Shown here: positions 1-64,000 of the stretch, piece after piece
Numbering within the stretch: position 1 is the first letter of the stretch
Layout of the letters: every line of letters begins with the position of its first letter
NCBI GenBank assembly: GCA_947625805.1
Contig: CANQPT010000005.1
Location: 10,181-74,180 of the forward strand
Direction of reading: 5' to 3'
Source: an uncultured Clostridia bacterium
GTDB lineage: Bacteria > Bacillota > Clostridia > Oscillospirales > CAG-272
DNA: 64,000 nt
Position numbers and translations under genes: made by a program
The notes under the pieces: model-generated
What the model was told of the DNA's origin: nothing
What the model saw: only the letters and a program-made list of their open reading frames with translations
Databases searched by the model: none

Positions 1-12
1 CATTCGGTCACC

Positions 13-861
13 TCAAATTATATCGGCAAAATTGCCCTTCACCCTGCGGAAAAACCACAGCGCCAGCAAAAGAAATGCGTAACAGCCAAAAAACAGCGCC
101 GCGTATCCCAGCGGATCGGGAAGCAGGCCGTACATCAGCAGATTGCGCCCGCCCGAGACAAAATAGGTCAACGGATTGAACATCATAATATTCCGGAAAA
201 ACTCAGGGACCATAGACAGCGGATAAAAGACCGGCGTAAGATAGCCGAGGATCATGACCAAAAGAGAGATGGTTTGCTGCATATCCCGCACGAACACGCT
301 GACGGCGGAAACGATCCATGAAAGGCCGAGAATCAGAAACAGCATGGGGATCAGCAGGACGGGCAATAAGACAATCTTCCAATCAAACGATCCTAATACG
401 AAAATGCGTCCTACCACCGTAATGCCCACGCTGAAGGCAAGCGGAACAAGGGCCGCAACAATCTGCGATACCGACAAGATCTCCAGTGGGAAAACCACTT
501 TCTTGACGTAATTGACGTTGGACACGATGGCATAGGCCGAGCGGTTGACACACTCGGAAAAAAAATTATATAAGAGCAGACCCGCGAACAGGGCAAGGGC
601 GAACTCGGCCTGATTTTCCGTCTGCTGATTTTCCCATCTTGCGCGAAAAACCACACCGAACACAAAGGTGTAAACCACCAGCATGGTAAGCGGTGTGATC
701 AGATTCCAAAGAATACCGAGGTAGGAGCCTAAATATTTGCTCTTGACCTCCCGGCGAATCAGTTGTCTGAGCAGTCCGAAATTCTGCACACACACAAGCG
801 CAGGTGCGGCAAGAAAGAACAGAATTCTCTTGGGTACCGTTCTGTTTTCTGCTTTGCTCAT
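13..861 (-). CDS. ABC-2 type exporter permease (TagG/KpsM-like polysaccharide or teichoic-acid export)
   Basis: ORF 13..960. Multi-TM protein with an ABC-2 N-terminal motif (LIRREVKSKYLGSYLGILWNLITP). Start moved to ATG 861 (MSKAENR), which follows a GGAAAGGAAG RBS. A further minus-strand ATG sits at nt 3..1 after GAGGTG, probably the partner ATPase gene cut by the window edge. Confidence 0.8.
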   Translation of the reverse strand: MSKAENRTVPKRILFFLAAPALVCVQNFGLLRQLIRREVKSKYLGSYLGILWNLITPLTMLVVYTFVFGVVFRARWENQQTENQAEFALALFAGLLLYNFFSECVNRSAYAIVSNVNYVKKVVFPLEILSVSQIVAALVPLAFSVGITVVGRIFVLGSFDWKIVLLPVLLIPMLFLILGLSWIVSAVSVFVRDMQQTISLLVMILGYLTPVFYPLSMVPEFFRNIMMFNPLTYFVSGGRNLLMYGLLPDPLGYAALFFGCYAFLLLALWFFRRVKGNFADII

Positions 862-991
862 AAACTTCCTTTCCCGCGAAAATCGCGTACTTGATTGCAT
901 ATTCTTACATATTATACCACATTTTTTAACGCTCATCAATATATTGCCGGTATTTTTCACACCTTTTATTTTCCGTTTTTTGGTCTAAACT

Positions 992-1891
992 ATGTATATG
1001 ATACTTCTTTTTGCTGTTCTTACGCCGATATTGCTTTTGTTCCTATTTGGAGTATGCTGTTTTCTTTGTGTCAGTCTGCGCCGCACTCCCCGCGGCTTTC
1101 GGGCGGAATGCAAAGAAGCGTGCGAGCATGGGGTGCGCCTGCTTGCAGAACGGGCGTACACCGATCTGTATCTGACCGACGATCACAAGCGGCTGCATGC
1201 AAGGCTCTATCCGAATGGGCAGTCGGGGCGCTTTGTCCTGCTGCTCCACGGCTATCATTCCTCGCCCGAGCGCGATTTCGCGGCTCTTTTTCCATTTTAT
1301 CTGTCGCACGGATATGGGCTTATGCTGGTCGACCAACGCGCCCACGGACTCAGCGGCGGACGGTTTGTCACCTTTGGGATCAAGGAAGCCCATGACACCT
1401 GCGGCTGGTGTCGGCTGCTCGCCCGACGATTCCCCGGCTGTCAGATTTTACTGCACGGTGCGTCCATGGGCGGCACGACCGCACTTTTGTCCACCCGGCT
1501 GACCCTTCCCGAAAATGTCGTCGGGATCGTGGATGACTGCGGTTACGACCGACCGTTTGATCAACTGGTCTATGCGGCAAAGCGCAAGTATCACCTGCCC
1601 CGCGCCGCAGTTTGTCTTGTCGATCTTTTTTTCCGCCTGTTCATCCGCGCCTCCCTGCGCTCCCCCTCCGCCGCCGGCGCGGCGGCGGACTGCTCCCTGC
1701 CCAAGCTGTTCTTTCACGGGAAAAAAGACAGTCTTGTCCCGTATCAAAGCGGGATGCGCGTTTTCGGGCGCGCCGCCCCACCGAAGCGTTTTGTATCGAT
1801 AGAGCAAGCGGACCACGTTCTGTGCCACACGGCCGACCGGGAGAAATATGAACGGGAACTTGCAGTCTTCGTCAGGCAAATTTTGGATTGA
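992..1891 (+). CDS. alpha/beta hydrolase with N-terminal membrane anchor
   Basis: Hydrophobic N-terminus, HGYHSS oxyanion-type motif, nucleophile elbow GASMGG, and late D and H residues (KKDSLVP, ADHV). Confidence 0.8.
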   Translation: MYMILLFAVLTPILLLFLFGVCCFLCVSLRRTPRGFRAECKEACEHGVRLLAERAYTDLYLTDDHKRLHARLYPNGQSGRFVLLLHGYHSSPERDFAALFPFYLSHGYGLMLVDQRAHGLSGGRFVTFGIKEAHDTCGWCRLLARRFPGCQILLHGASMGGTTALLSTRLTLPENVVGIVDDCGYDRPFDQLVYAAKRKYHLPRAAVCLVDLFFRLFIRASLRSPSAAGAAADCSLPKLFFHGKKDSLVPYQSGMRVFGRAAPPKRFVSIEQADHVLCHTADREKYERELAVFVRQILD

Positions 1892-1916
1892 TTTTTGCAA
1901 ATCCTGCCTGTGCGCC

Positions 1917-1946
1917 TTGACTTTGGAAGCAAAATCGGTGTATAAT
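1917..1946 (+). promoter_or_regulatory. sigma-A type promoter upstream of proS
   Basis: TTGACT (1917-1922), 18-nt spacer ending in TG, TATAAT (1941-1946). Lies about 50 nt upstream of the proS ATG. Confidence 0.55.
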
Positions 1947-1994
1947 AATAGATATGTAATAATATAAGAACAACCCCGAAAGGAACAGACAAAT

Positions 1995-3713
1995 ATGAAA
2001 GTTTCCGCTATGCTCGGTCAGCGCTTTAAGCAGGCGCCCTCCGACTGTGTGATCGAAAGCCACGCGCTGATGACGCGCGGCGGCTATATCAAGTATATGG
2101 CAAACGGTATCTATTCTCTCTATATGCCGGGAAAGCGCATCATGCGCAAGATCGAAAACATCATCCGTGAGGAAATGGATGCCATCGGCGGACAGGAGGT
2201 GCTCTTCCCCGTCGTCATGCCTGCAGCCCTTTGGGAGCAGAGCGGCAGATACTATTCGATCGGAAGCGAGATGGCACGGTGGACCGACAGAGGCGGCAAC
2301 CCGATGGTGTTGGGCATGACCCACGAGGAAGCGGCGGTGCACTTAGCCAAGGACACGGCTATCTCCTATGCGGATTACCCCTTCATGATTTATCAGATTC
2401 AAACCAAGTTCCGCGATGAGCCCCGCGCCCGCGGAGGTTTGATCCGGGTGCGAGAGTTTACCATGAAGGACGCCTATTCTTTCCACACTTCGCAGGAGGA
2501 TCTAGAAGCATTCTACCGGCGATGCTTTGACGCTTACAATCGCATCTTCCGTCGGGCAGGCTGTAAAAATTACATGGATTTCAAGAGCGACTCCGGCATT
2601 TTCGGCGGCAACCTCTCGCACGAGTTCATGCTGCTGACCGAGATCGGAGAGGACACGCTGGCCGTTTGCCCCGAGTGCGGGTACCGCGCCAATATGGAGG
2701 CGGCCGAATACATCGCACAAAACGCTCCGGGGCAGGCAGCGCCTCTTGAAAAGATACATACCCCCGACTGCTCCACCATTGAAGCACTGGCAAACTTCCT
2801 CGGCACAGATACCAAATCTTTCGGCAAGGCCGTGGTCTATCAGCGTGAGGATAACGACGGATATATCGTCGTATTCATTCGGGGAGACTTAGACGTCAAC
2901 GAAACTAAACTGCGTAATCTGGTGGGCTGTGAACTGCGTCCGGCGGTCATCACCGAGGAATGCGGCATCGTGGCAGGCTTTATCGGCCCGGTGGGTCTGA
3001 CCCCCAACGCTCAGGTCGTCGTAGATCGCTCGCTTGAAGGCATTGAAGCAATGGTCTGCGGCGCAAACCAAGTGGATTATCACTATAAGAACATCAATCT
3101 CGCCCGCGACGTGGGGCTGGTCACCTATCACGACGTGGCCAAGATCTGCGAGGGCGCCGTCTGCCCGGGCTGCGGCAGACCGATCATCACCATCAAAAAA
3201 GGCATTGAGATCGGAAATATCTTCCAGTTGGGGACAAAATACACCGAGGGACTGAACATGACCTACACCGACAAAGACGGCACGGTCAAGCACCCGATCA
3301 TGGGTTGTTACGGCATCGGAGTCGGCAGGCTGTGCGCTTCCATCTGTCAGGAGAGTCACGACGATTACGGCCCGATCTGGCCGATCTCCATCGCCCCCTG
3401 GCAGATTGAGATCTGCAACCTCCGCGCGGACGATGAGCAGGTAAACAAGACCGCCGCCGAACTGTATGAGCAGTTACAGGCGGCGGGCGCAGAGGTGCTT
3501 TACGATGACCGGGATATTCGCCCGGGCGCCATGTTTGCCGACGCAGACCTGTTCGGTATCCCGATCCGGGTCGTGGTCAGCCCCAAGACCTGCGAGCGCG
3601 GCGTGATCGAACTGTCTACCCGCGACAAATCCTACCGCGAGGACATTCCCGCCGCCGACGGTCTGAGTGCCGTCCTCGCCCTGCGCAACAGGTTGATGGC
3701 GGAATACAAATAA
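1995..3713 (+). CDS. proS: proline--tRNA ligase (bacterial type with INS editing domain)
   Basis: 572 aa. Class II motifs (FRDEPRARGGLIRVREFTMKDAYSF), the internal editing insertion and a C-terminal anticodon-binding domain are all recognisable. Confidence 0.97.
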   Translation: MKVSAMLGQRFKQAPSDCVIESHALMTRGGYIKYMANGIYSLYMPGKRIMRKIENIIREEMDAIGGQEVLFPVVMPAALWEQSGRYYSIGSEMARWTDRGGNPMVLGMTHEEAAVHLAKDTAISYADYPFMIYQIQTKFRDEPRARGGLIRVREFTMKDAYSFHTSQEDLEAFYRRCFDAYNRIFRRAGCKNYMDFKSDSGIFGGNLSHEFMLLTEIGEDTLAVCPECGYRANMEAAEYIAQNAPGQAAPLEKIHTPDCSTIEALANFLGTDTKSFGKAVVYQREDNDGYIVVFIRGDLDVNETKLRNLVGCELRPAVITEECGIVAGFIGPVGLTPNAQVVVDRSLEGIEAMVCGANQVDYHYKNINLARDVGLVTYHDVAKICEGAVCPGCGRPIITIKKGIEIGNIFQLGTKYTEGLNMTYTDKDGTVKHPIMGCYGIGVGRLCASICQESHDDYGPIWPISIAPWQIEICNLRADDEQVNKTAAELYEQLQAAGAEVLYDDRDIRPGAMFADADLFGIPIRVVVSPKTCERGVIELSTRDKSYREDIPAADGLSAVLALRNRLMAEYK

Positions 3714-3848
3714 GGTTTTTGCCTTTCCGAAAGAGTGCTTTGCAAAAAGCGCTCTTTTTCTTTTGTAAAAACAATGGTGCAACCTGCACAATTTCATAAC
3801 AAAATAAATGACATATTTCACAAATTTTTGGTTTTTTGTAAGATATTA

Positions 3849-3877
3849 TTGACATTTATCCCGATATATTTTATAAT
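3849..3877 (+). promoter_or_regulatory. consensus sigma-A promoter
   Basis: TTGACA (3849-3854), 17-nt spacer, TATAAT (3872-3877). Confidence 0.7.
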
Positions 3878-3899
3878 ATGTCACACGGAGGACGTACCG

Positions 3900-4097
3900 G
3901 TGAAGAACAAACGATTAAAGATCGCACGGATCGAGTGCGATATGAAACAGGAAGATCTGGCCAAAGCCGTAGGCGTGACACGCCAGACCATCGGTTTGAT
4001 CGAAGCCGGGAAATACAACCCGTCGCTCAAGATCTGCATCGCCATTTGCAGGGCGCTTAACCGTACACTCAATGATCTTTTCTGGGAGGAAAACTAA
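3900..4097 (+). CDS. small XRE/Cro-CI family HTH transcriptional regulator
   Basis: In frame with ORF 3735..4097. GTG 3900 follows GGAGGA (3886-3891). Sequence VKNKRLKIARIECDMKQEDLAKAVGVTRQTIGLIEAGKYNPSL is a typical 65-aa HTH_XRE protein. Confidence 0.85.
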   Translation: MKNKRLKIARIECDMKQEDLAKAVGVTRQTIGLIEAGKYNPSLKICIAICRALNRTLNDLFWEEN

Positions 4098-4099
4098 AA

Positions 4100-4534
4100 A
4101 TGCAGACTACGCGCTCGATCACCCATATCCGCACGGAAACAGCACCGCACACCATACGCACGGAGTCGCGCTCTGCACGCAGTACCGCCCGCTCCACGTC
4201 CCTCTACCGGCATTTGGCAGGGCGGATCCTGCGCCGTCTGCGCTTTCAGTTGGCTTTTTACGTGTTTGCCTTCTATCTTCTGCCCGTGATGCTCCCATCA
4301 TCAGGTATGCTTCTGCTGACGCTGGTCTATCCTGCGCTTTGCTTTGTGCTCAGTACCTTGTACGGAATGCGTTACGGATTTATCAGTCATTATCTGGCTG
4401 TGCCGATTATTGTTTTCCTGCCCGCTTCCCTGCTGGCTTTCAAGGCATATTCTTTCCTGTATGCGCTCTGCTATCTGCTGATCAGCTGCATTGCGCTGAC
4501 GTTCGGCGCCCTTTACCGTCAAATGAGCAAATAA
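4100..4534 (+). CDS. hypothetical integral membrane protein coupled to the XRE regulator
   Basis: ATG lies 2 nt after the regulator's TAA. About 4 hydrophobic helices after a basic N-terminus. No family recognised. Confidence 0.6.
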   Translation: MQTTRSITHIRTETAPHTIRTESRSARSTARSTSLYRHLAGRILRRLRFQLAFYVFAFYLLPVMLPSSGMLLLTLVYPALCFVLSTLYGMRYGFISHYLAVPIIVFLPASLLAFKAYSFLYALCYLLISCIALTFGALYRQMSK

Positions 4535-4621
4535 GATATTTCAACTTTTCCAAAATATACTTGACGAAAGGCCGTCGATTGTGTAAAATAAGAGCAGACA
4601 TCGAATATGGAGGACAAAAAA

Positions 4622-5359
4622 ATGAAAAAAACAATTTTATTTCTTTGCATGGCTTTGGTGCTCGTATTGTGTTGCTCCTGCAGCGAAACCATTGAAACCG
4701 ATCCGGGAGAAGCAAACGGGCTCGGTCCTTTAGACCGGGTATCCGCACCCACGTCGCCGTCCTCGATCCCCGAGGTCGACACGTCCGGTATCAGCGCCGG
4801 GCAATTCTCTGATCCCACGGACCCCTCGTCCGACGTTTCCAAGCCGACCGATTCAAATATCAGTTTTGATCCGTCGGGCGCTACCACGTCGCCCGATCCG
4901 AATGAAGATGAAAACGAGCAACTCGCGCTCACCACACCCGTGTCCGGTTATCCGTCCAACAAGGTCTACTCCAAGGACGGCGACCAGATCGATACAAGCG
5001 TATCCGGCAACACACGCATCTACCGCGTTAAGTATGCAGAAACCCTTTCTATGATCGTGGAGGTCACGCCGACCGATGGCGGCAATGTCGTGGTGGATCT
5101 GTACTTAGAGCACTATGCGCTCAGCATGAATCCCGGTAAGCCGATTGAGATCGCCATCGGATCGCATTCCGCAACCGCCCTTTCCCCCAAGGTGGAATGG
5201 GAAAACAACACCCCCGCACGTACGCTGCTCATGTCGGCATCTGCTTCTGCAGATCAGGCGGACAGCGTTACCGTTTCGGTCACTATGCCCTACGGCGGCT
5301 CCTATCACGGCGAAACCATCGACGTCATGTCCTTTACCGAAACGGTATTCTTAAAATAA
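4622..5359 (+). CDS. lipoprotein of unknown function (S/P/D/T-rich linker plus beta-rich domain)
   Basis: GGAGGA RBS 7 nt before ATG 4622. Signal peptide MKKTILFLCMALVLVLCCSC with a lipobox-like LCC/SC, followed by a low-complexity linker. Confidence 0.75.
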   Translation: MKKTILFLCMALVLVLCCSCSETIETDPGEANGLGPLDRVSAPTSPSSIPEVDTSGISAGQFSDPTDPSSDVSKPTDSNISFDPSGATTSPDPNEDENEQLALTTPVSGYPSNKVYSKDGDQIDTSVSGNTRIYRVKYAETLSMIVEVTPTDGGNVVVDLYLEHYALSMNPGKPIEIAIGSHSATALSPKVEWENNTPARTLLMSASASADQADSVTVSVTMPYGGSYHGETIDVMSFTETVFLK

Positions 5360-5375
5360 ACGCACAGCAAATCGA

Positions 5376-5420
5376 GTGAAATGCACCCCAAAAGTTAGAG
5401 ACTTTTGGGGTGCATTTCAC
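5376..5420 (+). terminator. intrinsic terminator (20-bp perfect stem)
   Basis: GTGAAATGCACCCCAAAAGT / loop TAGAG / ACTTTTGGGGTGCATTTCAC, followed by T-rich sequence. Confidence 0.85.
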
Positions 5421-5484
5421 TTCTGTGCTGTTTTTCTTTCTGCCAAAAAATGCGCAATATGTTTCTTAAAATCAAACCAAAATC

Positions 5485-5513
5485 TTGCTTTTTCTCCGAA
5501 TTTATGATATAAT
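5485..5513 (+). promoter_or_regulatory. sigma-A promoter with extended -10
   Basis: TTGCTT (5485-5490), 17-nt spacer, TGaTATAAT (TATAAT at 5508-5513). Implies a 5' UTR of about 140 nt before ATG 5663. Confidence 0.6.
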
Positions 5514-5662
5514 GATTAAAATCAAATACAGATAATCAACGACACATGTGGCATCTTTGCGGTGCGTAAATCTGATCACGGTACGGATTTTTGTTGCATG
5601 TGTTTTTATTTTCAGCACATGCACGGCGTGTGCTTTTTTGTTTATCGAAAAGGAGAAATTTT

Positions 5663-6247
5663 ATGCCGAAAAATCAATTTCAAAGAATGGTCTTTGCCTT
5701 TATTACAGTCGTAATAACCGTCCACGCTTATGTGTTTTACAGCCTTTATGTCATTCACGGCCGTATGTTTACGGAACTTACCGGGGAGGCGGGCGTGATC
5801 GCCGCCATCAACAAAATGGGCGGTGTTCCCGTATTCGGAACACCCCTGCCGATTTGGGCGATTATCCTGATCGAGTTTGTGCTCGCTTACACCCTTGAAG
5901 TTCTGATAGGCTCGCCCCTTTCCTTCAGGTTTGCCTGCAAGAATTTTGACCCGCGCACGACCCATCCCGTGCTTTTTGAAACAGCAATTATATGTGCGAC
6001 GGTCGGCATTATGTGCCCTGCGATGAGTTTTATCGCCGCTTTTCTTTACTATAACTATCAAGCGGGCTTTCATATGTGGACCTTGCTTGCAGATTGGCTC
6101 AGGTTGGTTTGTTTCAATTTCCCGTTCGCATTCTTTACGCAGTTGTTTTTCATCCAGCCGTTTGTCAGAACAGTGTTCAAGACTGTTTTTGCAAAAGATA
6201 TTAGGGCAGGAACCGTAGAAACAGAAGAACAAACTGCCGCAGTATAA
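5663..6247 (+). CDS. integral membrane protein, possibly DUF2798-like
   Basis: AAGGAGA RBS before ATG 5663 (MPKNQFQRMVFAFITVV). Two similar hydrophobic halves. The family assignment is from memory only. Confidence 0.6.
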   Translation: MPKNQFQRMVFAFITVVITVHAYVFYSLYVIHGRMFTELTGEAGVIAAINKMGGVPVFGTPLPIWAIILIEFVLAYTLEVLIGSPLSFRFACKNFDPRTTHPVLFETAIICATVGIMCPAMSFIAAFLYYNYQAGFHMWTLLADWLRLVCFNFPFAFFTQLFFIQPFVRTVFKTVFAKDIRAGTVETEEQTAAV

Positions 6248-6315
6248 AGTTTTGTGCAAAATGCCCTTTGCAATTTTGAGGAAAAAGTGATATACTACGG
6301 GTAGTGTGTAGCTTG

Positions 6316-6354
6316 AAAGGCGTAAGTCCAGCTTTTGGACTTACGCCTTTTTTG
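6316..6354 (+). terminator. intrinsic terminator
   Basis: GGCGTAAGTCCA / loop / TGGACTTACGCC followed by TTTTTT. Confidence 0.85.
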
Positions 6355-6373
6355 TAAATTGGAGGAAATCAAT

Positions 6374-7786
6374 ATGGAACAAAACAATCAATCCTGCCTT
6401 GCGACGGAAAAGATAGGCAAACTAATGGGCAAATACGCGGTACCCTGTATCATTTCGCTTCTGGTCGGCGCTCTTTACAACATTGTCGATCAGATCTTTA
6501 TTGCAAACGCCGACTATCTTGGCTCCTACGGCAATGCGGCAAATACCGTCGTTTTCCCCTTGACGGTCGTTGCCCTTGCCATAGCCGTTATGATCGGTGA
6601 CGGCTGCTGCGCATTTGTCAGCCTGAGCCTCGGTAGAAATAAGCCCGATGACGCTTCCCGCAGTATGGGCAATGCAATACTCCTGACGGTTATCGCAAGC
6701 ATTGTACTGACCGCGATTTATCTTCTGTTCAGTAAACAGATCGTCGCTATGTTCGGCGGCACGGTCAACGAAGAAACCTTTCACCATTCGAAAGAATACT
6801 TCTTTTGGATCTCGCTGGGTATCCCGTTCTATATGTTCGGGCAGGCGATGAATCCCGTGATCCGCGCGGACGGCAGTCCGAAATTTGCAATGGAATCGAC
6901 CCTTGCGGGTGCGATCATCAACATCATTCTTGATCCGATCTTCATTTTTGTTTTCAAATGGGGCATGATGGGTGCTGCAGTCTCCACGGTGATCGGTCAG
7001 ATCGCAACCGCCGTGCTGGCAATATGGTATCTCTGCCACACAAAGGTAATAAATCTTTCAAAAGAAGATTTCAAACTGAAAGCAAAAATCCTCTGCCCGA
7101 CATTGGCACTCGGTATATGCAGTTTCTTATCGCAGATTTCGCTTGTAGCGGCAATGGCGGCGATCAACAATATGATTCGTAAATACGGCGCACTGGACGC
7201 AGTCTTTGGCGAAGAACAATATGCGCAGATTCCGATGGCGGTTGTCGGCATCGTGATGAAGTTCTTCCAGATCGTTATTTCCATCGTCGTCGGTATGGCG
7301 GCAGGCTGTATTCCCATCGTCGGATTCAATATGGGAGCAGGACTGAACGACCGGGTAAAGAAACTGTTTACGGGGCTGCTCATTGCAGAGGCCTGCGTCG
7401 GTGCTGCGGCACTGCTGATCGTCGAGTTTTTACCGATGCGGCTGATCGGAATTTTCGGAGCAGCAAATGAGAGCATATACTACACGGACTTTGCCGTAAA
7501 AGCATTCCGCATTTATCTTTGTATGATAGTATTCGCCTGTATCAATAAAGCGGCGTTTATTTTCTTGCAGGCAATGGGAAAGGCCGCCGTCTCAAGTATG
7601 CTTTCCATGGTGCGTGAGATTATATTCGGTGTGGGTTTTGCACTTCTCTTGCCGGTTTTCTTCGGACTGGACGGCGTTTTGTATTCGATGCCGGTATCCG
7701 ATATTCTTACGGCGGTTATTTCAGGTATAGTAATCGTGATGACTTATAGGCAGTTGAAGCAAAATGACGCCATGACAAACAGGTAA
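6374..7786 (+). CDS. MATE family efflux transporter
   Basis: GGAGGAAATCAAT ATG. 12-TM protein with a typical MATE N-terminus (KIGKLMGKYAVPCIISLLVGALYNIVDQIFI). Confidence 0.9.
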   Translation: MEQNNQSCLATEKIGKLMGKYAVPCIISLLVGALYNIVDQIFIANADYLGSYGNAANTVVFPLTVVALAIAVMIGDGCCAFVSLSLGRNKPDDASRSMGNAILLTVIASIVLTAIYLLFSKQIVAMFGGTVNEETFHHSKEYFFWISLGIPFYMFGQAMNPVIRADGSPKFAMESTLAGAIINIILDPIFIFVFKWGMMGAAVSTVIGQIATAVLAIWYLCHTKVINLSKEDFKLKAKILCPTLALGICSFLSQISLVAAMAAINNMIRKYGALDAVFGEEQYAQIPMAVVGIVMKFFQIVISIVVGMAAGCIPIVGFNMGAGLNDRVKKLFTGLLIAEACVGAAALLIVEFLPMRLIGIFGAANESIYYTDFAVKAFRIYLCMIVFACINKAAFIFLQAMGKAAVSSMLSMVREIIFGVGFALLLPVFFGLDGVLYSMPVSDILTAVISGIVIVMTYRQLKQNDAMTNR

Positions 7787-7913
7787 AAACAGCATACATA
7801 CAGGAAAAAGAAAAGGCGGTGTATCCCCTTATAGGGTGTGCACCGTCTTTCACAGTATAGGAAATCACCGATCCGGCACTCTGACACGACTTGTTCTTCC
7901 GCTTTTTTCTTGA

Positions 7914-9755
7914 TTATCCCCGGGCGACACTGCAGTAGGACAGCAACTGCTCAGGCGTAGTTTTCTCATACACAAACCGCCGATGCATACCGTAAAGGCT
8001 CTGGGGTACTCCCTTGAGCACTACGTTGGCGCCCGGTTCGGTGGTAAAGGTAACTGCAATGCCGCTTTGCGCGACCACGGTGGCGGCAAGCTCGGAATAT
8101 GCGCCCCGCGGATAGGCCAAGGCGATGGGTTCCTTTCCTGAAATGCCCGCAATCTGCTCATCTGCTGCTTTCAGATCGCTCTTTAGCAGATCGATATATG
8201 CCTGTTCGTCTTCCCCCTCGAACTGCAGCATATCAATACGCGCCCGCCCCTCCTCATAGGCCGAGCTTTGGTGCATATCATAACTATGGGTCTGGAAAGA
8301 GATCAGGCCGGAGGCAGCCATGGTTTTCATCTGCCGGTCGGTAAGGTGCGGTGTGATCGGATAATCGGTTCCCTTATAGGTCTTGTTTCCCACCTGGACG
8401 CCAATCACGAAAACGGTCGCCTGCATATGATACTTTTTCAAGACGGGAAAGGCATACGTGTAATTATCCTGATAGCCGTCGTCAAAGGTGATCAGGATCG
8501 GCTTCTCCGGCAAAGGCTCACCCGACCGGACATAGTCCTGCACCTGCTCAAGGGAAACTGCGGTATAGCCCCCTGCGGAAAGCGCGGCGATCTGTTGCTC
8601 GAACGTTTCGGGAGAAACCACCATGCCGTTTCCGTTGTCCCCCTCCGGCGAAATGCTGTGGTAAAGCAGGGTCGGCACCACAGCGCTGACGTCGGTTTCT
8701 TCCGCCGGCCCGCTTTGATAGATTGCATCGATATGTGCCTCTGCATTGCCCGGTGTGACAAGGACGCCGAAATCCTCCGGCACATAGACCGTATGATCCG
8801 AGAAGATACGCGCCAGCGCCATATCGCCCACACAATTGCGGAAATGCGTTTGGTCGTAAAAATATCGCATCTCATAACTGACCGAACTCATAGAGAAATC
8901 CCAGAAAGGGGTCACAGCGGCGATCTCGCTGTAAAAGCGCCGCACGTCCTCCCGCCGAAAGCAATGAAAATACTCGTAATAGACCGGTGCGCATACCACC
9001 ACCAAATTGACCTCATGCTGATCGCACAATGCCTTGATACGAGCAAGACTGCCCACGGTATCGTCGATATGGGTCATGACCGGATGAATGGTAGGATAAT
9101 TCCCGAAAACGGGATAGGCCTCTAAATAGGACTCGGTATCCGAGATATGCTCCACGTCCCGTGCCCGTTTGTCGTAGGTTCCGTCCTGCGGGTTGAAAGC
9201 GTCAAAACTCTGCTTGAGATATGTGTCGGAGGAGGCGCTCATCAGTTTATCGATGGCATACTTGGGCTTTGCGTACAAATAGCGCAGATAATACGAAAGA
9301 AGATTGCTCCCCTCGGTCTTTGCGTGCTGAGAATAGGTCATCTCGTCGGACTCTTGGTCATAGTGCAGGCCGTTGTCGATATAGACGTTGACCACAAGGT
9401 TTTTGCACTCGTAGTTTTCGATGATATACCGGCTCTCGCATTCCACGTCGTACATATCCGCACCGTACATGATCATGTTGAAAAAGCGGGCGTCAAAATA
9501 GCGGTTGAGCGCCTCTGTGGGATAAGAACTGGTGGAAGAACAGCCGATGATATAGGAATCATACTCATCGTGGTGAGCGTCCAACCATGCAATTTTGGAC
9601 GAGCGGGGATTTTGGGTCATGTCATAGGCATACCAGTTCATAAAACGGTCGCCGAACAAACCGAACGGATCCACCGCCCAGTTGAAAGCCCCGAGGGAAA
9701 GTATGAGCACCAGTAGGGTCAGCACAAAGCAAACCAACCATTTTTTTGCAGACAA
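7914..9755 (-). CDS. fusion protein: DltD-like SGNH-type N-terminal domain plus NodB-type polysaccharide deacetylase C-terminal domain
   Basis: TTG start 9755 after GAGG. N-terminal TM anchor. DltD-like GCSS and DQTH motifs. C-terminal NodB motifs ITFDDGYQDN and HSYDMH. Confidence 0.8.
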   Translation of the reverse strand: MSAKKWLVCFVLTLLVLILSLGAFNWAVDPFGLFGDRFMNWYAYDMTQNPRSSKIAWLDAHHDEYDSYIIGCSSTSSYPTEALNRYFDARFFNMIMYGADMYDVECESRYIIENYECKNLVVNVYIDNGLHYDQESDEMTYSQHAKTEGSNLLSYYLRYLYAKPKYAIDKLMSASSDTYLKQSFDAFNPQDGTYDKRARDVEHISDTESYLEAYPVFGNYPTIHPVMTHIDDTVGSLARIKALCDQHEVNLVVVCAPVYYEYFHCFRREDVRRFYSEIAAVTPFWDFSMSSVSYEMRYFYDQTHFRNCVGDMALARIFSDHTVYVPEDFGVLVTPGNAEAHIDAIYQSGPAEETDVSAVVPTLLYHSISPEGDNGNGMVVSPETFEQQIAALSAGGYTAVSLEQVQDYVRSGEPLPEKPILITFDDGYQDNYTYAFPVLKKYHMQATVFVIGVQVGNKTYKGTDYPITPHLTDRQMKTMAASGLISFQTHSYDMHQSSAYEEGRARIDMLQFEGEDEQAYIDLLKSDLKAADEQIAGISGKEPIALAYPRGAYSELAATVVAQSGIAVTFTTEPGANVVLKGVPQSLYGMHRRFVYEKTTPEQLLSYCSVARG

Positions 9756-9763
9756 AGTATACC

Positions 9764-11302
9764 TCAGTATTGCATATAGATAAATCCTGTGGCGATCTCA
9801 CCCTTGATCCAGAAGCCGTAAATCAGCACTACGGCGGTTAAAGCGAACATCGCAAGCCACTGCACAAAGCCGTTTTTCCCGCCCAGCGAACGACGGATCT
9901 TAACACCGCGCTCCTGAATTCCTTCCACGATCAACAGACACAATAGCGAAACACCCAGTACGATATAATCCTGCGCCGTCAGACCGAGTTTTAAGAGCGT
10001 TCCGTCGGCAAATGGCTCGAGTGCAAAGGTATTCACCGTGCGAGAGAGCATATCCAGCGCCCCCAAAAAGGTTTCCGCCCGGGTGATATACCGCCCGATC
10101 AGCACGATCAGCGCCGTACGCACCATACGGAAGGCCCGAAAGAGAGCGCATTCTCTGTCCAGATGCACTGCCTTTGCAATGCGGGCAAACACCGGCTCCA
10201 GCAACAGCGCAGCAGTAATCAACACACCGTTCCACAGGCCGAAAAAAATATATTTCGGATCAGATCCATGCCAGATCCCGATGAAAAAATAGACAATAAA
10301 AGTCACGGCCGACGTGGGCAGAATCTTACCCGCCGCTCCGTGCAAATGCTTGCGCGCAAAACGGCCCAGCGCGGAAAAGGGACGGGAGAAAGAGAGCGGA
10401 TAAAAGACGTAATCACGCATCCATCCTCCCAGGGTGATATGCCATCTTCGCCAGAAGTCGGCAATGGAGGTGGCAAACAGCGGACGGCGGAAATTCTCGG
10501 GCATCTCGATACCAAACAGTTCGGCAACTCCGCGGGCAATGTCGATGCCGCCGGAAAAGTCCCCGTACAACTGAATACAGTAAAAGATCACCGCAAAAAG
10601 AATGATTCCGCCCGAATATGCGCTGTAATCGTCGATCACGGTCCCGACCACGGCGGCCGCCCGGTCGGCGATCACCAGTTTTTTGAAAAGACCCCAAAGC
10701 ACCAGCTGTATGCCGTCCCGCAAAAAGACCGCGTCCGGCCGACGGGCGGCGGACAACTGCGGGCCGAGATCGCGGTAACGGCTGATCGGTCCCTGCACCA
10801 TCTGCGGGAAGAACGCGACAAACAGCGCATATTTGCCGAAATTGCGCTCGACCGGGTACTTGCCGCGGTATGCGTCGATCACATAGCCGCAGGACTGAAA
10901 GATATAATAAGAAATCCCCATGGGCACCACAAGGGACAAAGGGGTAAACTTCTGTCCGGTGAGTGCGCCCACCGTGACCAGCACACCGTCCAAATATTTG
11001 AGGGCAAACAGCAACCCAAAACAAGAGAGCAGAGTGAGTGCGCACATTGCTCGCTTGTGCCGCTTGAGCCTCGCCTTATCCATACTTCCTTTGCGTGCGT
11101 TCAGCGCGGACAGGCGCAGGGCCGCAAGATAGGTGATCAGCGTGATCGCAATGGGATAAAGGCCGAGAATGGGGGATGCCCACAGATAAAAGACGTAACT
11201 TGCCGCAAGCAACACAAACCACTGTGCTTTTCCGGGCACAGTGTAGTAGAGCACCAGTGTGCCCAGTACAAGCAATAAAAAAGGAAATGAAGTAAAGGAC
11301 AA
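9764..11302 (-). CDS. MBOAT family O-acyltransferase (DltB/AlgI-like)
   Basis: 512-aa polytopic protein. Conserved MBOAT region FWRRWHITLGGWMRDYVFYPL with the catalytic His. TTG start 11302 after AGAGGA. Confidence 0.9.
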   Translation of the reverse strand: MSFTSFPFLLLVLGTLVLYYTVPGKAQWFVLLAASYVFYLWASPILGLYPIAITLITYLAALRLSALNARKGSMDKARLKRHKRAMCALTLLSCFGLLFALKYLDGVLVTVGALTGQKFTPLSLVVPMGISYYIFQSCGYVIDAYRGKYPVERNFGKYALFVAFFPQMVQGPISRYRDLGPQLSAARRPDAVFLRDGIQLVLWGLFKKLVIADRAAAVVGTVIDDYSAYSGGIILFAVIFYCIQLYGDFSGGIDIARGVAELFGIEMPENFRRPLFATSIADFWRRWHITLGGWMRDYVFYPLSFSRPFSALGRFARKHLHGAAGKILPTSAVTFIVYFFIGIWHGSDPKYIFFGLWNGVLITAALLLEPVFARIAKAVHLDRECALFRAFRMVRTALIVLIGRYITRAETFLGALDMLSRTVNTFALEPFADGTLLKLGLTAQDYIVLGVSLLCLLIVEGIQERGVKIRRSLGGKNGFVQWLAMFALTAVVLIYGFWIKGEIATGFIYMQY

Positions 11303-11305
11303 AGT

Positions 11306-11530
11306 TTATCCTCTGCGCGACTCGATCAGCCTGTATATGGCCTCAGCCGAATTGAAATTTTCGGGCAAAAGATCCTCTACATCCAGCTCGATTTCGTAGT
11401 GATCCATCAGAGTCGACACGATAGCCACCAACTCAAAGGAATCAATGCGTTCCCGATCCACTAAATCGGTTTCGTTTTCAAAATCAATGCTCGGACAGAT
11501 CTCCGAGAGCAGTGCGATCAGTTCTTCCAT
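11306..11530 (-). CDS. D-alanyl-carrier-protein-like acyl carrier protein (DltC-like)
   Basis: 74 aa starting at ATG 11530 after GGAAAGGAG. Phosphopantetheine-site context RIDSFELVAIV. The upstream part of the 207-aa ORF overlaps the GNAT gene and is discarded. Confidence 0.8.
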   Translation of the reverse strand: MEELIALLSEICPSIDFENETDLVDRERIDSFELVAIVSTLMDHYEIELDVEDLLPENFNSAEAIYRLIESRRG

Positions 11531-12308
11531 TTTGACCGGCTCCTTTCCAAAACGCAAGAGAACTTGTCCCATCGGGGACAAAGCCGTATTTTTGATAAAG
11601 TCCAAGTGCTGCGGCATTGGCAGCGCCTGTAAAGACCGTGAGTTTCTTTTGCCCCTCACGGGCGAGCAGTCCCGCCAGCAGACGGCTTGCTGTACCTTGT
11701 CCGCGCACGCGCTCGTCCACGGCGAGATGGCGGATTTCGAGTGACGCTCTTCCCTGCTCGGTGTGCAGCACTCCCATGGGACTTCCGTCCGGGAAACGGA
11801 TACAGTATACCCGTCCGCCCGTGACCGCGTCGGTAAGTTCCGCCCGGGTGGGCAGACAGCCCGTATATGGGTCAAAAGAGCGTGCCAGCAGATCGCCGAT
11901 CGCAGAAATATCCGCTTGATGTGCCGCATCCGGCAGATCCGCAGGCGCGCTTTCTCCGGCTTCTCGGGTCAAACGCACGCGCGTTAGCGCCGGCTCAAAT
12001 CCGGCAGCCGCAAAAACCTCCGGCAGAGCGGGCGCGTCCTCCGGACGAAAGGCCTGTTCCGCCACAATCACGCCCTCGGGAAGGTCCGGCAGTGCACAGT
12101 CCGGCTCCAGCAAATACTGCATCCGCCAAAAGCCCTTCCGCTTGCGAAAAAGCAACAATCCCCCTGCAAAGCAGGTGGCATACAGCGTTTGATGTTCTAT
12201 TTCGGGAAGATAACGCTCTTTTTCCAGCACAAGATCGGTCAGCCTGCCGGGCTTTAGTTCCGCCATGATTTTCCCGGAAAGCCACCTGTAATCAGCAATC
12301 CGTTCCAT
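11484..12308 (-). CDS. GNAT family N-acetyltransferase domain protein inside the dlt-like operon
   Basis: C-terminal GNAT motif A (HLAVDERVRGQGTASRLL ... LYQKYGF). Start uncertain: ATG 12308 or 12332, both overlapping the end of the upstream ligase gene. The 3' end overlaps the carrier gene by 47 nt. Confidence 0.65.
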   Translation of the reverse strand: MERIADYRWLSGKIMAELKPGRLTDLVLEKERYLPEIEHQTLYATCFAGGLLLFRKRKGFWRMQYLLEPDCALPDLPEGVIVAEQAFRPEDAPALPEVFAAAGFEPALTRVRLTREAGESAPADLPDAAHQADISAIGDLLARSFDPYTGCLPTRAELTDAVTGGRVYCIRFPDGSPMGVLHTEQGRASLEIRHLAVDERVRGQGTASRLLAGLLAREGQKKLTVFTGAANAAALGLYQKYGFVPDGTSSLAFWKGAGQNGRTDRTALGDLSEH

Positions 12309-13812
12309 GCTCTGAAATCTTCCAAAGGGCATTGCGATCCAGTTTTCCGTTGGACGTGCGCGGCAGTTGCTCCATGTGACATCGCACATTCGGATTCATA
12401 TATTTGGGCAACAGCTCGGCCGCCGCCCGGGAGAGCGCGCTCTCCTCAGCCTGTCCGCTGTAACAAGCGATGATGCGATCTTTTTCCCGATCAAAGATAC
12501 AGGCGATCTGATCCACGCCGGGTACGGCCGACAGCACGGTTTCGATCTCGGCAAGCTCGATGCGGTATCCCATATGCTTGACCTGATTGTCCTTGCGTGC
12601 ACAAAAACAAATCTCGCCCCGCTCGTTTATTTTGCCCAGATCTCCGGTGCGATAGATCAGGTCACGATAAGCGGTGTTGGCGGGATTCTGCACGAAAGCG
12701 GCGTCGGTCTTTTCCCGATCGCCGAAATATCCAAGCGCAAGACCGATTCCCCGCACGCAGATCTCGCCGATGCTTCCTTGGGGTACGCTTTGCAGATCTT
12801 CGTTTAGCAGCAGCACCTGCTTGTTCTCGCAAACCTTTCCGATGGGAATGCTCTCGCAGTCGGCAAACTCCCGCTCGATTTTATAATAGGTACAGTCCAC
12901 CGTTACCTCTGTGGGGCCGTAAAGATTGACGTATTCCACCTGCGGAAGCGCCCGCCTCCAGCGGTTTAACTGCTTTGCCTGCAATGCTTCCCCGCCCAGA
13001 ATGACCTTACCAAGCGAGGCGGGCGCGACACGCTCTAAAGCCCCGGAATTGGCCACCAGATGAAAAGCCGAGGTCGCCCATATGAAAGCGGTAATCCCCT
13101 CTTTCTCGGCAAACTCCAAAAGCAATTTGGGAAAGAGGAAAAAACGATGGGGAAAGATATGACAGGTGGCGGCATGCTTGACCGTCTGATAGATATCCTT
13201 GACCGAAAGGTCGAAATAAAAGGGCGCCTGATTTCCGAAAATATCATCCCCGCCAAAGCCAAAGGTTTCGCTCATCCATTCGGTAAAATCAATAACCGAG
13301 CGATGGCAGACAACAATGCCCTTGGGCACACCGGTAGAGCCGGAGGTAAAAATGATGTAAGCGGGATCTATATCCAGTACCTGTGCGCGCTGCGCACACA
13401 GCGCCGCGCTGTCGGTCGTATGTTCCACCGCTTGGGAAAAAAGCACGGTCGGGCAAAGAGCGGTCGTATCGGGCAAATCGGTCCCATCCGGGGTGATCAG
13501 ACAGAGCGGACGCACCTGCGCAAGAATATGCTCCATACGCCGGACGGGCATATGCGGATCAATGGGTAGATAGTAATTGCCCGAAGCCAGCACGCCGAAA
13601 AAGGCCGCAAGTGTATCCGCGCTGCGCTCGACCGCCACCGCGATCGGTCGGTTTAAGGCGCCAAAGCGCTCAAACAAATAACTGCCGATGGCCTCCGCCC
13701 GGTCGTACAACTGCGCGTAAGTGTATCCGGTCCGCTCGTCTGCAAAAGCGAGTTTGTCCGGAGCAGTCCGCACCGCGTCAGATAAATAGTCATAGAGGTT
13801 TTTCTGATACAT
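12292..13812 (-). CDS. amino acid adenylation enzyme, D-alanine--carrier protein ligase-like (DltA-like)
   Basis: 506 aa. AMP-binding core motifs IFTSGSTGVPKG, YGPTE, YRTGDL and the C-terminal NGKLDR. Confidence 0.88.
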   Translation of the reverse strand: MYQKNLYDYLSDAVRTAPDKLAFADERTGYTYAQLYDRAEAIGSYLFERFGALNRPIAVAVERSADTLAAFFGVLASGNYYLPIDPHMPVRRMEHILAQVRPLCLITPDGTDLPDTTALCPTVLFSQAVEHTTDSAALCAQRAQVLDIDPAYIIFTSGSTGVPKGIVVCHRSVIDFTEWMSETFGFGGDDIFGNQAPFYFDLSVKDIYQTVKHAATCHIFPHRFFLFPKLLLEFAEKEGITAFIWATSAFHLVANSGALERVAPASLGKVILGGEALQAKQLNRWRRALPQVEYVNLYGPTEVTVDCTYYKIEREFADCESIPIGKVCENKQVLLLNEDLQSVPQGSIGEICVRGIGLALGYFGDREKTDAAFVQNPANTAYRDLIYRTGDLGKINERGEICFCARKDNQVKHMGYRIELAEIETVLSAVPGVDQIACIFDREKDRIIACYSGQAEESALSRAAAELLPKYMNPNVRCHMEQLPRTSNGKLDRNALWKISEHGTDC

Positions 13813-13838
13813 TCCGCTTTCCCATCTTATCTAAGGAA

Positions 13839-13867
13839 ATTATAGCCCATTGCCCACCATTTGTCAA
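13839..13867 (-). promoter_or_regulatory. consensus sigma-A promoter of the dlt-like operon
   Basis: On the minus strand: TTGACA (13867-13862), 17-nt spacer, TATAAT (13844-13839). Lies about 25 nt upstream of ATG 13812. Confidence 0.7.
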
Positions 13868-13949
13868 GAGCAAGAGAAGAGCCGAAGTCACATGACTTGA
13901 GCCGCCAAACCTGCGGTCTGATTGGATAGGCGCTGTCCTGTGCTACGCC

Positions 13950-15119
13950 TCAGATCAATGCTTGGTATTTTTGGATTCCCTCCGTCAGTCTTGAGAGGCC
14001 ATCCTGCAATACCGTGCGCGAACAGGCTATGTTCATGCGGATAAAAGTCTCTCCACAGCGACCGTACTGCGCCCCCTCCGAAACGATCAGTCCTGTCGTA
14101 TCCCGAAGAAACCGAACGATCTCATCGGTATTGCCCACGATCTTGCCGCAATCAATCCAGAGCAAATACGTTGCTTGAGAGGGGACGATATGCAGCTTGG
14201 GGCAATTCTTTTTGATGAAGTCCGCCGCGATTTCTTTATTTTGAAACAGATATGCGCGAAGCTCGTCAAGCCACGACGCTCCTTTTGTAAAAGCGGCAAC
14301 GGCGGCCTCGACAGCAAAGGAGTTCGGCTCGGCCACTTCATCGGTGTTCAAACCCCGCCAGACCTTATGGCGAAGTGCCGGATTGGGCACCGCCACCGCC
14401 GCCGTCTGCAATCCTGCCAGATTGAAAGCCTTGGTCGGCGCAATGCAGGTGATGCTGTTTTCCCGGCATTCATCCGAAACGCTTGCAAAGGGAATATACT
14501 CCGTTCCGGGCGCGGTCAGGTCGCAGTGTATTTCATCGGACAGGACAACGACGTGATGCTTCTTGCACAGCGCGCCGATTTGCGCAAGCGTTTGTCTGTC
14601 CCATATTTTTCCGATGGGGTTATGCGGATTGCACAGAATCATCAGCGAAGTTTGCGGATCGGCGAGTTTCCTTTCCAGATCCTCAAAATCAATTTCATAT
14701 CTTCCGTCTTTGTACTTAAGTTCGCTTTCCAGTACCTGCCGTCCGTTGTTGCATATCGAATTGAAAAAAATATTGTAGACGGGGGTCTGTATCAACACCT
14801 TCTCGGCAGGCGTCGTCAGCTTTCGCACGATGCTTGAAATGGCCGGGACTACGCCCGTGCAGAAAATCAGCCAGTTACGTCCGACCTCAAAGTGATGCCT
14901 GTTTTTCCACCAATCTCTGTAAGCCGCATACCATAATTCGGGAATAACAGAATAACCGAACACGCCGTGCTGCGCTCTTTCTTTGATTGCGGACAGAATT
15001 TCCGGCGCAGTCTGAAAATCCATATCCGCTACCCACATGGGCAGCTCACCGTCCGATACGTCCCACTTTAATGAATTTGAATTTCTCCGATCTGTAACCG
15101 AATCAAAATTGTATTTCAT
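13950..15119 (-). CDS. patB: PatB/MalY family PLP-dependent C-S lyase (cystathionine beta-lyase type aminotransferase)
   Basis: Start at ATG 15119 (MKYNFDSVTDRRNSNSLKWDV), the hallmark N-terminus of MalY/PatB. ATGA overlap with the upstream gene's stop. Confidence 0.88.
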   Translation of the reverse strand: MKYNFDSVTDRRNSNSLKWDVSDGELPMWVADMDFQTAPEILSAIKERAQHGVFGYSVIPELWYAAYRDWWKNRHHFEVGRNWLIFCTGVVPAISSIVRKLTTPAEKVLIQTPVYNIFFNSICNNGRQVLESELKYKDGRYEIDFEDLERKLADPQTSLMILCNPHNPIGKIWDRQTLAQIGALCKKHHVVVLSDEIHCDLTAPGTEYIPFASVSDECRENSITCIAPTKAFNLAGLQTAAVAVPNPALRHKVWRGLNTDEVAEPNSFAVEAAVAAFTKGASWLDELRAYLFQNKEIAADFIKKNCPKLHIVPSQATYLLWIDCGKIVGNTDEIVRFLRDTTGLIVSEGAQYGRCGETFIRMNIACSRTVLQDGLSRLTEGIQKYQALI

Positions 15120-16015
15120 TTTTTCACCCCCGATTTCATCATGCACATCTGAACGGGCAGCGGTTCCGTTTGCCTGCAAATCACATTGGTTTTTGACGGA
15201 TCGACCTTGTCCCGTTCTATGGTCAGGTTTTCTATGTAGTCTGCGCGGATGGTTCCTCCCGACGGATTCAGTACGCTGTCGATTTTCCCGGTGACGTCCG
15301 CATCGACGGTGGAATACTCGAAAGCGAGCGTCGTGTTTAAGAGCTTGCAGTTTTTCATCACAAGGTTGTCGATATAGCACATTCCCTGCAAACTCTCGAC
15401 CGTGCAGCCTACCAGCGTCAGGTTCTTGGCGTTCCAGCCGAGATATTCGCCGGAAATAAAGGAATCATACACAGTCACGTTTTCGCTGTTCCAAAAAGCG
15501 TCCTTAGAGAGAAGATGCGAGTTGTGAATTTCCACATTCCGAGCGCCGTCAAAAGAATAGTTCCCGTATAACGTAAGGCCGGTGATTTTCATGTTGCTGC
15601 TGTTCATGGCAAAATAGTCGCCCTTTGCCATAACCCGATCCATAACTACGCCGTCGCAGTTCCAGAGGGTTTCCGCCGCATTGGGGAAAGATACGTTCCG
15701 GAGGGTCACGTCCTCGCACCGGCGGAAGTTTTTCGGCGCCTCGACCGCGCTGTCCTCCACGCTGATATGCTTTGTGTACCACACGCCGGCGCGTCCCATT
15801 TCAAACCAGGTGCAGTTTTTTATCGCAATGTTTTGACAGTACCAAAGCGGGTACTTCCATTTGAACATACTGCCAAACAGTTCAATGTCATGACTTTCCT
15901 TGAGCGGGGATTCTCCATTGTCAAAGATCGTATCGATCACCCGCAGGCACCTGCTCCCGAACAATGCGCGTTCTCCGGTTAAGTATCCCTGTTTGATTTC
16001 TTTTTTGATTTCCAT
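15116..16015 (-). CDS. DUF3737-like right-handed beta-helix protein
   Basis: 299 aa with repeated N-x-T/V-L/V beta-helix turns (NVTVYDS, NLTLVGC, NLVMKNC). Family assignment from memory. Confidence 0.7.
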   Translation of the reverse strand: MEIKKEIKQGYLTGERALFGSRCLRVIDTIFDNGESPLKESHDIELFGSMFKWKYPLWYCQNIAIKNCTWFEMGRAGVWYTKHISVEDSAVEAPKNFRRCEDVTLRNVSFPNAAETLWNCDGVVMDRVMAKGDYFAMNSSNMKITGLTLYGNYSFDGARNVEIHNSHLLSKDAFWNSENVTVYDSFISGEYLGWNAKNLTLVGCTVESLQGMCYIDNLVMKNCKLLNTTLAFEYSTVDADVTGKIDSVLNPSGGTIRADYIENLTIERDKVDPSKTNVICRQTEPLPVQMCMMKSGVKK

Positions 16016-16084
16016 GTTAAATTCCTCCGTTTATGATCCATGCAATACCGCGCAAACCGTTTCCGGCAGAAAGCGGGATGCCGT

Positions 16085-18451
16085 TTACTCTTTGCGCAGT
16101 CTGGCGTAAGTCGCCATCATCTTCTTGGTGCCTACCGTATCAAAAGCAACCTCATACAGGGTATCTCCGCCCATATCCTTGACCGAAAGTACCGTGCCCG
16201 CGCCAAAGGAAGCATGTACCACCCGATCACCGATAGAAAAGAGTTCTTTCGGCGCCGTACGCGGACGGAAAACGTCTCGCTGCAGCTCAGTTCGCCCGGT
16301 CGACCCCGCCGAACGGGTATAAAAATCTGTTCTTTGGCGTGCGGTCGGCTCCTCCGCACGTTCAAGATACCGTTCATCAATCTCTCCGATAAAGCAGGAG
16401 GGCGGATTGTAAGAGGTACTGCCGAACATCAAGCGCTCTCTTGCGTGGGTCATGATCAGTTTTTGCTTGGCGCGGGTGATGGCGACATAAGCAAGGCGGC
16501 GCTCTTCCTCCATTTCAGAGGCGTCGTTCATCGAGCGATGCCCCGGAAAAAGCCCGTCCTCCATACCCGGCATAAACACCACCGGAAACTCCAGACCTTT
16601 GGCAGAATGAATGGTCATCATGACCACCGCGTCCGCATCCCGGTCGTACTGATCCACGTCAGACACAAGAGCGACTTCCTCTAAGAAACCTGCCAAAGTC
16701 GCCTCCGGGTTGTTTTGCTCATACTCCACCGCAGTGGAAATCAACTCGTCCACATTTTCAAGGCGGTCGCGCTCGGCTTCTCCACCCGCCTCCAGCATTG
16801 CGTGATAACCGCTTTGCTCGATGGTTTCACGGAACAGTTCGGGCAAGGATACATTGGTACTCAGTTTGGCAAGAGAGTGGATAAGCGTGACAAACCCGGC
16901 AAGATTCGGGGCAACGCGGGAGAGCGCAATATATTTTGAAGCGTTTTCCATGACCGCGAACATACTCACACCCTCCGCCTGTGCAATCTGCTCCACTGCG
17001 GCAAGCGAGGTGTTTCCGATGCCGCGCTTGGGCTCGTTCACCACCCGTTTGAGGCGGACGTTGTCAGCGGGATTGTTGATCAGGCAGAGATATGCGATCA
17101 CGTCTTTGATTTCCTTACGATCATAGAAACGTGTGCCGCTCAGCACCCGATAGGCAAGTCCGCTGCGGGTAAAGGCGCTCTCAAGGGCCTGTGACTGGGC
17201 GTTTGTGCGGTAAAGAACGGCAAAATCGGAAAGCGGGCGTTTTCCTCCGGCGGATGCACGCAGAATCTCATCTGCAATGTACCGTGCCTCAAGGTTTTGC
17301 GTTTCCAGTTTTTTGACCAATACCTTTTCTCCATCTCCCTGCTCGGTCCACAGCCGCTTTCTGTGTCTGCCGACATTGCGGGCAATGACCGAATTGGCAG
17401 CGCCCAGAATGTTGCCCGTACTGCGATAGTTCTGCTCCAATTTGATTGTGTGGGTATCCCGGAACATACGGTCAAAGCCGAGAATATTCTCGATTGTCGC
17501 GCCGCGGAAAGCGTATATGCTCTGGTCGTCGTCACCGATTACCATTACGTTGTGATAATGCCCGCTCAAAAGCGAGATCAGTACAAACTGCGCGTGGTTG
17601 GTATCCTGATACTCGTCTACGCAGACATACTTGTATCTATGCTGATAATAACTGCGCACTTGCTCGTGGTTTTGCAAAAGTTCTACCGTTTTACAGATGA
17701 TATCGTCAAAATCCACCGCGTTGTTTTCAAGCAATCGCTTTTGATACTCTCTATATACCTTGGCTGCCATTTGCAGTTTATAGTCGCCGCCGGCCTCCGC
17801 ATCATAGTCCTCTACGGTCAGCAATTGTTCTTTGGCACGGCTGACGGCGTTCTGCACGGTTTTGATGGAAAGAAGCTTTTCATCGATATTCAGTGCGGCA
17901 AGGCAGTCGCGCAGCAAGCGCTTGGTGTCGTCGGTATCATAAATGGTAAAGCCGGAGCGCAGACCGACCCGCTCCCCCTCTCGCCGCAAAATGCGCAAAC
18001 AGACCGAATGGAACGTGCCCGCGTGAATATCGTCGGCACTCTGCTCGCCAAGGGTCGCGCTCAGGCGTTCTTTCATTTCGTTTGCGGCCTTGTTGGTAAA
18101 GGTGAAGCAGAGCACGGCCCAAGGAGGGCAAGCATCCTCTGCAAAAGCAGAAAGAATACCGTCTAAAGCCTCAGGCGGAAAAGAAAGTGCCTTCTCCAGC
18201 GTTTCAACCGTCTGCTCGGTAATATCCTCCGGGATACGTTCAGACGCATAAGCGTTTCCGTAGCGCACGATGTGCGTCACTCTGTGTACCAGGACGGTGG
18301 TCTTGCCGCTTCCCGCCCCCGCCAAAATAAGCAACGGGCCGTGAATGCAGTAAATCGCTTCCCGTTGTTCTTTGTTTAATCTACTGTATTTTTTATCAAA
18401 TAACGCGCGCTTTGCTTTCAAAAAGCGCGCGCCGAGTGCAGGATCCGCCAT
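16085..18451 (-). CDS. pcrA: ATP-dependent DNA helicase PcrA (UvrD/Rep superfamily 1)
   Basis: 788 aa. Walker A AGAGSGKTT, DEYQDT, further helicase motifs, and a C-terminal Tudor-like tail (GDRVVHASFGAGTVLSV). Confidence 0.95.
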   Translation of the reverse strand: MADPALGARFLKAKRALFDKKYSRLNKEQREAIYCIHGPLLILAGAGSGKTTVLVHRVTHIVRYGNAYASERIPEDITEQTVETLEKALSFPPEALDGILSAFAEDACPPWAVLCFTFTNKAANEMKERLSATLGEQSADDIHAGTFHSVCLRILRREGERVGLRSGFTIYDTDDTKRLLRDCLAALNIDEKLLSIKTVQNAVSRAKEQLLTVEDYDAEAGGDYKLQMAAKVYREYQKRLLENNAVDFDDIICKTVELLQNHEQVRSYYQHRYKYVCVDEYQDTNHAQFVLISLLSGHYHNVMVIGDDDQSIYAFRGATIENILGFDRMFRDTHTIKLEQNYRSTGNILGAANSVIARNVGRHRKRLWTEQGDGEKVLVKKLETQNLEARYIADEILRASAGGKRPLSDFAVLYRTNAQSQALESAFTRSGLAYRVLSGTRFYDRKEIKDVIAYLCLINNPADNVRLKRVVNEPKRGIGNTSLAAVEQIAQAEGVSMFAVMENASKYIALSRVAPNLAGFVTLIHSLAKLSTNVSLPELFRETIEQSGYHAMLEAGGEAERDRLENVDELISTAVEYEQNNPEATLAGFLEEVALVSDVDQYDRDADAVVMMTIHSAKGLEFPVVFMPGMEDGLFPGHRSMNDASEMEEERRLAYVAITRAKQKLIMTHARERLMFGSTSYNPPSCFIGEIDERYLERAEEPTARQRTDFYTRSAGSTGRTELQRDVFRPRTAPKELFSIGDRVVHASFGAGTVLSVKDMGGDTLYEVAFDTVGTKKMMATYARLRKE

Positions 18452-18598
18452 GTTTTATGTTCCTTCCGCTTTACAGGCTTTCTTTTGTAATATTGTATCA
18501 CAGTTCGTCCGTTTTTTCAAGAAGGACTCTTTTGGTGTGCGCTGTATTTTCGATGGGTGAATTCCCGCAAAATTTTTCACCTAATTTAGAAAGAAATC

Positions 18599-18627
18599 TT
18601 GACAAACTCTGATGCGTTTGGTATAAT
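18599..18627 (+). promoter_or_regulatory. perfect consensus sigma-A promoter for tRNA-Gln
   Basis: TTGACA (18599-18604), 17-nt spacer, TATAAT (18622-18627). Lies 20 nt upstream of the tRNA 5' end. Confidence 0.8.
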
Positions 18628-18646
18628 ACTATTCGCACTAAGGTAG

Positions 18647-18722
18647 TGCGGCATCGCCAAGCGGTAAGGCAACGGACTCTGACTCCGTCATTACCTAGGT
18701 TCGAATCCTAGTGCCGCAGCCA
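18647..18722 (+). tRNA. tRNA-Gln (anticodon CTG)
   Basis: Cloverleaf read by eye. Acceptor stem TGCGGCA/TGCCGCA (U1:A72 as in bacterial tRNA-Gln). D arm GCC-AAGCGGTAA-GGC. Anticodon arm ACGGA-CTCTGAC-TCCGT. T arm CTAGG-TTCGAAT-CCTAG. Discriminator G and an encoded CCA. Confidence 0.95.
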
Positions 18723-18724
18723 TG

Positions 18725-18753
18725 AAAAAACCTCGTAAAAAACGAGGTTTTTT
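18725..18753 (+). terminator. intrinsic terminator after tRNA-Gln
   Basis: AAAAAACCTCG / TAAAAAA / CGAGGTTTTTT. Confidence 0.85.
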
Positions 18754-18942
18754 CAATGATATCCGTTCCTTGCGGAACGGGTGAAATCCATCTTCGTTGG
18801 GAGTAGAGGACGGATTTCATTTCATCTATTTCGTGAAAGCTCACTATGCCGCCTTGACAGCCTATCAGTGACCAAAAAAAAAGCACGCAGAGCAAATGAT
18901 CGCCCCGAATTCGATGAATTCGATTCGTAGCGGAATAATCGA

Positions 18943-18976
18943 ATTTCCCTCCGGCGCTTTTGTGCCGGAGGGAAAT
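18943..18976 (-). terminator. hairpin terminator after the XRE-TPR regulator
   Basis: 13-bp perfect stem ATTTCCCTCCGGC / GCCGGAGGGAAAT immediately after stop codon 18984. The U-tract is weak. Confidence 0.6.
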
Positions 18977-18983
18977 GTTTTGG

Positions 18984-20057
18984 TTATTTGCTCCATCTGG
19001 AGAGGAGATCCAGATAATCAGCATTTTCCCGCAACTTGGCCAAATGAGAAAAATCCACTTGCAAGAGAAAGTCAATCAAATATTGCAACGCATCTTCCGT
19101 TCCGTAGGTCCTTTTGATCGATTCTTTCAGTACCTCGTCTTGCTCAGACAGGTGCATCATGGCCTGCATGGCGTCGAATTGTTTTTCGCGGACACGGATC
19201 ACATCGTCCACTGCTCCGGAACGCGAAAGTTTACCTGCAAGTTCAGCGTATACCGTTTGTTCCGCGATGACGAAAAACTCCATTCCCTCTTTTTTTCGCA
19301 AATCGCAAAACGCTTGCCCCATCGCTTCAATTTGCACAATTTTCTGTTCCGGTGACAGACTGTCATGATACCATATCGTTCTGACAAGTTTATTTGTCAC
19401 TCCGTCCAGCAGCTCGTACGCATTTTTTCTGTTCCAATACCGATATTCGGAGGTATCCTTGGCAAACAACTGCTCTGTCTTTTGGCCGGAGGATTGATAC
19501 CACGAGGGAAACATCCCCAATAGCGCAAGCGCACCGTCAGTATCGCCCGATGCATGCAGAAGTTTCGCTTTCATGGTAAGCGCTTCCAAACGAATGACTT
19601 CTTGTGTGCATCCGTCCAAAATGCAGTCGCAGATCTGCAAAAATTCTTCTTGATTCTCCATCAGATTAACGGGATCGTTATCCGCAGATCCCCCTGCTTT
19701 CATCCACAGATACCGGATCATGATGCGGTAGTCGTTCGGATATGTCTTTCGGGCGTTCAGAATGAGTTCCCGTTGCTTTTCTACCTCACCATTTCTGTGA
19801 TACTGGTGGAATAAGGAAATTATATCCTCGATCTCTTTTTCCGTCTTTGTCGTGTCGTATCCCATCAGTTCATCGACGCTGACCTCAAATACGGATGCAA
19901 GCGGAAAAAGCATCGTGATATCGGGGAGCGTGTTCTTCGCCTCCCATTTGCTGACTGCGGCGCTTGACACATTCAGTAATCCGGCAAGCTGCTCTTGGGT
20001 TAGACCTTTTGCAAGACGCAGTTTTTTGATGTTTGTTCCAATGTTCAGTTCCATCAT
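18984..20057 (-). CDS. XRE-family HTH regulator with long alpha-helical (TPR-like) C-terminal domain
   Basis: N-terminus IGTNIKKLRLAKGLTQEQLAGLLNVSSAAVSKWEAKNTLPD is an HTH_XRE. About 290 aa of helical repeat-like sequence follow. GC content is visibly lower than in the neighbours. Confidence 0.8.
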   Translation of the reverse strand: MMELNIGTNIKKLRLAKGLTQEQLAGLLNVSSAAVSKWEAKNTLPDITMLFPLASVFEVSVDELMGYDTTKTEKEIEDIISLFHQYHRNGEVEKQRELILNARKTYPNDYRIMIRYLWMKAGGSADNDPVNLMENQEEFLQICDCILDGCTQEVIRLEALTMKAKLLHASGDTDGALALLGMFPSWYQSSGQKTEQLFAKDTSEYRYWNRKNAYELLDGVTNKLVRTIWYHDSLSPEQKIVQIEAMGQAFCDLRKKEGMEFFVIAEQTVYAELAGKLSRSGAVDDVIRVREKQFDAMQAMMHLSEQDEVLKESIKRTYGTEDALQYLIDFLLQVDFSHLAKLRENADYLDLLSRWSK

Positions 20058-20082
20058 CGTATTCTCCTGAATTAGGTTAAGT

Positions 20083-20096
20083 AAACAGGCCTGTTT
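20083..20096. promoter_or_regulatory. perfect 14-bp palindrome, candidate operator
   Basis: AAACAGGCCTGTTT lies between the -10 element and the RBS of the XRE-TPR gene. Confidence 0.5.
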
Positions 20097-20104
20097 CTGA
20101 TTTT

Positions 20105-20132
20105 ATTATACCATCTTTTGCAGTTCAGTCAA
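20105..20132 (-). promoter_or_regulatory. sigma-A promoter of the XRE-TPR regulator
   Basis: Minus strand: TTGACT (20132-20127), 16-nt spacer, TATAAT (20110-20105). Confidence 0.6.
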
Positions 20133-20186
20133 GCGAACGGCAAGCAAACATATTTTAACTGTCAGTCAGAAAACCATCGCAACAGT

Positions 20187-20219
20187 AAAACAGGCAGGAG
20201 CTTGTCCCTTGCCTGTTTT
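20187..20219 (-). terminator. terminator of the ilv-leu operon
   Basis: AAAACAGGCA...TGCCTGTTTT hairpin downstream of the leuB stop, T-rich on both sides. Confidence 0.7.
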
Positions 20220-20334
20220 GTTTCTTTATAAGTCTGTGTTTATCGTTGTCGTGCCTTCTTAAAAGTCGTTTCTTTTCCAAAGCAGTGTGTAAAAGAACAT
20301 GATTATTCCGATAATGATGTGCATTTCCTACCCC

Positions 20335-21405
20335 TTATATACGTTCTGTTATAAGGTCGCCCATTTCGGTGCAAAAGACCTTGGTACAACCGTCCTGCAT
20401 AATGTCTTGTGTGCGGTATCCGGCGTCGAGGACCGCGTTGACTGCCGTCTCAATTACGTCTGCTTCCTCCGCCATATCAAAGGAATAGCGCAGCATCATG
20501 GCAACGGAAAGAATGGTTCCGATCGGGTTTGCCAGATTCATGCCCGCGATGTCGGGCGCCGAGCCGTGGATCGGCTCGTACATACCAAGCGTGCCCGATC
20601 CAAGGGATGCCGACGGCATCATGCCGATTGATCCGGTCAGCATGGACGCTTCGTCCGAAAGAATATCGCCAAACATATTCTCGGTGACCAGCACGTCAAA
20701 CTGGGTGGGATTCTTGATCAGCTGCATTGCGGTATTGTCTACCAAAATATCACTGTACTCGACCTCAGTGTATTCCTCGGCCAGTTTGTGCATGGTTTTC
20801 CGCCACAGGCGGGAGGTGTCAAGCACATTGGCCTTGTCAACCGATGCAAGCCGTTTACCGCGCTTGATCGCCGTTTCAAAGGCAACCCTGCCGATCCGCT
20901 CGATCTCGTGCTCGCTGTAAGGCATGAGATCGGTCGCCACCAATTCGCCGTTCACTTGCTCGGTCTTGCGCTCGCCAAAGTAGACGCCGCCGGTCAGTTC
21001 GCGTACAATCAACAGATCGATACCACCTCCGACAATCTCCTGCTTTAAGGGAGATGCGTCTGAGAGCTGCGGGAACAATTTGGTGGGACGCAGATTTGCA
21101 AACAGACCGAGTTCTTTTCTGACCGCAAGAAGCGCCTTTTCCGGACGGATGGCGGGCGGGCAGTTATCCCATTTGGGTCCGCCGACCGCACCCAGCAATA
21201 CGCTGTCCGCGCTCTTGCAGAGTTCCATTCCCTCGTCGGTGATCGGCACGCCGTGCTTGTCGATCGAGCAGCCGCCGATGTCCACGTAGGTATATGTAAA
21301 ACTATGAGCGTAGCGCTCTCCGATCTTATTTAAGACCTTGAGCGCCTCGGCAACAATCTCCGGGCCGATTCCGTCGCCGGGCAATACGGTAATTTTCTTG
21401 TTCAC
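20335..21405 (-). CDS. leuB: 3-isopropylmalate dehydrogenase
   Basis: 356 aa. Starts [14 protein letters not shown], with the isocitrate/isopropylmalate dehydrogenase signature [20 protein letters not shown]. Confidence 0.97.
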
Positions 21406-21408
21406 GGC

Positions 21409-21894
21409 TCAATCCTCCTTTAAGGACGCCAGCAGACCGCCCTTGGCGATAATATTCTGAATGAACGGCGGGAAGGGCCGGGCCTGATAGGTCTTGCCGG
21501 TGGTAAGATCGGCGATCACGCCGGTGTCAAAATCCACCTTGACCTGATCGCCTGCTGCGATCTCCTCCGCCGCCTGCTCACACTCTAAGATCGGAAGGCC
21601 GATATTGATGGCGTTGCGGTAGAAAATACGGGCAAAACTCTTGGCGATCACGCATCCGGTTTTGCAGGTCTTGATGACCAGCGGTGCGTGCTCACGGGAG
21701 GAGCCGCACCCAAAGTTCCAGCCTGCGACCATAACGTCACCCGGCTGTACCTGTTTTACGAAATCGGTGTCGATGTCCTCCATGCAGTGCAGTGCCAGTT
21801 CGGCCGCATCGGGAGTATTCAGATACCGCGCCGGAATGATGACGTCGGTATCTACGTTATCGGGATATTTGAAAACCTTTCCCTGCGTGTTCAT
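21409..21894 (-). CDS. leuD: 3-isopropylmalate dehydratase small subunit
   Basis: 161-aa short-form LeuD ([31 protein letters not shown]). Confidence 0.95.
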
Positions 21895-23156
21895 GACTGT
21901 ACCTCCTGAGGTGCGGTGATATAGCCGGTCAGCGCGCTTGCGGCAGCGGTGGCGGGACTTGCCAGATAAACCTTACTGTCCACATGACCCATTCGACCGA
22001 CAAAATTGCGGTTGGTGGTGGCAATACAGACTTCACCTGCCGCAAGAATTCCCATGTATCCGCCCAGGCACGGCCCGCAGGTGGGAGTAGAAACCACTGC
22101 CCCTGCGTCGATAAATGCGCTCACATAGCCCTTTTCCACGCACTCCTTATAGATCTTCATGGTAGCGGGAATGATGATACACCGCACACCGTCCGCGATC
22201 TTCTTGCCGCGTAGGGTCTGATATGCGATCTCCATGTCCTCCATGCGGCCGTTGGTACAACTGCCGATAACCACCTGGTCGATTTTCACACCTCCAAGTT
22301 CGGCTGCGGGTCTGGTGTTCTCAGGAAGATGCGGGCAACTGACCGTGGGAACAATCTGTGACAGGTCAATGTCGATCTGTTGCTCGTAGAGCGCGTCTGC
22401 GTCCGCCTCATAAACGACCGGCATACGCTCACTGCGGCCGTCAAGATATGCGAGGGTGACGTCATCCACCGGGAAGATACCGTTTTTCGCTCCCGCCTCG
22501 ATGGCCATATTGCAGATGCACAGGCGGTCGTCCATCGAGAGGGTATGCACACCTTTGCCGACAAACTCCATGCTCTTATAAAGCGCACCATCCACGCCGA
22601 TCATGCCGATGATAGTCAAGATTACGTCCTTTCCGCTGCAATCGGCGGAAAGTTTTCCGGTCAGATTGAAACGAATGGCGGAGGGCACCTTAAACCATGC
22701 TGTTCCGGTTGCCATACCGGCCGCCATATCGGTGGAGCCGACGCCGGTAGAAAAAGCGCCCAGCGCGCCGTATGTACAGGTGTGACTGTCCGCGCCGATA
22801 ATACAGTCGCCCGCGGTCACGACCCCCTGCTCGGGCAGGAGCGCGTGCTCAATGCCCATTTTGCCTACGTCGTAAAAGTGACTGACACAGTGGGTGCAGG
22901 CAAAGTCACGGCAGGTCTTGGATTGCTCCGCCGCTTTGATATCCTTGTTGGGCACGAAGTGGTCAAGCACGATGGCCACACGATCCTTGTCAAAGACTTC
23001 CGTAAAGCCGGCTTTGTTAAATTCATTGACGGCCACCGGCGTGGTGATGTCGTTACCCAAAACGATATCCAGTTTTGCGCTGATGAGCTGCCCCGCCTCG
23101 ACCGAGTCAAGACCGGCGTGAGCGGCCAGAATCTTTTGCGTCATTGTCATGCCCAT
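21891..23156 (-). CDS. leuC: 3-isopropylmalate dehydratase large subunit
   Basis: Start at ATG 23156 ([15 protein letters not shown]) after AAAGGAG. Aconitase-family Fe-S ligand motifs (GADSHT, GSCTNGR). Confidence 0.95.
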
Positions 23157-23160
23157 GATT

Positions 23161-24822
23161 TTATTCTCCTTTGATACCGCGGTTGATCGACGAGAAGAGC
23201 GCATTGATCGACGATGCGATAATATCGTCGTGAATGCCCGCACCCCAAACCTTTTTGCCGTTTTCCAGCGTAATGCTCATATAGGTGATCGCCTGTGAGG
23301 ACGAGCCCTGTGTGAGAGCGTGCTCCTCGTAGGTCAGATCGGAAAATTTTACTCCGAGGTGCTCCTTGATCGCGTTGCTTACCGCATCCAGCCGCCCGTT
23401 TCCGGTAGCGGACACCTCTTTCGTGCGGCCGTTCACCTCTACGGTCAGGGTCACAACAACTTCTGGGTTGCGCACGAAATGATAATCGATCAGTTTGAAT
23501 GGGGAGTTGATATTCACATACTCGTGGGTAAATACGTCCAGTACCTCTTTCGGTGAGAGTTCGGCATGTGCGCGGTCGGACACGCCCTTGACCGTATAGC
23601 CCACGTCCTCGCGCATTTTGACCGGCAGCACATAACCAAAGTTATGCTCGAGCAGATACCCGATCCCGCCCTTGCCCGACTGAGAATTGATGCGGATGAC
23701 GTCGGTTTCGTATTCTCTGCCCACATCGCCCGGATCCATAGGGAGATACGGCACTGTCCATGTGTCGCAATGCTTTTCTTCCCGCCATTTCATGCCCTTG
23801 GCGATGGCGTCCTGGTGCGATCCGGAGAAAGCGGCGAATACCAGTTTGCCGGCATAGGGCTGTCGGTCGTAGACCGACATACGGGTCACCCGCTCGTACA
23901 ATTCGACGATCTCGGGCATATTTGTAAAATCCAGACCCGGTTCAACGCCGTGGGTGTAGAGATTCAGCGCAAGGGTCACGATATCCGCGTTGCCGGTGCG
24001 CTCACCGTTGCCGAACAGGGTTCCCTCGATGCGGTCAGCACCCGCAAGAATCCCCAACTCGCAGTCCGCCACGGCGCAGCCGCGGTCGTTGTGCGGGTGC
24101 AGAGATACCTCGATGGCATCTCTGTATTTCAGATTGTCGCACATATACTCGATCTGATCGGCGTAGACGTGCGGCGAGGAAAGTTCCACCGTCACCGGAA
24201 GATTGATAATCGCCTTGCGGTCGGGGGTGGGTTTCCAAATATCCAGCACCGCGTTGCAGATCGTGAGGGCAAACTCCGGCTCTGTGCCGGTAAAGGACTC
24301 GGGAGAATACTCGTATCTGTAATTTGTCCCGGTCTCGGCTGCGATCGAATGAAAGAGTTCCGCTCCGTCAGTAGCGATCCTGACAATCTCCTCCTTGGAT
24401 TTGCGGAAGACCTGCTCACGCTGGGCAAGAGAAGTCGAGTTGTACAGGTGTACGATGGCGTTTTTGCAGCCCTGTAAGGCCTCAAAGGTCTTGCGGATAA
24501 TATGCTCACGGCTTTGGGTCAGCACCTGCACGGTCACGTCGTCCGGGATCATACGGTTGTCGATCAGCGTGCGCAAAAAAGTATACTCCGTGTCGCTTGC
24601 CGCCGGGAAACCGACCTCGATCTCCTTAAAGCCGATCTTCACTAAAAGTTCAAAGAACTCTAACTTTTCTTCCAGACTCATAGGAATAATCAGCGACTGG
24701 TTGCCGTCCCGAAGATCGACCGAGCACCAGTGAGGCGCCTTGTCGATCGCAATCTTCTCCACCCATTTTCGTGTGGGATTTTTTACAGGGAAAAATTGCT
24801 TGGTATATTTTGAGGCGTTCAT
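23161..24822 (-). CDS. leuA: 2-isopropylmalate synthase (long LeuA form)
   Basis: 553 aa. HMGL-like TIM barrel ([19 protein letters not shown]) plus a C-terminal LeuA dimerisation/regulatory domain. Confidence 0.95.
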
Positions 24823-24834
24823 CTGTCGTTTCTC

Positions 24835-25212
24835 CTATTCCGCTGCGGCAATCGCTTCCACCTCGACAAGCGCACCCTTGGGCAGGTCTTTTACCGCAAC
24901 GCAGCTACGTGCGGGGGCAGAGGTGATATATCGCTCATATACCCCATTAAACGCGGCAAAATCCGCGATGTCCGCTAAAAAACAGGTCGTCTTGACCACG
25001 GCGTCAAAAGACGCACCGGCGGCATTCAGCACCGCTGACAGGTTTTTCATAACCTGTTCGGTCTGTTCCTCGATGGTCGTGCCGTTCAGCGTTCCGGTTG
25101 CCGGGTCGAGTGCGATTTGACCGGAAGTATACAGCATTCCGTCCACCTTGACCGCCTGTGAATAGGGGCCGATGGCCGCGGGTGCATTGGGAGTGGAAAT
25201 TTTCTCTTTCAT
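24835..25212 (-). CDS. ridA: RidA family reactive enamine/imine deaminase
   Basis: 125 aa. APAAIGPYSQAV ... ARSCVAVKDLPKGALVEVEAIA is typical YjgF/RidA. Confidence 0.92.
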   Translation of the reverse strand: MKEKISTPNAPAAIGPYSQAVKVDGMLYTSGQIALDPATGTLNGTTIEEQTEQVMKNLSAVLNAAGASFDAVVKTTCFLADIADFAAFNGVYERYITSAPARSCVAVKDLPKGALVEVEAIAAAE

Positions 25213-26423
25213 TACGATACCTCCATGATCTTAATACCGAAATCGGTCAGTGCTTTTTTGATACTCTCGATATGCTCGAAGTTCCTTGTTTCCAGGGTCA
25301 GGCGCAGATAGCACCCGTTGACGTCCGAGCCGGCGCCCAGATGTTCGTGATGCACGGCGGTCACGTTTCCTCCCTGCTCCGCGATGATGCGGGAAACGTG
25401 CATGAGCTGACCGGGTTTGTCGACCAACTCGATGGTCATCTGACAACTGCGCCCGGACATCAAGAGACCCCGGGTGATCACGCGGGAGAGTATGGTCACG
25501 TCGATATTCCCTCCGGATAACAGACAAACGGTCTTTTTATCCTTCAGGTCGACCTTGTTGAACATGGCCGCCGCCACAGCCACGGCGCCCGCGCCCTCGG
25601 TGACCAGTTTGTGCTGTTCCATAAGCGCTAAAATGGCCGCCGAGATCTCGTCGTCGGTCACGGTCACGATCTCGTCCACGTATTTTGAACAGATCTCATA
25701 GGTGAGCGCGCCCGGCTCCTTGACTGCAATGCCGTCCGCGATGGTAAATACGGTATCCAGTTTCTCGATTCGTGCGTCCTGAATGGAATTAAGCATAGAA
25801 GACGCGCCCGATGCCTGAACGCCGTAGACCTTGATCTCCGGATTCAGACTTTTGATGGTATAGGCGATACCGGAAATCAGTCCGCCTCCGCCTACGGGTA
25901 CGATCACCGCGTCCATATCCGGGATCTGCTCGGAGAGTTCAAGGGCGACCGTGCCCTGACCCGCAATCACGTCCGGATCGTCAAAGGGGTGGATAAAGGT
26001 ATAGCCCTCTTTATCGCGGAGTTCGATTGCCTTTTGGTATGCGTCATCGTACACGCCGTCTACAAGGCAGATCTCGGCACCATAACTTTTGGTTGCCTCT
26101 ATTTTGGAGATGGGCGCGCTGTCCGGCAAACAAATGACCGCCTTGATTCCGTTTTCACGGGCGGCAAGCGCAACACCCTGCGCATGGTTTCCGGCAGAGC
26201 AAGCGATCACGCCCCGCTTTTTTTCTTCCTCAGACAGGCAGGACATTTTATAATATGCGCCGCGCACCTTAAAAGAGCCTGTGACCTGCAGGTTTTCGGT
26301 TTTGAGATACAATTCCGCACCCGGTTTGAGTTTAGGTGCGTACAGCAGGTCGGTCTGAATTGCGATATCCTTCAGAGCGTACCGTGCTTTATAGACATTG
26401 TCAAGGGTTAATTTTTTACTCAT
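25212..26423 (-). CDS. ilvA: threonine ammonia-lyase (short biosynthetic form with one ACT-like domain)
   Basis: 403 aa. PLP lysine context (LQVTGSFKVRGA), the GGGGLISG loop and a C-terminal regulatory domain. Confidence 0.93.
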   Translation of the reverse strand: MSKKLTLDNVYKARYALKDIAIQTDLLYAPKLKPGAELYLKTENLQVTGSFKVRGAYYKMSCLSEEEKKRGVIACSAGNHAQGVALAARENGIKAVICLPDSAPISKIEATKSYGAEICLVDGVYDDAYQKAIELRDKEGYTFIHPFDDPDVIAGQGTVALELSEQIPDMDAVIVPVGGGGLISGIAYTIKSLNPEIKVYGVQASGASSMLNSIQDARIEKLDTVFTIADGIAVKEPGALTYEICSKYVDEIVTVTDDEISAAILALMEQHKLVTEGAGAVAVAAAMFNKVDLKDKKTVCLLSGGNIDVTILSRVITRGLLMSGRSCQMTIELVDKPGQLMHVSRIIAEQGGNVTAVHHEHLGAGSDVNGCYLRLTLETRNFEHIESIKKALTDFGIKIMEVS

Positions 26424-26428
26424 GTTCG

Positions 26429-27610
26429 TTACAATAGGCTGTGGATAAACTGCTCGGCCGCACGGGGTGAGCGGTTTCCTTTGGCAAGGGCAAACGCCTC
26501 TGCCTTGATATCTAAATCGGTCTTTGGCATATCAATGCCGTTTTTCTGTGCGAGTTTGCGCACGATTTCCAAATAAAGCGCTTTATTCGGTTTTTCAAAA
26601 TATACGGTCAGGCCAAACCGGTCGGAGAGCGACTGCAATTCCTGCACCGTGTCGTTATGGTGAATGTCATCCGACCCGCGCTCGGAAAAGTTCTCCTTGA
26701 CGATATGCCGACGGTTGCTGGTCGCGTATATGACCGCATTACTTGCTTTTGCGGAAGCGGAGCCCTCCAGCGCCGCCTTGAGCATACTGAAAGCATCGTC
26801 GTTCTTATTGAAGGACAAATCGTCAATAAAAATAATAAATTTCAGCGGATTGTCCGCGATTTTGCCCATGACGGCAGAAAGGGAGAACAACTGATCCTTG
26901 CGTAGTTCGATCAGACGCACACCGTCCTGTGCGAAGTGATTGGCGCATGCCTTGACGGTGGAGGACTTGCCTGTCCCGGCGTCGCCGAACAAGAGAATGT
27001 TGGCAGCGGGTCTGCCCTCGATCAGCGCCCGGGTGTTTGCAAAGACCTGTTCCCGTTCGCGCTCATAGCCGATAAACCGATCGGACGTGATCTCATCCGC
27101 CGCTTTTACCGGCAGAATCTCATCTCCTACGACACGGAACATCTTTGCAGTGGCAAACACGCCGTAACCGCAGCGGGAGATCTTTTGCAGCCGGTCGGCA
27201 TAGGCCGCCTCAAAATCGACCGGGCGGTTGTCAAAGCGCGGCAGATAGCCGTGATACTCTATGCCTGCACACAGTCCATCGGCGTCAAGGGCGGTCAGCC
27301 GAGAGAACAGTTTTAACTCAGCCCGCGCATTTCCGGCAAGCACTGCCGGAATCTCGGTCCCCCGTGCCGTGTCGATGATATAGCGGTTTTCGTCCGCATA
27401 CACCGCACGGCACAGAAAGTCCGAAAACGAATAGCGATCTTCCGAAAGTGAAAAGACAAACCGCCCGAACAGTTCCATTTTCTTCTGCGGGTCTTCTTTT
27501 TCGCGCAAAAAGGCAAGCAAGGCTCGCATAGGCTCTGTGCTCAGAATGTTTCGGAACACGCTGAGCGCACCGATCTCGCACGCCAGAGCGCGTCGTTCCT
27601 GTTCGGTCAT
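26429..27610 (-). CDS. DUF815/COG2607-type AAA+ ATPase embedded in the ilv-leu operon
   Basis: 393 aa. Walker A LLFGDAGTGKSS, Walker B FIIFIDDLSF. Gaps to ilvD and ilvA are 12 nt and 5 nt. Family assignment from memory. Confidence 0.75.
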   Translation of the reverse strand: MTEQERRALACEIGALSVFRNILSTEPMRALLAFLREKEDPQKKMELFGRFVFSLSEDRYSFSDFLCRAVYADENRYIIDTARGTEIPAVLAGNARAELKLFSRLTALDADGLCAGIEYHGYLPRFDNRPVDFEAAYADRLQKISRCGYGVFATAKMFRVVGDEILPVKAADEITSDRFIGYEREREQVFANTRALIEGRPAANILLFGDAGTGKSSTVKACANHFAQDGVRLIELRKDQLFSLSAVMGKIADNPLKFIIFIDDLSFNKNDDAFSMLKAALEGSASAKASNAVIYATSNRRHIVKENFSERGSDDIHHNDTVQELQSLSDRFGLTVYFEKPNKALYLEIVRKLAQKNGIDMPKTDLDIKAEAFALAKGNRSPRAAEQFIHSLL

Positions 27611-27622
27611 GTCTTCACTTCC

Positions 27623-29293
27623 TTATTCCGCAAATGTGTTGATGATTGCGCCCCGGTCGGCAGAACTGACCTGGGAGGCGTATCTTGCAAGAGCGCCTTT
27701 GATATCGGTTTTCTTTTTGATCTCTGTGGTCGCCATTCTCTGCTTGATCTCCTCGTCCGAAACGTTCAGCTCAATCGAGTAGTTCGGAATGTCGATCGAG
27801 ATCCGATCTCCGTCCTGCACATAGGCAATCAGGCCGCCGCGTACCGCCTCAGGCGAGATATGCCCGATGGAAGCACCGCGGGTCGCACCCGAGAAACGGC
27901 CGTCTGTGATCAGCGCCACGTCCTTGTCAAGTCCCATTCCAGCGATCGCAGAGGTAGGCGAGAGCATCTCGCGCATACCCGGGCCGCCCGCAGGTCCCTC
28001 GTAACGAATGACCACCACGTCGCCCTTGACAATCCGCCCCGCGTAGATGGCGGCAATCGCGTCTTCCTCGCTGTCAAAGACCTTGGCCGGGCCCTCATGC
28101 CGCAGCATTTCGGGCGCTACCGCACTGCGCTTGACCACGCACCCGTCGGGTGCAAGATTCCCGCGCAGAACGGCGATGCCGCCGGTCTTACTGTACGGGT
28201 TTTCTGCCGGACGAATGACCTCGGGATCGCGGTTGACCGCGTTTGCAAGATTTTCGCCCAGCGTCTTACCGGTACAGGTCATGACGCCGGTGTCAAGCAG
28301 TTCTAATTTGGTCAGTTCCTTTAACACGGCGTAAACGCCGCCCGCCTCGTTCAGATCCTCCATATAGGTAGGCCCGGCGGGAGCAAGGTGACAAAGGTTG
28401 GGAGTCTTTTCGCTGATGGCGTTTGCCATATCAAGGTTGAACTCCACGCCGCATTCGTTGGCGATGGCCGGCAGGTGCAGCATACTGTTGGTCGAGCAGC
28501 CCAGCGCCATGTCGGCGGTCAGCGCATTTTGAATGGCAGAGGCGGTCATGATATCCCGCGGACGGACGCCGGCTCTTACCAGTTCCATGATCTGCATTCC
28601 CGCGTGCTTGGCGAGTTCAAGCCGCGCGGAATAGACCGCAGGGATCGTGCCGTTTCCGCCTAAGCCCATACCCAGTACCTCGGTCAGGCAGTTCATGGAA
28701 TTTGCCGTGTACATACCCGAGCATGAGCCGCAGGTAGGACAGGTATTTTCCTCACATACGCATAACTGATTTTCGTCGATCTTGCCAGCAGAATATGCGC
28801 CCACAGCCTCGAACATACTGGACAGGCTTGTTTTCTTACCGTTCACTCTGCCCGCCAGCATAGGCCCTCCGCTCACAAAAATCGTGGGAATATTGACCCG
28901 GGCGGCCGCCATTAACAGTCCGGGGACGTTTTTGTCACAGTTGGGTACCATGACCAAGCCGTCAAAGCCGTGAGCCAGCACCATTGCCTCGGTGGAATCG
29001 GCGATCAGATCGCGGGTGATCAAGGAATATTTCATTCCCGTATGTCCCATGGCGATGCCGTCGCACACTGCGATGGCCGGAAACACGATGGGTGTTCCCC
29101 CCGCCATTGCAACTCCCATCTTGACCGCGTCCACGATCTTGTCGAGGTTCATATGCCCCGGCACGATCTCATTGTACGAACTGACAATGCCGATCAGGGG
29201 GCGCGCCTGTTCCTCTTTGGTCAAGCCCAAAGCGTGATACAAACTGCGGTGGGGTGCGTTCTGAAAGCCGTCTACGATTGTATCTTTTATCAT
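27623..29293 (-). CDS. ilvD: dihydroxy-acid dehydratase
   Basis: 556 aa. ILVD/EDD signatures ([21 protein letters not shown]). Confidence 0.97.
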
Positions 29294-29304
29294 CGCTTTT
29301 CCCT

Positions 29305-30333
<1,029 letters not shown>

Positions 30334-30345
30334 CTATAAATAAAT

Positions 30346-30837
30346 TTACTTTTCAAGAATGCTGTTGCCCCGCTCAAGGGCCACCACGCCGGTCCGGCAC
30401 ATCTCTACGATGCCCAGCGGCTTCATGACGTCGATAAAGGCGTTGATCTTGGTTGGCTCACCGGTCACCTCAATGCACATGGAATCTGTGGTGTAGTCGA
30501 TGACCTTTGCACGATAGATCTCGGCGGCCGCCATGATCTCGCTGCGGTTGTCGGGGGTGTTTTTGACTTTGAGAAGCATGAGTTCCCGCTCCACCGAACT
30601 TGCGGTTTTGAGCAATTTGACACGTTTGACATTGTGCAGTTTTTTGAGTTGGTTGATCACCTGCTCGCGGGTGGATTCGTCCCCGTTCAGGCTGATGGTG
30701 ATCCGCGAGAAATCGGGATCGTCCGTCTCCCCCACGGTCAGAGAGTCGATATTGAATCCCCTGCGCATGAACAGCCCCGACACCCGGGTCAGTACACCGT
30801 ATTTGTTCTCTACATATATCGCAATGACACTGCGCAT
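30346..30837 (-). CDS. ilvN: acetolactate synthase small (regulatory) subunit
   Basis: 163 aa. ACT domain (IAIYVENKYGVLTRVSGLFMRRGFNIDSLTVG) plus a C-terminal ALS_ss_C domain. Confidence 0.93.
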   Translation of the reverse strand: MRSVIAIYVENKYGVLTRVSGLFMRRGFNIDSLTVGETDDPDFSRITISLNGDESTREQVINQLKKLHNVKRVKLLKTASSVERELMLLKVKNTPDNRSEIMAAAEIYRAKVIDYTTDSMCIEVTGEPTKINAFIDVMKPLGIVEMCRTGVVALERGNSILEK

Positions 30838-30847
30838 GGTTTTCCTC

Positions 30848-32545
30848 CTAATCTACCGATGTGATCATGTCCTCGATCGAGCCTCCGGGAGGAAGCATCG
30901 GGAGCACAAACTCGTCCATATCAATAAGCGTGTCGATCAGATACGGGCCGTCGTGCTGCATGGCACGGCAAAAGGCCGTCTTGAATTCCTCCGGCGTGGC
31001 CGCCCGGCTTGCGGGAAGTCCAAAGGCGTCCGCCAACTTGACAAAATCAGTCTTGCGCTCCAGTACGGTATTCGAATACCGCTTATCAAAAAACAGGGTC
31101 TGCCACTGTCTGACCATGCCCAGCACGCCGTTGTTGAACAGCACGATGACCACCGGCGTATTATAGGTCACGGCTGTGGCAAGTTCGTTCAGATTCATAC
31201 CGAAACTTCCGTCGCCGGTGATCAGTACCGTCTTATCACCGCTTGCGATCTGTGCACCGATGGCGGCGCCTAAGCCGTAGCCCATGGTGCCTAAGCCGCC
31301 GCTGGAGGCGAATCTGCGGGCACGCTCAAAATCCACGTATTGCGCCGCCCACATCTGGTGCTGTCCCACATCGGTGGCGATCACGGTGTTTTTGTCCTTG
31401 ATCTCATTGATGATATCAAAGACCTTTTTGGGGGTCATGGCCCCTCCGGCCTTTTGCTCGGCCGCGTCCTGAATGCGCTTTGCTTCTTTCTTGAGGCCGG
31501 CGATCGTCGCGTTCCATTCGGGATGCTCGCGCTTCTCGCAGCGCTCCAAAATCCGCTCACAGGAAGAAACGATACTGCCGATCAGACCGAGATCTACCTT
31601 GACGTTCTTTCCGATCTCCGAAAGGTCGGTATCCAGTTGAATGATCTTGGCGTGCTTTGCGTATTTGGCGGTGTTTCCGGTAGCCCGGTCGCTGAATCGC
31701 ACGCCGATGCCGATGATCAGGTCGGCCTCTTTATTGGCCATGGAAGAGGCGTATTGCCCGTGCATACCCTGCATACCGAGAAAACGGTCGTAGGAATTCG
31801 GAAAAGCCGACAGACCCATGAAAGTGCAGCCGATATAAGCGTCGATCTTCTCGGCAAGGGTCATAATCAATTTGGTCATGCCGCGTCCGGCGGCGCCGCC
31901 GCCGATGTAGATATACGGACGCTCGGCCTGCCCGATCAGTTCAACTGCACGGTCGATCTCGGAATCCTCCGCAATTTCCTGTGGGAACGGCTCGACCGCT
32001 TCCCCTTTCACAAACTCACACTCGGCGGTCTGGATATCCTTTGGAATATCGATCAACACAGGTCCGGGTCTGCCGGATTTGGCGATCCGGAATGCCTCAC
32101 GGATGGTATCGGCAAGTTCGGTTACGTCGTTTACAAAGAAATTGTGCTTTGTGATCGGCAGGGTGATGCCGGTGATGTCAATCTCCTGGAAACTGTCCCG
32201 GCCGATCAGCGTGGTGGGCACATTTCCGGTAATGGCCACCATGGGAATGGAATCCAGCATGGCGGTGGCGATCCCGGTCACCAGATTGGTCGCGCCCGGG
32301 CCGGACGTGGCGATGACCACGCCCACCTTTCCGGTCACCCGCGAGTAACCGTCCGCCGCGTGCGCCGCCCCCTGCTCATGTGCGGTCAGCACATGATTGA
32401 TCCGGTCGCTTGCCTTGTACAATTCATCATAAAGGTTGAGCACCTGTCCGCCGGGATAGCCGAACACGTCGGTGACCCCCTGTTCGATCAGCGTTTCAAC
32501 CACGATTTGCGCACCCGTCATCGGCACGCCTTGTGCGTTTTGCAT
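30848..32545 (-). CDS. ilvB: acetolactate synthase large (catalytic) subunit
   Basis: 565 aa. ThDP-enzyme motifs (GYPGG, GDGSFGMNLNELAT). GGAG RBS 8 nt before ATG 32545. Confidence 0.96.
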   Translation of the reverse strand: MQNAQGVPMTGAQIVVETLIEQGVTDVFGYPGGQVLNLYDELYKASDRINHVLTAHEQGAAHAADGYSRVTGKVGVVIATSGPGATNLVTGIATAMLDSIPMVAITGNVPTTLIGRDSFQEIDITGITLPITKHNFFVNDVTELADTIREAFRIAKSGRPGPVLIDIPKDIQTAECEFVKGEAVEPFPQEIAEDSEIDRAVELIGQAERPYIYIGGGAAGRGMTKLIMTLAEKIDAYIGCTFMGLSAFPNSYDRFLGMQGMHGQYASSMANKEADLIIGIGVRFSDRATGNTAKYAKHAKIIQLDTDLSEIGKNVKVDLGLIGSIVSSCERILERCEKREHPEWNATIAGLKKEAKRIQDAAEQKAGGAMTPKKVFDIINEIKDKNTVIATDVGQHQMWAAQYVDFERARRFASSGGLGTMGYGLGAAIGAQIASGDKTVLITGDGSFGMNLNELATAVTYNTPVVIVLFNNGVLGMVRQWQTLFFDKRYSNTVLERKTDFVKLADAFGLPASRAATPEEFKTAFCRAMQHDGPYLIDTLIDMDEFVLPMLPPGGSIEDMITSVD

Positions 32546-32573
32546 ATACGATCTCCTACCTAATTACAGACGG

Positions 32574-32613
32574 CAAAAAACTTTCGTCCCTTTGATATCA
32601 AAGAGACGAAAGT
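32574..32613 (-). terminator. T-box leader terminator
   Basis: Minus strand ACTTTCGTCTCTTTGATATCAAAGGGACGAAAGTTTTTT. Its 5' arm can alternatively pair with the T-box sequence to form the antiterminator. Confidence 0.85.
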
Positions 32614-32855
32614 ATCATTGCAGTTCATTACTTCCGCGGTACCACTCTTTTTCATTCTTTCAAAAGAATGCGCCTTCGGTGCCTCATACACCCTGCTCTG
32701 TTACGGGAGCGCCCGTCTGCACCTACTCTGTTTTATTTCCGTACAGCCGCTCCACGGTGAGTTCCGCAATTCTTTCCGACGTCTTTCACCAACCGACGTC
32801 TCTCTGCAAGTAAAAGCCACTGCGTACTGATCCGCTTCATCGCGTTTTGCTATGT
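32574..32855 (-). promoter_or_regulatory. T-box riboswitch leader with Leu (CUC) specifier
   Basis: Read on the minus strand. Stem I elements GCGATGA (K-turn), AGTA, CAGAGAGA (AG bulge) and GGTGAAAG (distal loop). Specifier context GAA-CUC-A, with CUC at 32761-32759. Conserved T-box AAAGAGTGGTACCGCGGAAG (32652-32631), followed by the terminator. Confidence 0.88.
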
Positions 32856-32862
32856 TTTTATG

Positions 32863-32891
32863 ATTTTACCACAATTTCTATGCCCTGTCAA
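32863..32891 (-). promoter_or_regulatory. sigma-A promoter of the ilv-leu operon
   Basis: Minus strand TTGACA (32891-32886), 17-nt spacer ending TGG, TAAAAT (32868-32863). Confidence 0.7.
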
Positions 32892-32907
32892 CACTTTTTT
32901 CAATTTT

Positions 32908-34620
32908 TTATATGGCAGAGCCGGTTGGCGTCTCAGGCGTGGCGCCGTCCCCGGGCGGGGTCATATCTCCGCCTATGCCGGGATCAAAGTTTCCGCCTCC
33001 GGGAAAGCCTCCCTGCCCGTCGGGCGGGTCGGGCGGTGTATCGCCCGTCCCATTGCCCGACTGATCCATTTTGTCTCTTCCGCCGGGGCCTCGATCAAAG
33101 CCGCGATCGCCGGGCATCATGCCTCCGCCCATGCCGCCGGTACCGCCCTGGGAATAGATCAGTCCCGACATGGTCACGTCGGTATTCGCGCTTGGCGTTG
33201 CGATGGTATAACTTCCGTCCGCCGTGATTTCCGGACAACTGACCAGCACGCTCTGATACTGCTTTTCCGGAACACAACTTGCGATTATCTTGCCGTCCTG
33301 AGAGGAAATCGTCAATTCCTCTCCCGCACTTCCGGAGAAATTCACCAAGATAGAGCCCTGTGTGGAATCCTCGCCGAAGTTCATTGCCATCCCCGCACTG
33401 CCCAAAGCCACAAACACTCCTCCCGTAATCTTGCACGCTCCTGCATAATCCAGCGCACCGTTTCCGCTGTCGGTCGGCCCGTAGATAAACGTGGTCCCGC
33501 CGCTCACCGTAATCGAGCCGTTGGAATCCACTCCGTCCCCTGCGGCGTTGACCGTGATCCTACCGCCTGAGATCTCGATAAAACAATCGCCGTCGGCGGC
33601 AAACCGTTCCCCGCCGCGGCCCAAGCCGCCAAATCCGCTCTCATCCGCGCCGCCCGCAGCGTTGATGCCGTCATCGTCGGCCCGCAGCGTAATTTCACCG
33701 CCTGTGACTGTGACGCTCTCTCCTTCCAAGCCCTCATAACTGTCTGTGATGGTGATCTCGCCGCCATGGATCACAAGAGCTCCGTCCGCGTGCATCCCGT
33801 CATCGCCTGTTGCGATGGTGAACTGTCCGCCGTTTACCGTAAGGTCGGAACCGGAATGCAGCGCATCGTCCGCACAGTCAAGGACAAATGTTCCTCCGTT
33901 CAACTGCATGGAACCCAGCGTGGGATCATCGGTATTTTCCACATGCAAACCGTCCTTGCCCGCACCAAGCGTAAACGCTCCCCCGGCGATTTCGATCGCA
34001 TCGTTGGCATCCACGGCGTGAGAGGCCGCCTCTACCGTATAATTGCCGCCTGCGATCTTGAGCGTGTCCTTGCACACGATACCGTGTCCGCTCACTGATC
34101 CGACCGTAAGCGATCCCTCTCCGTTCAAAGTCAGATCGTCCTTTGCAAAGATCGCAGCGTCGATATTGTTATCGTCGATGGCGATATATTCCCCCGTGGT
34201 CCGCAGAGTATTTTGACTTTCTCTTGCAAGGGTCACAATCACCTTTTCCGCCTGCTTTACATAAAGCGGCGCACTGTTCTCGCTCTCTAAAGAAAGTGAG
34301 TCTAACACCAAACGCACCGTCTCGCCCTTAGCGTCTACGGTCACCTGTCCTGAGCCGCTCCCGGTCAGAAGATATAATCCGCCTGCGCCCACGGTCACAG
34401 TATTTCCGGATATCAGCACACCGCTATCTTTGCAATCTGCACGATCGCCGTCAAACGAAATGCATACCGCCGCATCAGCGTCATAACCGATCTCGGTATC
34501 CTCCGCGCTGAACCGTTCCGCCGTTCGCTCCTCTTGCCCGGAAGCCGGTTTGCGCGAGCAGGCCGTACAGCATACCGCCATCGCAAGCGCAAGCGTGAAA
34601 ATGACCTTACATTTGTTCAT
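32908..34620 (-). CDS. lipoprotein with Cthe_2159-type carbohydrate-binding beta-helix repeats and a G/P/D-rich tail
   Basis: Signal peptide and lipobox MNKCKVIFTLALAMAVCCTAC. Repeats of the type DDALHSGSDLTVNGG, GDDGMHADGALVIHGG, ADDDGINAAG and AGDGVDSNGSITVSGG. Low-complexity C-terminal 80 aa. Confidence 0.8.
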   Translation of the reverse strand: MNKCKVIFTLALAMAVCCTACSRKPASGQEERTAERFSAEDTEIGYDADAAVCISFDGDRADCKDSGVLISGNTVTVGAGGLYLLTGSGSGQVTVDAKGETVRLVLDSLSLESENSAPLYVKQAEKVIVTLARESQNTLRTTGEYIAIDDNNIDAAIFAKDDLTLNGEGSLTVGSVSGHGIVCKDTLKIAGGNYTVEAASHAVDANDAIEIAGGAFTLGAGKDGLHVENTDDPTLGSMQLNGGTFVLDCADDALHSGSDLTVNGGQFTIATGDDGMHADGALVIHGGEITITDSYEGLEGESVTVTGGEITLRADDDGINAAGGADESGFGGLGRGGERFAADGDCFIEISGGRITVNAAGDGVDSNGSITVSGGTTFIYGPTDSGNGALDYAGACKITGGVFVALGSAGMAMNFGEDSTQGSILVNFSGSAGEELTISSQDGKIIASCVPEKQYQSVLVSCPEITADGSYTIATPSANTDVTMSGLIYSQGGTGGMGGGMMPGDRGFDRGPGGRDKMDQSGNGTGDTPPDPPDGQGGFPGGGNFDPGIGGDMTPPGDGATPETPTGSAI

Positions 34621-35299
34621 GGTTTTCCTCCTTGTCGGAGATGCCGATCTCCAGGTTTCCGTTGCGCACCCGCAGGGCGTCGATCAATTCTTTTTCTGTT
34701 TTGGGATCCTTTAAGACGATCTCATAATTCAAGCGGAACATACTGCCCATATTGGCGGTTTTCACAGAAGTTTGCTTATAAAATGAAGTATAGCGCGCAA
34801 AGAGATCGTCAAACAGGCCGGGATAGTCGAGGTCCTCCGGAATCGTGATACGCAGGGTCTTGACACGGGAGCCGCACCGTGTACCCAAAGGACTTATGTA
34901 GCAGATCAGCACCACGGCGCCGGTCACCAGCGTAAACAAGGTCGCGTATCCGAGATAGCCCATACCGCAGAGCAATCCCGCCGCCATGGCAAGAAAGATC
35001 ATTTCGATCTCCTTGGCAGTACCGGGAATGCTGCGGAACCGGGTCAGGCTGAATACGCCCGCGACGGCAACGCTTGCGCCGATATTGCCGTTCACCATCA
35101 TGATAACCACGCAGACCGCTGCGGGCAGCAGCACCAGCGTCATCAAATAACTCTTGGAAGCTGTGGTTTTGTACCGGAAAGCCAGCGCAAGGATCCCGCC
35201 CAGCGCCAGACTGACCATAATACACAACAAAAAGTCGGTCACCGAAATCACAGGTTGCAGTTCTGTGTCAAAAATCCCGCGAAACAATCCGTCAAGCAT
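34607..35299 (-). CDS. DUF4956-like integral membrane protein
   Basis: ATG 35299 after GGGGAGGAAA. About 4 TM helices, then a soluble C-terminal domain (VKTLRITIPEDLDYPGLFDDLFARYTSFYK). Overlaps both neighbouring genes. Confidence 0.7.
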   Translation of the reverse strand: MLDGLFRGIFDTELQPVISVTDFLLCIMVSLALGGILALAFRYKTTASKSYLMTLVLLPAAVCVVIMMVNGNIGASVAVAGVFSLTRFRSIPGTAKEIEMIFLAMAAGLLCGMGYLGYATLFTLVTGAVVLICYISPLGTRCGSRVKTLRITIPEDLDYPGLFDDLFARYTSFYKQTSVKTANMGSMFRLNYEIVLKDPKTEKELIDALRVRNGNLEIGISDKEENHEQM

Positions 35300-36011
35300 G
35301 TCGTATTTCCTCCCCGGCCGTTTTGCCCTCACCGAAGAGGACGCGGTAGACCGTTCCGTATTTTGAAAATGAAGTTTTATAGAGTTTCATCTCTGAAAGC
35401 AATTTGACGATATACAAAGGCAGTGCGCCTCCGCATTTCAATTCCATAAGCACCGTGTCGGACGAAAGCAGGGCTATGCCGTCCGGCGGTCGGCTTAAGG
35501 ACAGGTGGTGATCCCGAAAGAGAATGTTCTCGTCAAAGGTCATACGCAAAGCCGGATCTTCCGCATCATAAAAGGCATCCCGCTCGTAGGACAGGTAGAC
35601 CCGCGGTGCGAGAGACGGATAGCGAGAAAAGAAATATGCGATCTCTTTTGCGATCTGGGTATCCGCTGTTTTCGGCAGTTCCCGTAACCGCCCGGACTCC
35701 GAGGCCGGCAGGCCGATTCTGCGCTTATAGACAACGCCGTCATACTTCCTTTTGATCTCAGCATATACCTTATCGTCGGCTTTCGCCGTGCCGTAACTGC
35801 GCAAGCGGAGTTTCTCCTTATATTGCGGCTGTTCCAGCGAACGGCGGACGAGCAGATAGTCGGACGTATCGTAATACAGATTGCAGACGGTACTGTGGCC
35901 GAATTCATCCGCGCGCAATCTTCCGGAAAGGGTCGAAAGGATTTGCTCTCGCTGTTCCTTTTTGATCAGATATTTGATTTCATAACGGCGAAAGACCGTT
36001 TGTATTTTCAT
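35292..36011 (-). CDS. VTC-domain (polyphosphate polymerase-like, CYTH/TTM tunnel fold) protein
   Basis: ATG 36011 after AAGGGGGA. Motifs FRRYEIKYLI, VCNLYYDT, KEKLRLRSYG and VYAEIKRKYDGVVYKRR are typical of bacterial VTC-domain proteins. Confidence 0.8.
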   Translation of the reverse strand: MKIQTVFRRYEIKYLIKKEQREQILSTLSGRLRADEFGHSTVCNLYYDTSDYLLVRRSLEQPQYKEKLRLRSYGTAKADDKVYAEIKRKYDGVVYKRRIGLPASESGRLRELPKTADTQIAKEIAYFFSRYPSLAPRVYLSYERDAFYDAEDPALRMTFDENILFRDHHLSLSRPPDGIALLSSDTVLMELKCGGALPLYIVKLLSEMKLYKTSFSKYGTVYRVLFGEGKTAGEEIRHA

Positions 36012-36060
36012 GGCGTTTTCCCCCTTTGCAGGGTCAGTATATCGCCTCAAACTTAAACCA

Positions 36061-36096
36061 AATTAAAAATTCCCGCACGACGTGCAGGAATTTTTT
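36061..36096 (-). terminator. terminator after the histidine kinase gene
   Basis: Minus strand AATTCCTGCACG-TCG-TGCGGGAATT followed by TTTTTAATTT. Confidence 0.7.
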
Positions 36097-36203
36097 GAAA
36101 AATCGCATAATAAAAAGTGAATGACGGAAAGGTCTGCCATATGCCGGGATATTTCAGGGCAATTCCCTGCCCCGTCCCGCCTTACAAGAGAGCACACTCT
36201 GCA

Positions 36204-37424
36204 TTATAAGGTAACGGTAAAACAAATCATTCCGTTCGTATCGGCACGGGCGGTGACCTTACCGCGATGGGCGTTCACGATGGCCTGTACCGTGGAAAGT
36301 CCGATGCCAAAGCCGCCCGTCTTGGTACTGCGGGAATCGTCCGGCCGCCAAAAGCGTTCAAACAGTTCCTTGTGCTCACCCGGAGCAAAGCCTTCGGCGG
36401 GGTTGGACACCGTCAGAATCCGCCGCTTGCCCGCGCTTTTTAAGGAAAGGGTGACGGTTCCGGCGTCGGATGCGTACTTGACCGCGTTATCGAGAAGAAG
36501 ATCCACCATACGGCGAATAGCCTGCTGATCGCCCCGGAAGAGAACGCCGTCCTCGATCTTTGTTTTGAGTTGCTTGCCCGCGCCCTCGGCTACCGCGCCA
36601 AAAGGCTCGGCCGCGTCACGCACAGCCTCGGACAGAGAAAACTCGCTTTCCCGCATACCGTTTTCCTCCTCCATACGGCAGAGGGTGACCAGTTTTTCCA
36701 CAAGGGAAGTCAAACGGGAAACCTGTGCGCGGATACTTTTTGTCCACTCGCTCTCCCCTGCGGTCATTTCGATCACCTCGGCGTTGGTCTCGATCACGGT
36801 CAGCGGGGTTTTCAGTTCGTGGCTCGCGTCTGTGATAAAGCGCTTTTGTTTTTCATAACTGCGCACCACCGGCGCAAGTACCGCCCCCGAAAAGAGAAAG
36901 ATCAACAGGCATACCAGCACAAGGGCTGCAAGGCTGATCCAGACACTCGACCGTAAAAATGACCGAAAGGTTTCCAAATCCCGCGCACAGTCGAGGAACA
37001 GGTACATGATCTTATCATCATCACTGCGCGCGCAGTATTTGTAATCGCCGTAAAAGCCGGAAGTTTTGCCTGCGGCAAACAACTCCTCCGCCATCTCTTT
37101 TGCCGAGACTGTGTCCACAGCCGCAATCCGTCCGGTATCCACGGAGAGCACGCCGCCCTTTTGATTCAGCGTAACCGAAAAATATCTTGTTTCAAACGGC
37201 GCTTCGGGAGAAAAATCCTCGCCGTGCATGGGCGGTCGGTCGTCGTGCTGCTGCAGGCCGGGAAATACTCCGTCATTGCGGGCGAGCAACTCTAAACGCC
37301 GGTCTGCGTTCTGATTGATCTTATAGTAATTGATCGCGTTGATCGCGCCGATAATGACGATCAATACCAGCGCAACAGCGCTCATGGCGCTGACCATCAA
37401 CTTCCTGCGCAAGCCTTTAACCAT
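36204..37424 (-). CDS. sensor histidine kinase (two TM helices, ~140-aa extracytoplasmic loop, HisKA + HATPase_c)
   Basis: H-box ITDASHELKTPLT, N-box LLDNAVKY and G-boxes (GGFGIGLS). Confidence 0.9.
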   Translation of the reverse strand: MVKGLRRKLMVSAMSAVALVLIVIIGAINAINYYKINQNADRRLELLARNDGVFPGLQQHDDRPPMHGEDFSPEAPFETRYFSVTLNQKGGVLSVDTGRIAAVDTVSAKEMAEELFAAGKTSGFYGDYKYCARSDDDKIMYLFLDCARDLETFRSFLRSSVWISLAALVLVCLLIFLFSGAVLAPVVRSYEKQKRFITDASHELKTPLTVIETNAEVIEMTAGESEWTKSIRAQVSRLTSLVEKLVTLCRMEEENGMRESEFSLSEAVRDAAEPFGAVAEGAGKQLKTKIEDGVLFRGDQQAIRRMVDLLLDNAVKYASDAGTVTLSLKSAGKRRILTVSNPAEGFAPGEHKELFERFWRPDDSRSTKTGGFGIGLSTVQAIVNAHRGKVTARADTNGMICFTVTL

Positions 37425-38094
37425 GATTTTCCTCTAAAACGTAGCCGAGATTTCTGCGGGAACGTATGCACACCTGAGAGCCTGTGGAAGCAAGTTTTTT
37501 GCGCAGGTTGGAAAGATACACCCAAACGGTATTGATCTCAGCCTCCGCATCGTAGCCCCAGATCTTTTCAAAAATGCGCTCGGCGGAGATGACACAGTTG
37601 GGGCTTTCCAAAAACAACTCCATCATTTGATATTCCTTGCCCGCCAGACTGCAACTGTCGACAGGGCCGCTCAAGCGGCAGCCGGCCCGATCTAAGGTTA
37701 AGTCTCCGAAACGCAAAAGATTGGAGGCCTGCCCCTCTCTGCGGCGGGTCATCGCGCGGATGCGCGCCAACAGTTCGGCCGAAGAAAAGGGTTTGGTCAG
37801 ATAATCGTCCGCGCCCGAATCAAGGCCGGCCACCCGATCGTCGATCTCCGATCGCGCGGTCAAAAGCAAGACCGGAGTGAGATTGCCGCGCTCTCGCAGC
37901 GCACGCACCACGCTGATCCCGTCCCGTTCCGGCATCATAACGTCTAACACCGCGCCGTCATACTGACCGTCGGTCAGATAATCAAGCGCGTCCTCGCCGT
38001 TGTCCACCGTATCTACCGAATAATTATGATGGGTCAAAATCGCCGCAAGCGCACGGGAAAGTTCCCGTTCGTCGTCTGCAAGCAAAATCCGCAT
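37417..38094 (-). CDS. OmpR/PhoB-family response regulator
   Basis: ATG 38094 after GGGGAGGAAA. Receiver domain (MRILLADDE ... LDVMMPERDG ... TARS). Winged-helix C-terminus (LTGKEYQMMELF ... RNLGYVL). Confidence 0.92.
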   Translation of the reverse strand: MRILLADDERELSRALAAILTHHNYSVDTVDNGEDALDYLTDGQYDGAVLDVMMPERDGISVVRALRERGNLTPVLLLTARSEIDDRVAGLDSGADDYLTKPFSSAELLARIRAMTRRREGQASNLLRFGDLTLDRAGCRLSGPVDSCSLAGKEYQMMELFLESPNCVISAERIFEKIWGYDAEAEINTVWVYLSNLRKKLASTGSQVCIRSRRNLGYVLEENHG

Positions 38095-38198
38095 TGCCGT
38101 TTCCTCCCCGCTTTGGTATTCGCGCGCACGCAAATCACTTTATTCCGTATCTCCGGGCTTTTTTCTTAATTTTATCACAAATACAGGCAGTTTGCAAC

Positions 38199-38227
38199 TT
38201 GACGGCACAAGGAAAATACATTAAAAT
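38199..38227 (+). promoter_or_regulatory. sigma-A promoter of the AraC-family gene
   Basis: TTGACG (38199-38204), 17-nt spacer, TAAAAT (38222-38227). Confidence 0.6.
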
Positions 38228-38246
38228 AAAAAAAGAGGTGATAAAG

Positions 38247-39203
38247 ATGATCAATGCGGCAATTATGGAGCATTTAAGCGCGATCACGGAAGAAGAACGG
38301 GCGATTCTTTCGGGGGGCGGCGGCATCGACCGCTCGCTCTATATGTCCGGCAAAAAAGACGTGGTGGAAGCGGAAAAACTGCTTGCGCAGGGCAAATTGA
38401 TCACCGTGCGCACTCACACCCGCTTTGTCCGTTTTCCCGAGCACACCCACGACTATATTGAACTTGTCTATATGTGTTCGGGCAGTACAACGCATATCGT
38501 CAACGGGACAACCGTGCGCCTCGAGGCGGGCGAACTGCTTTTTCTCTCCCGCCACGCAAAACAGGAAATCCTGCGGGCCGAGCAAGACGACGTAGCGGTC
38601 AACTTTATTATTCTACCTGCCTTTTTCACCGAAACCCTGAGCGTTTTCGGGCGGGAGAAATCCCCCCTGCGGGACTTTATCGTAAATAGTCTGTGCAACG
38701 CGGAGGGAGGCCCGGGATATCTGCACTTTAAGGTATCAGACGTGCTTCCGGTACAAAACCTGATCGAAAACCTGCTTTGGACGCTGGTGGGCAAAAGCCG
38801 CAACCGCCGCAGGATCAACCGCATGACCATGGAACTGCTCTTTTTGCAGTTGCTCGAGTGCACCGAATACCTTTCCGAGGGCGCAGACGAGGACACACTG
38901 GTCATGCACATTCTGCGCTATGCGGAAGAGCACTATCGGGACGGCTCTCTCGCCCTCGCGGCAAAGGACCTGCACCGCGATCCGGCAGACCTTTCCAGAC
39001 AAATCAAACGCCTGATCGGCAAGAACTACACCGAGATCATACAGGACAAGCGGCTCTCACAGGCGGCATATCTGCTCACCAATACCGAGATCAATATAGC
39101 GGACATATCCCGCGCAGTGGGATACGAGAACGTCAGTTATTTCTATCGCCTGTTTGAGGCCAGGTACGGCTGTTCTCCCCGCCGGTACAGATCCTGCAAA
39201 TAA
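38247..39203 (+). CDS. AraC-family transcriptional regulator (cupin sensor plus HTH_18), probable rhamnose regulator
   Basis: ATG 38247 after GAGGTG. Cupin-like HTHDYIELVYMCSG. C-terminal AraC HTH (ISRAVGYENVSYFYRLFEARYGCSPRRYR). Sits directly upstream of rhaBAD. Confidence 0.85.
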   Translation: MINAAIMEHLSAITEEERAILSGGGGIDRSLYMSGKKDVVEAEKLLAQGKLITVRTHTRFVRFPEHTHDYIELVYMCSGSTTHIVNGTTVRLEAGELLFLSRHAKQEILRAEQDDVAVNFIILPAFFTETLSVFGREKSPLRDFIVNSLCNAEGGPGYLHFKVSDVLPVQNLIENLLWTLVGKSRNRRRINRMTMELLFLQLLECTEYLSEGADEDTLVMHILRYAEEHYRDGSLALAAKDLHRDPADLSRQIKRLIGKNYTEIIQDKRLSQAAYLLTNTEINIADISRAVGYENVSYFYRLFEARYGCSPRRYRSCK

Positions 39204-39288
39204 GGACACATTTTTAAGCAAACAAAGACCTATCGAAACTTTTGTTTTTATGCTAAAATAATAAAAAAGGCACGGAGGTCTTTTTGTT

Positions 39289-40668
39289 TTGTCTTATTAT
39301 CTCGCCATTGACATCGGCGCTTCGGGCGGTCGGCACATTCTCGGCCGGATGCAGAACGGAAAATTGATCTTGCGGGAAATCTACCGCTTTGACAATCAAA
39401 TGTGCTCTGACGGGAGCGGATCGCTCGTCTGGGACATCGAGCGTCTGTTTTCCGAGATCACGGCCGGTATGCGCCGCTGTACCGACGAGGGGATCATTCC
39501 CACGTCGGTGGCGATCGACACCTGGGGCGTAGATTATGTCCTGCTTGACCGAGACGGCGCGCCTGTTCTGCCGGTCTATGCCTATCGCGACGGCCGTACT
39601 GACGCGGCGGCAGAGGCGGCGGAACGCATTTTTTCTCACGCGGCATGCTATGAGCGCACCGGCATTCAAAGGCAGAATTTCAATACCATATATCAGTTAT
39701 ACGACGATCGGCGCAAAGGACGGCTTGCGGAGGCAAAGCGCCTGCTCATGCTGCCCGAGTATTTCGCCTATCGCCTGTGCGGTAAAATGCGCAACGAATA
39801 CACCAACGCCACTACCACCGGCTTATTGAACGCGCGGGAACGGAATTGGGACAGCGTGTTGCTGTCGGCCTTTGATATCCCCGCCTCTCTCTTTGAGCAT
39901 CCATGTGAGCCGCCCGTGCTGCTGGGTTCCTTGACTGAACAGGCCAAAGCGGCGGTCGGCTATGACACGCGGGTGGTGCTCTGTCCGACCCACGACACCG
40001 CCTGTGCGGTAGTAGCGGGAGCGTACGGGGACGGATGTATGTATCTTTCCTCCGGGACATGGAGTTTGGCCGGAATTGAAAGTCCCGTTCCGATCACAGA
40101 TAAGCGGGCGCTTCACGCAAATTTTACAAACGAGGGCGGCACGGACGGCAAATACCGTTTTCTGAAAAACATTATGGGTATGTGGCTCTTGCAAAACATC
40201 CGAGGAGAAACCGGCAAGCGCTGTTCCTACGATGAAATGATGCGCATGGCAGAGAGCAGCGGTTATACACGCACAGTGGACGTCAATCATCCCGCCTTTG
40301 TCCGACCGGACAGTATGATCGGCGCGATCAGAGCGATGCTTGGCGAGAATGCTCTTCCCCTGCCCGACCTGCTTGCCTGCGTCTACCGTTCACTTGCCGA
40401 ATGCTATCGGGACACCGCGGACGAGATCGAACAGATCACCGGCCGCAAGATCCACACCATCCGCATCTTCGGCGGAGGAAGCGCCGACCGCTATCTCAAC
40501 CGTCTGTGTGCACAAATCAGCGGCCGCACCGTGATCGCGGGACTGAAAGAAGCCACCGCCGTCGGCAATCTGCTTTCGCAGATCAAATGTGAAAAGCCGG
40601 AGTTGTCTTGGGGGCAACTTCGGAAAACCGTTCAAAATTCTTTTGATTTCGAGGAGATCAAGCCATGA
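39289..40668 (+). CDS. rhaB: rhamnulokinase
   Basis: 459 aa of the FGGY kinase family (YLAIDIGASGGRHILG). Operon context with rhaA and rhaD. Apparent TTG start after GGAGG. Confidence 0.88.
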   Translation: MSYYLAIDIGASGGRHILGRMQNGKLILREIYRFDNQMCSDGSGSLVWDIERLFSEITAGMRRCTDEGIIPTSVAIDTWGVDYVLLDRDGAPVLPVYAYRDGRTDAAAEAAERIFSHAACYERTGIQRQNFNTIYQLYDDRRKGRLAEAKRLLMLPEYFAYRLCGKMRNEYTNATTTGLLNARERNWDSVLLSAFDIPASLFEHPCEPPVLLGSLTEQAKAAVGYDTRVVLCPTHDTACAVVAGAYGDGCMYLSSGTWSLAGIESPVPITDKRALHANFTNEGGTDGKYRFLKNIMGMWLLQNIRGETGKRCSYDEMMRMAESSGYTRTVDVNHPAFVRPDSMIGAIRAMLGENALPLPDLLACVYRSLAECYRDTADEIEQITGRKIHTIRIFGGGSADRYLNRLCAQISGRTVIAGLKEATAVGNLLSQIKCEKPELSWGQLRKTVQNSFDFEEIKP

Positions 40669-41906
40669 GAAAATACGAAAAAGCAAGACAGGAGTACCTT
40701 GAGTTCGGCATAGATACCGACGCGGCCATCAAGGCGCTGCGCGCGGTCACCATATCCGTGCAATGCTGGCAGGGCGACGACGTACTGGGCTTTGACGCGG
40801 GCGGAGCGCTGTCCGGCGGCATCCAGACCACCGGAAACTACCCGGGCAAAGCGCGCACGCCGAAAGAACTGATGGCGGATATGGATCTTGCCCTTTCTCT
40901 GATCGGCGGTAAGAAAAAGATCAATCTGCACGCAAGTTACGCCATTTGGGGGAAGGATGAAACGCCCGACCGAAGCAAACTGGAACCCCGGCATTTCGAG
41001 CCTTGGGTGGACTTTGCCAAGGAACGCAAGTTGGGCATCGACTTCAACCCCACCTTTTTCTCCCACCCGATGGTCAAGGACAATCTTACCCTGTCCTCTC
41101 CGGATGACGCGGTGCGTTCCTACTGGATCGAACACGGAAAATGCTGTGTTCAGATCTCGCAGTACTTTGCAAAACAGACAGGTATGCCCTGCCTTATGAA
41201 CATCTGGATCCCGGACGGATATAAGGATTATCCCGCCGACCGCCTGCATCCGCGGGCGCGCTTCCGCGATTCGCTCGATCAGATCCTCAGCGTTCCCTAC
41301 GATAAAAACAAGGTGTACGTCACGCTGGAGTCCAAGGTATTCGGCATCGGCCTTGAGGCAAACACGGTTGGAAACGCGGAGTTCTGTCTTTCCTATTCCG
41401 ATTACGCGGGCATCACGCCGCTGCTGGACAACGGGCACTATCATCCCACCGAATCGGTAGCGGACAAGATCTCTTCGCTGCTTCTGTTCCACGACAAGAT
41501 CGCCCTGCACGTTACCCGCCCCATGCGCTGGGACTCCGACCACGTGGTGCTCTTTGACGATACCACCCGCGAGATCGCACAGGAAATCGTACGTGCCCAC
41601 GCCCTCGACCGGGTACTGCTGGCCACCGATTACTTTGACGCCTCCATCAACCGCATCAGCGCATGGGTCACCGGCGTGCGCAGTCTGCAAAAGGCTCTTC
41701 TGTACGCGCTGCTCGAGCCTCACGACCGGATGCGCACCATGCAGGATTACGGCAACTTTACCGATCTTATGGTATTGAATGAAAATCTCAAGACCGCTCC
41801 GTTCGGCGCGGTATGGGAGGAATTCTTACGCAGGGAAAAGGTTGAGGCCGACTATCTTACCCCCATCAAAGAATACGAAAGAAAGGTCATGGTGAACAGA
41901 AAATGA
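40665..41906 (+). CDS. rhaA: L-rhamnose isomerase
   Basis: 413 aa. Typical RhaA sequence (ISVQCWQGDDV, NLHASYA, LDNGHYHPTE). ATGA overlap with rhaB. Confidence 0.93.
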   Translation: MRKYEKARQEYLEFGIDTDAAIKALRAVTISVQCWQGDDVLGFDAGGALSGGIQTTGNYPGKARTPKELMADMDLALSLIGGKKKINLHASYAIWGKDETPDRSKLEPRHFEPWVDFAKERKLGIDFNPTFFSHPMVKDNLTLSSPDDAVRSYWIEHGKCCVQISQYFAKQTGMPCLMNIWIPDGYKDYPADRLHPRARFRDSLDQILSVPYDKNKVYVTLESKVFGIGLEANTVGNAEFCLSYSDYAGITPLLDNGHYHPTESVADKISSLLLFHDKIALHVTRPMRWDSDHVVLFDDTTREIAQEIVRAHALDRVLLATDYFDASINRISAWVTGVRSLQKALLYALLEPHDRMRTMQDYGNFTDLMVLNENLKTAPFGAVWEEFLRREKVEADYLTPIKEYERKVMVNRK

Positions 41907-42718
41907 AACCGATTGAACAAGCGCCTTTTTTGACCGAGATGCGTTTGAGCGCGGCAAATATGTACCGGCTGGGCTGGGACGAGCGCAACGGCGGAAACAT
42001 CTCGCTGCTGATCGATCGGGAACAAGCGGCGGAATATCTTGATCTGAACCAATCCCTGCGCACCATTCCCCTTGGTTTTTATGCGCCCGAACTTGCAGGA
42101 AAGATATTTTTGGTCACGGGGACAGGAAAGTATTTCAAAAACGTCGCAGACGACCCGGAAACCAATCTGGGCGTCATCCGCGTCGCCCCCAACGGGCGGG
42201 ATGCGGAACTGTTATGGGGCTACCGGGACGGCGGACGATTTACCTCCGAACTGCCGGCACATTTCATGAGCCATCGGGCAAGACTGGCGGTCGATGCGGG
42301 CAATCGCGTGATCATGCACTGCCATCCGACGCATACTCTTGCGATGAACTATGTGCATCCGTTAGAAGACAAGGCGTTCACCCACACCCTTTGGAAGATG
42401 TGCACAGAGTGCATCGTGGTCTTTCCGGACGGAGTCGGGGTACTGCCATGGATGCTATGCGGTACCAACGAGATCGGCGAGGCGACCGCAAAGAAGATGG
42501 CGGACTACCGTCTGGTCGTTTGGGGTATGCACGGCATTTACGGCGCAGGCAAAACCATGGACGAAACCTTTGGTCTGATCGAAACGGTGGAAAAAGCGGC
42601 GCAGATCTATATGCTGACCGCCCATCTGCCGCGCGTCAATACCATCACCGATCCGCAGCTGCGGGAACTGGCAGAATTTTTCGGCGTCAACTACCGCAAG
42701 GATTTTTTGGACGAATAA
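41903..42718 (+). CDS. rhaD: rhamnulose-1-phosphate aldolase
   Basis: 271-aa class II aldolase (GWDERNGGNIS, HCHPTH, WGMHGIY). ATGA overlap with rhaA. Confidence 0.92.
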   Translation: MKPIEQAPFLTEMRLSAANMYRLGWDERNGGNISLLIDREQAAEYLDLNQSLRTIPLGFYAPELAGKIFLVTGTGKYFKNVADDPETNLGVIRVAPNGRDAELLWGYRDGGRFTSELPAHFMSHRARLAVDAGNRVIMHCHPTHTLAMNYVHPLEDKAFTHTLWKMCTECIVVFPDGVGVLPWMLCGTNEIGEATAKKMADYRLVVWGMHGIYGAGKTMDETFGLIETVEKAAQIYMLTAHLPRVNTITDPQLRELAEFFGVNYRKDFLDE

Positions 42719-42848
42719 AATACAGGAGCAATTATGGGTATAACGGATTGACGCGGCATATGGTGTCATTGAAGTTACAACACAAACAAAAACCAAAAAA
42801 GTCTGCTATGACCCGACAACACCCGGCCAAAGAGAACCGGGCGAAAAG

Positions 42849-42877
42849 AAAAGCGGATTGATTTCCATCCGCTTTTT
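42849..42877. terminator. bidirectional terminator between rhaD and the convergent GNAT gene
   Basis: AAAAGCGGAT / TGATTTCC / ATCCGCTTTT, with A/T runs on both sides. Confidence 0.75.
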
Positions 42878-43406
42878 ATATGCAGTCTAAATAAAAGACA
42901 ATGTCTGCTTTCCCCTCCTGGCTTGTCCCCGTATAAACCCGATTGTCAAAGCCGCCGATCTGAAAGCCGTTTTTCAAGTAAAACTTGCAGGCGGACAGAT
43001 TGTTGTCCTGGGCAACCGTATAAATACCTCTGCAGCCTTTTGCAAGGGCGATCTTCCCCGCCCGTTCGATGAGTGCCGTGCCCACACCGTGACGGCGGTA
43101 TTGGCCGCGCACTTTCAAGTCATACAAGTAAAGATATTTGAAAAAGGGATCCTGCAGCAGGGCAAGCCCGATGCAGGTTTTTTTCTCGTATGCGCCGAGA
43201 AAGACCGTGTTTGCTTTCATTGCCTCATAATCATAATTTTCATCGGGAAAGCACATTTCGGAAATTTGCTCTTCCGGGCACAGCCAAATCGTATGATCCC
43301 ACTTTTCTCCGTCAAAGGTCGGAATCATGCGCCCATATAAAGCAAAAGGCTCATTTGGGAGTCGGACGTTCTCTCGCGAGGCGTCGTCGATGATTCTGAT
43401 TTCCAT
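42876..43406 (-). CDS. GNAT family N-acetyltransferase
   Basis: 176 aa. Motif A: LYDLKVRGQYRRHGVGTALIERA ... FYLKNGF. Confidence 0.85.
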   Translation of the reverse strand: MEIRIIDDASRENVRLPNEPFALYGRMIPTFDGEKWDHTIWLCPEEQISEMCFPDENYDYEAMKANTVFLGAYEKKTCIGLALLQDPFFKYLYLYDLKVRGQYRRHGVGTALIERAGKIALAKGCRGIYTVAQDNNLSACKFYLKNGFQIGGFDNRVYTGTSQEGKADIVFYLDCI

Positions 43407-43423
43407 ATTTATAATTTATATCT

Positions 43424-43455
43424 AAGAAAAGCCGCCTTGCACAGCGGCTTTTCTT
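43424..43455 (-). terminator. hairpin terminator after the SLH protein gene
   Basis: AAGAAAAGCCGC / loop / GCGGCTTTTCTT. Confidence 0.65.
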
Positions 43456-43461
43456 GTTTGT

Positions 43462-45834
43462 TCAATTATACAGATACGATTTTTCGTAACGCATGAGAAT
43501 GGTTGCAACCTGTGCGCGGGTGGCCGATCCCTTGGGATTCAGAATGACCTCACTGCCGGAGGTGGTGCCGGAGATCAGCTCTTCCGCATTGGCCCATGCA
43601 AGCGCCTCCTTGGCGTAGTTGGAAGTCTTGCCGCCGTCCGGGAAGGAATTCAGATTGGCGCTCTTACTGGTATCAAAGCCCTTATACTGCGTATAGCGGT
43701 AGAGAATGGCCGCCATCTGCTCACGGGTGATGTTGTTGGTGGGAGAGAACACGCCCTCGCCGGTACCGTTGACAATCTCGTTGGAGGAAGCCCAGATGAC
43801 TGCATCGGTATAATACTTGCCGGCGGCAACGTCCGTAAAGACGTTGTCCTGCGCATTCACTTCCGGGCTGCCCTCCATACGGTAGAGCACGCTGACCAGC
43901 ATACCGCGGTTCATGACGTTGTTGGGCGCAAAGGTAGTATCCGAGGTACCGTTGAACAACTCGTGGTTGACCGCATAGTCTACTGCCTCGTAGTACCACT
44001 TGTCGGTCTGAACGTCCGGGAAAGTATCGCCCACATTGACCAGTTTGGGCATGAGAGTATTGTCCGTCTGTTCTCCGCAGCGCTTGCAATGATGGGACTT
44101 ACTGCCCGGAATCTTGTCTGTTGCGGCCCTGTCAATGGTCCACTTGGTGTCGTAATCATGCGCAGGCAGATGATTCAGTTGACAAAAACCGCACACCTCG
44201 CAGACACGCTGCTCAATACCGACGTTGCAGTTCGGCTCGACGACGGTTTTCCACGCGCCGAAGGTATGTCCGTCCTTGCAGGCAGCGACCTGCGCAAAAG
44301 CCGTGGCAGAACCGCTCACCTGATCCTTGACCGTAAACGATCCGATATAGTTGGCGGCATAGGTGGAATTCCAGATACCGTCATTTGCAAAATGCACGGT
44401 ACGTTTGTTGGAACTTGCACCGGACTCGGCATAACCGAGCGTGCCCATACGAAGATATACCTTGTATTCGCCGGCTCTGGCGTCGCGCGGTACAGTCAAC
44501 TCGGCGATATAGTAACTCTTTAAGCCCGAGGTCCAATTACGCGCATCGATCTGGGAGGGAATGACAGTCTCCTCTCCGTCCGCGTCGACCACGATCAACT
44601 CTGTCGTCATCTTGGGAAGAAGATTGCCGAAGCCCGTATTCTCGACGGTACCTTTCAGCTTGACCGTTCCTCCCTTGCTGACCGACCCTGTGGTCTGTGC
44701 GGCGCGAATGACAAAGCGATAACCCATATGGTCATACATAAATTTCTGTAAAGACTGTCCGTAGTAGGCCGACACGTCCGGCATACCGGCAAAATCGTGG
44801 TTGTGACCCAGCGGGATCTTCTCAAGTTCTTCACAGGGATCCGGCCCATTGACAATGTTATAAAGATAATTCAAGTGAGTCTCATAGAGTTCTTCGACCA
44901 GCCAGTCCTCATAGACGGGAGAGCCGTTGGCCTTCATATACTCTGCCGTCGTGTACGCAAGTTCGCCGCCGTAGGGAACGTGCAGCTGCCACTGCAAAAT
45001 CTGTACTCCGTTGCTGCGGGAAGTCGAATTGGCGCTCCATGTGCCGTAGTCGCCGGAGGTGCCGAGATATCCGTGATTATACATACCCAGCCGATAGAGT
45101 TTGCTGTCTTTATCAAAGGGAAGCATCTTGAGCAGGCCGATGTCGATGGTTTTGGCATACTGGATCACAAAACCCATATGACGCACCTGAAGGGTAATGC
45201 TCTCGTCCAGATTGTCAAGATACATGTCTAAGATCTGATCGATGTATTCCTTGCCCTGATAGTCGGAGGAGTGCATCTCGCCCCAGGGACCGACCATACC
45301 GCATTCGACCGAGATCACGACGTCCTTGTATTCGTTGATGATCGGGATAAACTGCTCCATATGGTGTAAGAGCATATTGAAATCAGACGGCTCGACCCCG
45401 CAGAAACTTTCACTGGTGTAGCCAAAACTCGGGATAAGATAGACGCCCTGCTCGCGTGCCGCCTCAAAGGTGTCTCTGATGGCTTGAAGCGCTTCGTCGG
45501 TCAGCGGCAGATCCTCTCCGCCCACCTGGCTGGAATGATCCTCCGGATAACCGTCCTGTATACGGTCTGTACCCGCAGAAAAATCACCCAGGTCAAATTT
45601 CGGACAATACATACCGTACTCGCCGTAGTCGGTCATCCGTTCGGAATTTCCGTTCTTGCGCAAAGTGTACCAGCGGTACGGCGCCCAGCCGCGTGCCGGA
45701 TTGGTGTTGAATGTTTCCAGAGATTCTCCATAGTTGATGCCCGAGTCCACCCAGTCGTCTGCTCCAACGGCGCAGAAAGACGTAGTCCCGAACAGCATCA
45801 TCATGCAAAGAAGCACTGCAGTAAGTTTCTTCAT
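43462..45834 (-). CDS. secreted SLH-anchored protein with DUF4874/DUF4832-like (glycoside-hydrolase-like) N-terminal region and a Cys-rich insert
   Basis: Signal peptide. About 500-aa catalytic-like region. Cys-rich segment at residues 519-586. Three C-terminal SLH repeats (FPDVQTDKWYYEAVDYA, FTDVAAGKYYTDAVIWA, FPDGGKTSNYAKEALAWA). Confidence 0.8.
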   Translation of the reverse strand: MKKLTAVLLCMMMLFGTTSFCAVGADDWVDSGINYGESLETFNTNPARGWAPYRWYTLRKNGNSERMTDYGEYGMYCPKFDLGDFSAGTDRIQDGYPEDHSSQVGGEDLPLTDEALQAIRDTFEAAREQGVYLIPSFGYTSESFCGVEPSDFNMLLHHMEQFIPIINEYKDVVISVECGMVGPWGEMHSSDYQGKEYIDQILDMYLDNLDESITLQVRHMGFVIQYAKTIDIGLLKMLPFDKDSKLYRLGMYNHGYLGTSGDYGTWSANSTSRSNGVQILQWQLHVPYGGELAYTTAEYMKANGSPVYEDWLVEELYETHLNYLYNIVNGPDPCEELEKIPLGHNHDFAGMPDVSAYYGQSLQKFMYDHMGYRFVIRAAQTTGSVSKGGTVKLKGTVENTGFGNLLPKMTTELIVVDADGEETVIPSQIDARNWTSGLKSYYIAELTVPRDARAGEYKVYLRMGTLGYAESGASSNKRTVHFANDGIWNSTYAANYIGSFTVKDQVSGSATAFAQVAACKDGHTFGAWKTVVEPNCNVGIEQRVCEVCGFCQLNHLPAHDYDTKWTIDRAATDKIPGSKSHHCKRCGEQTDNTLMPKLVNVGDTFPDVQTDKWYYEAVDYAVNHELFNGTSDTTFAPNNVMNRGMLVSVLYRMEGSPEVNAQDNVFTDVAAGKYYTDAVIWASSNEIVNGTGEGVFSPTNNITREQMAAILYRYTQYKGFDTSKSANLNSFPDGGKTSNYAKEALAWANAEELISGTTSGSEVILNPKGSATRAQVATILMRYEKSYLYN

Positions 45835-45873
45835 GAATAAAATTCTCCTGTTCTTGCTTTTTATAGTGTTATT

Positions 45874-47361
45874 TTAACATACACGACGAATTTTTTCAAC
45901 CTTTTTTATATTTTTTTGTTTCTTTTTCTCACACTGGACGACATATTCGTTTGTAAGTGTCCTGACCTTGCCGGAAAGGGCGAGCACACCGATCAGGTTG
46001 GGCAACATCATCAAGGCGTTGAAAATATCGGATACCTGCCAGATCAAACGGGGTGTCGTGACGGCGCCCAAAAACACCGCGCTGATGTAAAAGATCTGAT
46101 AGACTGCACAGCCCTTTCGGCCGAACAGATATTCACAGGCCTTCATGCCATAGCAGGACCATCCCAATACAGTGGAAAAAGCAAAGAGCAAAATACAGAG
46201 GGCTACAAACGCGCTTCCCGCTCCGCTGAACACGCCGGAAAACGCCTGTGCGACCAAGGTGGTCGTGCGTGCGTCGGTAAGAAAACAGCCGTTTGAAAGA
46301 TCATAAAGACCCGAGCAAAGCAACAAAAGAGCGGTTACCGTGCACATAACGATGGTATCCATAAACACCTCGAAGATCGCCCACAGGCCCTGCCGCACCG
46401 GCTCCTTTTCGTCCGAGGCGGAGTTGACCATGACCGCCGAACCAAGACCGGCTTCGTTTGAGAAAATTCCCCGCTTAACGCCCCACTCCATAGCGGTTTT
46501 TACCGTATAGCCAATCGCGCCTCCCGCCGCCGGGCGCAAACCGAACGCACCCCGGAAAATCGCGCCCAAAGCCGGTATAATCAGATGGGTGTGGCTGAAG
46601 ATCACACACAGCGATCCGGCAAAATAAAGAAGTACCATTACCGGCACGATCTTTGCGGTCATGGCGGCGATCCTGCGCACGCCGCCCAGGATAAGGATTC
46701 CCTCTGCGATCATCAGAACGATACCGATCAAAATACAGTAAAGATCTGACGCGCCCAGTTTGATATCTGAAAGCGGAAGCGGAAATGCCGCAGGCAGATT
46801 TTCCGCAATGGTACCTACCTGCGTCATGTTGCCGATCCCGAAGGATGCCAGAATACAGGAAAAAGCAAAGACTGCCGCAAGTACGCGGCCGAGGGTCTTA
46901 CATCCGCGCATTCCGCCCAGCCCGTCCCGCAGATAATACATCGGGCCGCCCGTCCATTCGCCGTCCGGCATTCTACGGCGGTAGCAACCGCCCAGCAGGT
47001 TTTCCGCGTATGCGGTCATCATGCCGAACACCGCCGCGATCCACATCCAGAAGACCGCGCCCGCACCCCCTGCGGCAATGGCTGTAGCCACGCCCGCGAT
47101 ATTGCCCACTCCGACGCAGGCGGCAAGGGCGGTACACATGGCCTGAAACGGCGAAATTGCCCCCTGCTCTGCCGAGCGCTCACGAAAGGCGCGTCCGATC
47201 GTTTGCCGCACACAATGCCCAAAATACCGAATTTGAAAACCGCGGGTGAGCAAAGTCAATATTCCCCCGCACAAGAGCAGTGCCGCAAGTCCGATCCGTC
47301 CCCAGAGAAACTCCCCTGCCGCACCGTTTATTTTCACAAGCCATCCGGCAAATTTTCCCAT
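45874..47361 (-). CDS. alanine/glycine:cation symporter (AGCS family)
   Basis: ATG 47361 after GGGAGGGA. Typical AGCS motifs (GAISPFQAMCTALAACVGVGNIAGVATAI, IFSNEAGLGSA). Confidence 0.9.
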   Translation of the reverse strand: MGKFAGWLVKINGAAGEFLWGRIGLAALLLCGGILTLLTRGFQIRYFGHCVRQTIGRAFRERSAEQGAISPFQAMCTALAACVGVGNIAGVATAIAAGGAGAVFWMWIAAVFGMMTAYAENLLGGCYRRRMPDGEWTGGPMYYLRDGLGGMRGCKTLGRVLAAVFAFSCILASFGIGNMTQVGTIAENLPAAFPLPLSDIKLGASDLYCILIGIVLMIAEGILILGGVRRIAAMTAKIVPVMVLLYFAGSLCVIFSHTHLIIPALGAIFRGAFGLRPAAGGAIGYTVKTAMEWGVKRGIFSNEAGLGSAVMVNSASDEKEPVRQGLWAIFEVFMDTIVMCTVTALLLLCSGLYDLSNGCFLTDARTTTLVAQAFSGVFSGAGSAFVALCILLFAFSTVLGWSCYGMKACEYLFGRKGCAVYQIFYISAVFLGAVTTPRLIWQVSDIFNALMMLPNLIGVLALSGKVRTLTNEYVVQCEKKKQKNIKKVEKIRRVC

Positions 47362-47525
47362 TCTGATCCCTCCCGTCCATCTTACGTAAAAGAAGGGAAA
47401 AAATATGAAAAGAGAGTGCTTTGTACACAAAAAAGACAAAAGAAAATTTGCGATTTGGTCTTTACTTTTTCGCGGTTTTAGTATATGATATCATTGAATT
47501 CCAACATATTACAGCGGAGAAACCA

Positions 47526-48992
47526 ATGGCAAACAAGAACTTTGTAAAAGAAAATTACACCCTGCTCTGCGATTTTTACGAGCTGACCATGGCAAACGGT
47601 TATTTTCAGACCGATCTGCGGGATAAGATTACCTATTTCGACGTCTTCTACCGCTCGGTGCCGGACGCGGGCGGGTTTTCCATCTTCTGCGGGCTTGAGC
47701 AGGTGGTGGAATATATAAAAGATCTTCATTTTACGGTTGATGATACCGACTTTCTGCGCAGTAAGGGGGTATTCGGGGAAGATTTTCTTGACTATCTGCG
47801 CGGCTTCCATTTTACCGGGGACATTTACTCCGTGCCCGAGGGAACGCCCATCTTCCCGGGTGAGCCTATCCTCACAGTGCGCGCTCCCGCCATGCAGGCG
47901 CAATTTATCGAAACGTTCATTCTGCTTACCCTCAACCACCAGTCGCTGATCGCCACCAAGGCAAACCGCATTGTCCGTGCGGCGCAGGGTCGGCCGATCT
48001 CGGAGTTCGGCTCCCGGCGCGCGCAGGGGGTGGAAGGCGCGGTACTGGGCGCCAGAGCCGCATACATCGGCGGGTGCACCGGCACTGCATGCACCATTTC
48101 CGAGCTGCGCTACGGCGTTCCGGCGGGCGGTACCATGGCGCATTCGTGGGTGCAGATGTTCCCGAGCGAATACAGGGCGTTTGAAACCTACTGCAAACTC
48201 TACCCGAACAACGCAACCCTGCTGATCGACACATACAACGTGCTCAAAAGCGGTCTGCCCAACGCCATCAAAGCATTCAAAAACGTGCTGCTGCCGCAGG
48301 GCATCACCAAATGCGGCGTGCGCATTGACTCGGGGGACATTACGTATCTTACCAAGCAGGTGCGAAAACGCTTGGACGAGGAGGGGCTAACCGACTGCAA
48401 GATCGTCATATCCAATTCGCTCGACGAATACATTATCCGCGATCTGCTGATGCAGGGCGCACAGATCGACTCGTTCGGCGTAGGCGAGCGCCTGATCACC
48501 TCCAAGAGCGAACCGGTCTTTGGCGGGGTCTACAAACTGGCGGCCATCGAAGAAAACGGTGAGATTATCCCAAAGATCAAGATCTCCGAAAATGCGGCCA
48601 AGATCACAAATCCGCATTTCAAGAAACTCTACCGCATTTACGACAAGCAAACGGGAAAGGCAAGCGCCGACCTGATTTGCGTGCACGACGAGGTCATCGA
48701 CGAGAGCAAACCGTTGACCATCTTTGACCCCGACTACACATGGAAAGAAAAGACCTACGAGAACTATCGCGCGGTGCCGCTGCAAAAGACCGTTTTCAAA
48801 AACGGACAGTTGGTCTATGACCTGCCCACCACCGAGCAGATCCGCACCTACTGCGCCGAGCAGATCGACACCCTGTGGGACGAGGTCAAGCGCTTTGAAA
48901 ACCCGCACAACTATTACGTCGACCTGTCAAAGAAACTTTGGGACATCAAGCAGGAACTGCTGCGCACGGCAGGCAAAAAAGGAGCAGACTGA
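47526..48992 (+). CDS. pncB: nicotinate phosphoribosyltransferase
   Basis: ATG 47526 after GGAGAAA. Contains LLCDFYELTMANGYF and GSRRAQG. Confidence 0.93.
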   Translation: MANKNFVKENYTLLCDFYELTMANGYFQTDLRDKITYFDVFYRSVPDAGGFSIFCGLEQVVEYIKDLHFTVDDTDFLRSKGVFGEDFLDYLRGFHFTGDIYSVPEGTPIFPGEPILTVRAPAMQAQFIETFILLTLNHQSLIATKANRIVRAAQGRPISEFGSRRAQGVEGAVLGARAAYIGGCTGTACTISELRYGVPAGGTMAHSWVQMFPSEYRAFETYCKLYPNNATLLIDTYNVLKSGLPNAIKAFKNVLLPQGITKCGVRIDSGDITYLTKQVRKRLDEEGLTDCKIVISNSLDEYIIRDLLMQGAQIDSFGVGERLITSKSEPVFGGVYKLAAIEENGEIIPKIKISENAAKITNPHFKKLYRIYDKQTGKASADLICVHDEVIDESKPLTIFDPDYTWKEKTYENYRAVPLQKTVFKNGQLVYDLPTTEQIRTYCAEQIDTLWDEVKRFENPHNYYVDLSKKLWDIKQELLRTAGKKGAD

Positions 48993-49189
48993 TGGTCAGA
49001 CTCAATCCGGATCAAGAGATCGTCGCCGCAATCAAAGAGGGTCTGCGGCGCAAGGGCGGCTACTGCCCCTGCCGGCTCGAAAAAACGCCGGAAACCAAAT
49101 GTATGTGCAAGGAATTCCGCGATCAGATCGACGACCCGAATTTCGAGGGATACTGCCACTGTATGCTGTATTATAAAGAAAAAGATTAA
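48992..49189 (+). CDS. small ferredoxin-thioredoxin-reductase catalytic-subunit-like Cys-rich protein
   Basis: 65 aa. TGATG overlap with the pncB stop; GGAG RBS lies inside pncB. Cys pattern CPC-x9-CMC-x15-CHC resembles FTR beta-type [4Fe-4S]/disulfide motifs. Confidence 0.7.
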   Translation: MVRLNPDQEIVAAIKEGLRRKGGYCPCRLEKTPETKCMCKEFRDQIDDPNFEGYCHCMLYYKEKD

Positions 49190-49228
49190 CCCGTGGCAAT
49201 GAGCCTCTGATAAGAGAATAGAGAAACG

Positions 49229-49258
49229 CCCCCTGCGTCATATTGACGCAGGGGGTTT
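49229..49258 (+). terminator. intrinsic terminator
   Basis: CCCCCTGCGTCA / TAT / TGACGCAGGGGG followed by TTT. Confidence 0.75.
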
Positions 49259-49272
49259 CATATCCATGTAGC

Positions 49273-50844
49273 ATGGAACGATCAAGAAAATTTTTCTGGG
49301 ATGGACTGCTGCTCACGGCGACCGCGCTGATCATGCGCACGGTCGGCGTGATATTCAACGCCTATATTTCGGACAAGATGGGCGAAAGCGGCATGGGCTT
49401 GTTTGCGCTGGTCATGAGCGTATACAGTTTTGCCGTGACCTTCGCCACCAGCGGCATCAACCTCGCCGCCACCCGCATGACCGCAGAGGCCATGGGGCGA
49501 AACAGTCAGATCGAGATCCGGCAGGCAATGCGCCGGTGTATCGTGTACAGTCTTTTTTTCGGCACGGTCGGCGGCGTCGGGCTTTGGCTGGGCGCGGATT
49601 TCTTCGGCGGAGTGCTCATGGGAGATGCACGGACTGTGCCCTCTCTGCGCCTGCTCTCGTTCGGGCTTCCCTTTCTTTCGGTTTCCGCAGCGCTGAACGG
49701 ATACTTTACCGCCGTCCGGCGGGTGATCAAAAACGCGGCCTGTCAATTCTTTGAACAGATCTGCAAGATCGCACTGACCGTGCTCGGCTTTGCCCTTTTC
49801 CTGCCCCGAGGACTGGAATACGGCTGTATCGCGCTGGTGGGAGCGTCCATGTTCGGCGAGTGTGCGTCCTTTTTGCTTGCATTTATCCTCTATCTGCACG
49901 ATCTTCACAAGCACAATCGCAAGGACGGCGCACCCGGTGTGCATCTGACAGGTGCTCTCTGCCGGATTGCGCTGCCGGTGGCGGTCAGCGCCTATTTCCG
50001 CTCGGGTTTGGTCACCGCCGAGCACATGGCGATCCCGTGGGGCTTACGGCAGTTCGGCTCTTCGCCCGACGCGGCGCTTGCCACCTACGGCGTCATTCAA
50101 GGAATGGTACTGCCGGTCGTGCTCTATCCGTCCGCCTTTCTGAACGCCTTTTCCTCTCTGCTGGTGCCCGAGTTCGCGCAGGAGATCGCCGCTGGCAGAC
50201 GCCGCCGCACTGAACACATCGCCACCAAGGCGATCGGCGCTACCCTGCTTTTTTCGATCGGGATCGCGGGCATTATGATGGGCTATGCCGACGGACTCGG
50301 CATGGCGATCTACAAGAGCACGGAGGCTGGTTTTTATATCCGTCTGCTGGGCGCTCTGGTTCCAATCATGTACCTTGACGGCGTGGTGGACGGAATGCTC
50401 AAGGGTATGGGGTACCAGTTCTACTCAATGGTGGTCAACATCATTGACGCACTGCTGTCGCTTGTCATGGTGCTTGTGCTGGTCCCGCGCATGGGCGTAT
50501 ACGGCTATATCATTACGATCTTCGTTGCGGAAATTCTCAACTATTCCCTCAGCATCGTCAAACTGCTCGTCCATCTGCAGATCGATCTTCGTCTGGTCGC
50601 CCGCGTGGTCAAACCGATCTTAGCGATTATCGGTGCGACTACCGTCTGCCATATTCTCGGCAGTATCTTTCCCATCAACATCTGGCTGCAAATGTCCCTC
50701 TGTCTTGTGGTGTATGTGATCTTTCTTTTGTGCACGTTTGCGCTTACCCACAGCGACATCCGCTGGTTTTCCGGCATCGTATCCAAGGGGCGAATGCCGG
50801 CCTTTTACCGCAAACGCACGCGGGTATATCACATTTTTTACTGA
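49273..50844 (+). CDS. spoVB: MOP-superfamily flippase, stage V sporulation protein B-like
   Basis: About 14 TM helices. N-terminal region (LLLTATALIMRTVGVIFNAYISDKMGESGMGLFALV ... SGINLAATRMTAEA) resembles SpoVB/MurJ-like proteins. Start uncertain because the RBS is weak. Confidence 0.65.
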   Translation: MERSRKFFWDGLLLTATALIMRTVGVIFNAYISDKMGESGMGLFALVMSVYSFAVTFATSGINLAATRMTAEAMGRNSQIEIRQAMRRCIVYSLFFGTVGGVGLWLGADFFGGVLMGDARTVPSLRLLSFGLPFLSVSAALNGYFTAVRRVIKNAACQFFEQICKIALTVLGFALFLPRGLEYGCIALVGASMFGECASFLLAFILYLHDLHKHNRKDGAPGVHLTGALCRIALPVAVSAYFRSGLVTAEHMAIPWGLRQFGSSPDAALATYGVIQGMVLPVVLYPSAFLNAFSSLLVPEFAQEIAAGRRRRTEHIATKAIGATLLFSIGIAGIMMGYADGLGMAIYKSTEAGFYIRLLGALVPIMYLDGVVDGMLKGMGYQFYSMVVNIIDALLSLVMVLVLVPRMGVYGYIITIFVAEILNYSLSIVKLLVHLQIDLRLVARVVKPILAIIGATTVCHILGSIFPINIWLQMSLCLVVYVIFLLCTFALTHSDIRWFSGIVSKGRMPAFYRKRTRVYHIFY

Positions 50845-50847
50845 AAG

Positions 50848-50874
50848 AAAAAAGCTGCCTTTGGCGGCTTTTTT
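50848..50874. terminator. bidirectional terminator
   Basis: AAAAAAGCTGCC / TTT / GGCGGCTTTTTT between convergent genes. Confidence 0.8.
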
Positions 50875-50904
50875 CATATCTCCCGTCCGGCGGCTCAATT
50901 CCCC

Positions 50905-53094
50905 TTATGACAATTGATTCATCGAGCGCTGGGCTTCCACCAGACCGTGGTAAATCCCCCCGGCTTCCATCAACTGGTCGTGGGAGCCTTGCTCGGCGAT
51001 GGTGCCGTTGTCGATGACGATCAGACGGTTTGCATTGCGCAGGGTGGACAGGCGGTGGGCAATGGCGATGGTCGTACGCCCCTCCATCAGGCGAAGCAGT
51101 GCGTCCTGCAGCTGCTTTTCGGTCTCGGTGTCGAGGGAGGCGGTCGCCTCGTCAAGGATCAGGATCTTTGGGTCGTGCAGCAGTGCCCGCGCGATGGCGA
51201 TCCTCTGCCGTTCACCGCCCGAAAGGGTGTGCCCGCGCTCTCCGACCTTGGTGTTGTATCCGTCGGTCAGTTTGAGAATAAACGGATGTGCGCCCGCCGC
51301 CTTGGCGGCGCGGATGACCTCGTCGCGGGTAGCGGTCGGCTTTGCATATGCGATATTATCGTAGATGGTACCCGAGAACAAAAACGTTTCCTGGAGCACC
51401 ACGCCGATCTGCGAGCGCAGATGCTCTTCCGATATATCCTTGATGTTCACGCCGTCCACGCGGATGGTGCCGTTTTCTGCGTCGTACAGACGCATGACCA
51501 GATTGATCAGCGTACTTTTGCCCGCACCCGACTTGCCGACGATCCCGATCATCTCACCGGGCTGCACCGAAAAACTCACGTGGCGCAGCACGGTCTGCCC
51601 GTCGTTGTAGCCAAAAGAAACGTCGTCAAACTCGATCTTACCTTCAATCGGAAGATCAACCGGATGTTCGCTTGCCGGAACGTCAGACTTTTCGTCCACA
51701 ATCTCAAAGATTTTGACCACGCTGGTCAGAGCGTTTACCAGTCGGCGCGGGATCATGGCCATCCAGCGCAGCGGGCCGTACAACAGCCCCACATACGAGG
51801 AAAACTGGGTCATCTCTCCGAGGGTCATGCCGCCGTCCAGAATCTTTTGGCCTACGTAATAGAGCAAGAAGAACTCGCCAAGACCTGCGAACAGCGAAAT
51901 CAGCGGATTGATCACAGCCCAGATCTGCTCGTTTTTCATGGAAATGTCCCGCTGGTCGTCCACAGCTTTGTTGTAGCGCTCGATCTCGCGGTGCTCCATG
52001 CCGAAACTCTTGACCACACGCACGCCCTGATAGGTATCGTAGAGTATGGTCGAGGATTTGCGCTCGAAGGTCCACTGCTTGTTCCACAGACGGCGCATGG
52101 TGTTCCAGAACAGACGGTGAAAGAGCACCACAAAAGGAACGGGAACGATTACCAGCAACGCAAGTTTCCAGTCGTAGAAAACTACGATCGTTCCCACGCC
52201 GAACAGCAGAATAAGCTGTTGGGCAAGGTTGGTCAGGTCACTGACCAAAAACTGTTGCAAGACGTTGGTATCTTGTGTCACGCGGCCGATCAGCTCACCG
52301 GTCGGGCGCTTGGTCACCCCGGACAGAGAAAGCGCGTGAATCTTCTCAAACACGAGTTGCCGCAGGTTGACAACGACCGTCGTGCCCGCGATTGTGATAA
52401 ACACACTGCGTAATACCGAAACGATGACCGACAGTACTGTGATGCCCGCCATGGTAAGCACGATCAGCACAAAGGGTCGTAGCGCAGGCGGGGTCGCGGC
52501 GCGAACGTAATCGTCCACGAACACGCGTTGCACGTACGGGGCGAGCAACTCGATCAGGCTGGTCACGAAAAAGAGCAGCACGCCGATCGCCAAATACCCG
52601 CGCACGCCGCGGGTGAAGCCCCAAAGACGGCGCAAACTCTTCACGCGATTGGCACAGCGCAGGCATACGTCGCCCTCCCGGCGCAAAGTACGGCCGCACT
52701 TGGGACAGACCGCCACCAATTCGCGGCGGACGGCAAGGTCGGGCGCCCGCAGCATACTGTTGATATATCCGACGGCGGCGGCCGCCTCTCTGTGAGTGCG
52801 CATATCACCCGAAAAGAGCAAGTCGACCGTACCGTCCTTGTTCTCACATACCACGCTGTACGAGCCGACCAGATTCTCCATACGCAGTTCATTTGCCTGC
52901 GTAAGGTCGATCTGTCGTTCGCTTCCATCCTCATCGTAAAGATAGAGGCGCTGGTGGGTGGCGCACCCTATGCCCCGGGTGCGGGAAAATCGTTTCCCAT
53001 CACGGAGATTGTACGAAAAGGCGATCAAAAGGTCTTCGGGCGGGGTCTTCCCGCGATTTTTGAGCGCGGCAATCAAACTTTCACTTTTGGTCAT
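50905..53094 (-). CDS. ABC exporter (TMD+NBD) with ~145-aa N-terminal cytoplasmic domain ending in a Zn ribbon
   Basis: ATG 53094 after GAAGGTGA. CPKCGRTLRREGDVCLRC at 52654-52707 just before TM1. Walker A GKSGAGKST, signature LSGGERQR, Walker B ILILDEATAS. Confidence 0.88.
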   Translation of the reverse strand: MTKSESLIAALKNRGKTPPEDLLIAFSYNLRDGKRFSRTRGIGCATHQRLYLYDEDGSERQIDLTQANELRMENLVGSYSVVCENKDGTVDLLFSGDMRTHREAAAAVGYINSMLRAPDLAVRRELVAVCPKCGRTLRREGDVCLRCANRVKSLRRLWGFTRGVRGYLAIGVLLFFVTSLIELLAPYVQRVFVDDYVRAATPPALRPFVLIVLTMAGITVLSVIVSVLRSVFITIAGTTVVVNLRQLVFEKIHALSLSGVTKRPTGELIGRVTQDTNVLQQFLVSDLTNLAQQLILLFGVGTIVVFYDWKLALLVIVPVPFVVLFHRLFWNTMRRLWNKQWTFERKSSTILYDTYQGVRVVKSFGMEHREIERYNKAVDDQRDISMKNEQIWAVINPLISLFAGLGEFFLLYYVGQKILDGGMTLGEMTQFSSYVGLLYGPLRWMAMIPRRLVNALTSVVKIFEIVDEKSDVPASEHPVDLPIEGKIEFDDVSFGYNDGQTVLRHVSFSVQPGEMIGIVGKSGAGKSTLINLVMRLYDAENGTIRVDGVNIKDISEEHLRSQIGVVLQETFLFSGTIYDNIAYAKPTATRDEVIRAAKAAGAHPFILKLTDGYNTKVGERGHTLSGGERQRIAIARALLHDPKILILDEATASLDTETEKQLQDALLRLMEGRTTIAIAHRLSTLRNANRLIVIDNGTIAEQGSHDQLMEAGGIYHGLVEAQRSMNQLS

Positions 53095-53104
53095 GATTTC
53101 ACCT

Positions 53105-53617
53105 TCAGAGGTAGAGTTCCAACCTCTTGTAACTGGCGCGGTCAAGGGCGTCCACAGACGGGATCTCATAGCGGTTGCCGTCCACGTCGATCAAAAACAG
53201 TCGTCCGCCTCCGCATTTGAGAATGTTGCGGTAGATGTCCCGCATTCCGAAAGAAAGCGGTCCCTGATCGGTTTCTACGTTCACCTGCATAAATCCGTAA
53301 TTGTCTTTCATGCCCGTAATCCGCAGAATTTTCGGCGTGAAATACTTTTTGGAAAGTTCGTCTTAAAAAAGGGCAATCGCCTCGCCGTCAAAATCCTCGT
53401 CCAGCGATCGGATCAGACCGATCTCCTTCTTTTCCTCGTCCAGAACCGAAATGTATTCCCGCTCCATCTCAAATGGAAAATCCCGATGAAGATAGACCCG
53501 CGGGTAATGGGTTTTCCCCACGTCCAGTGTAAGAAAGCCGTCCACAGAGGAAAAACGAGCGTTTTCACGGCTTAAATATGTAATTTCAATGACGTCGGAT
53601 AGATTGATCTTACTCAT
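53105..53617 (-). pseudogene. DUF1854-like small protein gene interrupted by one in-frame TAA
   Basis: ORFs 53363..53635 and 53105..53311 share one frame. The joined translation reads ...DFDGEAIALF*DELSKKYFTPKILRITGMKDNYGFMQVNVETDQGP... ATG 53617 follows GGAGGA. The stop codon is at 53363-53365. Confidence 0.7.
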
Positions 53618-53618
53618 G

Positions 53619-55895
53619 TTAATCCTCCAGTACAATGTTTTTGAGGGCTTCCGCCTGCAGAGTGTAGAGCCTGTGGTAGACCCCCTCTTTGGCCAGCAAC
53701 TGCTCGTGCGTACCGCGCTCGCAGATTTTGCCGTCCTCGATCACGTAAAGTTCGTCCGAGCCACGCAGAGTGGACAGGCGGTGCGCGATGGTGATGGTAG
53801 TCCTGCCTTTGGACAGTTTGTCCAAGGCTTTCTGTATCTTCATCTCGGTTTCAGTGTCCATGGCCGAGGTCGCCTCGTCTAAGATCAGAATCTTCGGGTC
53901 GTGCAACAGGGCACGTGCAATGGATACCCGCTGTCGCTCGCCGCCCGACAGATCGCGGTAGCCGAAGCCGATCATGGTGTCGTACCCGTTATCCAATTTG
54001 ACGATAAAATCATGTGCGCCCGCAGTCTTGGCCGCCGCGATCACCTCCTCGTAGGTGGCGTCGGGACGGGCATAGCGGATATTCTCAAAAATCGATCCGT
54101 AAAAGAGATAGGTTTCCTGAGAAACGATGGCAATGTTTTTGCGCAGGTCGGCAAATGGCAGACGGCGGACGTTGATTCCGTCAATGCTGACGCTTCCCTC
54201 TTCTGCATCGTACAAACGCAGGATCAGATTGGCGATGGTACTCTTGCCGGCGCCCGTATGACCGACAATACCGATCTTGCCGCCGGCGGGCACTTCAAAG
54301 GACATATGATCGATGACCGTGCGGTTTTTGACATAGGAAAAACTGACGTCGTCAAAGCGAACGCTGCCCTTGCACTCGGATAGCGGAACCGGATCCACCG
54401 GCTCTGGCACGTCCGGAATTGCGTCCATGATCTCGGCCATGCGCTGGATCGAGTTCAGGCAGTTGGAAAACTGAAAGGTCATATCCGCTAAGGTGAACAG
54501 CGGCGAGGTCATAATACCGATATACGCGATAAAGGTGAGCAGAATTCCGTAACTTAAGCCCATCATGCCGTGAGCCACAAACCATCCGCCGAAGCCCCAT
54601 GCCAAAAACAGACTCATGCGCATGAGCAAGCTGGCAAGCGGAAAGGCAGTGGCATTGTAGATGGACGCCTCGCGATCCGCAAGCATTCTCTCCCGATTGA
54701 CGCGGCTGAAACGGTCCACCTCCTGCTTTTCCTTTGCAAATGCCTTGACCACACGCACGCCCGACAGCGAGTCGGCAAGTACGCCGGTCATGATCCTACG
54801 CTTGGTCCAGCGCTTGGCATGCAGTTTGCGGGAATGGTGAAACAGCCGGACATACACAAACAGCGCAGGCGGTATGGTGATGACCGACAGCAGAGTAAGA
54901 ACAGGATTGATTACGGTCATCAGAACCAGCACGGCGACAATCTGAACGATATTGATGATGTAATAAGGAAGTCCGTCGCAGAACAGCCAATAAATCGCCT
55001 CGGAGTCATTATCCACCTGGCTCATCAGGCCTCCGGTCTGCCTGCCGGAAAAGAAACTGACCGACAGTCGCTCGATGGAAGAAAAGATCACCTTGCGCAG
55101 GTCGCAGACCAGATTGTTGGACACGCGGGCAGTCACAATGCCGTTTCCGATGCTGACAAAGGTATTGAGCAGGCGGGTGACGACAATCAGGCCGATGACC
55201 AATAGCAACTGTCCGTAAAACGCGCCGTCCTCGCTGAGCACCTGATCAAAGTAAAAGCCGGAAGAAAGATAGGGCGCAAGAATGCTGAGCGCACTGGACA
55301 GGGTAAGGGTCAGCAGGATGGCGGCCACGCTGAACTTATACCGTGACAAGAAAAACCACATCTTTTTGATCAGTGCCGCTTTATCCATACAATGCGGACA
55401 GATCTTGCGATCCACGTCGGCGTAGCGCCTGCCGCAGCGGGGGCAATATTTGCTGTCCGCTTGGTTTTCCTCCGGCAGCGGACGTCCCCCTTTGAGCGCG
55501 TCAAAAAGACGGCACAGGGTGACAAGCGAATCCTTGACCGTAAAACTTCCGCCGCACAAAAGCGTGTACTGATCGCCCTTTTTTGCAACCAGCCTCAGGG
55601 TGGACACCTGCTCTTCCACACGCAAGTTTTCGATCTCATCCAAAGGATAAAACGCATATGCGATCTCGCGGTATGCACGTTCGCCCTTGCCGGTGATCGT
55701 CTTTCCGGCCGCACGCAGGGTCGTCGTTCCGCTCATGACGGCAATACCGTCCGCAGTCAGCAAAAGCGAGCAGTCGGTGCGTACCCCCTGTGCGTCCACG
55801 TCGCTGAGGGCATAGGCAATACTATCCTGCACCGAAAATCCTTTTTGTTCAAAGGCACAGAGCACTTCCGGCGAGATCCTGTCAATTTCTCTCAC
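53619..55895 (-). CDS. ABC exporter (TMD+NBD) with ~170-aa N-terminal cytoplasmic domain ending in a Zn ribbon
   Basis: GTG 55895 lies 8 nt after AAAGGAG (GTG 55913 is an alternative start). CPRCGRRYADVDRKICPHC at 55389-55445. Walker A GHTGAGKST, signature LSGGERQR, Walker B ILILDEATSA. Confidence 0.88.
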   Translation of the reverse strand: MREIDRISPEVLCAFEQKGFSVQDSIAYALSDVDAQGVRTDCSLLLTADGIAVMSGTTTLRAAGKTITGKGERAYREIAYAFYPLDEIENLRVEEQVSTLRLVAKKGDQYTLLCGGSFTVKDSLVTLCRLFDALKGGRPLPEENQADSKYCPRCGRRYADVDRKICPHCMDKAALIKKMWFFLSRYKFSVAAILLTLTLSSALSILAPYLSSGFYFDQVLSEDGAFYGQLLLVIGLIVVTRLLNTFVSIGNGIVTARVSNNLVCDLRKVIFSSIERLSVSFFSGRQTGGLMSQVDNDSEAIYWLFCDGLPYYIINIVQIVAVLVLMTVINPVLTLLSVITIPPALFVYVRLFHHSRKLHAKRWTKRRIMTGVLADSLSGVRVVKAFAKEKQEVDRFSRVNRERMLADREASIYNATAFPLASLLMRMSLFLAWGFGGWFVAHGMMGLSYGILLTFIAYIGIMTSPLFTLADMTFQFSNCLNSIQRMAEIMDAIPDVPEPVDPVPLSECKGSVRFDDVSFSYVKNRTVIDHMSFEVPAGGKIGIVGHTGAGKSTIANLILRLYDAEEGSVSIDGINVRRLPFADLRKNIAIVSQETYLFYGSIFENIRYARPDATYEEVIAAAKTAGAHDFIVKLDNGYDTMIGFGYRDLSGGERQRVSIARALLHDPKILILDEATSAMDTETEMKIQKALDKLSKGRTTITIAHRLSTLRGSDELYVIEDGKICERGTHEQLLAKEGVYHRLYTLQAEALKNIVLED

Positions 55896-55931
55896 GGTAT
55901 CCACTCCTTTCACGTTCTGATGATTCGTTGT

Positions 55932-55960
55932 ATTATATCATTCCGAGCAAGAAAAGTCAA
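55932..55960 (-). promoter_or_regulatory. sigma-A promoter of the ABC/DUF1854/ABC operon
   Basis: Minus strand TTGACT (55960-55955), 17-nt spacer, TATAAT (55937-55932). Confidence 0.7.
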
Positions 55961-55999
55961 CCATAATTCCCCTTATATTTCCAAAGAAAAAACAAAATA

Positions 56000-56028
56000 T
56001 TTACTTTTCGTAAAACATATGGTATAAT
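56000..56028 (+). promoter_or_regulatory. sigma-A promoter with extended -10
   Basis: TTTACT (56000-56005), 17-nt spacer, TGgTATAAT (TATAAT at 56023-56028). Confidence 0.6.
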
Positions 56029-56088
56029 ATCGACATATCACATATGAAAAGCGGGTTCAGCCCGCAAATAACCAACGTGGAGAAAATC

Positions 56089-56826
56089 ATGAAAGCAATC
56101 GTTATGGCGGGTGGAAAGGGTACGCGGATCTCCGATCCGACCCATCCGATCCCGAAGGTATTACGGGAGGCAAACGGAAAGCCGCTGTTAGAATATGTTC
56201 TGAATACCATCAGCATGGTGGACAAAAGCGACGTTACAATTATCGTCGGATATATGCGGGAGCAAGTGATCAAACGTTTCCCCGGCTACCGATATGCCGT
56301 ACAGGAGCAACAACTCGGCACAGGGCATGCAGTCATGTGCGCCATTGAGGCATCTGACCTCGAGCACTACGACGGCGATGTGCTGGTGCTGTGCGGGGAC
56401 ACTCCGCTGATCTCGGCGCAAACCGTGCGGAAATTGGAAGAATTCCATAAAACGCAGGGCAACGCTTGCACCATTCTCTCCTGTGTCAGCGAAGAGGACG
56501 ACTCGCTGGGTCGGATTGTTCGGGAAAACGGAAAAGTTTGCGGCATCGTAGAAGCGGCGGATTGCACGCCCGAACAAAAGAAGATTACCGAAAAAAATTC
56601 CGGTCTGTGTCTTTTTGACTGCAAGAGCCTGTGCAGCACCATCAAAAAAATCACCAATGATAACAAAAAGGGCGAATATTATCTGACCGACGTGCCCAAA
56701 CTGCTGATTGCGGAGGACAAAAAAATAGATGCATACATCACCCCCGACAAGCGGGAATTACTGGGCGTCAACACGGCGGAAAATCTTGCACAGGTCGAGG
56801 CATTGCTCAGGCAGGAAGAAGTATAA
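56089..56826 (+). CDS. sugar-phosphate nucleotidyltransferase (GlmU N-terminal-domain-like, no acetyltransferase domain)
   Basis: ATG 56089 after GTGGAGAAA. Contains MKAIVMAGGKGTRI, QEQQLGTGHAV and VLCGDTPL. Confidence 0.85.
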   Translation: MKAIVMAGGKGTRISDPTHPIPKVLREANGKPLLEYVLNTISMVDKSDVTIIVGYMREQVIKRFPGYRYAVQEQQLGTGHAVMCAIEASDLEHYDGDVLVLCGDTPLISAQTVRKLEEFHKTQGNACTILSCVSEEDDSLGRIVRENGKVCGIVEAADCTPEQKKITEKNSGLCLFDCKSLCSTIKKITNDNKKGEYYLTDVPKLLIAEDKKIDAYITPDKRELLGVNTAENLAQVEALLRQEEV

Positions 56827-57335
56827 TGGCAGACAAAAAATCCATGGTCACTTTCGGAAGACAGTTCTTTGGCTACCGCAAGCAAGACGTCAATCGCTAT
56901 ATTGAACAGCGCGCCGCCGCCGCTCATCAGGCGGAGGAGGATTTTCGCGCAAAATTACAGGAGCGAACCGAGCAAGCGGACCAACTGCGTGCGGAAAACG
57001 CACGCATGACTGCCCTGATCGCCGAGAGCGACAAAAAAATCGTCGCACAGAAAAATCAGATCGACTCGCTCACAGAGCAACTCTCACAAAGCATACAAGC
57101 GCTGACCGAACTCAAAGGAGAACTCGATCGCTTGGACGAGCGGCTCAGCGCACTCGCCTGCGACACGCCGGCACCCAAAGCGAGCGCCGAGCCTGCTCCG
57201 GTAAAGCAAACGGAAACGGAGAGCGCGGAAAAAGAGCCTGCCGAAAAGGCAAAATCCTCCAAAGAACAGGACAGCAGTGCGATCGGCGCCGCGCTGCGCA
57301 GTCTGCGCAAAAAATTGTTGGATTTTCTGCAATAA
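56826..57335 (+). CDS. DivIVA-domain coiled-coil protein
   Basis: TAATG overlap with the upstream gene. N-terminal FGRQFFGYRKQDVNRYIEQ is the DivIVA-type motif. A long heptad-rich coiled coil and an acidic tail follow. Confidence 0.7.
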   Translation: MADKKSMVTFGRQFFGYRKQDVNRYIEQRAAAAHQAEEDFRAKLQERTEQADQLRAENARMTALIAESDKKIVAQKNQIDSLTEQLSQSIQALTELKGELDRLDERLSALACDTPAPKASAEPAPVKQTETESAEKEPAEKAKSSKEQDSSAIGAALRSLRKKLLDFLQ

Positions 57336-57337
57336 AG

Positions 57338-57364
57338 ATACCGCCACATAGAGCGGTATTTTTC
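57338..57364 (+). terminator. intrinsic terminator
   Basis: ATACCGC / CACATAGA / GCGGTAT followed by TTTTT. Confidence 0.65.
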
Positions 57365-57465
57365 ATAGCGCCATGATCCATACTCTTTTTTGGCGTTCTT
57401 CCTTCAGGCGTATAATCGTATGATACTTCAGCCATACTAAACATACCGACACGGAGGTGAAGAAG

Positions 57466-57645
57466 ATGAGTTGTGAAAATGGAAACTGCCGCGCAAACAA
57501 GTGCATTGAATGCGAGGTAACACAGTGTGCAAACCACGCTAAGACCGAGAACTACTGCTCGCTTGACCGCATTAAGGTTGGTACGCACGAAGCCAATCCT
57601 ACCGAGGTCAAGTGCACAGACTGTGAGTCTTTCAAGTTAGACTGA
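57466..57645 (+). CDS. DUF1540-like small Cys-rich protein (sporulation-associated family)
   Basis: ATG 57466 lies 6 nt after GGAGGTG. Two repeats of a C-x2-C-x-H ... C-x-L-x2-I pattern (CEVTQCANH ... CSLDRIKV). Family assignment from memory. Confidence 0.7.
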   Translation: MSCENGNCRANKCIECEVTQCANHAKTENYCSLDRIKVGTHEANPTEVKCTDCESFKLD

Positions 57646-57768
57646 AAGTCTTAGGTTCTCCGAAACGGTCGTGCGCGTTTTGGGGCTTTGAGCAAAGCCG
57701 CCTTGACCGCATGACTTTGTTGAAATCAATTTACACGATCCTTTGGGTGAGTGTACTGCCTGTGGCAG

Positions 57769-57803
57769 AACAGCGACCGCGTTGGCGGTCGCTGTTTCTT
57801 TTA
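57769..57803. terminator. terminator hairpin between convergent genes
   Basis: AACAGCGACCGC / GTTG / GCGGTCGCTGTT followed by TCTTTT. Confidence 0.8.
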
Positions 57804-59741
57804 ATCCAGTTCCTTTAGGCCGGTATACAACTCGTAATATCGTCCCTTCTGTTCCAACAGCCGGTCGTGGTTGCCGCGCTCGACGATCTCGCCGTGCTCC
57901 AGCACCATGATCGCATCCGCGTTGCGCACGGTAGACAGCCGGTGGGCGATCACAAAAGTGGTCCGGTCGCTCATCAGGCGATCCATACCGTGCTCAATAT
58001 GCCGCTCGGTACGGGTGTCCACTGAGGAGGTCGCCTCGTCCAGCACCAGAATGGGCGCACGGCTGAGTGCCGCACGGGCGATGTTGAGTAACTGCCGCTG
58101 TCCCTGGGACAGATTGGATCCGTCCCCCTCTAACATCGTATCATATCCATTGGCCAACCGCAGGATAAACGAATGGGCGCTGGCGGTCTTTGCCGCTTCA
58201 ATGACCTCATCGTCGGTAGCATCGGGTCTTCCGTAGCGGATATTCTCCATGACCGTTCCTGTGAACAGGTGGGTGTCCTGCAATACCATTGCGATATTGC
58301 GCCGTAAATGATCCCGGTCGAAATCCCGCAGGTCGATCCCGTCTATCGTGATGCTTCCCTCATTGATCTCATAAAAACGGTTGAGAAGATTGGTGACCGT
58401 GGTTTTACCCGCGCCGGTAGAGCCGACAAAAGCAATCTTCTGTCCCGGATGGGCGTAAAGACTGATGTCCTTTAAGATCACCTTGTCCTGCGTGTAGCCG
58501 AACGTCACGTGCTCAAGGGCCACGTCGCCGCGAATGGGCTGTGTAAGCCCCTTGCCCGCATAGGTCTCAGGCAAGGGCAAAAGCGCTTCTTTGTCCGGAG
58601 CCAACTTGGGCATATCCGCCTCGGTCGGATCCAGATCCATAATGCTGAACACGCGCTCAGCACCCGCAAGGGCCGCAAAAATGGTAGAGGTCTGCTGGGC
58701 AATGGTAGTGATCGGCTGGGAAAACCGACGGGAAACATTGCAGAAGAGGGTCAACCCGCCGATGTCAAAGCCGCGAAGCAGGCAGAGCAAACCGCCTACA
58801 CCTGCCGTGACCGCATAACTGATCTGCGACGTATTGCCCATGATCGGTCCCATGATACCGCCGTAGAACTGCGCATTGAACTGCTTGTCACGCATATCCT
58901 CATTGAGAAGATGGAATTCTTGCTCACAAACGCTCTCATGGTTGAATACCTTGACCACCTTTGAGCCGGTGACCGTTTCCTCGATATAGCCGTTGATGGC
59001 GCCGAGGGCGGATTGTTGCGCGCTGTAATACTTACTGCTCCGTTTTGCGATCGCACTGCCGCCCAGCAAAAAGAGCGGGATAAAGGCGACCGTGACCAGT
59101 GTAAGAATGATATTGGTATACACCATCATAACAAAGGTACCGACCAACATAACGGCGCCTGATACCAGGTTGACCACGGTATTGTTGAGCATCATGTCGA
59201 TGTTGTCGATGTCGTTGGTAAACCGGCTCATCAACTCACCGGTCGTGTTATTGTCAAAGAATCGCACCGGCAGGGTCTGCAATTTGTTGAACAGATCGTT
59301 GCGCAGCTTTTCCAGCGCGTTTTGAGATACGATCATCATCATGCGTGCCTGCAAGTACACCGAACCGATTTCAACCGCGTAAATCACGGCAAGAATCATA
59401 AGAATCATAGCCAGCGATACAATGCGCTGTTCGGGTGTTTTGGAAGGGTCTACCACCGTATTGATGACCGGCCGAAGCATATAAGAGCCGACAAGGGCGG
59501 CCACCGTGTTGAGCAGGACACAAACGACCGCGATGGTAAGGCGTGCCCGATAGGCTGCAATATACGACCACAGACGGGAGATGGTCCCGCCGAGGTTTTT
59601 GGGCTTTCCCTGGCCTCTTCTGTGTCGGGCGCCCGGGCCGCCTCCTCTCGGTCCGCCCGGGCCGGGCATACCGCCGCGGCCGGCAGGAGCCGCCTTGTTA
59701 TACAGTCTGCGGAGGTCTTCAAGACTTCTTTTGTGTGCCAT
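57801..59741 (-). CDS. heterodimeric ABC multidrug-type exporter subunit (consensus NBD) with G/P/R-rich N-terminal tail
   Basis: 646 aa. Walker A GSTGAGKTT, signature LSQGQRQ, Walker B ILVLDEATSS. N-terminus GRGGMPGPGGPRGGGPGARHRRGQG. Confidence 0.9.
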   Translation of the reverse strand: MAHKRSLEDLRRLYNKAAPAGRGGMPGPGGPRGGGPGARHRRGQGKPKNLGGTISRLWSYIAAYRARLTIAVVCVLLNTVAALVGSYMLRPVINTVVDPSKTPEQRIVSLAMILMILAVIYAVEIGSVYLQARMMMIVSQNALEKLRNDLFNKLQTLPVRFFDNNTTGELMSRFTNDIDNIDMMLNNTVVNLVSGAVMLVGTFVMMVYTNIILTLVTVAFIPLFLLGGSAIAKRSSKYYSAQQSALGAINGYIEETVTGSKVVKVFNHESVCEQEFHLLNEDMRDKQFNAQFYGGIMGPIMGNTSQISYAVTAGVGGLLCLLRGFDIGGLTLFCNVSRRFSQPITTIAQQTSTIFAALAGAERVFSIMDLDPTEADMPKLAPDKEALLPLPETYAGKGLTQPIRGDVALEHVTFGYTQDKVILKDISLYAHPGQKIAFVGSTGAGKTTVTNLLNRFYEINEGSITIDGIDLRDFDRDHLRRNIAMVLQDTHLFTGTVMENIRYGRPDATDDEVIEAAKTASAHSFILRLANGYDTMLEGDGSNLSQGQRQLLNIARAALSRAPILVLDEATSSVDTRTERHIEHGMDRLMSDRTTFVIAHRLSTVRNADAIMVLEHGEIVERGNHDRLLEQKGRYYELYTGLKELD

Positions 59742-59744
59742 GTC

Positions 59745-61520
59745 TTACGCCTCCTTCCGATCATTCTGAGAATAGTAAATTTCTTGATATTCAGTATTGC
59801 CGGCCAGCAACTGCTCGTGCGTTCCCACACCGGTAATCATACCGTCGTCCATGACAATGATCTGGTCGGCCTCCATGACCGAGGTAATCCGCTGGGCAAT
59901 GATGATCTTGGTGGAGTCGGAAAGTTCCTCGCGGAAAGCACGGCGAATCTGAGCCTCTGTGGCTGTGTCCACAGCACTTGTCGAGTCGTCAAGGATCAGA
60001 ATGCGCGGCTTTTTGAGCAAAGCTCTTGCAATGCACAACCGCTGTTTCTGTCCGCCGGAAACGTTGGTACCTCCCTGCTCCAGATCGCTTTGATAGCCCT
60101 TTGCAAAGGAAGTGATAAATTTATCCGCCTGCGCATACTCGGCAACCGTACGGATTTCCTCATCGGTCGCGTCCTCGTTTCCCCAGCGCAGATTTTCTTC
60201 GATGGTACCGGAAAAGAGCACGTTTTTCTGTAATACCATACCCACGCCTTCGCGCAGGTTGTAGAGCGAATAATCGCGTACGTCCACGCCGTCTACCAGT
60301 ACCGCGCCCTCGTCACAGTCGTACAGCCTTGCAATCAGCGATACCAGCGTGGTCTTGCCGCAACCGGTAGAGCCGATAATGCCCACAGTAGATCCGGCTT
60401 TAATTTTCAGATTGATCCGGTCAAGCGCCTTGCCTTCACTGTTTTTATAATAGCGGAAAGACACGTCACGGAACTCGACCTCACCCCGCTCTACCGTAAG
60501 GGAGGGATTGGCCGCGTTTGTATCGGTAATATCCACCTGTTCGTCGATCACCTCGCGGATGCGCTTGGCCGAGGCCAGAGCACGGGAGAACATGACGAAC
60601 ATCATGCTCACCATCATCAGCGACATTAAGATCTGGGTGATATAGGTCACAAAGGCAGACAGATCACCCGTACTCATACTGCCGCGATTGACCATGTTTC
60701 CGCCAAACCAGAGCACTGCAATGGTAGTTGCGCTCATACACAGGGTCATAAGCGGACTCATCATGATCATCATGCGCATTGCCTGCATACCGGAGTCCTT
60801 GAGGTCGGCGTTTGCCGCGCCGAACTTCTTTCGCTCGTGATCCTCGCGCACAAAACTCTTGACCACCCGCACGTTGGTGATGTTCTCCTGTACGGTGGAA
60901 TTGAGTTTGTCGATCTTGGTCTGGACTTTACTGAAAAGCGAGAAGCCCCTGCCTACAAAAAAGGAAATGCCAAGCAGCAAAAGGGGAATGGACACGCACA
61001 ACACCATGGTCAGCGACACATTGGTGGCCACCGCCATAATCAGTGCGCCGATCAGCATTCCGGGCGAGCGCAGCGCCATGCGCAGCAGCATATTGACAAA
61101 ATTCTGCATCTGCGTGATATCGTTGGTAAGCCTCGTGACCAGCGATCCGGTGGAGAATTTGTCGATATTGGCAAATGAAAAACTCTGTACCTTACGGTAC
61201 ACGTCTTCACGCAGATCGGCCGAAAAGCCCACAGAGGCTTTTGCGCCGAAATAAGCGCCCCCTACCCCGCCGATCATCATTAAGATGGCGGTCAGGATCA
61301 TGCCCACCATGATTGCCACAACGAACGGCGCATCCGCACCGAAAAGATCGTAAACACGTGCAAGCACGCCCGTTCTTTCCTGTCCGTCCACGCCGTAATC
61401 AATGATTGCTGCGAGTAGTTTGGGCATCACGACCTCACCGATGACCTCCACGATCATGCAGATCGGTCCTAAAATAAAATACGGTAAATAGGGCTTTATG
61501 TATCGAAACCACCGTCTCAT
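59745..61520 (-). CDS. heterodimeric ABC multidrug-type exporter subunit (degenerate NBD site)
   Basis: 591 aa. Walker A GSTGCGKTT, signature VSGGQKQR. Walker B is ILILDDSTSA, with Asp replacing the catalytic Glu as in LmrCD/TM287-288-type asymmetric pairs. Confidence 0.9.
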   Translation of the reverse strand: MRRWFRYIKPYLPYFILGPICMIVEVIGEVVMPKLLAAIIDYGVDGQERTGVLARVYDLFGADAPFVVAIMVGMILTAILMMIGGVGGAYFGAKASVGFSADLREDVYRKVQSFSFANIDKFSTGSLVTRLTNDITQMQNFVNMLLRMALRSPGMLIGALIMAVATNVSLTMVLCVSIPLLLLGISFFVGRGFSLFSKVQTKIDKLNSTVQENITNVRVVKSFVREDHERKKFGAANADLKDSGMQAMRMMIMMSPLMTLCMSATTIAVLWFGGNMVNRGSMSTGDLSAFVTYITQILMSLMMVSMMFVMFSRALASAKRIREVIDEQVDITDTNAANPSLTVERGEVEFRDVSFRYYKNSEGKALDRINLKIKAGSTVGIIGSTGCGKTTLVSLIARLYDCDEGAVLVDGVDVRDYSLYNLREGVGMVLQKNVLFSGTIEENLRWGNEDATDEEIRTVAEYAQADKFITSFAKGYQSDLEQGGTNVSGGQKQRLCIARALLKKPRILILDDSTSAVDTATEAQIRRAFREELSDSTKIIIAQRITSVMEADQIIVMDDGMITGVGTHEQLLAGNTEYQEIYYSQNDRKEA

Positions 61521-61521
61521 A

Positions 61522-62007
61522 TCAGAATTTTTCCTCCGGAGTGCGGCGGCAGCAACATCTTTCTTTGGGATCTTCGCCGGTCAGATTGTAATACATACGG
61601 TCCAAAAGATCCAGCAACTGCTTGATTTCCACGTTGCTGATCCCTTCTACGACCTGCTTGTCGAGAGAGTCGATCAGTTTTTTGGAAGAACGGTTGAACT
61701 CCTTGCCTTTGTCGGTCAGAAAAACCCGTACCGCTCTCTGGTCGTTTTCGTCCTGCTGGCGTCTGACATATCCTTCCTGCTCCATTTTGCGCAGGGTCAC
61801 GCTGATGGTCGGCGGCTTGAGATGGGTAAGATTTGCAAGATCAAGTTGGGTAACGCCGTCCTTGTGGGACAAATGAAAGAGCAAATGCCGATAACTTTCG
61901 TTCATTCCTTGGTCTTCTGCCAATCTGCGCATCCGGTTATGGAAGATCTTGGACAGATCATTGATTGCCATAAAGGGCTTTCTTTCCACAGGGGGTTGAT
62001 TTTTCAT
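61522..62007 (-). CDS. MarR family transcriptional regulator
   Basis: 161 aa. Winged HTH (LLFHLSHKDGVTQLDLANLTHLKPPTISVTLRKMEQEGYVRR). Its stop lies 1 nt before the ABC gene's start. Confidence 0.9.
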   Translation of the reverse strand: MKNQPPVERKPFMAINDLSKIFHNRMRRLAEDQGMNESYRHLLFHLSHKDGVTQLDLANLTHLKPPTISVTLRKMEQEGYVRRQQDENDQRAVRVFLTDKGKEFNRSSKKLIDSLDKQVVEGISNVEIKQLLDLLDRMYYNLTGEDPKERCCCRRTPEEKF

Positions 62008-62147
62008 AAGTTCTCTCCTCTCAAAGTATATGATTAGTTTTCTAACAAATAAATTATACTCTTTTTTTCACAGAAGTCAACAAGAAAAGCGACAATTCAT
62101 AATTAATTTTCATTTTGTTCATATTGTCCGCCCAAACGCAAATTTCC

Positions 62148-62176
62148 TTGACAAAAACACGGCTTTTATATATAAT
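62148..62176 (+). promoter_or_regulatory. perfect consensus sigma-A promoter (P1) upstream of the acyl-CoA ligase gene
   Basis: TTGACA (62148-62153), 17-nt spacer, TATAAT (62171-62176). A second weaker promoter follows: TTGATT 62212-62217, 17-nt spacer, TATAAT 62235-62240. Confidence 0.65.
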
Positions 62177-62208
62177 AAGAAAATAGAGTAATTTGTTTTT
62201 TCAAAAAC

Positions 62209-62226
62209 TTGTTGATTTATCAACAA
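62209..62226. promoter_or_regulatory. perfect 8+2+8 palindrome, candidate operator
   Basis: TTGTTGAT-TT-ATCAACAA overlaps the -35 element and spacer of the proximal promoter. Confidence 0.5.
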
Positions 62227-62279
62227 ATATGGTGTATAATAGGATCGTCCGAAACATAAGTTTTCACGGAGGTATCACT

Positions 62280-63968
62280 ATGAAATACAAAGACCAGCGC
62301 GAGTTGACTACCATCGAGGATTTACGTCAGTTGGTATTCAGAGCGGCGGAGCGGTTTGGCGACAAGGATCTTTACGCCTCTCCAAATCCCAAAAAACCCT
62401 ATCACTATACCTACAACGATTTCAAACGGAATGTAATCGCATTCGGTACTGCCTTGATCGAGATGGGTCTGCGCGGGCAGAAGATCGCCGTCATCGGAGA
62501 GGCGCATCCCGCCTATATGACCGCATACTACGCGGTCACCATCACCGGCAACGTGATCGTGCCGCTTGACAAGGAACTTCAGACCGAACAGGTGGTGAAT
62601 TTCCTCAACCGATCCGGAGCAATCGCAATCGTTTATATGCCGTCCATGAATGATACGGTCATCAATCACGCCGAAGAATTGACCGCTACCAAGTATTTTA
62701 TCCCGGTAGAGCCGGAGCACATCGATCGGGAAAGCGTGATTCCCTATAACGCCATGTTGGAAAAGGGCGCGCAGGCATACGAGGCAGGCAACGACACGTT
62801 CTGCACCATGCCCATCGACATGGAAAAGATGTGCACTCTGCTCTTCACCTCGGGCACGACCGGGACCAGCAAGGGGGTTATGCTGTCCATGCGCAATCTC
62901 GTGGCGGCGGCAAACGACTCCTGCAAAGCGGTCATTTACGACCAGAACAACACCTTCTTATCTGTGCTTCCGCTCAATCATGTGTACGAGGTGACCTGCG
63001 GACATATCGCACTGCCCAACTTAGGTGCGACGGCATACCTCAACGACAGTTTGAAGTACGTACTGCGCAACATCAAGACCGTGCGCCCCGACTCGCTGGT
63101 ACTGGTACCGCTCTTCCTTGAAACCATGCACCGTTCCATCTGGAAAGGCATCGATAAAAAGGGCATACGCAAAAAGGTAACCTTTGCGCTGAAGTTGTCG
63201 CGTGCTCTGATGAAATGCGGCATTGACGTCCGGCGCAAGTTATTTAAGCAGATCATCGACGAGTTGGGCGGAAATTTGCAATACATCATCTGCGGCGGCG
63301 CACCGCTGGACAAACAGATCGTGCGTGATTTCTGGGATTTCGGTATTATGATCTGCGAGGGATACGGCATCACCGAGTGTTCTCCCCTGTTGGCGGTCAA
63401 CCGGCCCTATCAGATCGTATACGGCTCTTGCGGCAAGGCGGTAGACAGTTGTCAGGTCAAAATCGACAATCCCAATGAAGAGGGCATAGGCGAGATTATC
63501 GCCAAAGGTGATAACGTCATGCTGGGCTACTATGAGGACGAGGATGCGACCGCCGAGGCGTTCACCGAGGACGGGTGGTTCCGCACAGGCGACCTCGGCC
63601 GCATCGATGCAGAAGGCAATATCTTCATCACCGGACGCAAGAAAAATCTGATTATCCTCTCCAACGGCAAGAACATCTATCCCGAGGAGATCGAGGAACA
63701 CCTGCAGCACAGCGAATATATCGCCGAGTGCGTGGTGATCGAGCGCACAGGCCAAACCGGCGAGCAATTGATCACGGCTTTGATCTATCCCTCCGAGGAA
63801 CTGACCGAGGGCATGGAGCCCGATGCCATCTACGCCAAACTCAAAGAGGAAGTCGATCGGATCAACACCGACCTGCCTCCCTTCAAGCAGGTGCACGAGA
63901 TCGAAGTGCGCGACACGGAATTTGAGAAAACGACCACAAAAAAAATCAAACGGTATATTTTGAAATAA
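62280..63968 (+). CDS. long-chain-fatty-acid--CoA ligase-like AMP-binding enzyme
   Basis: ATG 62280 after GGAGGT. Motifs LLFTSGTTGTSKGV, GYGITE, FRTGDLG and NGKNIYPEEIE. Confidence 0.88.
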   Translation: MKYKDQRELTTIEDLRQLVFRAAERFGDKDLYASPNPKKPYHYTYNDFKRNVIAFGTALIEMGLRGQKIAVIGEAHPAYMTAYYAVTITGNVIVPLDKELQTEQVVNFLNRSGAIAIVYMPSMNDTVINHAEELTATKYFIPVEPEHIDRESVIPYNAMLEKGAQAYEAGNDTFCTMPIDMEKMCTLLFTSGTTGTSKGVMLSMRNLVAAANDSCKAVIYDQNNTFLSVLPLNHVYEVTCGHIALPNLGATAYLNDSLKYVLRNIKTVRPDSLVLVPLFLETMHRSIWKGIDKKGIRKKVTFALKLSRALMKCGIDVRRKLFKQIIDELGGNLQYIICGGAPLDKQIVRDFWDFGIMICEGYGITECSPLLAVNRPYQIVYGSCGKAVDSCQVKIDNPNEEGIGEIIAKGDNVMLGYYEDEDATAEAFTEDGWFRTGDLGRIDAEGNIFITGRKKNLIILSNGKNIYPEEIEEHLQHSEYIAECVVIERTGQTGEQLITALIYPSEELTEGMEPDAIYAKLKEEVDRINTDLPPFKQVHEIEVRDTEFEKTTTKKIKRYILK

Positions 63969-64000
63969 GAGGTACAGACAATGTTAGAAAAGGTTATGGA

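Follow-up and report, generated by a model that had tools for sequence, protein, structure and literature searches.

A five-gene unit in a gut Clostridia bacterium raises the question of what a dlt-like set of genes might do when it also encodes an acetyltransferase and when its terminal transferase is fused with a polysaccharide deacetylase. The unit lies within the stretch of DNA that was analyzed as a whole (64,000 nt, hereafter the window). A first-pass annotation had described a dlt-like yet non-canonical operon of five co-directional, closely packed genes behind a perfect consensus promoter. All five genes were indeed found on the minus strand at the positions given, and both parts of the description held at the level of protein models: the scores against DltA, DltB and DltC models were 288, 154 and 20 bits (cut-offs 560, 375 and 68), and the DltD model PF04914 was not matched.

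Gene layout and distribution

The following features were assigned, in the order of transcription:

13839..13867, minus strand: sigma-70-type promoter, TTGACA-17-TATAAT, 12/12 consensus positions
12292..13812, minus strand: adenylase, 506 aa (AMP-binding and AMP-binding_C in Pfam; TIGR01733)
11484..12308, minus strand: tandem-GNAT acetyltransferase, cytoplasmic, 274 aa (Pfam GNAT families and predicted fold)
11306..11530, minus strand: carrier protein, 74 aa (PP-binding in Pfam; Ser31)
9764..11302, minus strand: MBOAT, 512 aa, TTG start (PF03062)
7914..9755, minus strand: SGNH-CE4 fusion protein, 613 aa, TTG start (motifs, predicted fold, Polysacc_deac_1)
8691..9755, minus strand: N-terminal half of the fusion, residues 1-355, transmembrane anchor and SGNH-fold transferase domain
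7914..8690, minus strand: C-terminal half of the fusion, residues 356-613, PgaB/IcaB-type CE4 (NodB) de-N-acetylase
7804..7847 (approximate), minus strand: terminator-like hairpin and U-run, UUUUCUUUUU, from the fold of 7787-7925

The promoter, located where it had been annotated, is separated from the adenylase start codon by ~27 nt; four perfect TTGACA-17-TATAAT sites were present in the 64,000-nt window versus 0 in 100 shuffles. The GNAT gene shares 17 nt with the adenylase gene and 47 nt with the carrier gene. The terminator-like hairpin is placed between the fusion gene and a convergent MatE gene, and it is called by shape only because the energy z-score of the whole folded segment (7787-7925) was not significant.

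The same five-gene order recurred in ~70 of 80 related loci from Clostridia genomes, mostly those of gut Oscillospiraceae, and cultured carriers included Evtepia gabavorous and Agathobaculum butyriciproducens. Full-length homologues of the fusion protein numbered more than 2000, each of ~610 aa. With this many homologues and a gene order kept across genomes, the earlier concern that the fusion and the GNAT might be assembly artefacts could be dismissed. The flanks of the cassette varied between genomes, showed no conservation and gave no hint of the target polymer. The GNAT was absent from some otherwise complete cassettes (L012, L020 and L095), implying that its step is not essential. One of these loci, L095, had a split form, in which adenylase, carrier, MBOAT (with the C-terminus FVYQKY), SGNH and CE4 were encoded by separate genes, the last two adjacent to each other. 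This arrangement shows that the deacetylase is integral to the cassette and that the GNAT is an accessory, and it strengthens the earlier proposal of a link between deacetylase and transferase.

Amino acid activation and the tandem GNAT

The adenylase matched the Pfam AMP-binding family (E 5e-69) and the amino-acid adenylation domain model TIGR01733 (362 bits, cut-off 317.4), with D235 and K517 invariant. Against the DltA model TIGR01734 it scored 288.1 bits, below the equivalog cut-off of 559.85, whereas true DltA proteins from other genomes scored 565-711 bits. Its specificity code, DLKIIGLVDK, also departed from that of true DltA proteins (sequences above the TIGR01734 cut-off), DL[ML][TV]LC[TL]VAK. 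We compared the pockets of 68 cassette adenylases (that of the window and 67 orthologs) with those of six DltA proteins. D235 was present in 68/68 cassette sequences; position 239 was Lys in 67/68 but Met or Leu in DltA, position 301 was Gly in 65/68 but Cys in five of the six DltA proteins, and position 331 was Asp in 68/68 but Ala in DltA. Thus, the D-Ala pocket was not found, K239, G301 and D331 deviating from it in 65-68 of the 68 cassette adenylases. Judged from these residues, the cargo is most likely an amino acid other than D-alanine, which agrees with the initial caution that D-Ala should not be assumed for this DltA-like enzyme. Because Lys239 is nearly invariant, the cargo is probably acidic and Glu-like. 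Surfactin A1, which activates Glu, has the code DAKDLGVV (PMC10548584); K239, G301 and V330 are common to this and the cassette code, and position 278 is unlike. The Glu-like call depends on one pocket residue and on likeness to one known code.

The carrier protein matched the generic PP-binding family (23.8 bits, cut-off 20.8) and contained, within an IDSFE motif, a phosphopantetheine attachment site, Ser31, a residue that was invariant in 29 orthologs. Its score against the DltC model NF003464 was 19.8 bits, under the equivalog cut-off of 68. The 74-aa carrier of the annotation was therefore retained as a PP-binding protein with Ser31, but not as a DltC equivalog. The AlmE/AlmF/AlmG system, which modifies the lipid A of Vibrio cholerae with glycine, offers a parallel, in that an amino acid other than D-Ala is supplied for envelope modification by an adenylase resembling DltA and a carrier resembling DltC. 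However, its transferase is of the lysophospholipid-acyltransferase type and acts on lipid A, and the system lacks MBOAT, SGNH, CE4 and GNAT components.

The second gene had been annotated as a GNAT-domain protein. Pfam families PF13508, PF00583 and PF13673 exceeded their cut-offs only within residues 165-247, and this C-terminal domain contains the acetyl-CoA motif R/QxxGxG/A, as seen both in Pfam and in the ortholog alignment. The N-terminal lobe was conserved among orthologs as well, and Cys151 in the sequence TGCLP was invariant. A structure model (pLDDT 91.7) had its best Foldseek matches among tandem GNATs (3tt2, VipF, MshD and MAB_4324; E 5e-11 to 4e-9), so that the annotation could be refined to a tandem GNAT. 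The model was also similar to WecD and to a glucosamine N-acetyltransferase. MshD, WecD and the glucosamine enzyme are amine N-acetyltransferases.

The MBOAT and the SGNH-CE4 fusion

The fourth protein, the only MBOAT detected in the genome, matched PF03062 (67.1 bits, cut-off 27). DltB was the only solved structure matched by its sequence, and the near-invariant W344-H345-G346 and W287-H288 aligned to the His motifs of DltB; H345 (WHG) is the predicted catalytic His. We took DltB to be defined by a TIGR04091 score above 375 bits, a length of ~390-400 aa, a C-terminus free of the shuttle motif and a separate DltX. The cassette MBOAT scored 153.7 bits on this model, under the cut-off of 375, and is longer than the DltB proteins of the canonical dlt loci fetched for comparison (512 versus 384-393 aa). 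Its C-terminus, FIYMQY with Tyr509, belongs to a FIYxQ[FY] motif that formed the extreme C-terminus of 71 of 74 MBOATs (that of the window and 73 orthologs), with F507, I508 and Y509 nearly invariant. FxYxxF is the acyl-shuttle motif of DltX and PatA (PMC12148441), and a motif of this type characterizes PatA/PatB-type MBOAT-SGNH pairs. In two of the three complete canonical dlt loci a separate small ORF ended in FIYNEF or FIYNNF, whereas no DltX-like ORF was detected within the window operon. By its sequence, the protein annotated as a DltB-like MBOAT is thus of the PatA/AlgI type, with a C-terminally fused shuttle motif substituting for a DltX gene, and having its own motif it would not need DltX.

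PatA/PatB, AlgI/AlgJ/AlgX and WssH/WssI are acetyl-CoA-dependent MBOAT-SGNH O-acetyltransferase pairs (PMC12148441). The cassette resembles these pairs in the extra C-terminal sequence of the MBOAT, which ends in an acyl-shuttle hexapeptide with an invariant Tyr, and in an SGNH partner with a Ser/His/Asp triad. The known pairs use acyl-CoA and no carrier protein (PMC12148441), whereas the cassette encodes an adenylase and a carrier, which together imply an aminoacyl-carrier donor. A further difference is the fusion of the SGNH partner with a deacetylase.

The N-terminal half of the fusion protein has a transmembrane anchor (approximately residues 3-28) and a juxtamembrane motif, N25..DPFGxF. 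The GCSS (Ser73) and DxxH (D301-x-x-H304) motifs noted in the first-pass annotation were invariant or nearly so in 20 homologues, and in the fusion family Ser73, Gly98, Asp301 and His304 were invariant and Asn128 at least 90% conserved, so that blocks I (Ser), II (Gly), III (Asn) and V (Asp-x-x-His) of the SGNH fold (clan CL0264) were all present. At the level of fold the earlier label 'DltD-like' was borne out: with a model of this half (pLDDT 95.5), DltD occupied all of the top 12 Foldseek matches, and VIA-align gave Z ~11 to DltD over 240-253 residues, amid Z 11-13 to many SGNH enzymes. The label did not extend to the family model, as the fusion protein had no match to PF04914 at E <= 0.01 (cut-off 22.7 bits). 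One relative reached 18 bits on it, under the cut-off, and hhalign found weak similarity between alignments of the SGNH half and of DltD (probability 6%). A search of the genome for canonical DltD (PF04914) found none. Stand-alone relatives of the SGNH half directly followed an MBOAT gene in four of five cases, the fifth being on a contig too short to tell. One such distant relative (P0269), adjoining an MBOAT gene, exceeded the cut-off of DUF1574 (PF07611), an SGNH-clan family whose function is not known (PMC9487903); the window protein, with ~25% identity to P0269, did not match DUF1574.

The C-terminal half matched Polysacc_deac_1 (PF01522) over residues 414-567 (77.1 bits, cut-off 23.1). 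The expected TFDDG motif was present at residues 423-427, but the HSxxH motif annotated with it proved to be H490-S-Y-D-M-H495, an H-x4-H motif as in PgaB. D425, D426, H490 and H495 (metal triad and catalytic Asp) were invariant and Tyr365-His366 was conserved. This half shares the Asp-His-His metal triad, H-x4-H and the upstream Tyr-His with PgaB/IcaB/BpsB and related CE4 enzymes (5bu6, 4f9d, 4wcj, 6dq3), and PgaB/IcaB/BpsB were its best sequence matches both in NCBIfam and among solved structures, where the nearest chains were BpsB/PgaB, 6dq3, 6go1/4hd5 and IcaB 4wcj. In contrast to PgaB and IcaB, it was far under the equivalog cut-offs (TIGR03938, PgaB, 125.8 bits over profile positions 6-255, cut-off 321.9; TIGR03933, IcaB, 78.9 bits, cut-off 248.4), lacked the PgaB C-terminal domain and sits behind an SGNH transferase in one protein. 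A search for a PNAG synthase in the 93%-complete genome gave a best PgaC/IcaA match of 62.5 bits versus a cut-off of 422; with none at the cut-off, the polymer on which the nearest characterized relatives of the CE4 half act may not be produced by this organism.

A proposed pathway and its alternatives

We propose that the cassette is a carrier-dependent MBOAT-SGNH system, a hybrid of Dlt and PatA/PatB, that aminoacylates a cell-envelope glycan (probability roughly 0.6). As in Dlt (DltA, DltC, DltB, DltX, DltD), a stand-alone adenylase would load a small carrier protein, an MBOAT would carry the acyl group over the membrane and a membrane-anchored SGNH-fold protein would perform the final transfer. 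The adenylase would activate a free alpha-amino acid other than D-alanine and thioesterify it onto the phosphopantetheine of Ser31 in the carrier, and the tandem GNAT, as an accessory, would most likely acetylate this amino acid on its amino group while the carrier holds it. The MBOAT (His345) would then transfer the carrier-borne acyl group to its own Tyr509 at the outer membrane face, from which Ser73 of the SGNH domain would accept it for delivery to a glycan of the wall or surface. The fused CE4 domain would de-N-acetylate GlcNAc of the same polymer, either preparing the acceptor or co-tuning surface charge. What we infer in this scheme is which amino acid is carried, what the GNAT acts on, which polymer receives the acyl group, and in what order and through what linkage the reactions proceed; the acceptor would be a GlcNAc-containing wall glycan, and deacetylation and acylation may be coupled, the acetyl group coming off before the acyl group is added. 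Gene fusion and gene adjacency are the basis on which a functional tie between SGNH transfer and de-N-acetylation is suggested.

One alternative is that the unit is simply a diverged dltABCD operon for the D-alanylation of teichoic acids, with the GNAT and the deacetylase as unrelated passengers. The order of adenylase, carrier, MBOAT and SGNH genes resembles dlt, three of the genes had their highest scores among named NCBIfam equivalogs with DltA, DltB and DltC, and DltD was the top fold match of the SGNH half, no canonical DltD having been found elsewhere in the genome. However, every Dlt equivalog score was far under its cut-off, the pocket departs from DltA at positions 239, 301 and 331, the shuttle motif (FxYxxF-type) is on the longer MBOAT and not on a DltX, for which the cassette has no gene, the SGNH half misses the DltD Pfam model, and the additional tandem GNAT and CE4 domain are themselves conserved from genome to genome as cassette components, all of which makes this explanation very unlikely. 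Even more improbable, in our view, is an NRPS-like adenylase/carrier system producing a small secreted or membrane-bound metabolite of the N-acyl amino acid type. The adenylase sequence did score similarly against NRPS A-domains and DltA in the PDB, but condensation, thioesterase and reductase domains were absent, and the partners are an MBOAT with a polymer-acylation shuttle motif, an extracytoplasmic SGNH protein and a polysaccharide deacetylase.

Two other alternatives concern individual components. The GNAT fold binds pantetheine, which is also presented by acyl-carrier proteins, and the GNAT, instead of being a capping enzyme that uses acetyl-CoA, could be a carrier-dependent acyltransferase (compare the carrier-dependent GNATs in altemicidin biosynthesis) that moves the aminoacyl group off the carrier to a cytoplasmic amine, the cassette then feeding two routes. 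Such an acceptor could be, for example, an amino sugar linked to a nucleotide or a lipid. The position of the gene between those for adenylase and carrier, both of which it overlaps, is in keeping with this idea, as is the pantetheine-binding fold, and the presence of Cys151 together with the conservation of the N-terminal lobe suggests a function beyond simple acetyl transfer. We nevertheless regard it as unlikely, given the canonical acetyl-CoA motif, nearest folds that are acetyl-CoA-using amine N-acetyltransferases, the absence of cytoplasmic sugar-nucleotide genes beside the cassette and an exit route already completed by MBOAT and SGNH. A stronger contender, although we lean against it, is that the SGNH domain (forming O-esters) and the CE4 domain (de-N-acetylating GlcNAc) act independently on the same polymer and that the freed amine is not the acceptor; both would tune surface charge and resistance to lysozyme or antimicrobial peptides. 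Both de-N-acetylation and aminoacylation are known ways of tuning charge, which fits independent action. So does the occurrence of SGNH and CE4 as separate genes, and known MBOAT-SGNH pairs yield O-esters (PMC12148441). On the other hand, fusion in more than 2000 proteins and adjacency when split suggest a link tighter than shared regulation.

A more specific form of the hybrid Dlt-PatA/PatB reading is an extracytoplasmic N-acyl swap, in which the CE4 domain would strip the N-acetyl group from GlcNAc and the neighbouring SGNH acyl-enzyme would, by aminolysis, place an amide-linked Glu-like amino acid on the amine thus freed. We offer this only as a speculative and rather unlikely possibility. 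If true, it would be the first MBOAT-SGNH system whose product is N-acylated instead of O-acylated and the first MBOAT to combine supply by a carrier protein with a tyrosine shuttle of its own, and it could represent an evolutionary bridge between Dlt and PatAB/AlgIJ. In such a swap the installed Glu-like amino acid might itself be N-acetylated, and the acceptor would be the finished wall glycan.

Organization and distribution of the cassette

By analogy with known systems, the cytoplasmic half of the cassette would operate in the manner of Dlt and the membrane half in that of PatA/PatB, the last component being an SGNH transferase that is physically coupled to a de-N-acetylase. The first-pass annotation had described one promoter followed by five co-directional genes, and this layout was borne out by the gene coordinates and by a promoter that matched the consensus at every position:

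13867-13839, minus strand, promoter TTGACA-17-TATAAT (12/12 consensus positions)
13812-12292, minus strand, adenylase (506 aa)
12308-11484, minus strand, GNAT protein (274 aa; 17-nt overlap with the adenylase gene and 47-nt overlap with the carrier gene)
11530-11306, minus strand, carrier (74 aa)
11302-9764, minus strand, MBOAT (512 aa, TTG start)
9755-7914, minus strand, SGNH-CE4 fusion (613 aa, TTG start)

Perfect TTGACA-17-TATAAT sites occurred four times in the window versus 0 in 100 shuffles; the other three, none of which would be expected by chance, were located at 3849-3877, 18599-18627 and 62148-62176, all on the plus strand. A hairpin with a U-run, terminator-like by its shape and with a segment energy z-score that was not significant, was present between the fusion gene and a convergent MatE gene. 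The genes flanking the cassette in the window were unrelated to it: upstream lay an aminotransferase gene and one for DUF3737, downstream the MatE gene.

It had been considered that the GNAT insertion and the fusion might be assembly artefacts. This can be set aside, since the fusion protein had more than 2000 full-length homologues (~610 aa, 49-64% identity) and the order adenylase-GNAT-carrier-MBOAT-fusion was maintained across the 80 loci that we fetched, wherever the contig was long enough. Two loci were missing the GNAT gene (L012 and L020), and one showed none of the upstream genes (L053). In a scan with one genome per species, 190 genomes encoded a relative of the fusion protein, nearly all of them gut or rumen Clostridia and chiefly Oscillospiraceae, including Flavonifractor, Faecousia, Acutalibacter and Neglectibacter MAGs. 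Carriers of the cassette, which occurs in ~190 species-level gut Clostridia genomes, included two cultured strains, Evtepia gabavorous KLE1738 (L019) and Agathobaculum butyriciproducens DSM 100391 (L061), which make direct testing possible. Within the order of the window genome the distribution was patchy (12 of 251 sampled genomes, the window genome counted), and the cassette was absent from 13 further genomes belonging to its family. Composition gave no signal of recent horizontal transfer (GC 0.542 in the operon vs. 0.532 in the window). Three cassette contigs were labelled as Deltaproteobacteria, Succinivibrio and Bulleidia MAGs (L013, L028 and L045); such labels may stem from errors in binning or labelling, or the cassette may have been transferred beyond Oscillospiraceae. 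No conserved neighbours hinting at a target polymer were found around the fetched loci, the top flank family being present in only 7 of the 80.

The adenylase, the carrier and the tandem GNAT

The adenylase contained the Pfam domains AMP-binding and AMP-binding_C and passed the generic NCBIfam amino-acid adenylation model (362 bits), but failed the DltA equivalogs (288 bits vs. cut-offs of 476 and 560); its best single PDB match was 8XJZ. We placed the ten Stachelhaus positions via the conserved A4, A5 and A10 motifs and read them in an alignment that comprised 68 cassette adenylases (that of the window plus 67 orthologs) together with seven matches to the DltA model; of the seven, four exceeded the TIGR01734 cut-off. 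The specificity code of the window adenylase was DLKIIGLVDK, and the consensus of the cassette adenylases was D-x-K-x-x-G-[LM]-V-D-K, with K239 present in 67, G301 in 65 and D331 in all of the 68 sequences. The comparison code of DltA was DL[ML][TV]LC[TL]VAK. An exact DltA pocket is therefore absent, and the caution of the first-pass annotation that D-Ala specificity should not be assumed was justified. Codes of the same type were found in the GNAT-less cassettes.

Because Asp235 is kept, an alpha-amino acid is the expected substrate. Position 1 of surfactin is occupied by Glu. A Lys at position 239 is the hallmark of the surfactin A1 code, DAKDLGVV (PMC10548584), and from Lys239 our leading guess, held with modest confidence, is that the cargo may be acidic and Glu-like.

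A second DltA-like adenylase was encoded elsewhere in the window genome (G000:C6:49348-50745; L085:7343-8755, plus strand). It had 470 aa and a DltA-model score of 412 bits, with a code (DLAVYCASAK) nearer the D-Ala type. Its neighbours (L085:6475-10517) were a VanW-domain gene before it and, after it, an 88-aa ORF, a 239-aa uncharacterised protein and a PqqD-like protein; the 88-aa ORF is possibly a carrier, though without a Pfam match. The window genome yielded neither DltB nor DltD.

The cassette carrier matched Pfam PP-binding and scored 20 bits with the DltC model (cut-off 68). In the GNAT protein, whose start at 12308 was confirmed by orthologs, the GNAT Pfam families covered residues 165-247 only; its structural model (pLDDT 91.7) was a tandem GNAT. 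The ortholog alignment showed an invariant Cys151 in a TGCLP motif, a conserved N-terminal lobe and an R/QxxGxG/A acetyl-CoA motif. The best structural matches were MshD, VipF, MAB_4324, WecD and a clostridial glucosamine N-acetyltransferase, and most of the matches are primary-amine acetylators. The protein had no membrane or signal segment and its gene lies between those of the adenylase and the carrier, which makes N-acetylation of the carrier-bound amino acid the most economical reading of its role. A carrier-dependent aminoacyl-transferase is a live alternative for the same protein. If the cargo were an acidic or a capped amino acid, surface charge would be affected differently than by D-alanylation, and such a difference would bear on the interactions of abundant gut commensals with host antimicrobial peptides, lysozyme and phages.

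A profile search with GNAT beyond the cassette, limited by shared words, returned 31 proteins, all of ~224-352 aa and with strong scores. The C-terminal tail of the window GNAT (11484-11560, minus strand, ~20 aa), which extends 47 nt into the carrier gene, was missing in most orthologs, and its last 20 residues had a low pLDDT of 46-52.

The MBOAT and its C-terminal motif

The MBOAT, the only one found in the window genome, matched Pfam MBOAT and scored 154 bits with the NCBIfam DltB model (cut-off 375). Among solved structures its sequence matched DltB alone, with both His motifs, WH288 and GIWH345G, aligned. It exceeds the canonical DltB proteins fetched here (384-393 aa) by ~120 residues. 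Its C-terminus carried the FxYxxF acyl-shuttle motif in the form FIYxQ[FY], with F507, I508 and Y509 near-invariant, and in 71 of 74 sequences this motif formed the extreme end of the protein. [quoted passage not shown] In two canonical dlt loci that we fetched, the motif was on separate small ORFs ending in FIYNEF or FIYNNF, whereas no such ORF was present in the window operon. With a carrier donor, a fused shuttle motif and no DltX ORF, the cassette pairs a donor of the Dlt type with a built-in shuttle of the PatA type. It thereby crosses the line that has been drawn for MBOAT-SGNH acylation, with carrier and DltX in Dlt and acyl-CoA and an MBOAT-borne tyrosine shuttle in all other pairs (PMC12148441), and it adds a deacetylase and an acetyltransferase. 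No paper was found that joins a dlt-like system, an MBOAT, a carrier protein and a polysaccharide deacetylase, and the searchable literature yielded no account of the architecture.

In another Bacillota genome, a canonical dlt locus (L100, G137:C49:17300-24400) had two DltX-like small ORFs, ending in FIYNNF and YIYNAF, and two extra genes (224 and 437 aa) that separated dltB from the second dltX and dltD.

The SGNH-CE4 fusion protein and its relatives

Residues 414-567 of the fusion protein matched Pfam Polysacc_deac_1. The nearest NCBIfam models of this CE4 half were PgaB (126 bits) and IcaB (79 bits), each under its cut-off, and the nearest solved chains were BpsB/PgaB, 6dq3, Bacillus BC0361-type proteins and IcaB. 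Tyr365-His366, Asp425-Asp426, His490 and His495 were invariant, and the H-x4-H spacing is of the PgaB type. No PgaC/IcaA synthase scored up to its cut-off in the window genome (93% complete), so PNAG is not an evident target. The GlcN amine that the deacetylase would free is a possible acceptor.

The N-terminal half, which the first-pass annotation had called DltD-like, had no Pfam matches. A model (pLDDT 95.5) built from aligned relatives of both fused and stand-alone form had DltD structures as its top 12 Foldseek matches (E 5e-5 to 4e-3). VIA-align gave Z 11-13 to many SGNH hydrolases (155-180 residues) and Z ~11 to DltD (240-253 residues). The description therefore holds at the level of the fold but not at that of the sequence, where there was no PF04914 match and hhalign to DltD gave a probability of 6%; membership in the DltD family was rejected. 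Four SGNH blocks were conserved in the fusion family, with Ser73 (GCSS), Gly98, Asp301 and His304 invariant and Asn128 conserved in at least 90%.

A whole-library search with the SGNH half detected 1282 relatives, including stand-alone forms of ~350 aa; one relative scored above the DUF1574 cut-off and another just under that of DltD. DUF1574 is an SGNH-clan family without known function (PMC9487903), and the cassette would supply a function for the unnamed SGNH family related to it. Among five stand-alone relatives looked up, four were directly downstream of an MBOAT gene and the fifth was on a contig too short to tell. One of the five (L095) belonged to a split cassette, in which the adenylase, carrier, MBOAT (ending in FVYQKY), SGNH and CE4 were separate genes and GNAT was absent, showing that the deacetylase is part of the system even when unfused and that GNAT is accessory. 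Another stand-alone relative (L098:940-10782), in a locus without adenylase or carrier, followed a 409-aa MBOAT within a sialic-acid-type gene set (NeuB, epimerase, CMP-transferase); further downstream came a flippase and, as a separate gene, a CE4 deacetylase.

Follow-up and report, generated by a model that had tools for sequence, protein, structure and literature searches.

A conserved five-gene locus

Within the window, by which we mean the whole 64-kb stretch of DNA that was analysed, we confirmed the presence of five genes on a single (minus) strand, encoding in order a response regulator, a sensor histidine kinase, a VTC-domain protein, a DUF4956 membrane protein, and a Cthe_2159-type lipoprotein (Table 1). 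Their conserved order strongly supports the view that they form one functional unit, and we tentatively propose that the unit is a sensor-induced, membrane-coupled polyphosphate polymerase, which may hand its polymer to a cation-binding β-helix on the cell surface.

Table 1. Coordinates of the genes and putative control elements within the window
Feature	Position	Strand	Basis
OmpR/PhoB-type response regulator, 225 aa	37417..38094	-	Pfam Response_reg 1.1e-29, Trans_reg_C 5.2e-18
Sensor histidine kinase, 406 aa	36204..37424	-	Pfam HisKA 2.8e-12, HATPase_c 2.4e-21
Soluble VTC-domain protein, 239 aa	35292..36011	-	Pfam PF09359, E=3.1e-39
DUF4956 membrane protein, 230 aa	34607..35299	-	Pfam PF16316, E=2.1e-14
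Surface lipoprotein, 570 aa	32908..34620	-	Pfam Cthe_2159 PF14262, E=1.7e-77, two stretches
Promoter-like site TTGCAA-17-TAAAAT, TG-extended, upstream of the response regulator gene	38169..38197	-	consensus scan, pattern match only
Terminator-like hairpin, intrinsic type	36065..36095	-	14-bp stem, after the kinase gene
Direct-repeat box TTTAATTTGG/TTTAAGTTTGA, 11-bp period, over the -35 position	36047..36067	-	pattern scan
Candidate -10 hexamer TATACT, VTC operon promoter	36036..36041	-	presumptive, read from sequence

The genes, their overlaps and the terminator behind the kinase gene, all described in an earlier note on this DNA, were borne out by the sequence, and profile searches returned the families proposed there for VTC, DUF4956, and Cthe_2159 (Pfam 3e-39, 2e-14, and 2e-77, respectively). 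The VTC and DUF4956 genes overlap by 8 nt (ATGCTTGA), an overlap that is also available in 48/77 loci, and the DUF4956 and lipoprotein genes overlap by 14 nt; with these overlaps, the translational coupling claimed for the last three genes holds. RBS-like motifs (GGAGGA/AAGGAGGA) lie ahead of the DUF4956 and lipoprotein starts. The response regulator gene begins at an ATG at 38094 with a GGAGGA ribosome-binding site, and its stop is overlapped by the kinase start (8 nt), ahead of which our reading of the junction found no RBS-like motif of the GGAGGA/AAGGAGGA kind. The hairpin between the kinase and VTC genes (36095-36065; folded as RNA, dG -17.6 kcal/mol, z=-3.7) marks the boundary between the operon of the sensor and that of VTC.

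Our synteny sample comprised 80 genomes, with counts made over 77, 71, or 47 usable loci, and the relatives of the locus belong to gut and rumen Clostridia. The DUF4956 gene lies directly after the VTC gene at all 77 loci, and a Cthe_2159 gene follows the pair at 62/71, the other nine mostly having an opposite-strand or unrelated gene in the next position. An orthologous two-component system is adjacent at 31 of the 47 loci with room on both sides. Dozens of genomes show this order of genes, so that the arrangement is more than chance. Searches anchored on Cthe_2159 independently recovered the VTC-DUF4956-Cthe_2159 trio from one Clostridiales MAG and one Methanolobus contig; the possibility, raised earlier, that the three genes might not be syntenic elsewhere is answered by their synteny in other genomes, including an archaeon.

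The VTC-domain protein resembles yeast Vtc4

The match of the VTC protein to PF09359 spans profile positions 2-235 of 235, and hydropathy analysis found no hydrophobic segment in it. Its AlphaFold2 model (pLDDT 88.9) has a tunnel fold, for which the best Foldseek matches are to yeast Vtc4 (3G3R, E=2.7e-14, TMq 0.71), with YgiF/CYTH ranking lower. Synthesis of polyphosphate in yeast requires nine Vtc4 residues (10.1101/2023.01.27.525886). Six triphosphate-binding residues, K200, R264, R266, K281, Y359, and R361, align with K13, R69, R71, K87, Y142, and R144 of the window protein and are invariant in 27 homologs. Three further Vtc4 residues (E426, S457, K458) were matched by motif order only, not by alignment, and the corresponding E-x-K and S-K motifs are invariant too, including in the Clostridiales MAG and Methanolobus copies. 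The loss of conserved tunnel residues, considered possible earlier, is thus not borne out, Lys/Arg/Tyr being present and invariant, and the modelled protein is a candidate Vtc4-like tunnel-fold polyphosphate polymerase. We found no experiment on any bacterial VTC-like protein in the literature searched.

As in the yeast complex (Vtc4/Vtc3/Vtc1), the enzyme invariably has a polytopic membrane protein as its partner. Unlike the yeast complex, it has neither an SPX domain nor a transmembrane domain of its own, its target would be the cell membrane, with polymer going outward, and it would be controlled at the level of transcription, with the two-component system taking the place of inositol pyrophosphate and SPX.

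DUF4956 and the surface lipoprotein

In its AlphaFold2 model, the DUF4956 protein is a small helix bundle of moderate confidence (monomer pLDDT 73), with five predicted transmembrane helices and a cytoplasmic ferredoxin-like (ACT-like) C-terminal domain; Foldseek returned weak ACT/PII/S6/MgtC-C matches only. The motif G-x-F-x-L-x-R87-F-R89-S, located where TM3 is predicted to end on the cytoplasmic side, is invariant family-wide, and the Arg pair is invariant across 99 diverse family representatives, at a predicted cytoplasmic loop. By Foldseek, the protein shows no similarity to the channel domains of Vtc1/3/4. Consequently, the phrase "split bacterial analogue of VTC", which the earlier note had used, describes an analogy and fails as homology: the membrane partner is a separate protein with no detectable resemblance to the yeast channel. 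The predicted ACT-like domain is as compatible with a regulatory role as with that of a conduit.

In the lipoprotein, a signal peptide that contains Cys21 is followed by an acidic β-helix of the Cthe_2159 type and then by a tail rich in Gly, Met, and Pro (residues 491-570). Although position -3 of its lipobox (C-T-A-C) departs from the usual pattern, at least 90% of 54 homologs retain Cys21, and these homologs have canonical L-x-[GA]-C lipoboxes. Clear homology links it to Cthe_2159 of Clostridium thermocellum (4PEU; E=7e-37 over residues 49-287), a polysaccharide-lyase-like β-helix that is likewise acidic, with repeated Asp-containing turns. The window protein, at 570 aa, has twice the length of the 4PEU chain (313 aa), and it differs further in being a lipoprotein with a second Cthe_2159 stretch and a low-complexity tail; the founder gene, moreover, adjoins a CotH gene and not a VTC-DUF4956 pair. 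Asp (D154, D162, D185, D207, D223, D316, D317, D362, D365, D391) and Lys (K126, K160, K184) ladders are conserved. Of the polyanion-binding β-helix envisaged earlier, the Cthe_2159 β-helix stands and direct binding is ruled out by the strongly acidic pI (4.05); a polyanion would therefore be held only via bridging cations, which must be assumed.

The two-component system and a candidate operator

The presumed phospho-acceptor of the response regulator is Asp51, within an LDVMMP motif, and its top NCBIfam matches (RppA, TctD, PhoB) each fall under their own cut-offs. The kinase has two transmembrane segments by hydropathy (about 5-36 and 155-190) and its H-box His at residue 202. Between two hydrophobic stretches lies an external loop that we measured at ~120 aa (residues ~37-158), shorter than the ~140 aa reported earlier, and because of this loop the kinase probably senses an extracytoplasmic signal. 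Scores against the heavy-metal families (cztS/silS/copS 1.2e-38; cztR/silR/copR 1.3e-50) are below cut-offs and are equalled or beaten by those against RppA/B and PhoB/R.

The direct-repeat box upstream of the VTC gene is the only match to its pattern in the window. Boxes of the same type are present upstream of VTC at 34/72 related loci vs. 1.6% of background windows, and boxes of all types in 46/72 upstream regions (background rates 1.6% and 0.12%). Box type tracks the response regulator clade (19/0 vs. 3/10, p=4e-6), such that TTTAAG-type boxes go with the close clade and TTCAAT-type boxes with the distant one. At an equal distance from the box, related loci have TATACT, TACAAT, or TAAGAT. 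The box is thus a candidate binding site of the adjacent regulator, and this conserved operator lends independent support to the suggestion that the neighbouring sensor may control the operon. The arrangement recalls PhoR/PhoB class II activation at pho boxes, where an OmpR-family regulator likewise pairs with tandem 11-bp-period repeats replacing the -35 element, but the repeats here are of TTTAAG or TTCAAT types and the two-component system does not reach the equivalog cut-offs of PhoB/PhoR.

Relation to described gene sets

At Gram-positive pel loci, genes for a VTC-like polymerase, DUF4956, and CotH are known to occur together as accessory genes (Whitfield et al., 10.1101/768473), a set also reported in a pel study of S. 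intermedius, whose authors did not find it outside pel operons (10.1101/2024.04.20.589940), and the VTC-like/DUF4956 pair is also present in C. perfringens NELoc-2 (PMC2879425). CotH thus being a published partner at pel loci, the VTC-DUF4956 pairing is not new. The earlier statement that such a system had not been described experimentally therefore gives way for the pair, yet stands in that these three reports contain no experiment on it, and the variant with a Cthe_2159 gene and a sensor appears to be undescribed. Shared with the pel sets (cotH/VTC-like/DUF4956, +DUF4832) and NELoc-2 are the core pair, VTC-like then a membrane protein with an ACT-like domain, and a third gene with a secreted or surface-exposed product. 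In contrast to the pel sets, the window has a Cthe_2159 β-helix lipoprotein gene in place of CotH, a dedicated two-component system and operator, and no pel genes that we could find. The third product is almost always extracytoplasmic, a Cthe_2159 lipoprotein here and secreted CotH at pel loci.

Alternative explanations

The polyphosphate could instead form a cytoplasmic or membrane-tethered store, with DUF4956 as an MgtC-like anchor or an allosteric regulator whose ACT-like domain senses a metabolite, and the lipoprotein having a related but separate surface role, e.g., cation capture. DUF4956 does resemble MgtC/SapB/YhiD in size and layout, with a Gly-rich N-terminal helix bundle ahead of an ACT-like C-terminal domain; 2LQJ, the C-domain of MgtC, is among its weak fold matches, and 12/31 members have sub-threshold Pfam MgtC matches (best E-value 0.05). 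In addition, the streptococcal homolog was placed in MgtC by CDD, and the study that reports this suggests that the polyphosphate remains in the cytoplasm (10.1101/2024.04.20.589940). However, no significant sequence or profile similarity to MgtC/YhiD was obtained (hhalign probability 0.1-1%), and a store leaves unexplained the near-constant extracytoplasmic neighbour; we judge it unlikely, though well short of negligible. Less probable is that exported polyphosphate is a reagent and not a structure, supplying extracellular reactions with phosphoanhydride energy or phosphoryl groups, or that the enzyme (poly)phosphorylates a polymer or carrier that is exported. As a reagent, polyphosphate would be used by secreted CotH kinases in other clades, whereas in the window its user would be a protein of the Cthe_2159 type that acts on a glycopolymer of the cell surface. 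VTC-DUF4956/CotH, CotH/Cthe_2159, and VTC-DUF4956/Cthe_2159 pairings all occur, protein P0465 carries Cthe_2159 and CotH Pfam domains on one chain, and we know of no obvious ATP supply for secreted kinases outside the cell. These are associations, however; Cthe_2159 proteins have no known catalytic residues, and CotH genes are absent both from the window and from the 10 kb around each of the 80 loci.

Marginally less probable again is cation or metal buffering, whereby a metal-sensing kinase would govern the trapping of divalent or heavy-metal cations at the envelope by polyphosphate and the very acidic, Met/Gly-tailed lipoprotein. The low pI, the Asp ladders, the Gly/Met-rich tails of many homologs, and the moderate heavy-metal scores of the two-component system are consistent with it, whereas the tails are variable and missing from many other homologs, RppA/B and PhoB/R score as well or better, and the module lacks a linked metal transporter. 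Finally, the lipoprotein may be a mere plant-fibre (cellulose/pectin) binder that neighbours VTC-DUF4956 without any functional significance. Close et al. (2014; cited in 10.1101/401869) reported that Cthe_2159 binds both cellulose and polygalacturonate, and gut and rumen hosts of the locus would suit such a role. We consider this very improbable, as order and coupling are kept in 62/71 loci and an archaeon, the DUF4956 and lipoprotein genes overlap, and the conserved module has no glycoside hydrolase or sugar transporter. Furthermore, the founding gene adjoins that of a secreted CotH kinase, and in Acetivibrio clariflavus the CotH/Cthe_2159 pair lies in a cluster for exopolysaccharide synthesis, not degradation, with pyruvyl transferase and UDP-glucose dehydrogenase genes.

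Proposed mechanism

In the sensor-induced, membrane-coupled polymerase that we favour, the kinase of the OmpR-type two-component system would sense an extracytoplasmic signal, and the phosphorylated regulator would bind the tandem direct repeat over the -35 region, just past the kinase terminator, turning on the translationally coupled three-gene operon. The soluble Vtc4-like tunnel enzyme would then convert phosphate from ATP into polyphosphate, while DUF4956, its obligate membrane partner, would dock the polymerase at the membrane and may pass the growing chain to or through it. On the outer face, the acidic β-helix lipoprotein might capture the exported polyanion via bridging Ca2+/Mg2+. The five-gene unit is widely conserved, and through its action polyphosphate may come to lie at the membrane or on its far side.

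Organization and boundaries of the module

The five minus-strand genes described in the earlier note are all present as claimed, and Pfam confirms the family of every one (see table). So are the two overlaps that it had read within the trio of VTC protein, DUF4956 protein and Cthe_2159-type lipoprotein, namely 8 nt at the VTC/DUF4956 junction and 14 nt at the DUF4956/lipoprotein junction; the response regulator (RR) and histidine kinase (HK) genes likewise overlap by 8 nt. Shine-Dalgarno-like sequences (GGAGGA and AAGGAGGA) lie ahead of the DUF4956 and lipoprotein starts, and inspection of the junctions revealed no evident Shine-Dalgarno-like sequence ahead of the HK start. The terminator proposed to follow the HK gene corresponds to a 14-bp hairpin at 36095-36065 (RNA fold dG -17.6 kcal/mol, z=-3.7).

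Features of the module and of its downstream flank
Feature	Position	Strand	Evidence or sequence
RR, OmpR/PhoB type	37417-38094	minus	Pfam Response_reg + Trans_reg_C
HK	36204-37424	minus	Pfam HisKA + HATPase_c
VTC protein, 239 aa	35292-36011	minus	Pfam VTC E=3.1e-39
DUF4956 protein	34607-35299	minus	Pfam E=2.1e-14
Lipoprotein	32908-34620	minus	Pfam Cthe_2159 E=1.7e-77
Candidate regulator target (box sequence of VTC operon)			TTTAATTTGGTTTAAGTTTGA
Strong promoter, directly after lipoprotein stop	32891-32863	minus	TTGACA-17-TAAAAT
T-box leader, ahead of ilvBNC	32599-32849	minus	RF00230, 124 bits

Downstream, the module is bounded by the tabulated promoter and T-box leader, which drive ilvB-ilvN-ilvC; that promoter follows the lipoprotein gene with no terminator seen in between. 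The upstream boundary is formed by an AraC-type gene and genes of rhamnose catabolism. Among the matches listed, the closest relatives of the VTC protein are 57-59% identical, and the range over the VTC and DUF4956 proteins is 57-64%. A gene for exactly the DUF4956 protein of the window is not on record, and the source organism seems poorly represented. NCBIfam has no model for the VTC, DUF4956 or lipoprotein gene products, and a defence system was rejected as a candidate, the trio being without any PADLOC match.

Several features of the wider window may be recorded here. The ilvBNC genes belong to a branched-chain amino acid cluster (20335-32545, minus strand) with leuB-like, aconitase-type leuC, leuA-like, PLP enzyme and ilvD genes, whose run is interrupted at 26429-27610 by a gene for a DUF815 AAA ATPase. 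On the other side, fused ABC exporter genes of ABC_membrane + ABC_tran type form two pairs (50905-55913 and 57801-61520, minus strand), separated by a nucleotidyl-transferase gene, and a Polysacc_synt/MatE flippase-like gene lies at 49243-50844 (plus strand).

The VTC protein resembles the catalytic tunnel of Vtc4

The VTC domain scores 135.4 bits against a Pfam cut-off of 23, spans profile positions 2-235 of 235, and is the only Pfam domain of a protein in which we found neither an SPX domain nor a hydrophobic segment. Its AF2 model (pLDDT 88.9, pTM 0.85) forms a closed beta-barrel, and Foldseek places it nearest to the tunnel fold of yeast Vtc4 (3G3R, E=2.7e-14, TMq 0.71); the first 13 matches are all VTC structures, with YgiF and other CYTH/TTM enzymes ranking behind them.

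We aligned 27 homologs, which have invariant basic and acidic residues along the whole protein, and aligned the resulting profile to yeast Vtc4 (3G3Q, 8I6V). The earlier note had made its reading depend on retention of the tunnel Lys, Arg, and Glu residues, and those of Lys, Arg, and Tyr type are kept: K13, R69, R71, K87, Y142, and R144 align with the triphosphate-binding positions K200, R264, R266, K281, Y359, and R361 of Vtc4, and all six are invariant in the 27 homologs. Nine residues of Vtc4 are known to lower polyP in yeast when mutated, six of which are aligned here (10.1101/2023.01.27.525886). Two further elements, E190-x-K192 and S216-K217 (within SFSKY), are invariant, occur in the expected order, and are also kept in distant copies. 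In Vtc4, E426 is a metal ligand and K458 separates the active enzyme from the inactive Vtc2/3. The HMMER alignment to Vtc4 did not extend into the C-terminal third, and because phmmer with a consensus segment and a sub-profile found nothing there, we infer, rather than read from an alignment, that these two elements would be equivalent to E426, S457, and K458. A Vtc4-like tunnel protein equipped for catalysis is well supported, and it is predicted to synthesize polyP from ATP.

The membrane partner gives no match to the VTC channel and no significant one to MgtC

The AF2 model of the DUF4956 protein (pLDDT 73) has five helices (residues 20-42, 49-68, 73-88, 95-113, and 116-135), followed by a beta-alpha-beta-beta-alpha-beta domain (146-222). 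The positive-inside rule would put the basic loops in the cytoplasm, together with the C-terminal domain. DUF4956 is a large family (4668 clusters at 50% identity, E<=1e-3), from which we aligned 96 cluster representatives together with the copies from the window and from loci L096 and L097 (n=99). Across this alignment a G81-x-F-x-L-x-R87-F-R89-S90 motif at the predicted cytoplasmic end of helix 3 is invariant, as are P59, G108, G114, and several residues of the C-terminal domain.

The earlier note had pictured the trio as a split VTC analogue; on the membrane side the likeness is one of analogy and not of homology, since Foldseek returned no match of the DUF4956 model to the yeast VTC channel (7YTJ, 8I6V, 9UMG). 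The helix bundle finds nothing at all, and the C-terminal domain finds only weak ferredoxin-like matches (ACT, PII, S6, and the MgtC C-domain, 2LQJ). Homology to MgtC was also considered and rejected: Pfam MgtC matches occur in 12 of 31 members and are all sub-threshold (best E=0.05), and hhalign gives a probability of 0.1% against E. coli YhiD and of 1% against a seven-sequence MgtC alignment built from plasmid records. DUF4956 and MgtC are alike in architecture only, and homology between them is not supported.

Five protein cluster representatives appeared to be Rosetta-stone fusions of VTC with DUF4956 or of DUF4956 with Cthe_2159 (P0255, P0297, P0335, P0351, and P0354). In each, both domains are truncated; the likeliest explanation is frameshifts or misassembly where the genes overlap, and these proteins were set aside as evidence.

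The lipoprotein is an acidic beta-helix protein

The third member of the trio matches the Cthe_2159 profile with 260.7 bits against a cut-off of 25.8, and matches the structure of the family's founder, Cthe_2159 of Clostridium thermocellum (4PEU), with E=7e-37. A hydrophobic stretch at residues 3-22 forms a signal peptide ending in the lipobox Cys21, a residue that 90% or more of 54 homologs share; the homologs have a canonical L-x-[GA]-C, and the -3 residue of the window protein is an atypical Cys. With 81 Asp+Glu vs 27 Lys+Arg, the mature protein has a very low pI (4.05), and it carries conserved series of Asp (D154, D162, D185, D207, D223, D316, D317, D362, D365, D391) and Lys (K126, K160, K184). 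Binding of the founder to cellulose and polygalacturonate, and its likeness to PL9 pectate lyases, were reported by Close et al. 2014, as cited in a later study (10.1101/401869). Given this likeness, the founder's polygalacturonate binding, the acidity, and the conserved Asp and Lys series, it is plausible that the lipoprotein would hold a polyanion through bridging Ca2+, in the manner of a pectate lyase.

Residues 491-570 (32908-33150, minus strand) form a low-complexity tail rich in Gly, Met, Pro, and Asp. Many homologs have tails of GGM/GGGMGG type with terminal Arg or Lys; others have a beta-domain and no tail. Met-rich tails are capable of binding Cu(I).

A dedicated sensor and a candidate operator

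The RR has a receiver domain, with its Asp51 located, and a winged helix; the HK has HisKA and HATPase_c domains, with the H-box at His202. The external loop ascribed to the HK is indeed present between two hydrophobic segments, but it encloses ~120 residues rather than the longer span first estimated. PhoR/PhoB and RppA/RppB are the best NCBIfam matches, yet the scores lie below every equivalog cut-off (RppA 206 against 250, PhoB 176 against 296, RppB 161 against 400, PhoR 141 against 334).

Upstream regions of VTC genes contain a tandem direct repeat ~60-80 nt before the start codon, abutting a -10-like hexamer. It occurs as a TTTAAG-N5-TTTAAGG box in 34 of 72 loci, against a background of 1.6% per 110-nt window, and as a TTCAAT-N5-TTCAAT box in 13 of the 72, against 0.12%. 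The sole match in our 64-kb window, TTTAATTTGGTTTAAGT at 36067-36051, covers the -35 position that goes with a TATACT -10 element. The kind of box corresponds to the regulator clade: TTTAAG and TTCAAT boxes number 19 vs 0 in the close RR clade and 3 vs 10 in the distant one (Fisher p=4e-6). A tandem repeat at -35 is the class II activation layout of OmpR/PhoB-family regulators. Because the candidate box is kept upstream of VTC, its type tracks the RR clade, and its position is that of class II activation, the adjacent sensor's control over the operon, as originally suggested, is the best supported of our inferences.

Conservation of the trio and its wider associations

Scanning one genome per species yielded at least 591 confirmed VTC relatives, and the neighborhoods of the best 80, nearly all from Clostridia, were compared. 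Cultured carriers include Roseburia inulinivorans DSM 16841 (L015), Ruminococcus sp. JE7B6 (L061), and Clostridiales bacterium CCNA10 (L055). Co-occurrence statistics bear out the proposed unit: DUF4956 follows VTC directly in all 77 loci with room for it, and the Cthe_2159 gene comes next in 62/71. Of the 47 loci with enough sequence on either flank, 31 have an orthologous two-component system as a neighbor, lying upstream in the same orientation in 16, transcribed divergently in 12, and lying downstream in 3. In 48/77 loci the sequence allows the 8-nt VTC/DUF4956 overlap. In most of the nine loci without a Cthe_2159 gene, the next gene is unrelated or on the opposite strand.

An independent search for homologs of the Cthe_2159 structure sequence, followed by inspection of their neighborhoods, recovered the same trio in a Clostridiales MAG and on a contig of an uncultured Methanolobus (L097, 5531-8269), where gene order and catalytic residues are conserved; one further homolog stands alone, outside the trio. 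The archaeal copy suggests horizontal transfer of the module. It is flanked by transposase genes, and a PAS histidine kinase gene lies 2.5 kb upstream.

A gene for a large secreted CotH protein immediately precedes both the founder gene and its Acetivibrio clariflavus ortholog. Such CotH/Cthe_2159 pairs occupy L091 5553-8870, L092 4003-8870, and L093 5556-8861, and the domains of the secreted CotH neighbor are LTD, Fn3_assoc, CHB_HEX_C_1, CotH, and Flg_new_2; in L092, a transposase insertion splits the CotH gene. The A. clariflavus pair is located inside an exopolysaccharide cluster (priming transferase, pyruvyl transferase, UDP-glucose dehydrogenase, GT2/GT4, Wzy), and one cluster representative, P0465, carries Cthe_2159 and CotH domains on a single protein. 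A further co-occurrence of Cthe_2159 and CotH comes from anaerobic gut fungi, where both belong to the 40 Pfam domains that were not found in other chytrids (10.1101/401869). With two CotH proteins as queries, tblastn detected no CotH gene, neither in the window nor in any of the 80 loci.

Also encoded in the window, at 43462-45834 (minus strand) and 5.3 kb from the sensor genes, is a 790-aa surface protein that combines DUF4874 and DUF4832 with two SLH domains. It was considered as a fourth component and rejected; since the other 80 loci have no DUF4832 homolog within 10 kb of the trio, its nearness is probably a coincidence.

Relation to known systems

Yeast VTC and the window VTC protein have in common the enzyme tunnel fold and the six triphosphate-binding residues, whereas the SPX domain and the Vtc1/DUF202-type transmembrane channel are features of yeast that were not found in the window proteins. 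The second point of comparison is the accessory set of Gram-positive pel loci, which combines a VTC-like polymerase and DUF4956 with cotH and DUF4832 (10.1101/768473). The window, too, has a VTC-like gene followed by DUF4956, with their 8-nt overlap, but it lacks the adjacent CotH gene, and in place of a contiguous pelDEA(DA)FG its flanks are ilvBNC with a T-box and rhamnose genes; a scan of 20 large ORFs in the flanks gave no pel-type domain. In a study of S. intermedius the set was encountered only within pel operons (10.1101/2024.04.20.589940), and a VTC-DUF4956 pair is visible in NELoc-2 of C. perfringens (PMC2879425).

The belief that such a system had not been described experimentally stands in so far as our literature search found no experiment on the VTC-like, DUF4956, or pel-set proteins, but the gene set itself had been noted before (10.1101/768473). 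It is a known, uncharacterized set, and what appears to be new is the Cthe_2159 partner, the dedicated sensor with its operator, and the archaeal copy; the search found no mention of such a partner, sensor, or operator.

Discussion

Overall, the observations of the earlier note (genes, families, overlaps) are confirmed, and its interpretation is borne out in part, for the unit and its sensor, with the split VTC remaining an analogy. It is well supported that the enzyme acts together with DUF4956, that in this clade a surface beta-helix lipoprotein joins them, and that the unit is switched on by a sensor system of its own. Whether the product leaves the cell is where readings diverge. VTC-DUF4956 would synthesize polyP at the membrane and then pass it outward; the step from membrane-coupled to exported is drawn from the extracytoplasmic partner that the pair has in 62/71 of our loci and at the published pel loci, from the linkage of Cthe_2159, CotH, and the VTC-DUF4956 pair in all three pairwise combinations, and from analogy with eukaryotic VTC. 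Foldseek with the DUF4956 model provided no structural similarity in support of a channel. The full mechanism, sensor-induced and membrane-coupled polyP synthesis with export, is in our judgement possible and somewhat short of probable.

The main rival, a cytoplasmic polyP store with DUF4956 as its regulator, seems rather unlikely to us. The S. intermedius study suggested that polyP is cytoplasmic and noted an MgtC-like assignment (10.1101/2024.04.20.589940); MgtC homology found no support in our comparisons, and the extracytoplasmic partner speaks for export. Returning to synthesis with export, its broadest form is doubtful: VTC-DUF4956 might be a prokaryotic polyP synthesis-and-export machine, present in Bacteria and at least one archaeon, analogous to VTC with an unrelated membrane subunit, for which Cthe_2159 beta-helices (polyP receptor or organizer) and CotH kinases (polyP user) would be interchangeable extracellular clients.

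Bacterial polyP is usually ascribed to PPK1/PPK2 and regarded as cytoplasmic. Several bacteria accumulate extracellular polyP that affects host cells (PMC10653871, PMC12772234), and our literature search found no bacterial polyP export route described. Were polyP exported by the pair, its synthesis and membrane transit would be coupled in a second way that evolved independently, and the pair's company of secreted CotH kinases and exopolysaccharide loci would be accounted for. The Cthe_2159 family, annotated as "carbohydrate-binding", would then be reassigned to the handling of polyanions or polyP, with corresponding changes in annotation. Many carriers of module-type genes are gut and rumen Clostridia, the module being common in gut anaerobes, and the predicted operator and dedicated sensor offer a direct handle on when the system switches on; if the proposal is true, the module would supply the genes behind surface-exposed or secreted polyP in gut Clostridia.

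Follow-up and report, generated by a model that had tools for sequence, protein, structure and literature searches.

A Clostridial operon for a predicted heterodimeric ABC transporter with paralogous N-terminal extensions and an interrupted DUF1854 gene

Introduction

Two ABC half-transporter genes that bracket a small gene of the DUF1854 family raise the questions of what kind of transporter such a trio encodes, what its additional parts might do, and whether it works in the genome that carries it. We analyzed this arrangement in 64,000 nt of DNA from an uncultured Clostridia bacterium (GCA_947625805.1 CANQPT010000005.1:10181-74180; this whole stretch is called the window), in which region 50905-55960 holds ABC-A, DUF1854 and ABC-B as three co-directional genes on the minus strand. 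A preliminary description had been made from the sequence, and we return to its claims where our results bear on them. We conclude that the locus encodes a Clostridial heterodimeric variant of a known, biochemically uncharacterised transporter family, and that its middle gene is interrupted by a stop codon.

Results

Layout of the operon

The three genes form a single operon that is predicted to encode a dedicated heterodimeric ABC transporter with the type IV (ABCB-like) fold (Table 1). The ABC-A open reading frame spans 53619-55913 in its long form, which begins at GTG 55913. The true start is likely GTG 55895: a ribosome-binding site (AAAGGAG, 55910-55904) lies 8 nt upstream of it, and ABC-A orthologs begin to align at residue 7-10 of the long frame. 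The gaps between genes are exactly 1 nt (ABC-A/DUF1854) and 10 nt (DUF1854/ABC-B). The preliminary description had the gene order and both gaps right, but it took the middle gene to be intact and overlooked an in-frame TAA. Because of this stop, the picture of 1-nt and 10-nt gaps is valid only if the stop is read through.

A consensus promoter had been proposed upstream of ABC-A, and this promoter-like site is indeed the top match of the region, with its -10 element ending about 20 nt before the ABC-A ribosome-binding site. Promoter-like sites overall number six against 4.1 expected in shuffles, a count not above that of shuffles. A leader RNA was rejected, there being no Rfam match in the region and a leader of only about 20 nt. 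The hairpin beyond ABC-B is perhaps shared with a convergent gene ending at 50844, and it is only suggestive because its fold is no better than that of shuffles (z = -0.9).

Table 1. Features of the three-gene region, in window coordinates.
Feature	Position	Strand	Basis or remark
Sigma-70-like promoter, TTGACT, 17-nt spacer, TG-extended TATAAT	55932..55960	-	11/12 matches
ABC-A half-transporter, 758 aa: N-terminal extension, six-helix membrane domain, ATPase domain	53619..55895	-	Pfam and start-site reading
ABC-A cytoplasmic N-terminal extension, about 170 aa ahead of TM1	55341..55895	-	Homologous to ABC-B extension (HHalign)
ABC-A zinc-ribbon motif, CPRC-x11-CPHC	55389..55445	-	Directly before TM1; four Cys in 65/65 orthologs
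DUF1854 (PF08909) gene, 170 codons, interrupted by in-frame stop	53105..53617	-	Pfam 1.2e-31
In-frame TAA after codon 84 of 170 of DUF1854	53363..53365	-	Variable alignment column; modelled linker between halves
ABC-B half-transporter, 729 aa: N-terminal extension, membrane domain, ATPase domain	50905..53094	-	Pfam, AlphaFold, Foldseek
ABC-B N-terminal extension: helix 3-13, seven strands 24-97, helix 101-116, then ribbon	52645..53094	-	AlphaFold
ABC-B zinc-ribbon motif, CPKC-x10-CLRC	52654..52707	-	Directly before TM1; Cys in 96% of 53 orthologs
Weak hairpin and T-run, possible two-way terminator	50847..50875	-	After ABC-B stop

Two half-transporters with consensus ATPase sites

Both flanking proteins are half-transporters, as had been thought: ABC_membrane is followed by ABC_tran in ABC-A (4e-34 and 7e-32) and in ABC-B (5e-46 and 6e-37). 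The type IV fold comes from the AlphaFold model of ABC-B (pLDDT 78), which Foldseek matches to the type IV exporters TM287/288, TmrAB, Atm1 and Sav1866 with target-normalised TM-scores of at least 0.8. The identical 729-aa ABC-B product is present in the protein collection (P0121), and the identity to the nearest homolog is 69% for ABC-A as well as for ABC-B. Compared with a distant locus, L083, ABC-A scores highest against its A-type protein (560 bits) and ABC-B against its B-type protein (533 bits), while ABC-A and ABC-B match each other at about 420 bits. The two genes thus appear to be old paralogs.

Both proteins have a canonical Walker A, an LSGGE signature and a Walker B with the catalytic Glu; the H-loop, taken directly from the translations, reads IAHRLST. 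The ortholog alignments show no exception in Walker A, the catalytic Glu or the H-loop His (65/65 for ABC-A, 53/53 for ABC-B), and the signature is kept in 65/65 and 50/53, respectively. Both ATP sites are thus predicted to be catalytically competent, which agrees with the preliminary reading. That reading also holds for the neighboring exporter pair at 57801-61520, described there as degenerate: in its 591-aa protein, Asp stands where the catalytic Glu is expected and Gln replaces the H-loop His, and the signature of the partner is LSQGQ. It is a standard MarR-linked drug-type pair in the same window (57801-62007).

Paralogous N-terminal extensions ending in a zinc ribbon

Compared as profiles, the two extensions match with an HHalign probability of 99.75% (E 3e-27, 152 columns), and the match persists when the ribbon is left out (E 7.5e-12), which bears out their suspected paralogy. 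The beta part falls under no Pfam family. Residues 1-120 of the ABC-B model (block pLDDT 72-87) have a predicted PH-like topology, in which a beta-sandwich of seven strands is followed by a C-terminal helix and then by the zinc ribbon. The earlier suggestion of a PH-like or beta-sandwich domain is consistent with this model at the level of topology only, and Pfam bPH_3 matches just one of a set of 58 extensions (E 0.002). Searching 5.8 billion proteins with ABC-B residues 1-197 returned nothing at E <= 1e-3, which indicates that the extension is too divergent for a single-sequence search. No redox or enzyme domain was detected by Pfam in DUF1854 or the 58 extensions, and Peptidase_C39 has no match in ABC-A, ABC-B or the 58 extensions. 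Kinship between the extensions and DUF1854 was rejected (HHalign probability below 1% for both extensions).

The ribbons had been located correctly, with x11 and x10 spacing, and their cysteines are highly conserved (Table 1). Each consists of two CxxC knuckles with conserved spacing, a motif also seen in distant members of the family, and would link the extension to the membrane domain. Pfam gives weak DZR and Zn_ribbon matches to the ABC-A ribbon and weak Zn_Ribbon_1 matches in 24 of 58 extensions.

The DUF1854 protein

With the stop masked as X, the middle protein scores 109.7 bits on Pfam DUF1854 against a gathering cut-off of 26.8, over profile positions 1-128 of 130, so that its description as DUF1854-like can be made definite. 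Intact homologs have 170-230 aa and up to 74% identity (P0001). The AlphaFold model (pLDDT 87.6) has two beta-rich halves. Their origin by internal duplication is not supported, the N-terminal half matching the C-terminal half with an HHalign probability of 1.5%. A profile search of PDB sequences found no structural relative, and Foldseek found nothing at E <= 1e-3 in the PDB, where the best match was to HIN-200 tandem OB domains (E 0.03, TM-score 0.2), and nothing among viral models. A tblastn search of plasmid records gave no match.

In the related loci DUF1854 always directly follows an ABC gene with the extension, and five cluster representatives have it joined to the C-terminus of an ABC-A type protein. 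These fusions (935-1013 aa) contain the extension, membrane domain, ATPase domain and DUF1854; one of them, in L083, is followed by a B-type ABC gene. A conserved C-terminal tail, [E/D]-[L/I/M]-[Y/F]-[L/I/V], stays at the protein end in the fusions. DUF1854 therefore looks like a dedicated cytoplasmic partner, and the constant position and the fusions strengthen the earlier proposal to that effect.

Conservation of the module

About 1,950 protein clusters at 50% identity contain a match to the DUF1854 profile, and relatives of DUF1854 are encoded by at least 515 species-level genomes. Among the best 80 of these loci, all of them from Clostridia (gut and rumen), the order ABC-A, DUF1854, ABC-B is kept wherever the contig allows, and conservation across Clostridia, which had been put forward as a check, holds in this set. 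Every other flanking family is confined to at most 20 of the 80 loci (25%); a conserved fourth gene was rejected on this count, and the module is thus self-contained. The same flanks contain no conserved binding-protein or uptake-linked genes.

CxxC-x10/11-CxxC precedes TM1 in every ABC protein that adjoins or is fused with DUF1854, in two-gene, three-gene and fused versions alike. Distant modules (L081-L087) share the extension, zinc ribbon, exporter core, DUF1854 and their order with the present one, but differ in gene number: L086 and L087 have a single ABC gene where three separate genes are found here, L081 consists of one fused ABC::DUF1854 gene, and in L083 a fused A-type gene is followed by a B-type gene. 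Such strict co-occurrence of extension, ribbon and DUF1854 across distant lineages, together with the fusions, favors a specialised machine.

An in-frame stop in DUF1854

The uninterrupted frame of about 170 aa seen in DUF1854 homologs is absent here, although the gene is intact in 80 of 80 related loci; at the column of the stop, homologs have D, Q, A, N, Y, K, R or E. Recoding of the TAA was considered and rejected: both flanking ABC genes end in TAA, the one tRNA that the window contains is a plain tRNA-Gln (anticodon CTG), and slipping by one base in the T-run yields a non-conserved frame. Either the complex has been crippled by a recent mutation or the stop base is an assembly error.

That the TAA is a true nonsense mutation, and that the module is decaying in this genome into an operon without a working complex, has in our judgment just short of an even chance. 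Besides the stop itself, the intact state of all 80 related loci and of 120 listed homologs speaks for decay, as does the content of the lost C-terminal half, where the conserved tail and most invariant residues lie; the next start codon, Met103, lacks a good ribosome-binding site. Against this, conservation in both halves of DUF1854 matches that of its neighbors (74% identity vs 69% for ABC-A and ABC-B), and both ABC genes are fully intact, so that the damage must be very recent or the base wrongly called or assembled. A single C-to-T change in a CAA (Gln) codon would give the stop, and a close homolog has Gln at that column. Metagenome contigs scanned for the exact pattern at the stop gave 0 matches, exact-match look-ups had no record of ABC-B in either its 729-aa or its 754-aa form, and hence there was no second copy of the strain for comparison.

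Relatives linked to cyanophycin

The best NCBIfam matches of the three proteins are NF052233 and NF052234, named "cyanophycin metabolism-associated". On NF052233, an equivalog model with a cut-off of 880, ABC-A scores 530 bits and ABC-B 545; on NF052234, likewise an equivalog (cut-off 150), DUF1854 scores 61 bits, and ten more distant DUF1854 proteins score 52-119. Because these scores are well below the equivalog cut-offs, the function named in NCBIfam is not transferable to the proteins studied here. The ABC model has 766 positions and includes the N-terminal extension; as the alignment starts at residue 19 of ABC-B, the extension belongs to this family model.

In two beta-proteobacteria, DUF1854 is cofit with cphA/cphA' genes and an ABC transporter, and has been proposed as a transporter subunit; mutants of DUF1854, the transporter and the synthetase share a phenotype that was read as efflux (Price et al., bioRxiv 10.1101/072470). 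Searches of the literature on cyanophycin synthetase with ABC transporters turned up nothing beyond this report that bears on the module. The preliminary view of the architecture as uncharacterised therefore has to be qualified, since two NCBIfam models name the protein pair and fitness data exist.

The cyanophycin-associated system resembles ours in having DUF1854 directly after an ABC gene, but it is described with a single ABC gene, whereas two old paralogs bracket DUF1854 here. It is also linked to cphA. By contrast, the scanned ORFs of the window, which include the surroundings of the operon, contain no cphA-like gene and, near the operon, no other polymer synthetase; there is neither cphA nor another polymer synthetase within about 8 kb of any related locus examined, and no cphA-like gene is among the families conserved in the flanks of the 80 loci. 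The tie of the module's relatives to amino-acid polymer export is a loose one.

Discussion

How would such a transporter work? On balance we favor a heterodimer of two halves with PH-like/ribbon domains and DUF1854 as a third subunit, probably capturing a cytoplasmic product for export. DUF1854 would dock from the cytoplasmic side, close to the N-terminal domains and the ATPase domain of ABC-A, and together with the N-terminal domains it would serve as receptor or adaptor. By analogy with the beta-proteobacterial relatives, the most likely job would be to capture a product made in the cytoplasm, for instance a peptide-like or amino-acid polymer, and hand it to the exporter. The export direction is an assumption, since some transporters of this fold, such as IrtAB and YbtPQ, import.

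Comparison with known ABC systems places the module near, yet outside, several classes. TM287/288, TmrAB and BmrCD each have one degenerate ATP site. The present pair shares their fold (target-normalised TM-scores of at least 0.8), 30-33% identity and the encoding of two different half-transporters side by side, but both of its sites are consensus, with Glu and His in all orthologs, and those systems have neither the PH-like and ribbon extension nor a DUF1854 partner; PDB sequence matches start only at about residue 149. PCAT1 and HlyB, both among the Foldseek matches of ABC-B, likewise carry a cytoplasmic soluble domain of about 130-150 aa ahead of the membrane domain. In PCAT1 and HlyB this domain binds cargo, a precedent for cargo recruitment. 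The domain here is, however, neither a C39 peptidase nor C39-like according to Pfam, scores on the NCBIfam bacteriocin and HlyB models stay under the cut-offs, and membrane-fusion and outer-membrane partner genes are missing. IrtAB, an importer, is a heterodimeric type IV transporter of which one half, IrtA, bears a cytoplasmic N-terminal domain for siderophore interaction, an FAD-binding reductase. Here both halves are extended, and Pfam finds no flavin or reductase signature.

Other roles for the extra parts have to be weighed against capture for export. DUF1854 and the N-terminal domains might instead regulate the pump, holding the ATPase domains apart or responding to a signal in the cytoplasm, with the exporter active only on demand. 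The fusions tether DUF1854 to the ATPase C-terminus, a suitable site for a brake on closure; small ligands or lipids are common binding partners of PH-like domains; and, because both ATP sites are consensus, the asymmetry of many heterodimeric exporters is absent, which makes outside control plausible. We nevertheless think regulation unlikely: the sequence points to neither a regulator nor a sensor ligand, and beta-proteobacterial DUF1854 mutants share their phenotype with mutants of the transporter and synthetase, which is easier to reconcile with a required subunit than with a brake.

We give little credence to an ordinary multidrug or lipid exporter pair in which DUF1854 and the N-terminal domains would be structural additions, irrelevant to substrate choice. 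The core is a standard type IV one, about 30-33% identical to Sav1866, TM287/288 and TmrAB, with strong sub-threshold NCBIfam matches to MsbA-like models. It is the strict co-occurrence of extension, ribbon and DUF1854 across distant lineages and the DUF1854-ABC fusions that argue against a mere drug pump, and the window already has its MarR-linked drug-type pair with a degenerate site. An importer on an exporter fold, with the N-terminal domains and DUF1854 processing or receiving the imported compound, seems very improbable. IrtA offers the precedent of an N-terminal cytoplasmic domain on a type IV fold in siderophore import, and direction is not readable from sequence; yet there is no redox or enzyme domain in the extensions or DUF1854, uptake-linked and binding-protein genes are not conserved nearby, and the beta-proteobacterial data were interpreted as efflux.

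A broader idea, which we judge rather unlikely, is that transporters with a DUF1854 partner form a separate and widespread class of ABC machine. In it, the N-terminal domain with its PH-like and zinc-ribbon parts and a two-barrel cytoplasmic subunit, whose fold lacks a solved relative, would take up a polymer or peptide made in the cytoplasm and pass it to the exporter; the heterodimeric form of gut and rumen Clostridia could then be a secretion or envelope-building route not recognised so far, whose substrate is unrelated to cyanophycin.

In practice, annotation of this genome should record the DUF1854 gene as interrupted, and the module may therefore not work in this organism. The module is nevertheless common in gut and rumen Clostridia, where public annotation says merely "ABC transporter ATP-binding protein" and "DUF1854 domain-containing protein". 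The fact that extension, ribbon and DUF1854 travel together and can be fused turns these labels into a clear, testable picture of a three-part transporter, and it links the Clostridial genes to the sole functional data, the beta-proteobacterial fitness data. As the fold of DUF1854 lacks a solved relative, its structure would be informative. If the substrate is a polymer made in the cytoplasm, the module would add a new route of export to those of abundant gut anaerobes.

Layout of the operon

The two ABC half-transporter genes, ABC-A and ABC-B, and the DUF1854 gene between them are packed on one strand (see table). The promoter-like site named in the preliminary description is indeed the best match in the region, although promoter-like sites in total are no more numerous than in shuffled sequence; no Rfam family matches within or near the operon. 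We take GTG 55895 as the likely ABC-A start because an AAAGGAG ribosome-binding site lies 8 nt 5' of it and the alignment of ABC-A orthologs begins only at residue 7-10 of the long ORF; from this codon the product is 758 aa. A product identical to ABC-B is on record in a public protein collection (entry P0121). The operon promoter and a second promoter-like site stand back to back, within ~70 nt.

Features of the operon and of other regions of the window
Feature	Position	Strand	Remarks
Operon: ABC-A, DUF1854 gene, ABC-B	55960-50905	-	Co-directional; includes promoter-like site
Promoter-like site	55960-55932	-	TTGACT-17 nt-TG-extended TATAAT; 11/12 positions
ABC-A ORF	53619-55913	-	Likely start GTG 55895
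DUF1854 frame, 170 codons	ATG 53617 to 53105	-	Starts 1 nt past ABC-A stop
In-frame TAA	53363-53365	-	After codon 84 of DUF1854 frame
ABC-B, 729 aa	ATG 53094 to 50905	-	Starts 10 nt past DUF1854 frame
Weak hairpin and T-run	50875-50847	-	3' of ABC-B stop; folding no better than shuffled sequence
Flippase-type membrane protein (MurJ/SpoVB-like), 533 aa	49243-50844	+	Polysacc_synt, MatE; convergent with ABC-B; stop within weak shared hairpin region
Second promoter-like site	56000-56028	+	TTTACT-17 nt-TG-extended TATAAT; 10/12; points away from operon promoter
Nucleotidyl-transferase	56044-56826	+	NTP_transf_3, NTP_transferase (Pfam); just 3' of second promoter-like site
Glu/Gln/Ala-rich protein, 169 aa	56826-57335	+	Coiled-coil look; no Pfam match; start overlaps nucleotidyl-transferase stop
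ABC exporter pair, 646 aa and 591 aa	57801-61520	-	Standard heterodimer
MarR-family regulator	61522-62007	-	Directly 5' of exporter pair
T-box leader	32599-32849	-	RF00230 (Rfam), 124 bits
TPP-dependent enzyme, acetolactate-synthase type	30848-32545		3' of T-box leader
Dihydroxy-acid dehydratase	27623-29293		Further downstream
Isopropylmalate-synthase-like gene	23161-24822		Further downstream
MBOAT-family acyltransferase	9764-11302	-	
ORF	11306-11929	-	No Pfam match
ORF	11484-12389	-	GNAT domain
AMP-binding enzyme	12292-13812	-	
DUF4874/DUF4832 protein, 790 aa	43462-45834	-	S-layer homology repeats
Rhamnose isomerase	40665-41906		
Class II aldolase	41903-42718		

A stop codon in the DUF1854 gene

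The tight packing described earlier holds for the gaps of 1 nt and 10 nt, but the middle frame carries an in-frame TAA that had been missed; this stop excepted, the original observation is real. Homologs have D, Q, A, N, Y, K, R or E in this variable alignment column, and one C-to-T change in a Gln codon suffices to make the TAA. In the DUF1854 AlphaFold model, this position maps to the linker that joins the two halves. The gene is intact in 80/80 related loci, most invariant residues sit beyond the stop in the C-terminal half, and TAA is the usual stop of both flanking genes. This leaves either a very recent nonsense mutation or a base or assembly error. We found no good restart site before the C-terminal half, and no second copy of this strain for comparison at the stop.

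Masking the stop reveals a clear DUF1854 protein (Pfam PF08909, E 1.2e-31), as had been suspected; each half aligns with intact homologs, 170-230 aa long, at identities up to 74%. The model, confident by pLDDT (87.6) but with a pTM of just 0.56, consists of two beta-rich halves (strands 20-71 and 96-152) plus a C-terminal helix. The C-terminal tail, [E/D]-[L/I/M]-[Y/F]-[L/I/V], is strongly conserved (ELYL in 104/120 homologs). Neither sequence nor fold searches returned a solved relative, the top fold matches, HIN-200 tandem OB domains, being not significant (E 0.03, TM-score 0.2). HHalign detected no relation of DUF1854 to the N-terminal extensions of the ABC proteins, and none between the two DUF1854 halves.

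The ABC proteins and their N-terminal extensions

ABC-A and ABC-B alike contain ABC_membrane and ABC_tran (Pfam), and the ABC-B AlphaFold model (mean pLDDT 78) resembles type IV exporters, among them TM287/288, TmrAB, Atm1, ABCB10 and Sav1866, at target-normalised TM-scores no lower than 0.8. Both ATPase domains look catalytically competent, in agreement with the preliminary description: neither protein departs from the canonical Walker A, catalytic Glu or H-loop His, which are likewise kept in 65/65 ABC-A and 53/53 ABC-B orthologs, and the LSGGE signature is kept in 65/65 and 50/53, respectively. The two proteins share ~39% identity over the core. Because each is closer to its counterpart at the distant locus L083 (560 bits for ABC-A, 533 bits for ABC-B) than to the other (~420 bits), their split is old, as one would expect of an obligate heterodimer. 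The neighbouring exporter pair does have the classic single degenerate ATP site attributed to it, and with its MarR gene (57801-62007) it forms an arrangement typical of drug efflux.

Solved exporters align with ABC-B only from about residue 149 (PDB sequence matches). That the extensions preceding this core are paralogous is borne out by HHalign (probability 99.75%, E 3e-27, 152 columns), also without the ribbon (E 7.5e-12). The CxxC-x10/11-CxxC ribbon lies where it had been placed and is kept in 65/65 ABC-A orthologs and 96% of 53 ABC-B orthologs. In the model, the ABC-B extension runs from a helix (3-13) through seven strands (24-97) to a second helix (101-116) at pLDDT 72-87; behind these come two short Cys-bearing hairpins, an elbow helix and TM1. 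Judged from the model, this topology would be PH-like, one of the folds named in the preliminary description. The beta part falls within no Pfam family: among 58 extensions zinc-ribbon families alone recur, next to a single bPH_3 match (E 0.002). At the columns of ABC-B residues 78 and 94 (52813-52863, -), about three quarters of orthologs have Cys in place of the window protein's Ser and Phe, perhaps an additional Cys pair that has been lost in this lineage.

Conservation and variant forms

With one genome scanned per species, a DUF1854 relative turned up in at least 515 genomes; the 80 best are without exception gut and rumen Clostridia. Gene-neighbourhood analysis bears out the proposed module: an A-type ABC, DUF1854 and a B-type ABC follow one another on one strand in 80/80 of these loci, wherever the contig allows. 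No other flanking gene exceeds 20/80 loci; those that turn up repeatedly encode a GH106-like protein, SecA, a PBP5-type carboxypeptidase or unknowns.

Searched by profile, 1.84 billion cluster representatives yielded 1,948 DUF1854 clusters, five of them fusions of extension, membrane domain, ATPase domain and DUF1854. Of these fusions, one (L083) precedes a B-type ABC gene, and another (L084) has a further gene 10 nt 3' of it. At L081 (102-4230) the fused gene, for a protein of 935 aa, lacks a second ABC gene; the subtilisin-family peptidase (Peptidase_S8, a subtilase) encoded behind it may point to a peptide-related substrate there. In other lineages (L086 and L087) the form has two genes, a single ABC gene plus DUF1854. 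The ribbon motif lies just before TM1 in every ABC protein of the fused and two-gene forms examined. Because a ribbon-bearing ABC accompanies DUF1854 in three-gene, two-gene and fused forms, extension, ribbon and DUF1854 make up one evolutionary unit, of which the Clostridial three-gene form is the heterodimeric variant.

Other regions of the window

The region 23161-32849 has the appearance of a branched-chain amino-acid cluster under T-box control. Within 9764-13812, the acyltransferase and AMP-binding enzyme bracket two ORFs overlapping in different frames, which may reflect a frameshift or just an overlap of ORF calls. The S-layer repeat protein, with rhamnose isomerase and aldolase genes nearby, is probably a cell-surface glycan-active protein.

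Discussion

The operon is self-contained and conserved, with two old paralogous half-transporters, two competent ATP sites, and a cytoplasmic zinc-ribbon N-domain on each half. The DUF1854 protein, also cytoplasmic, is in some cases covalently joined to the A-type subunit, C-terminal to that subunit's ATPase domain. We propose that ABC-A, ABC-B and DUF1854 would join in one complex, with DUF1854 and the N-domains at the cytoplasmic face of the transporter. There they would take up a product of the cytoplasm, in the role of receptor or adaptor, and the exporter would move it outward. The N-terminal cargo-binding domains of PCAT1 and HlyB offer a working precedent.

Other readings must be weighed against this receptor or adaptor role. 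The DUF1854 protein could instead have a regulatory or brake role; the transporter could simply export a drug or lipid; or it could be an importer built on an exporter fold. A polymer as the product of the proposed receptor-exporter is an idea taken by analogy from distant relatives only.

Though largely sound in its interpretation, the preliminary description made the module seem less known than it is. The top NCBIfam match of both ABC proteins is NF052233 ("cyanophycin metabolism-associated ABC transporter") and that of the DUF1854 protein is NF052234, all with scores well under the equivalog cut-offs; since the alignment on ABC-B starts at residue 19, the NF052233 model takes in the extension as well. 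In two beta-proteobacteria, Price et al. (bioRxiv 10.1101/072470) had found cofitness of DUF1854 genes with those for cphA, cphA' and an ABC transporter; they had already noted DUF1854-ABC fusions. Theirs is the only paper we found to mention DUF1854, and searches on cyanophycin and ABC transporters gave nothing further relevant. There is no cphA near the operon in the window or in the related loci examined. The operon is a new heterodimeric, cphA-independent variant of a known, biochemically uncharacterised family.
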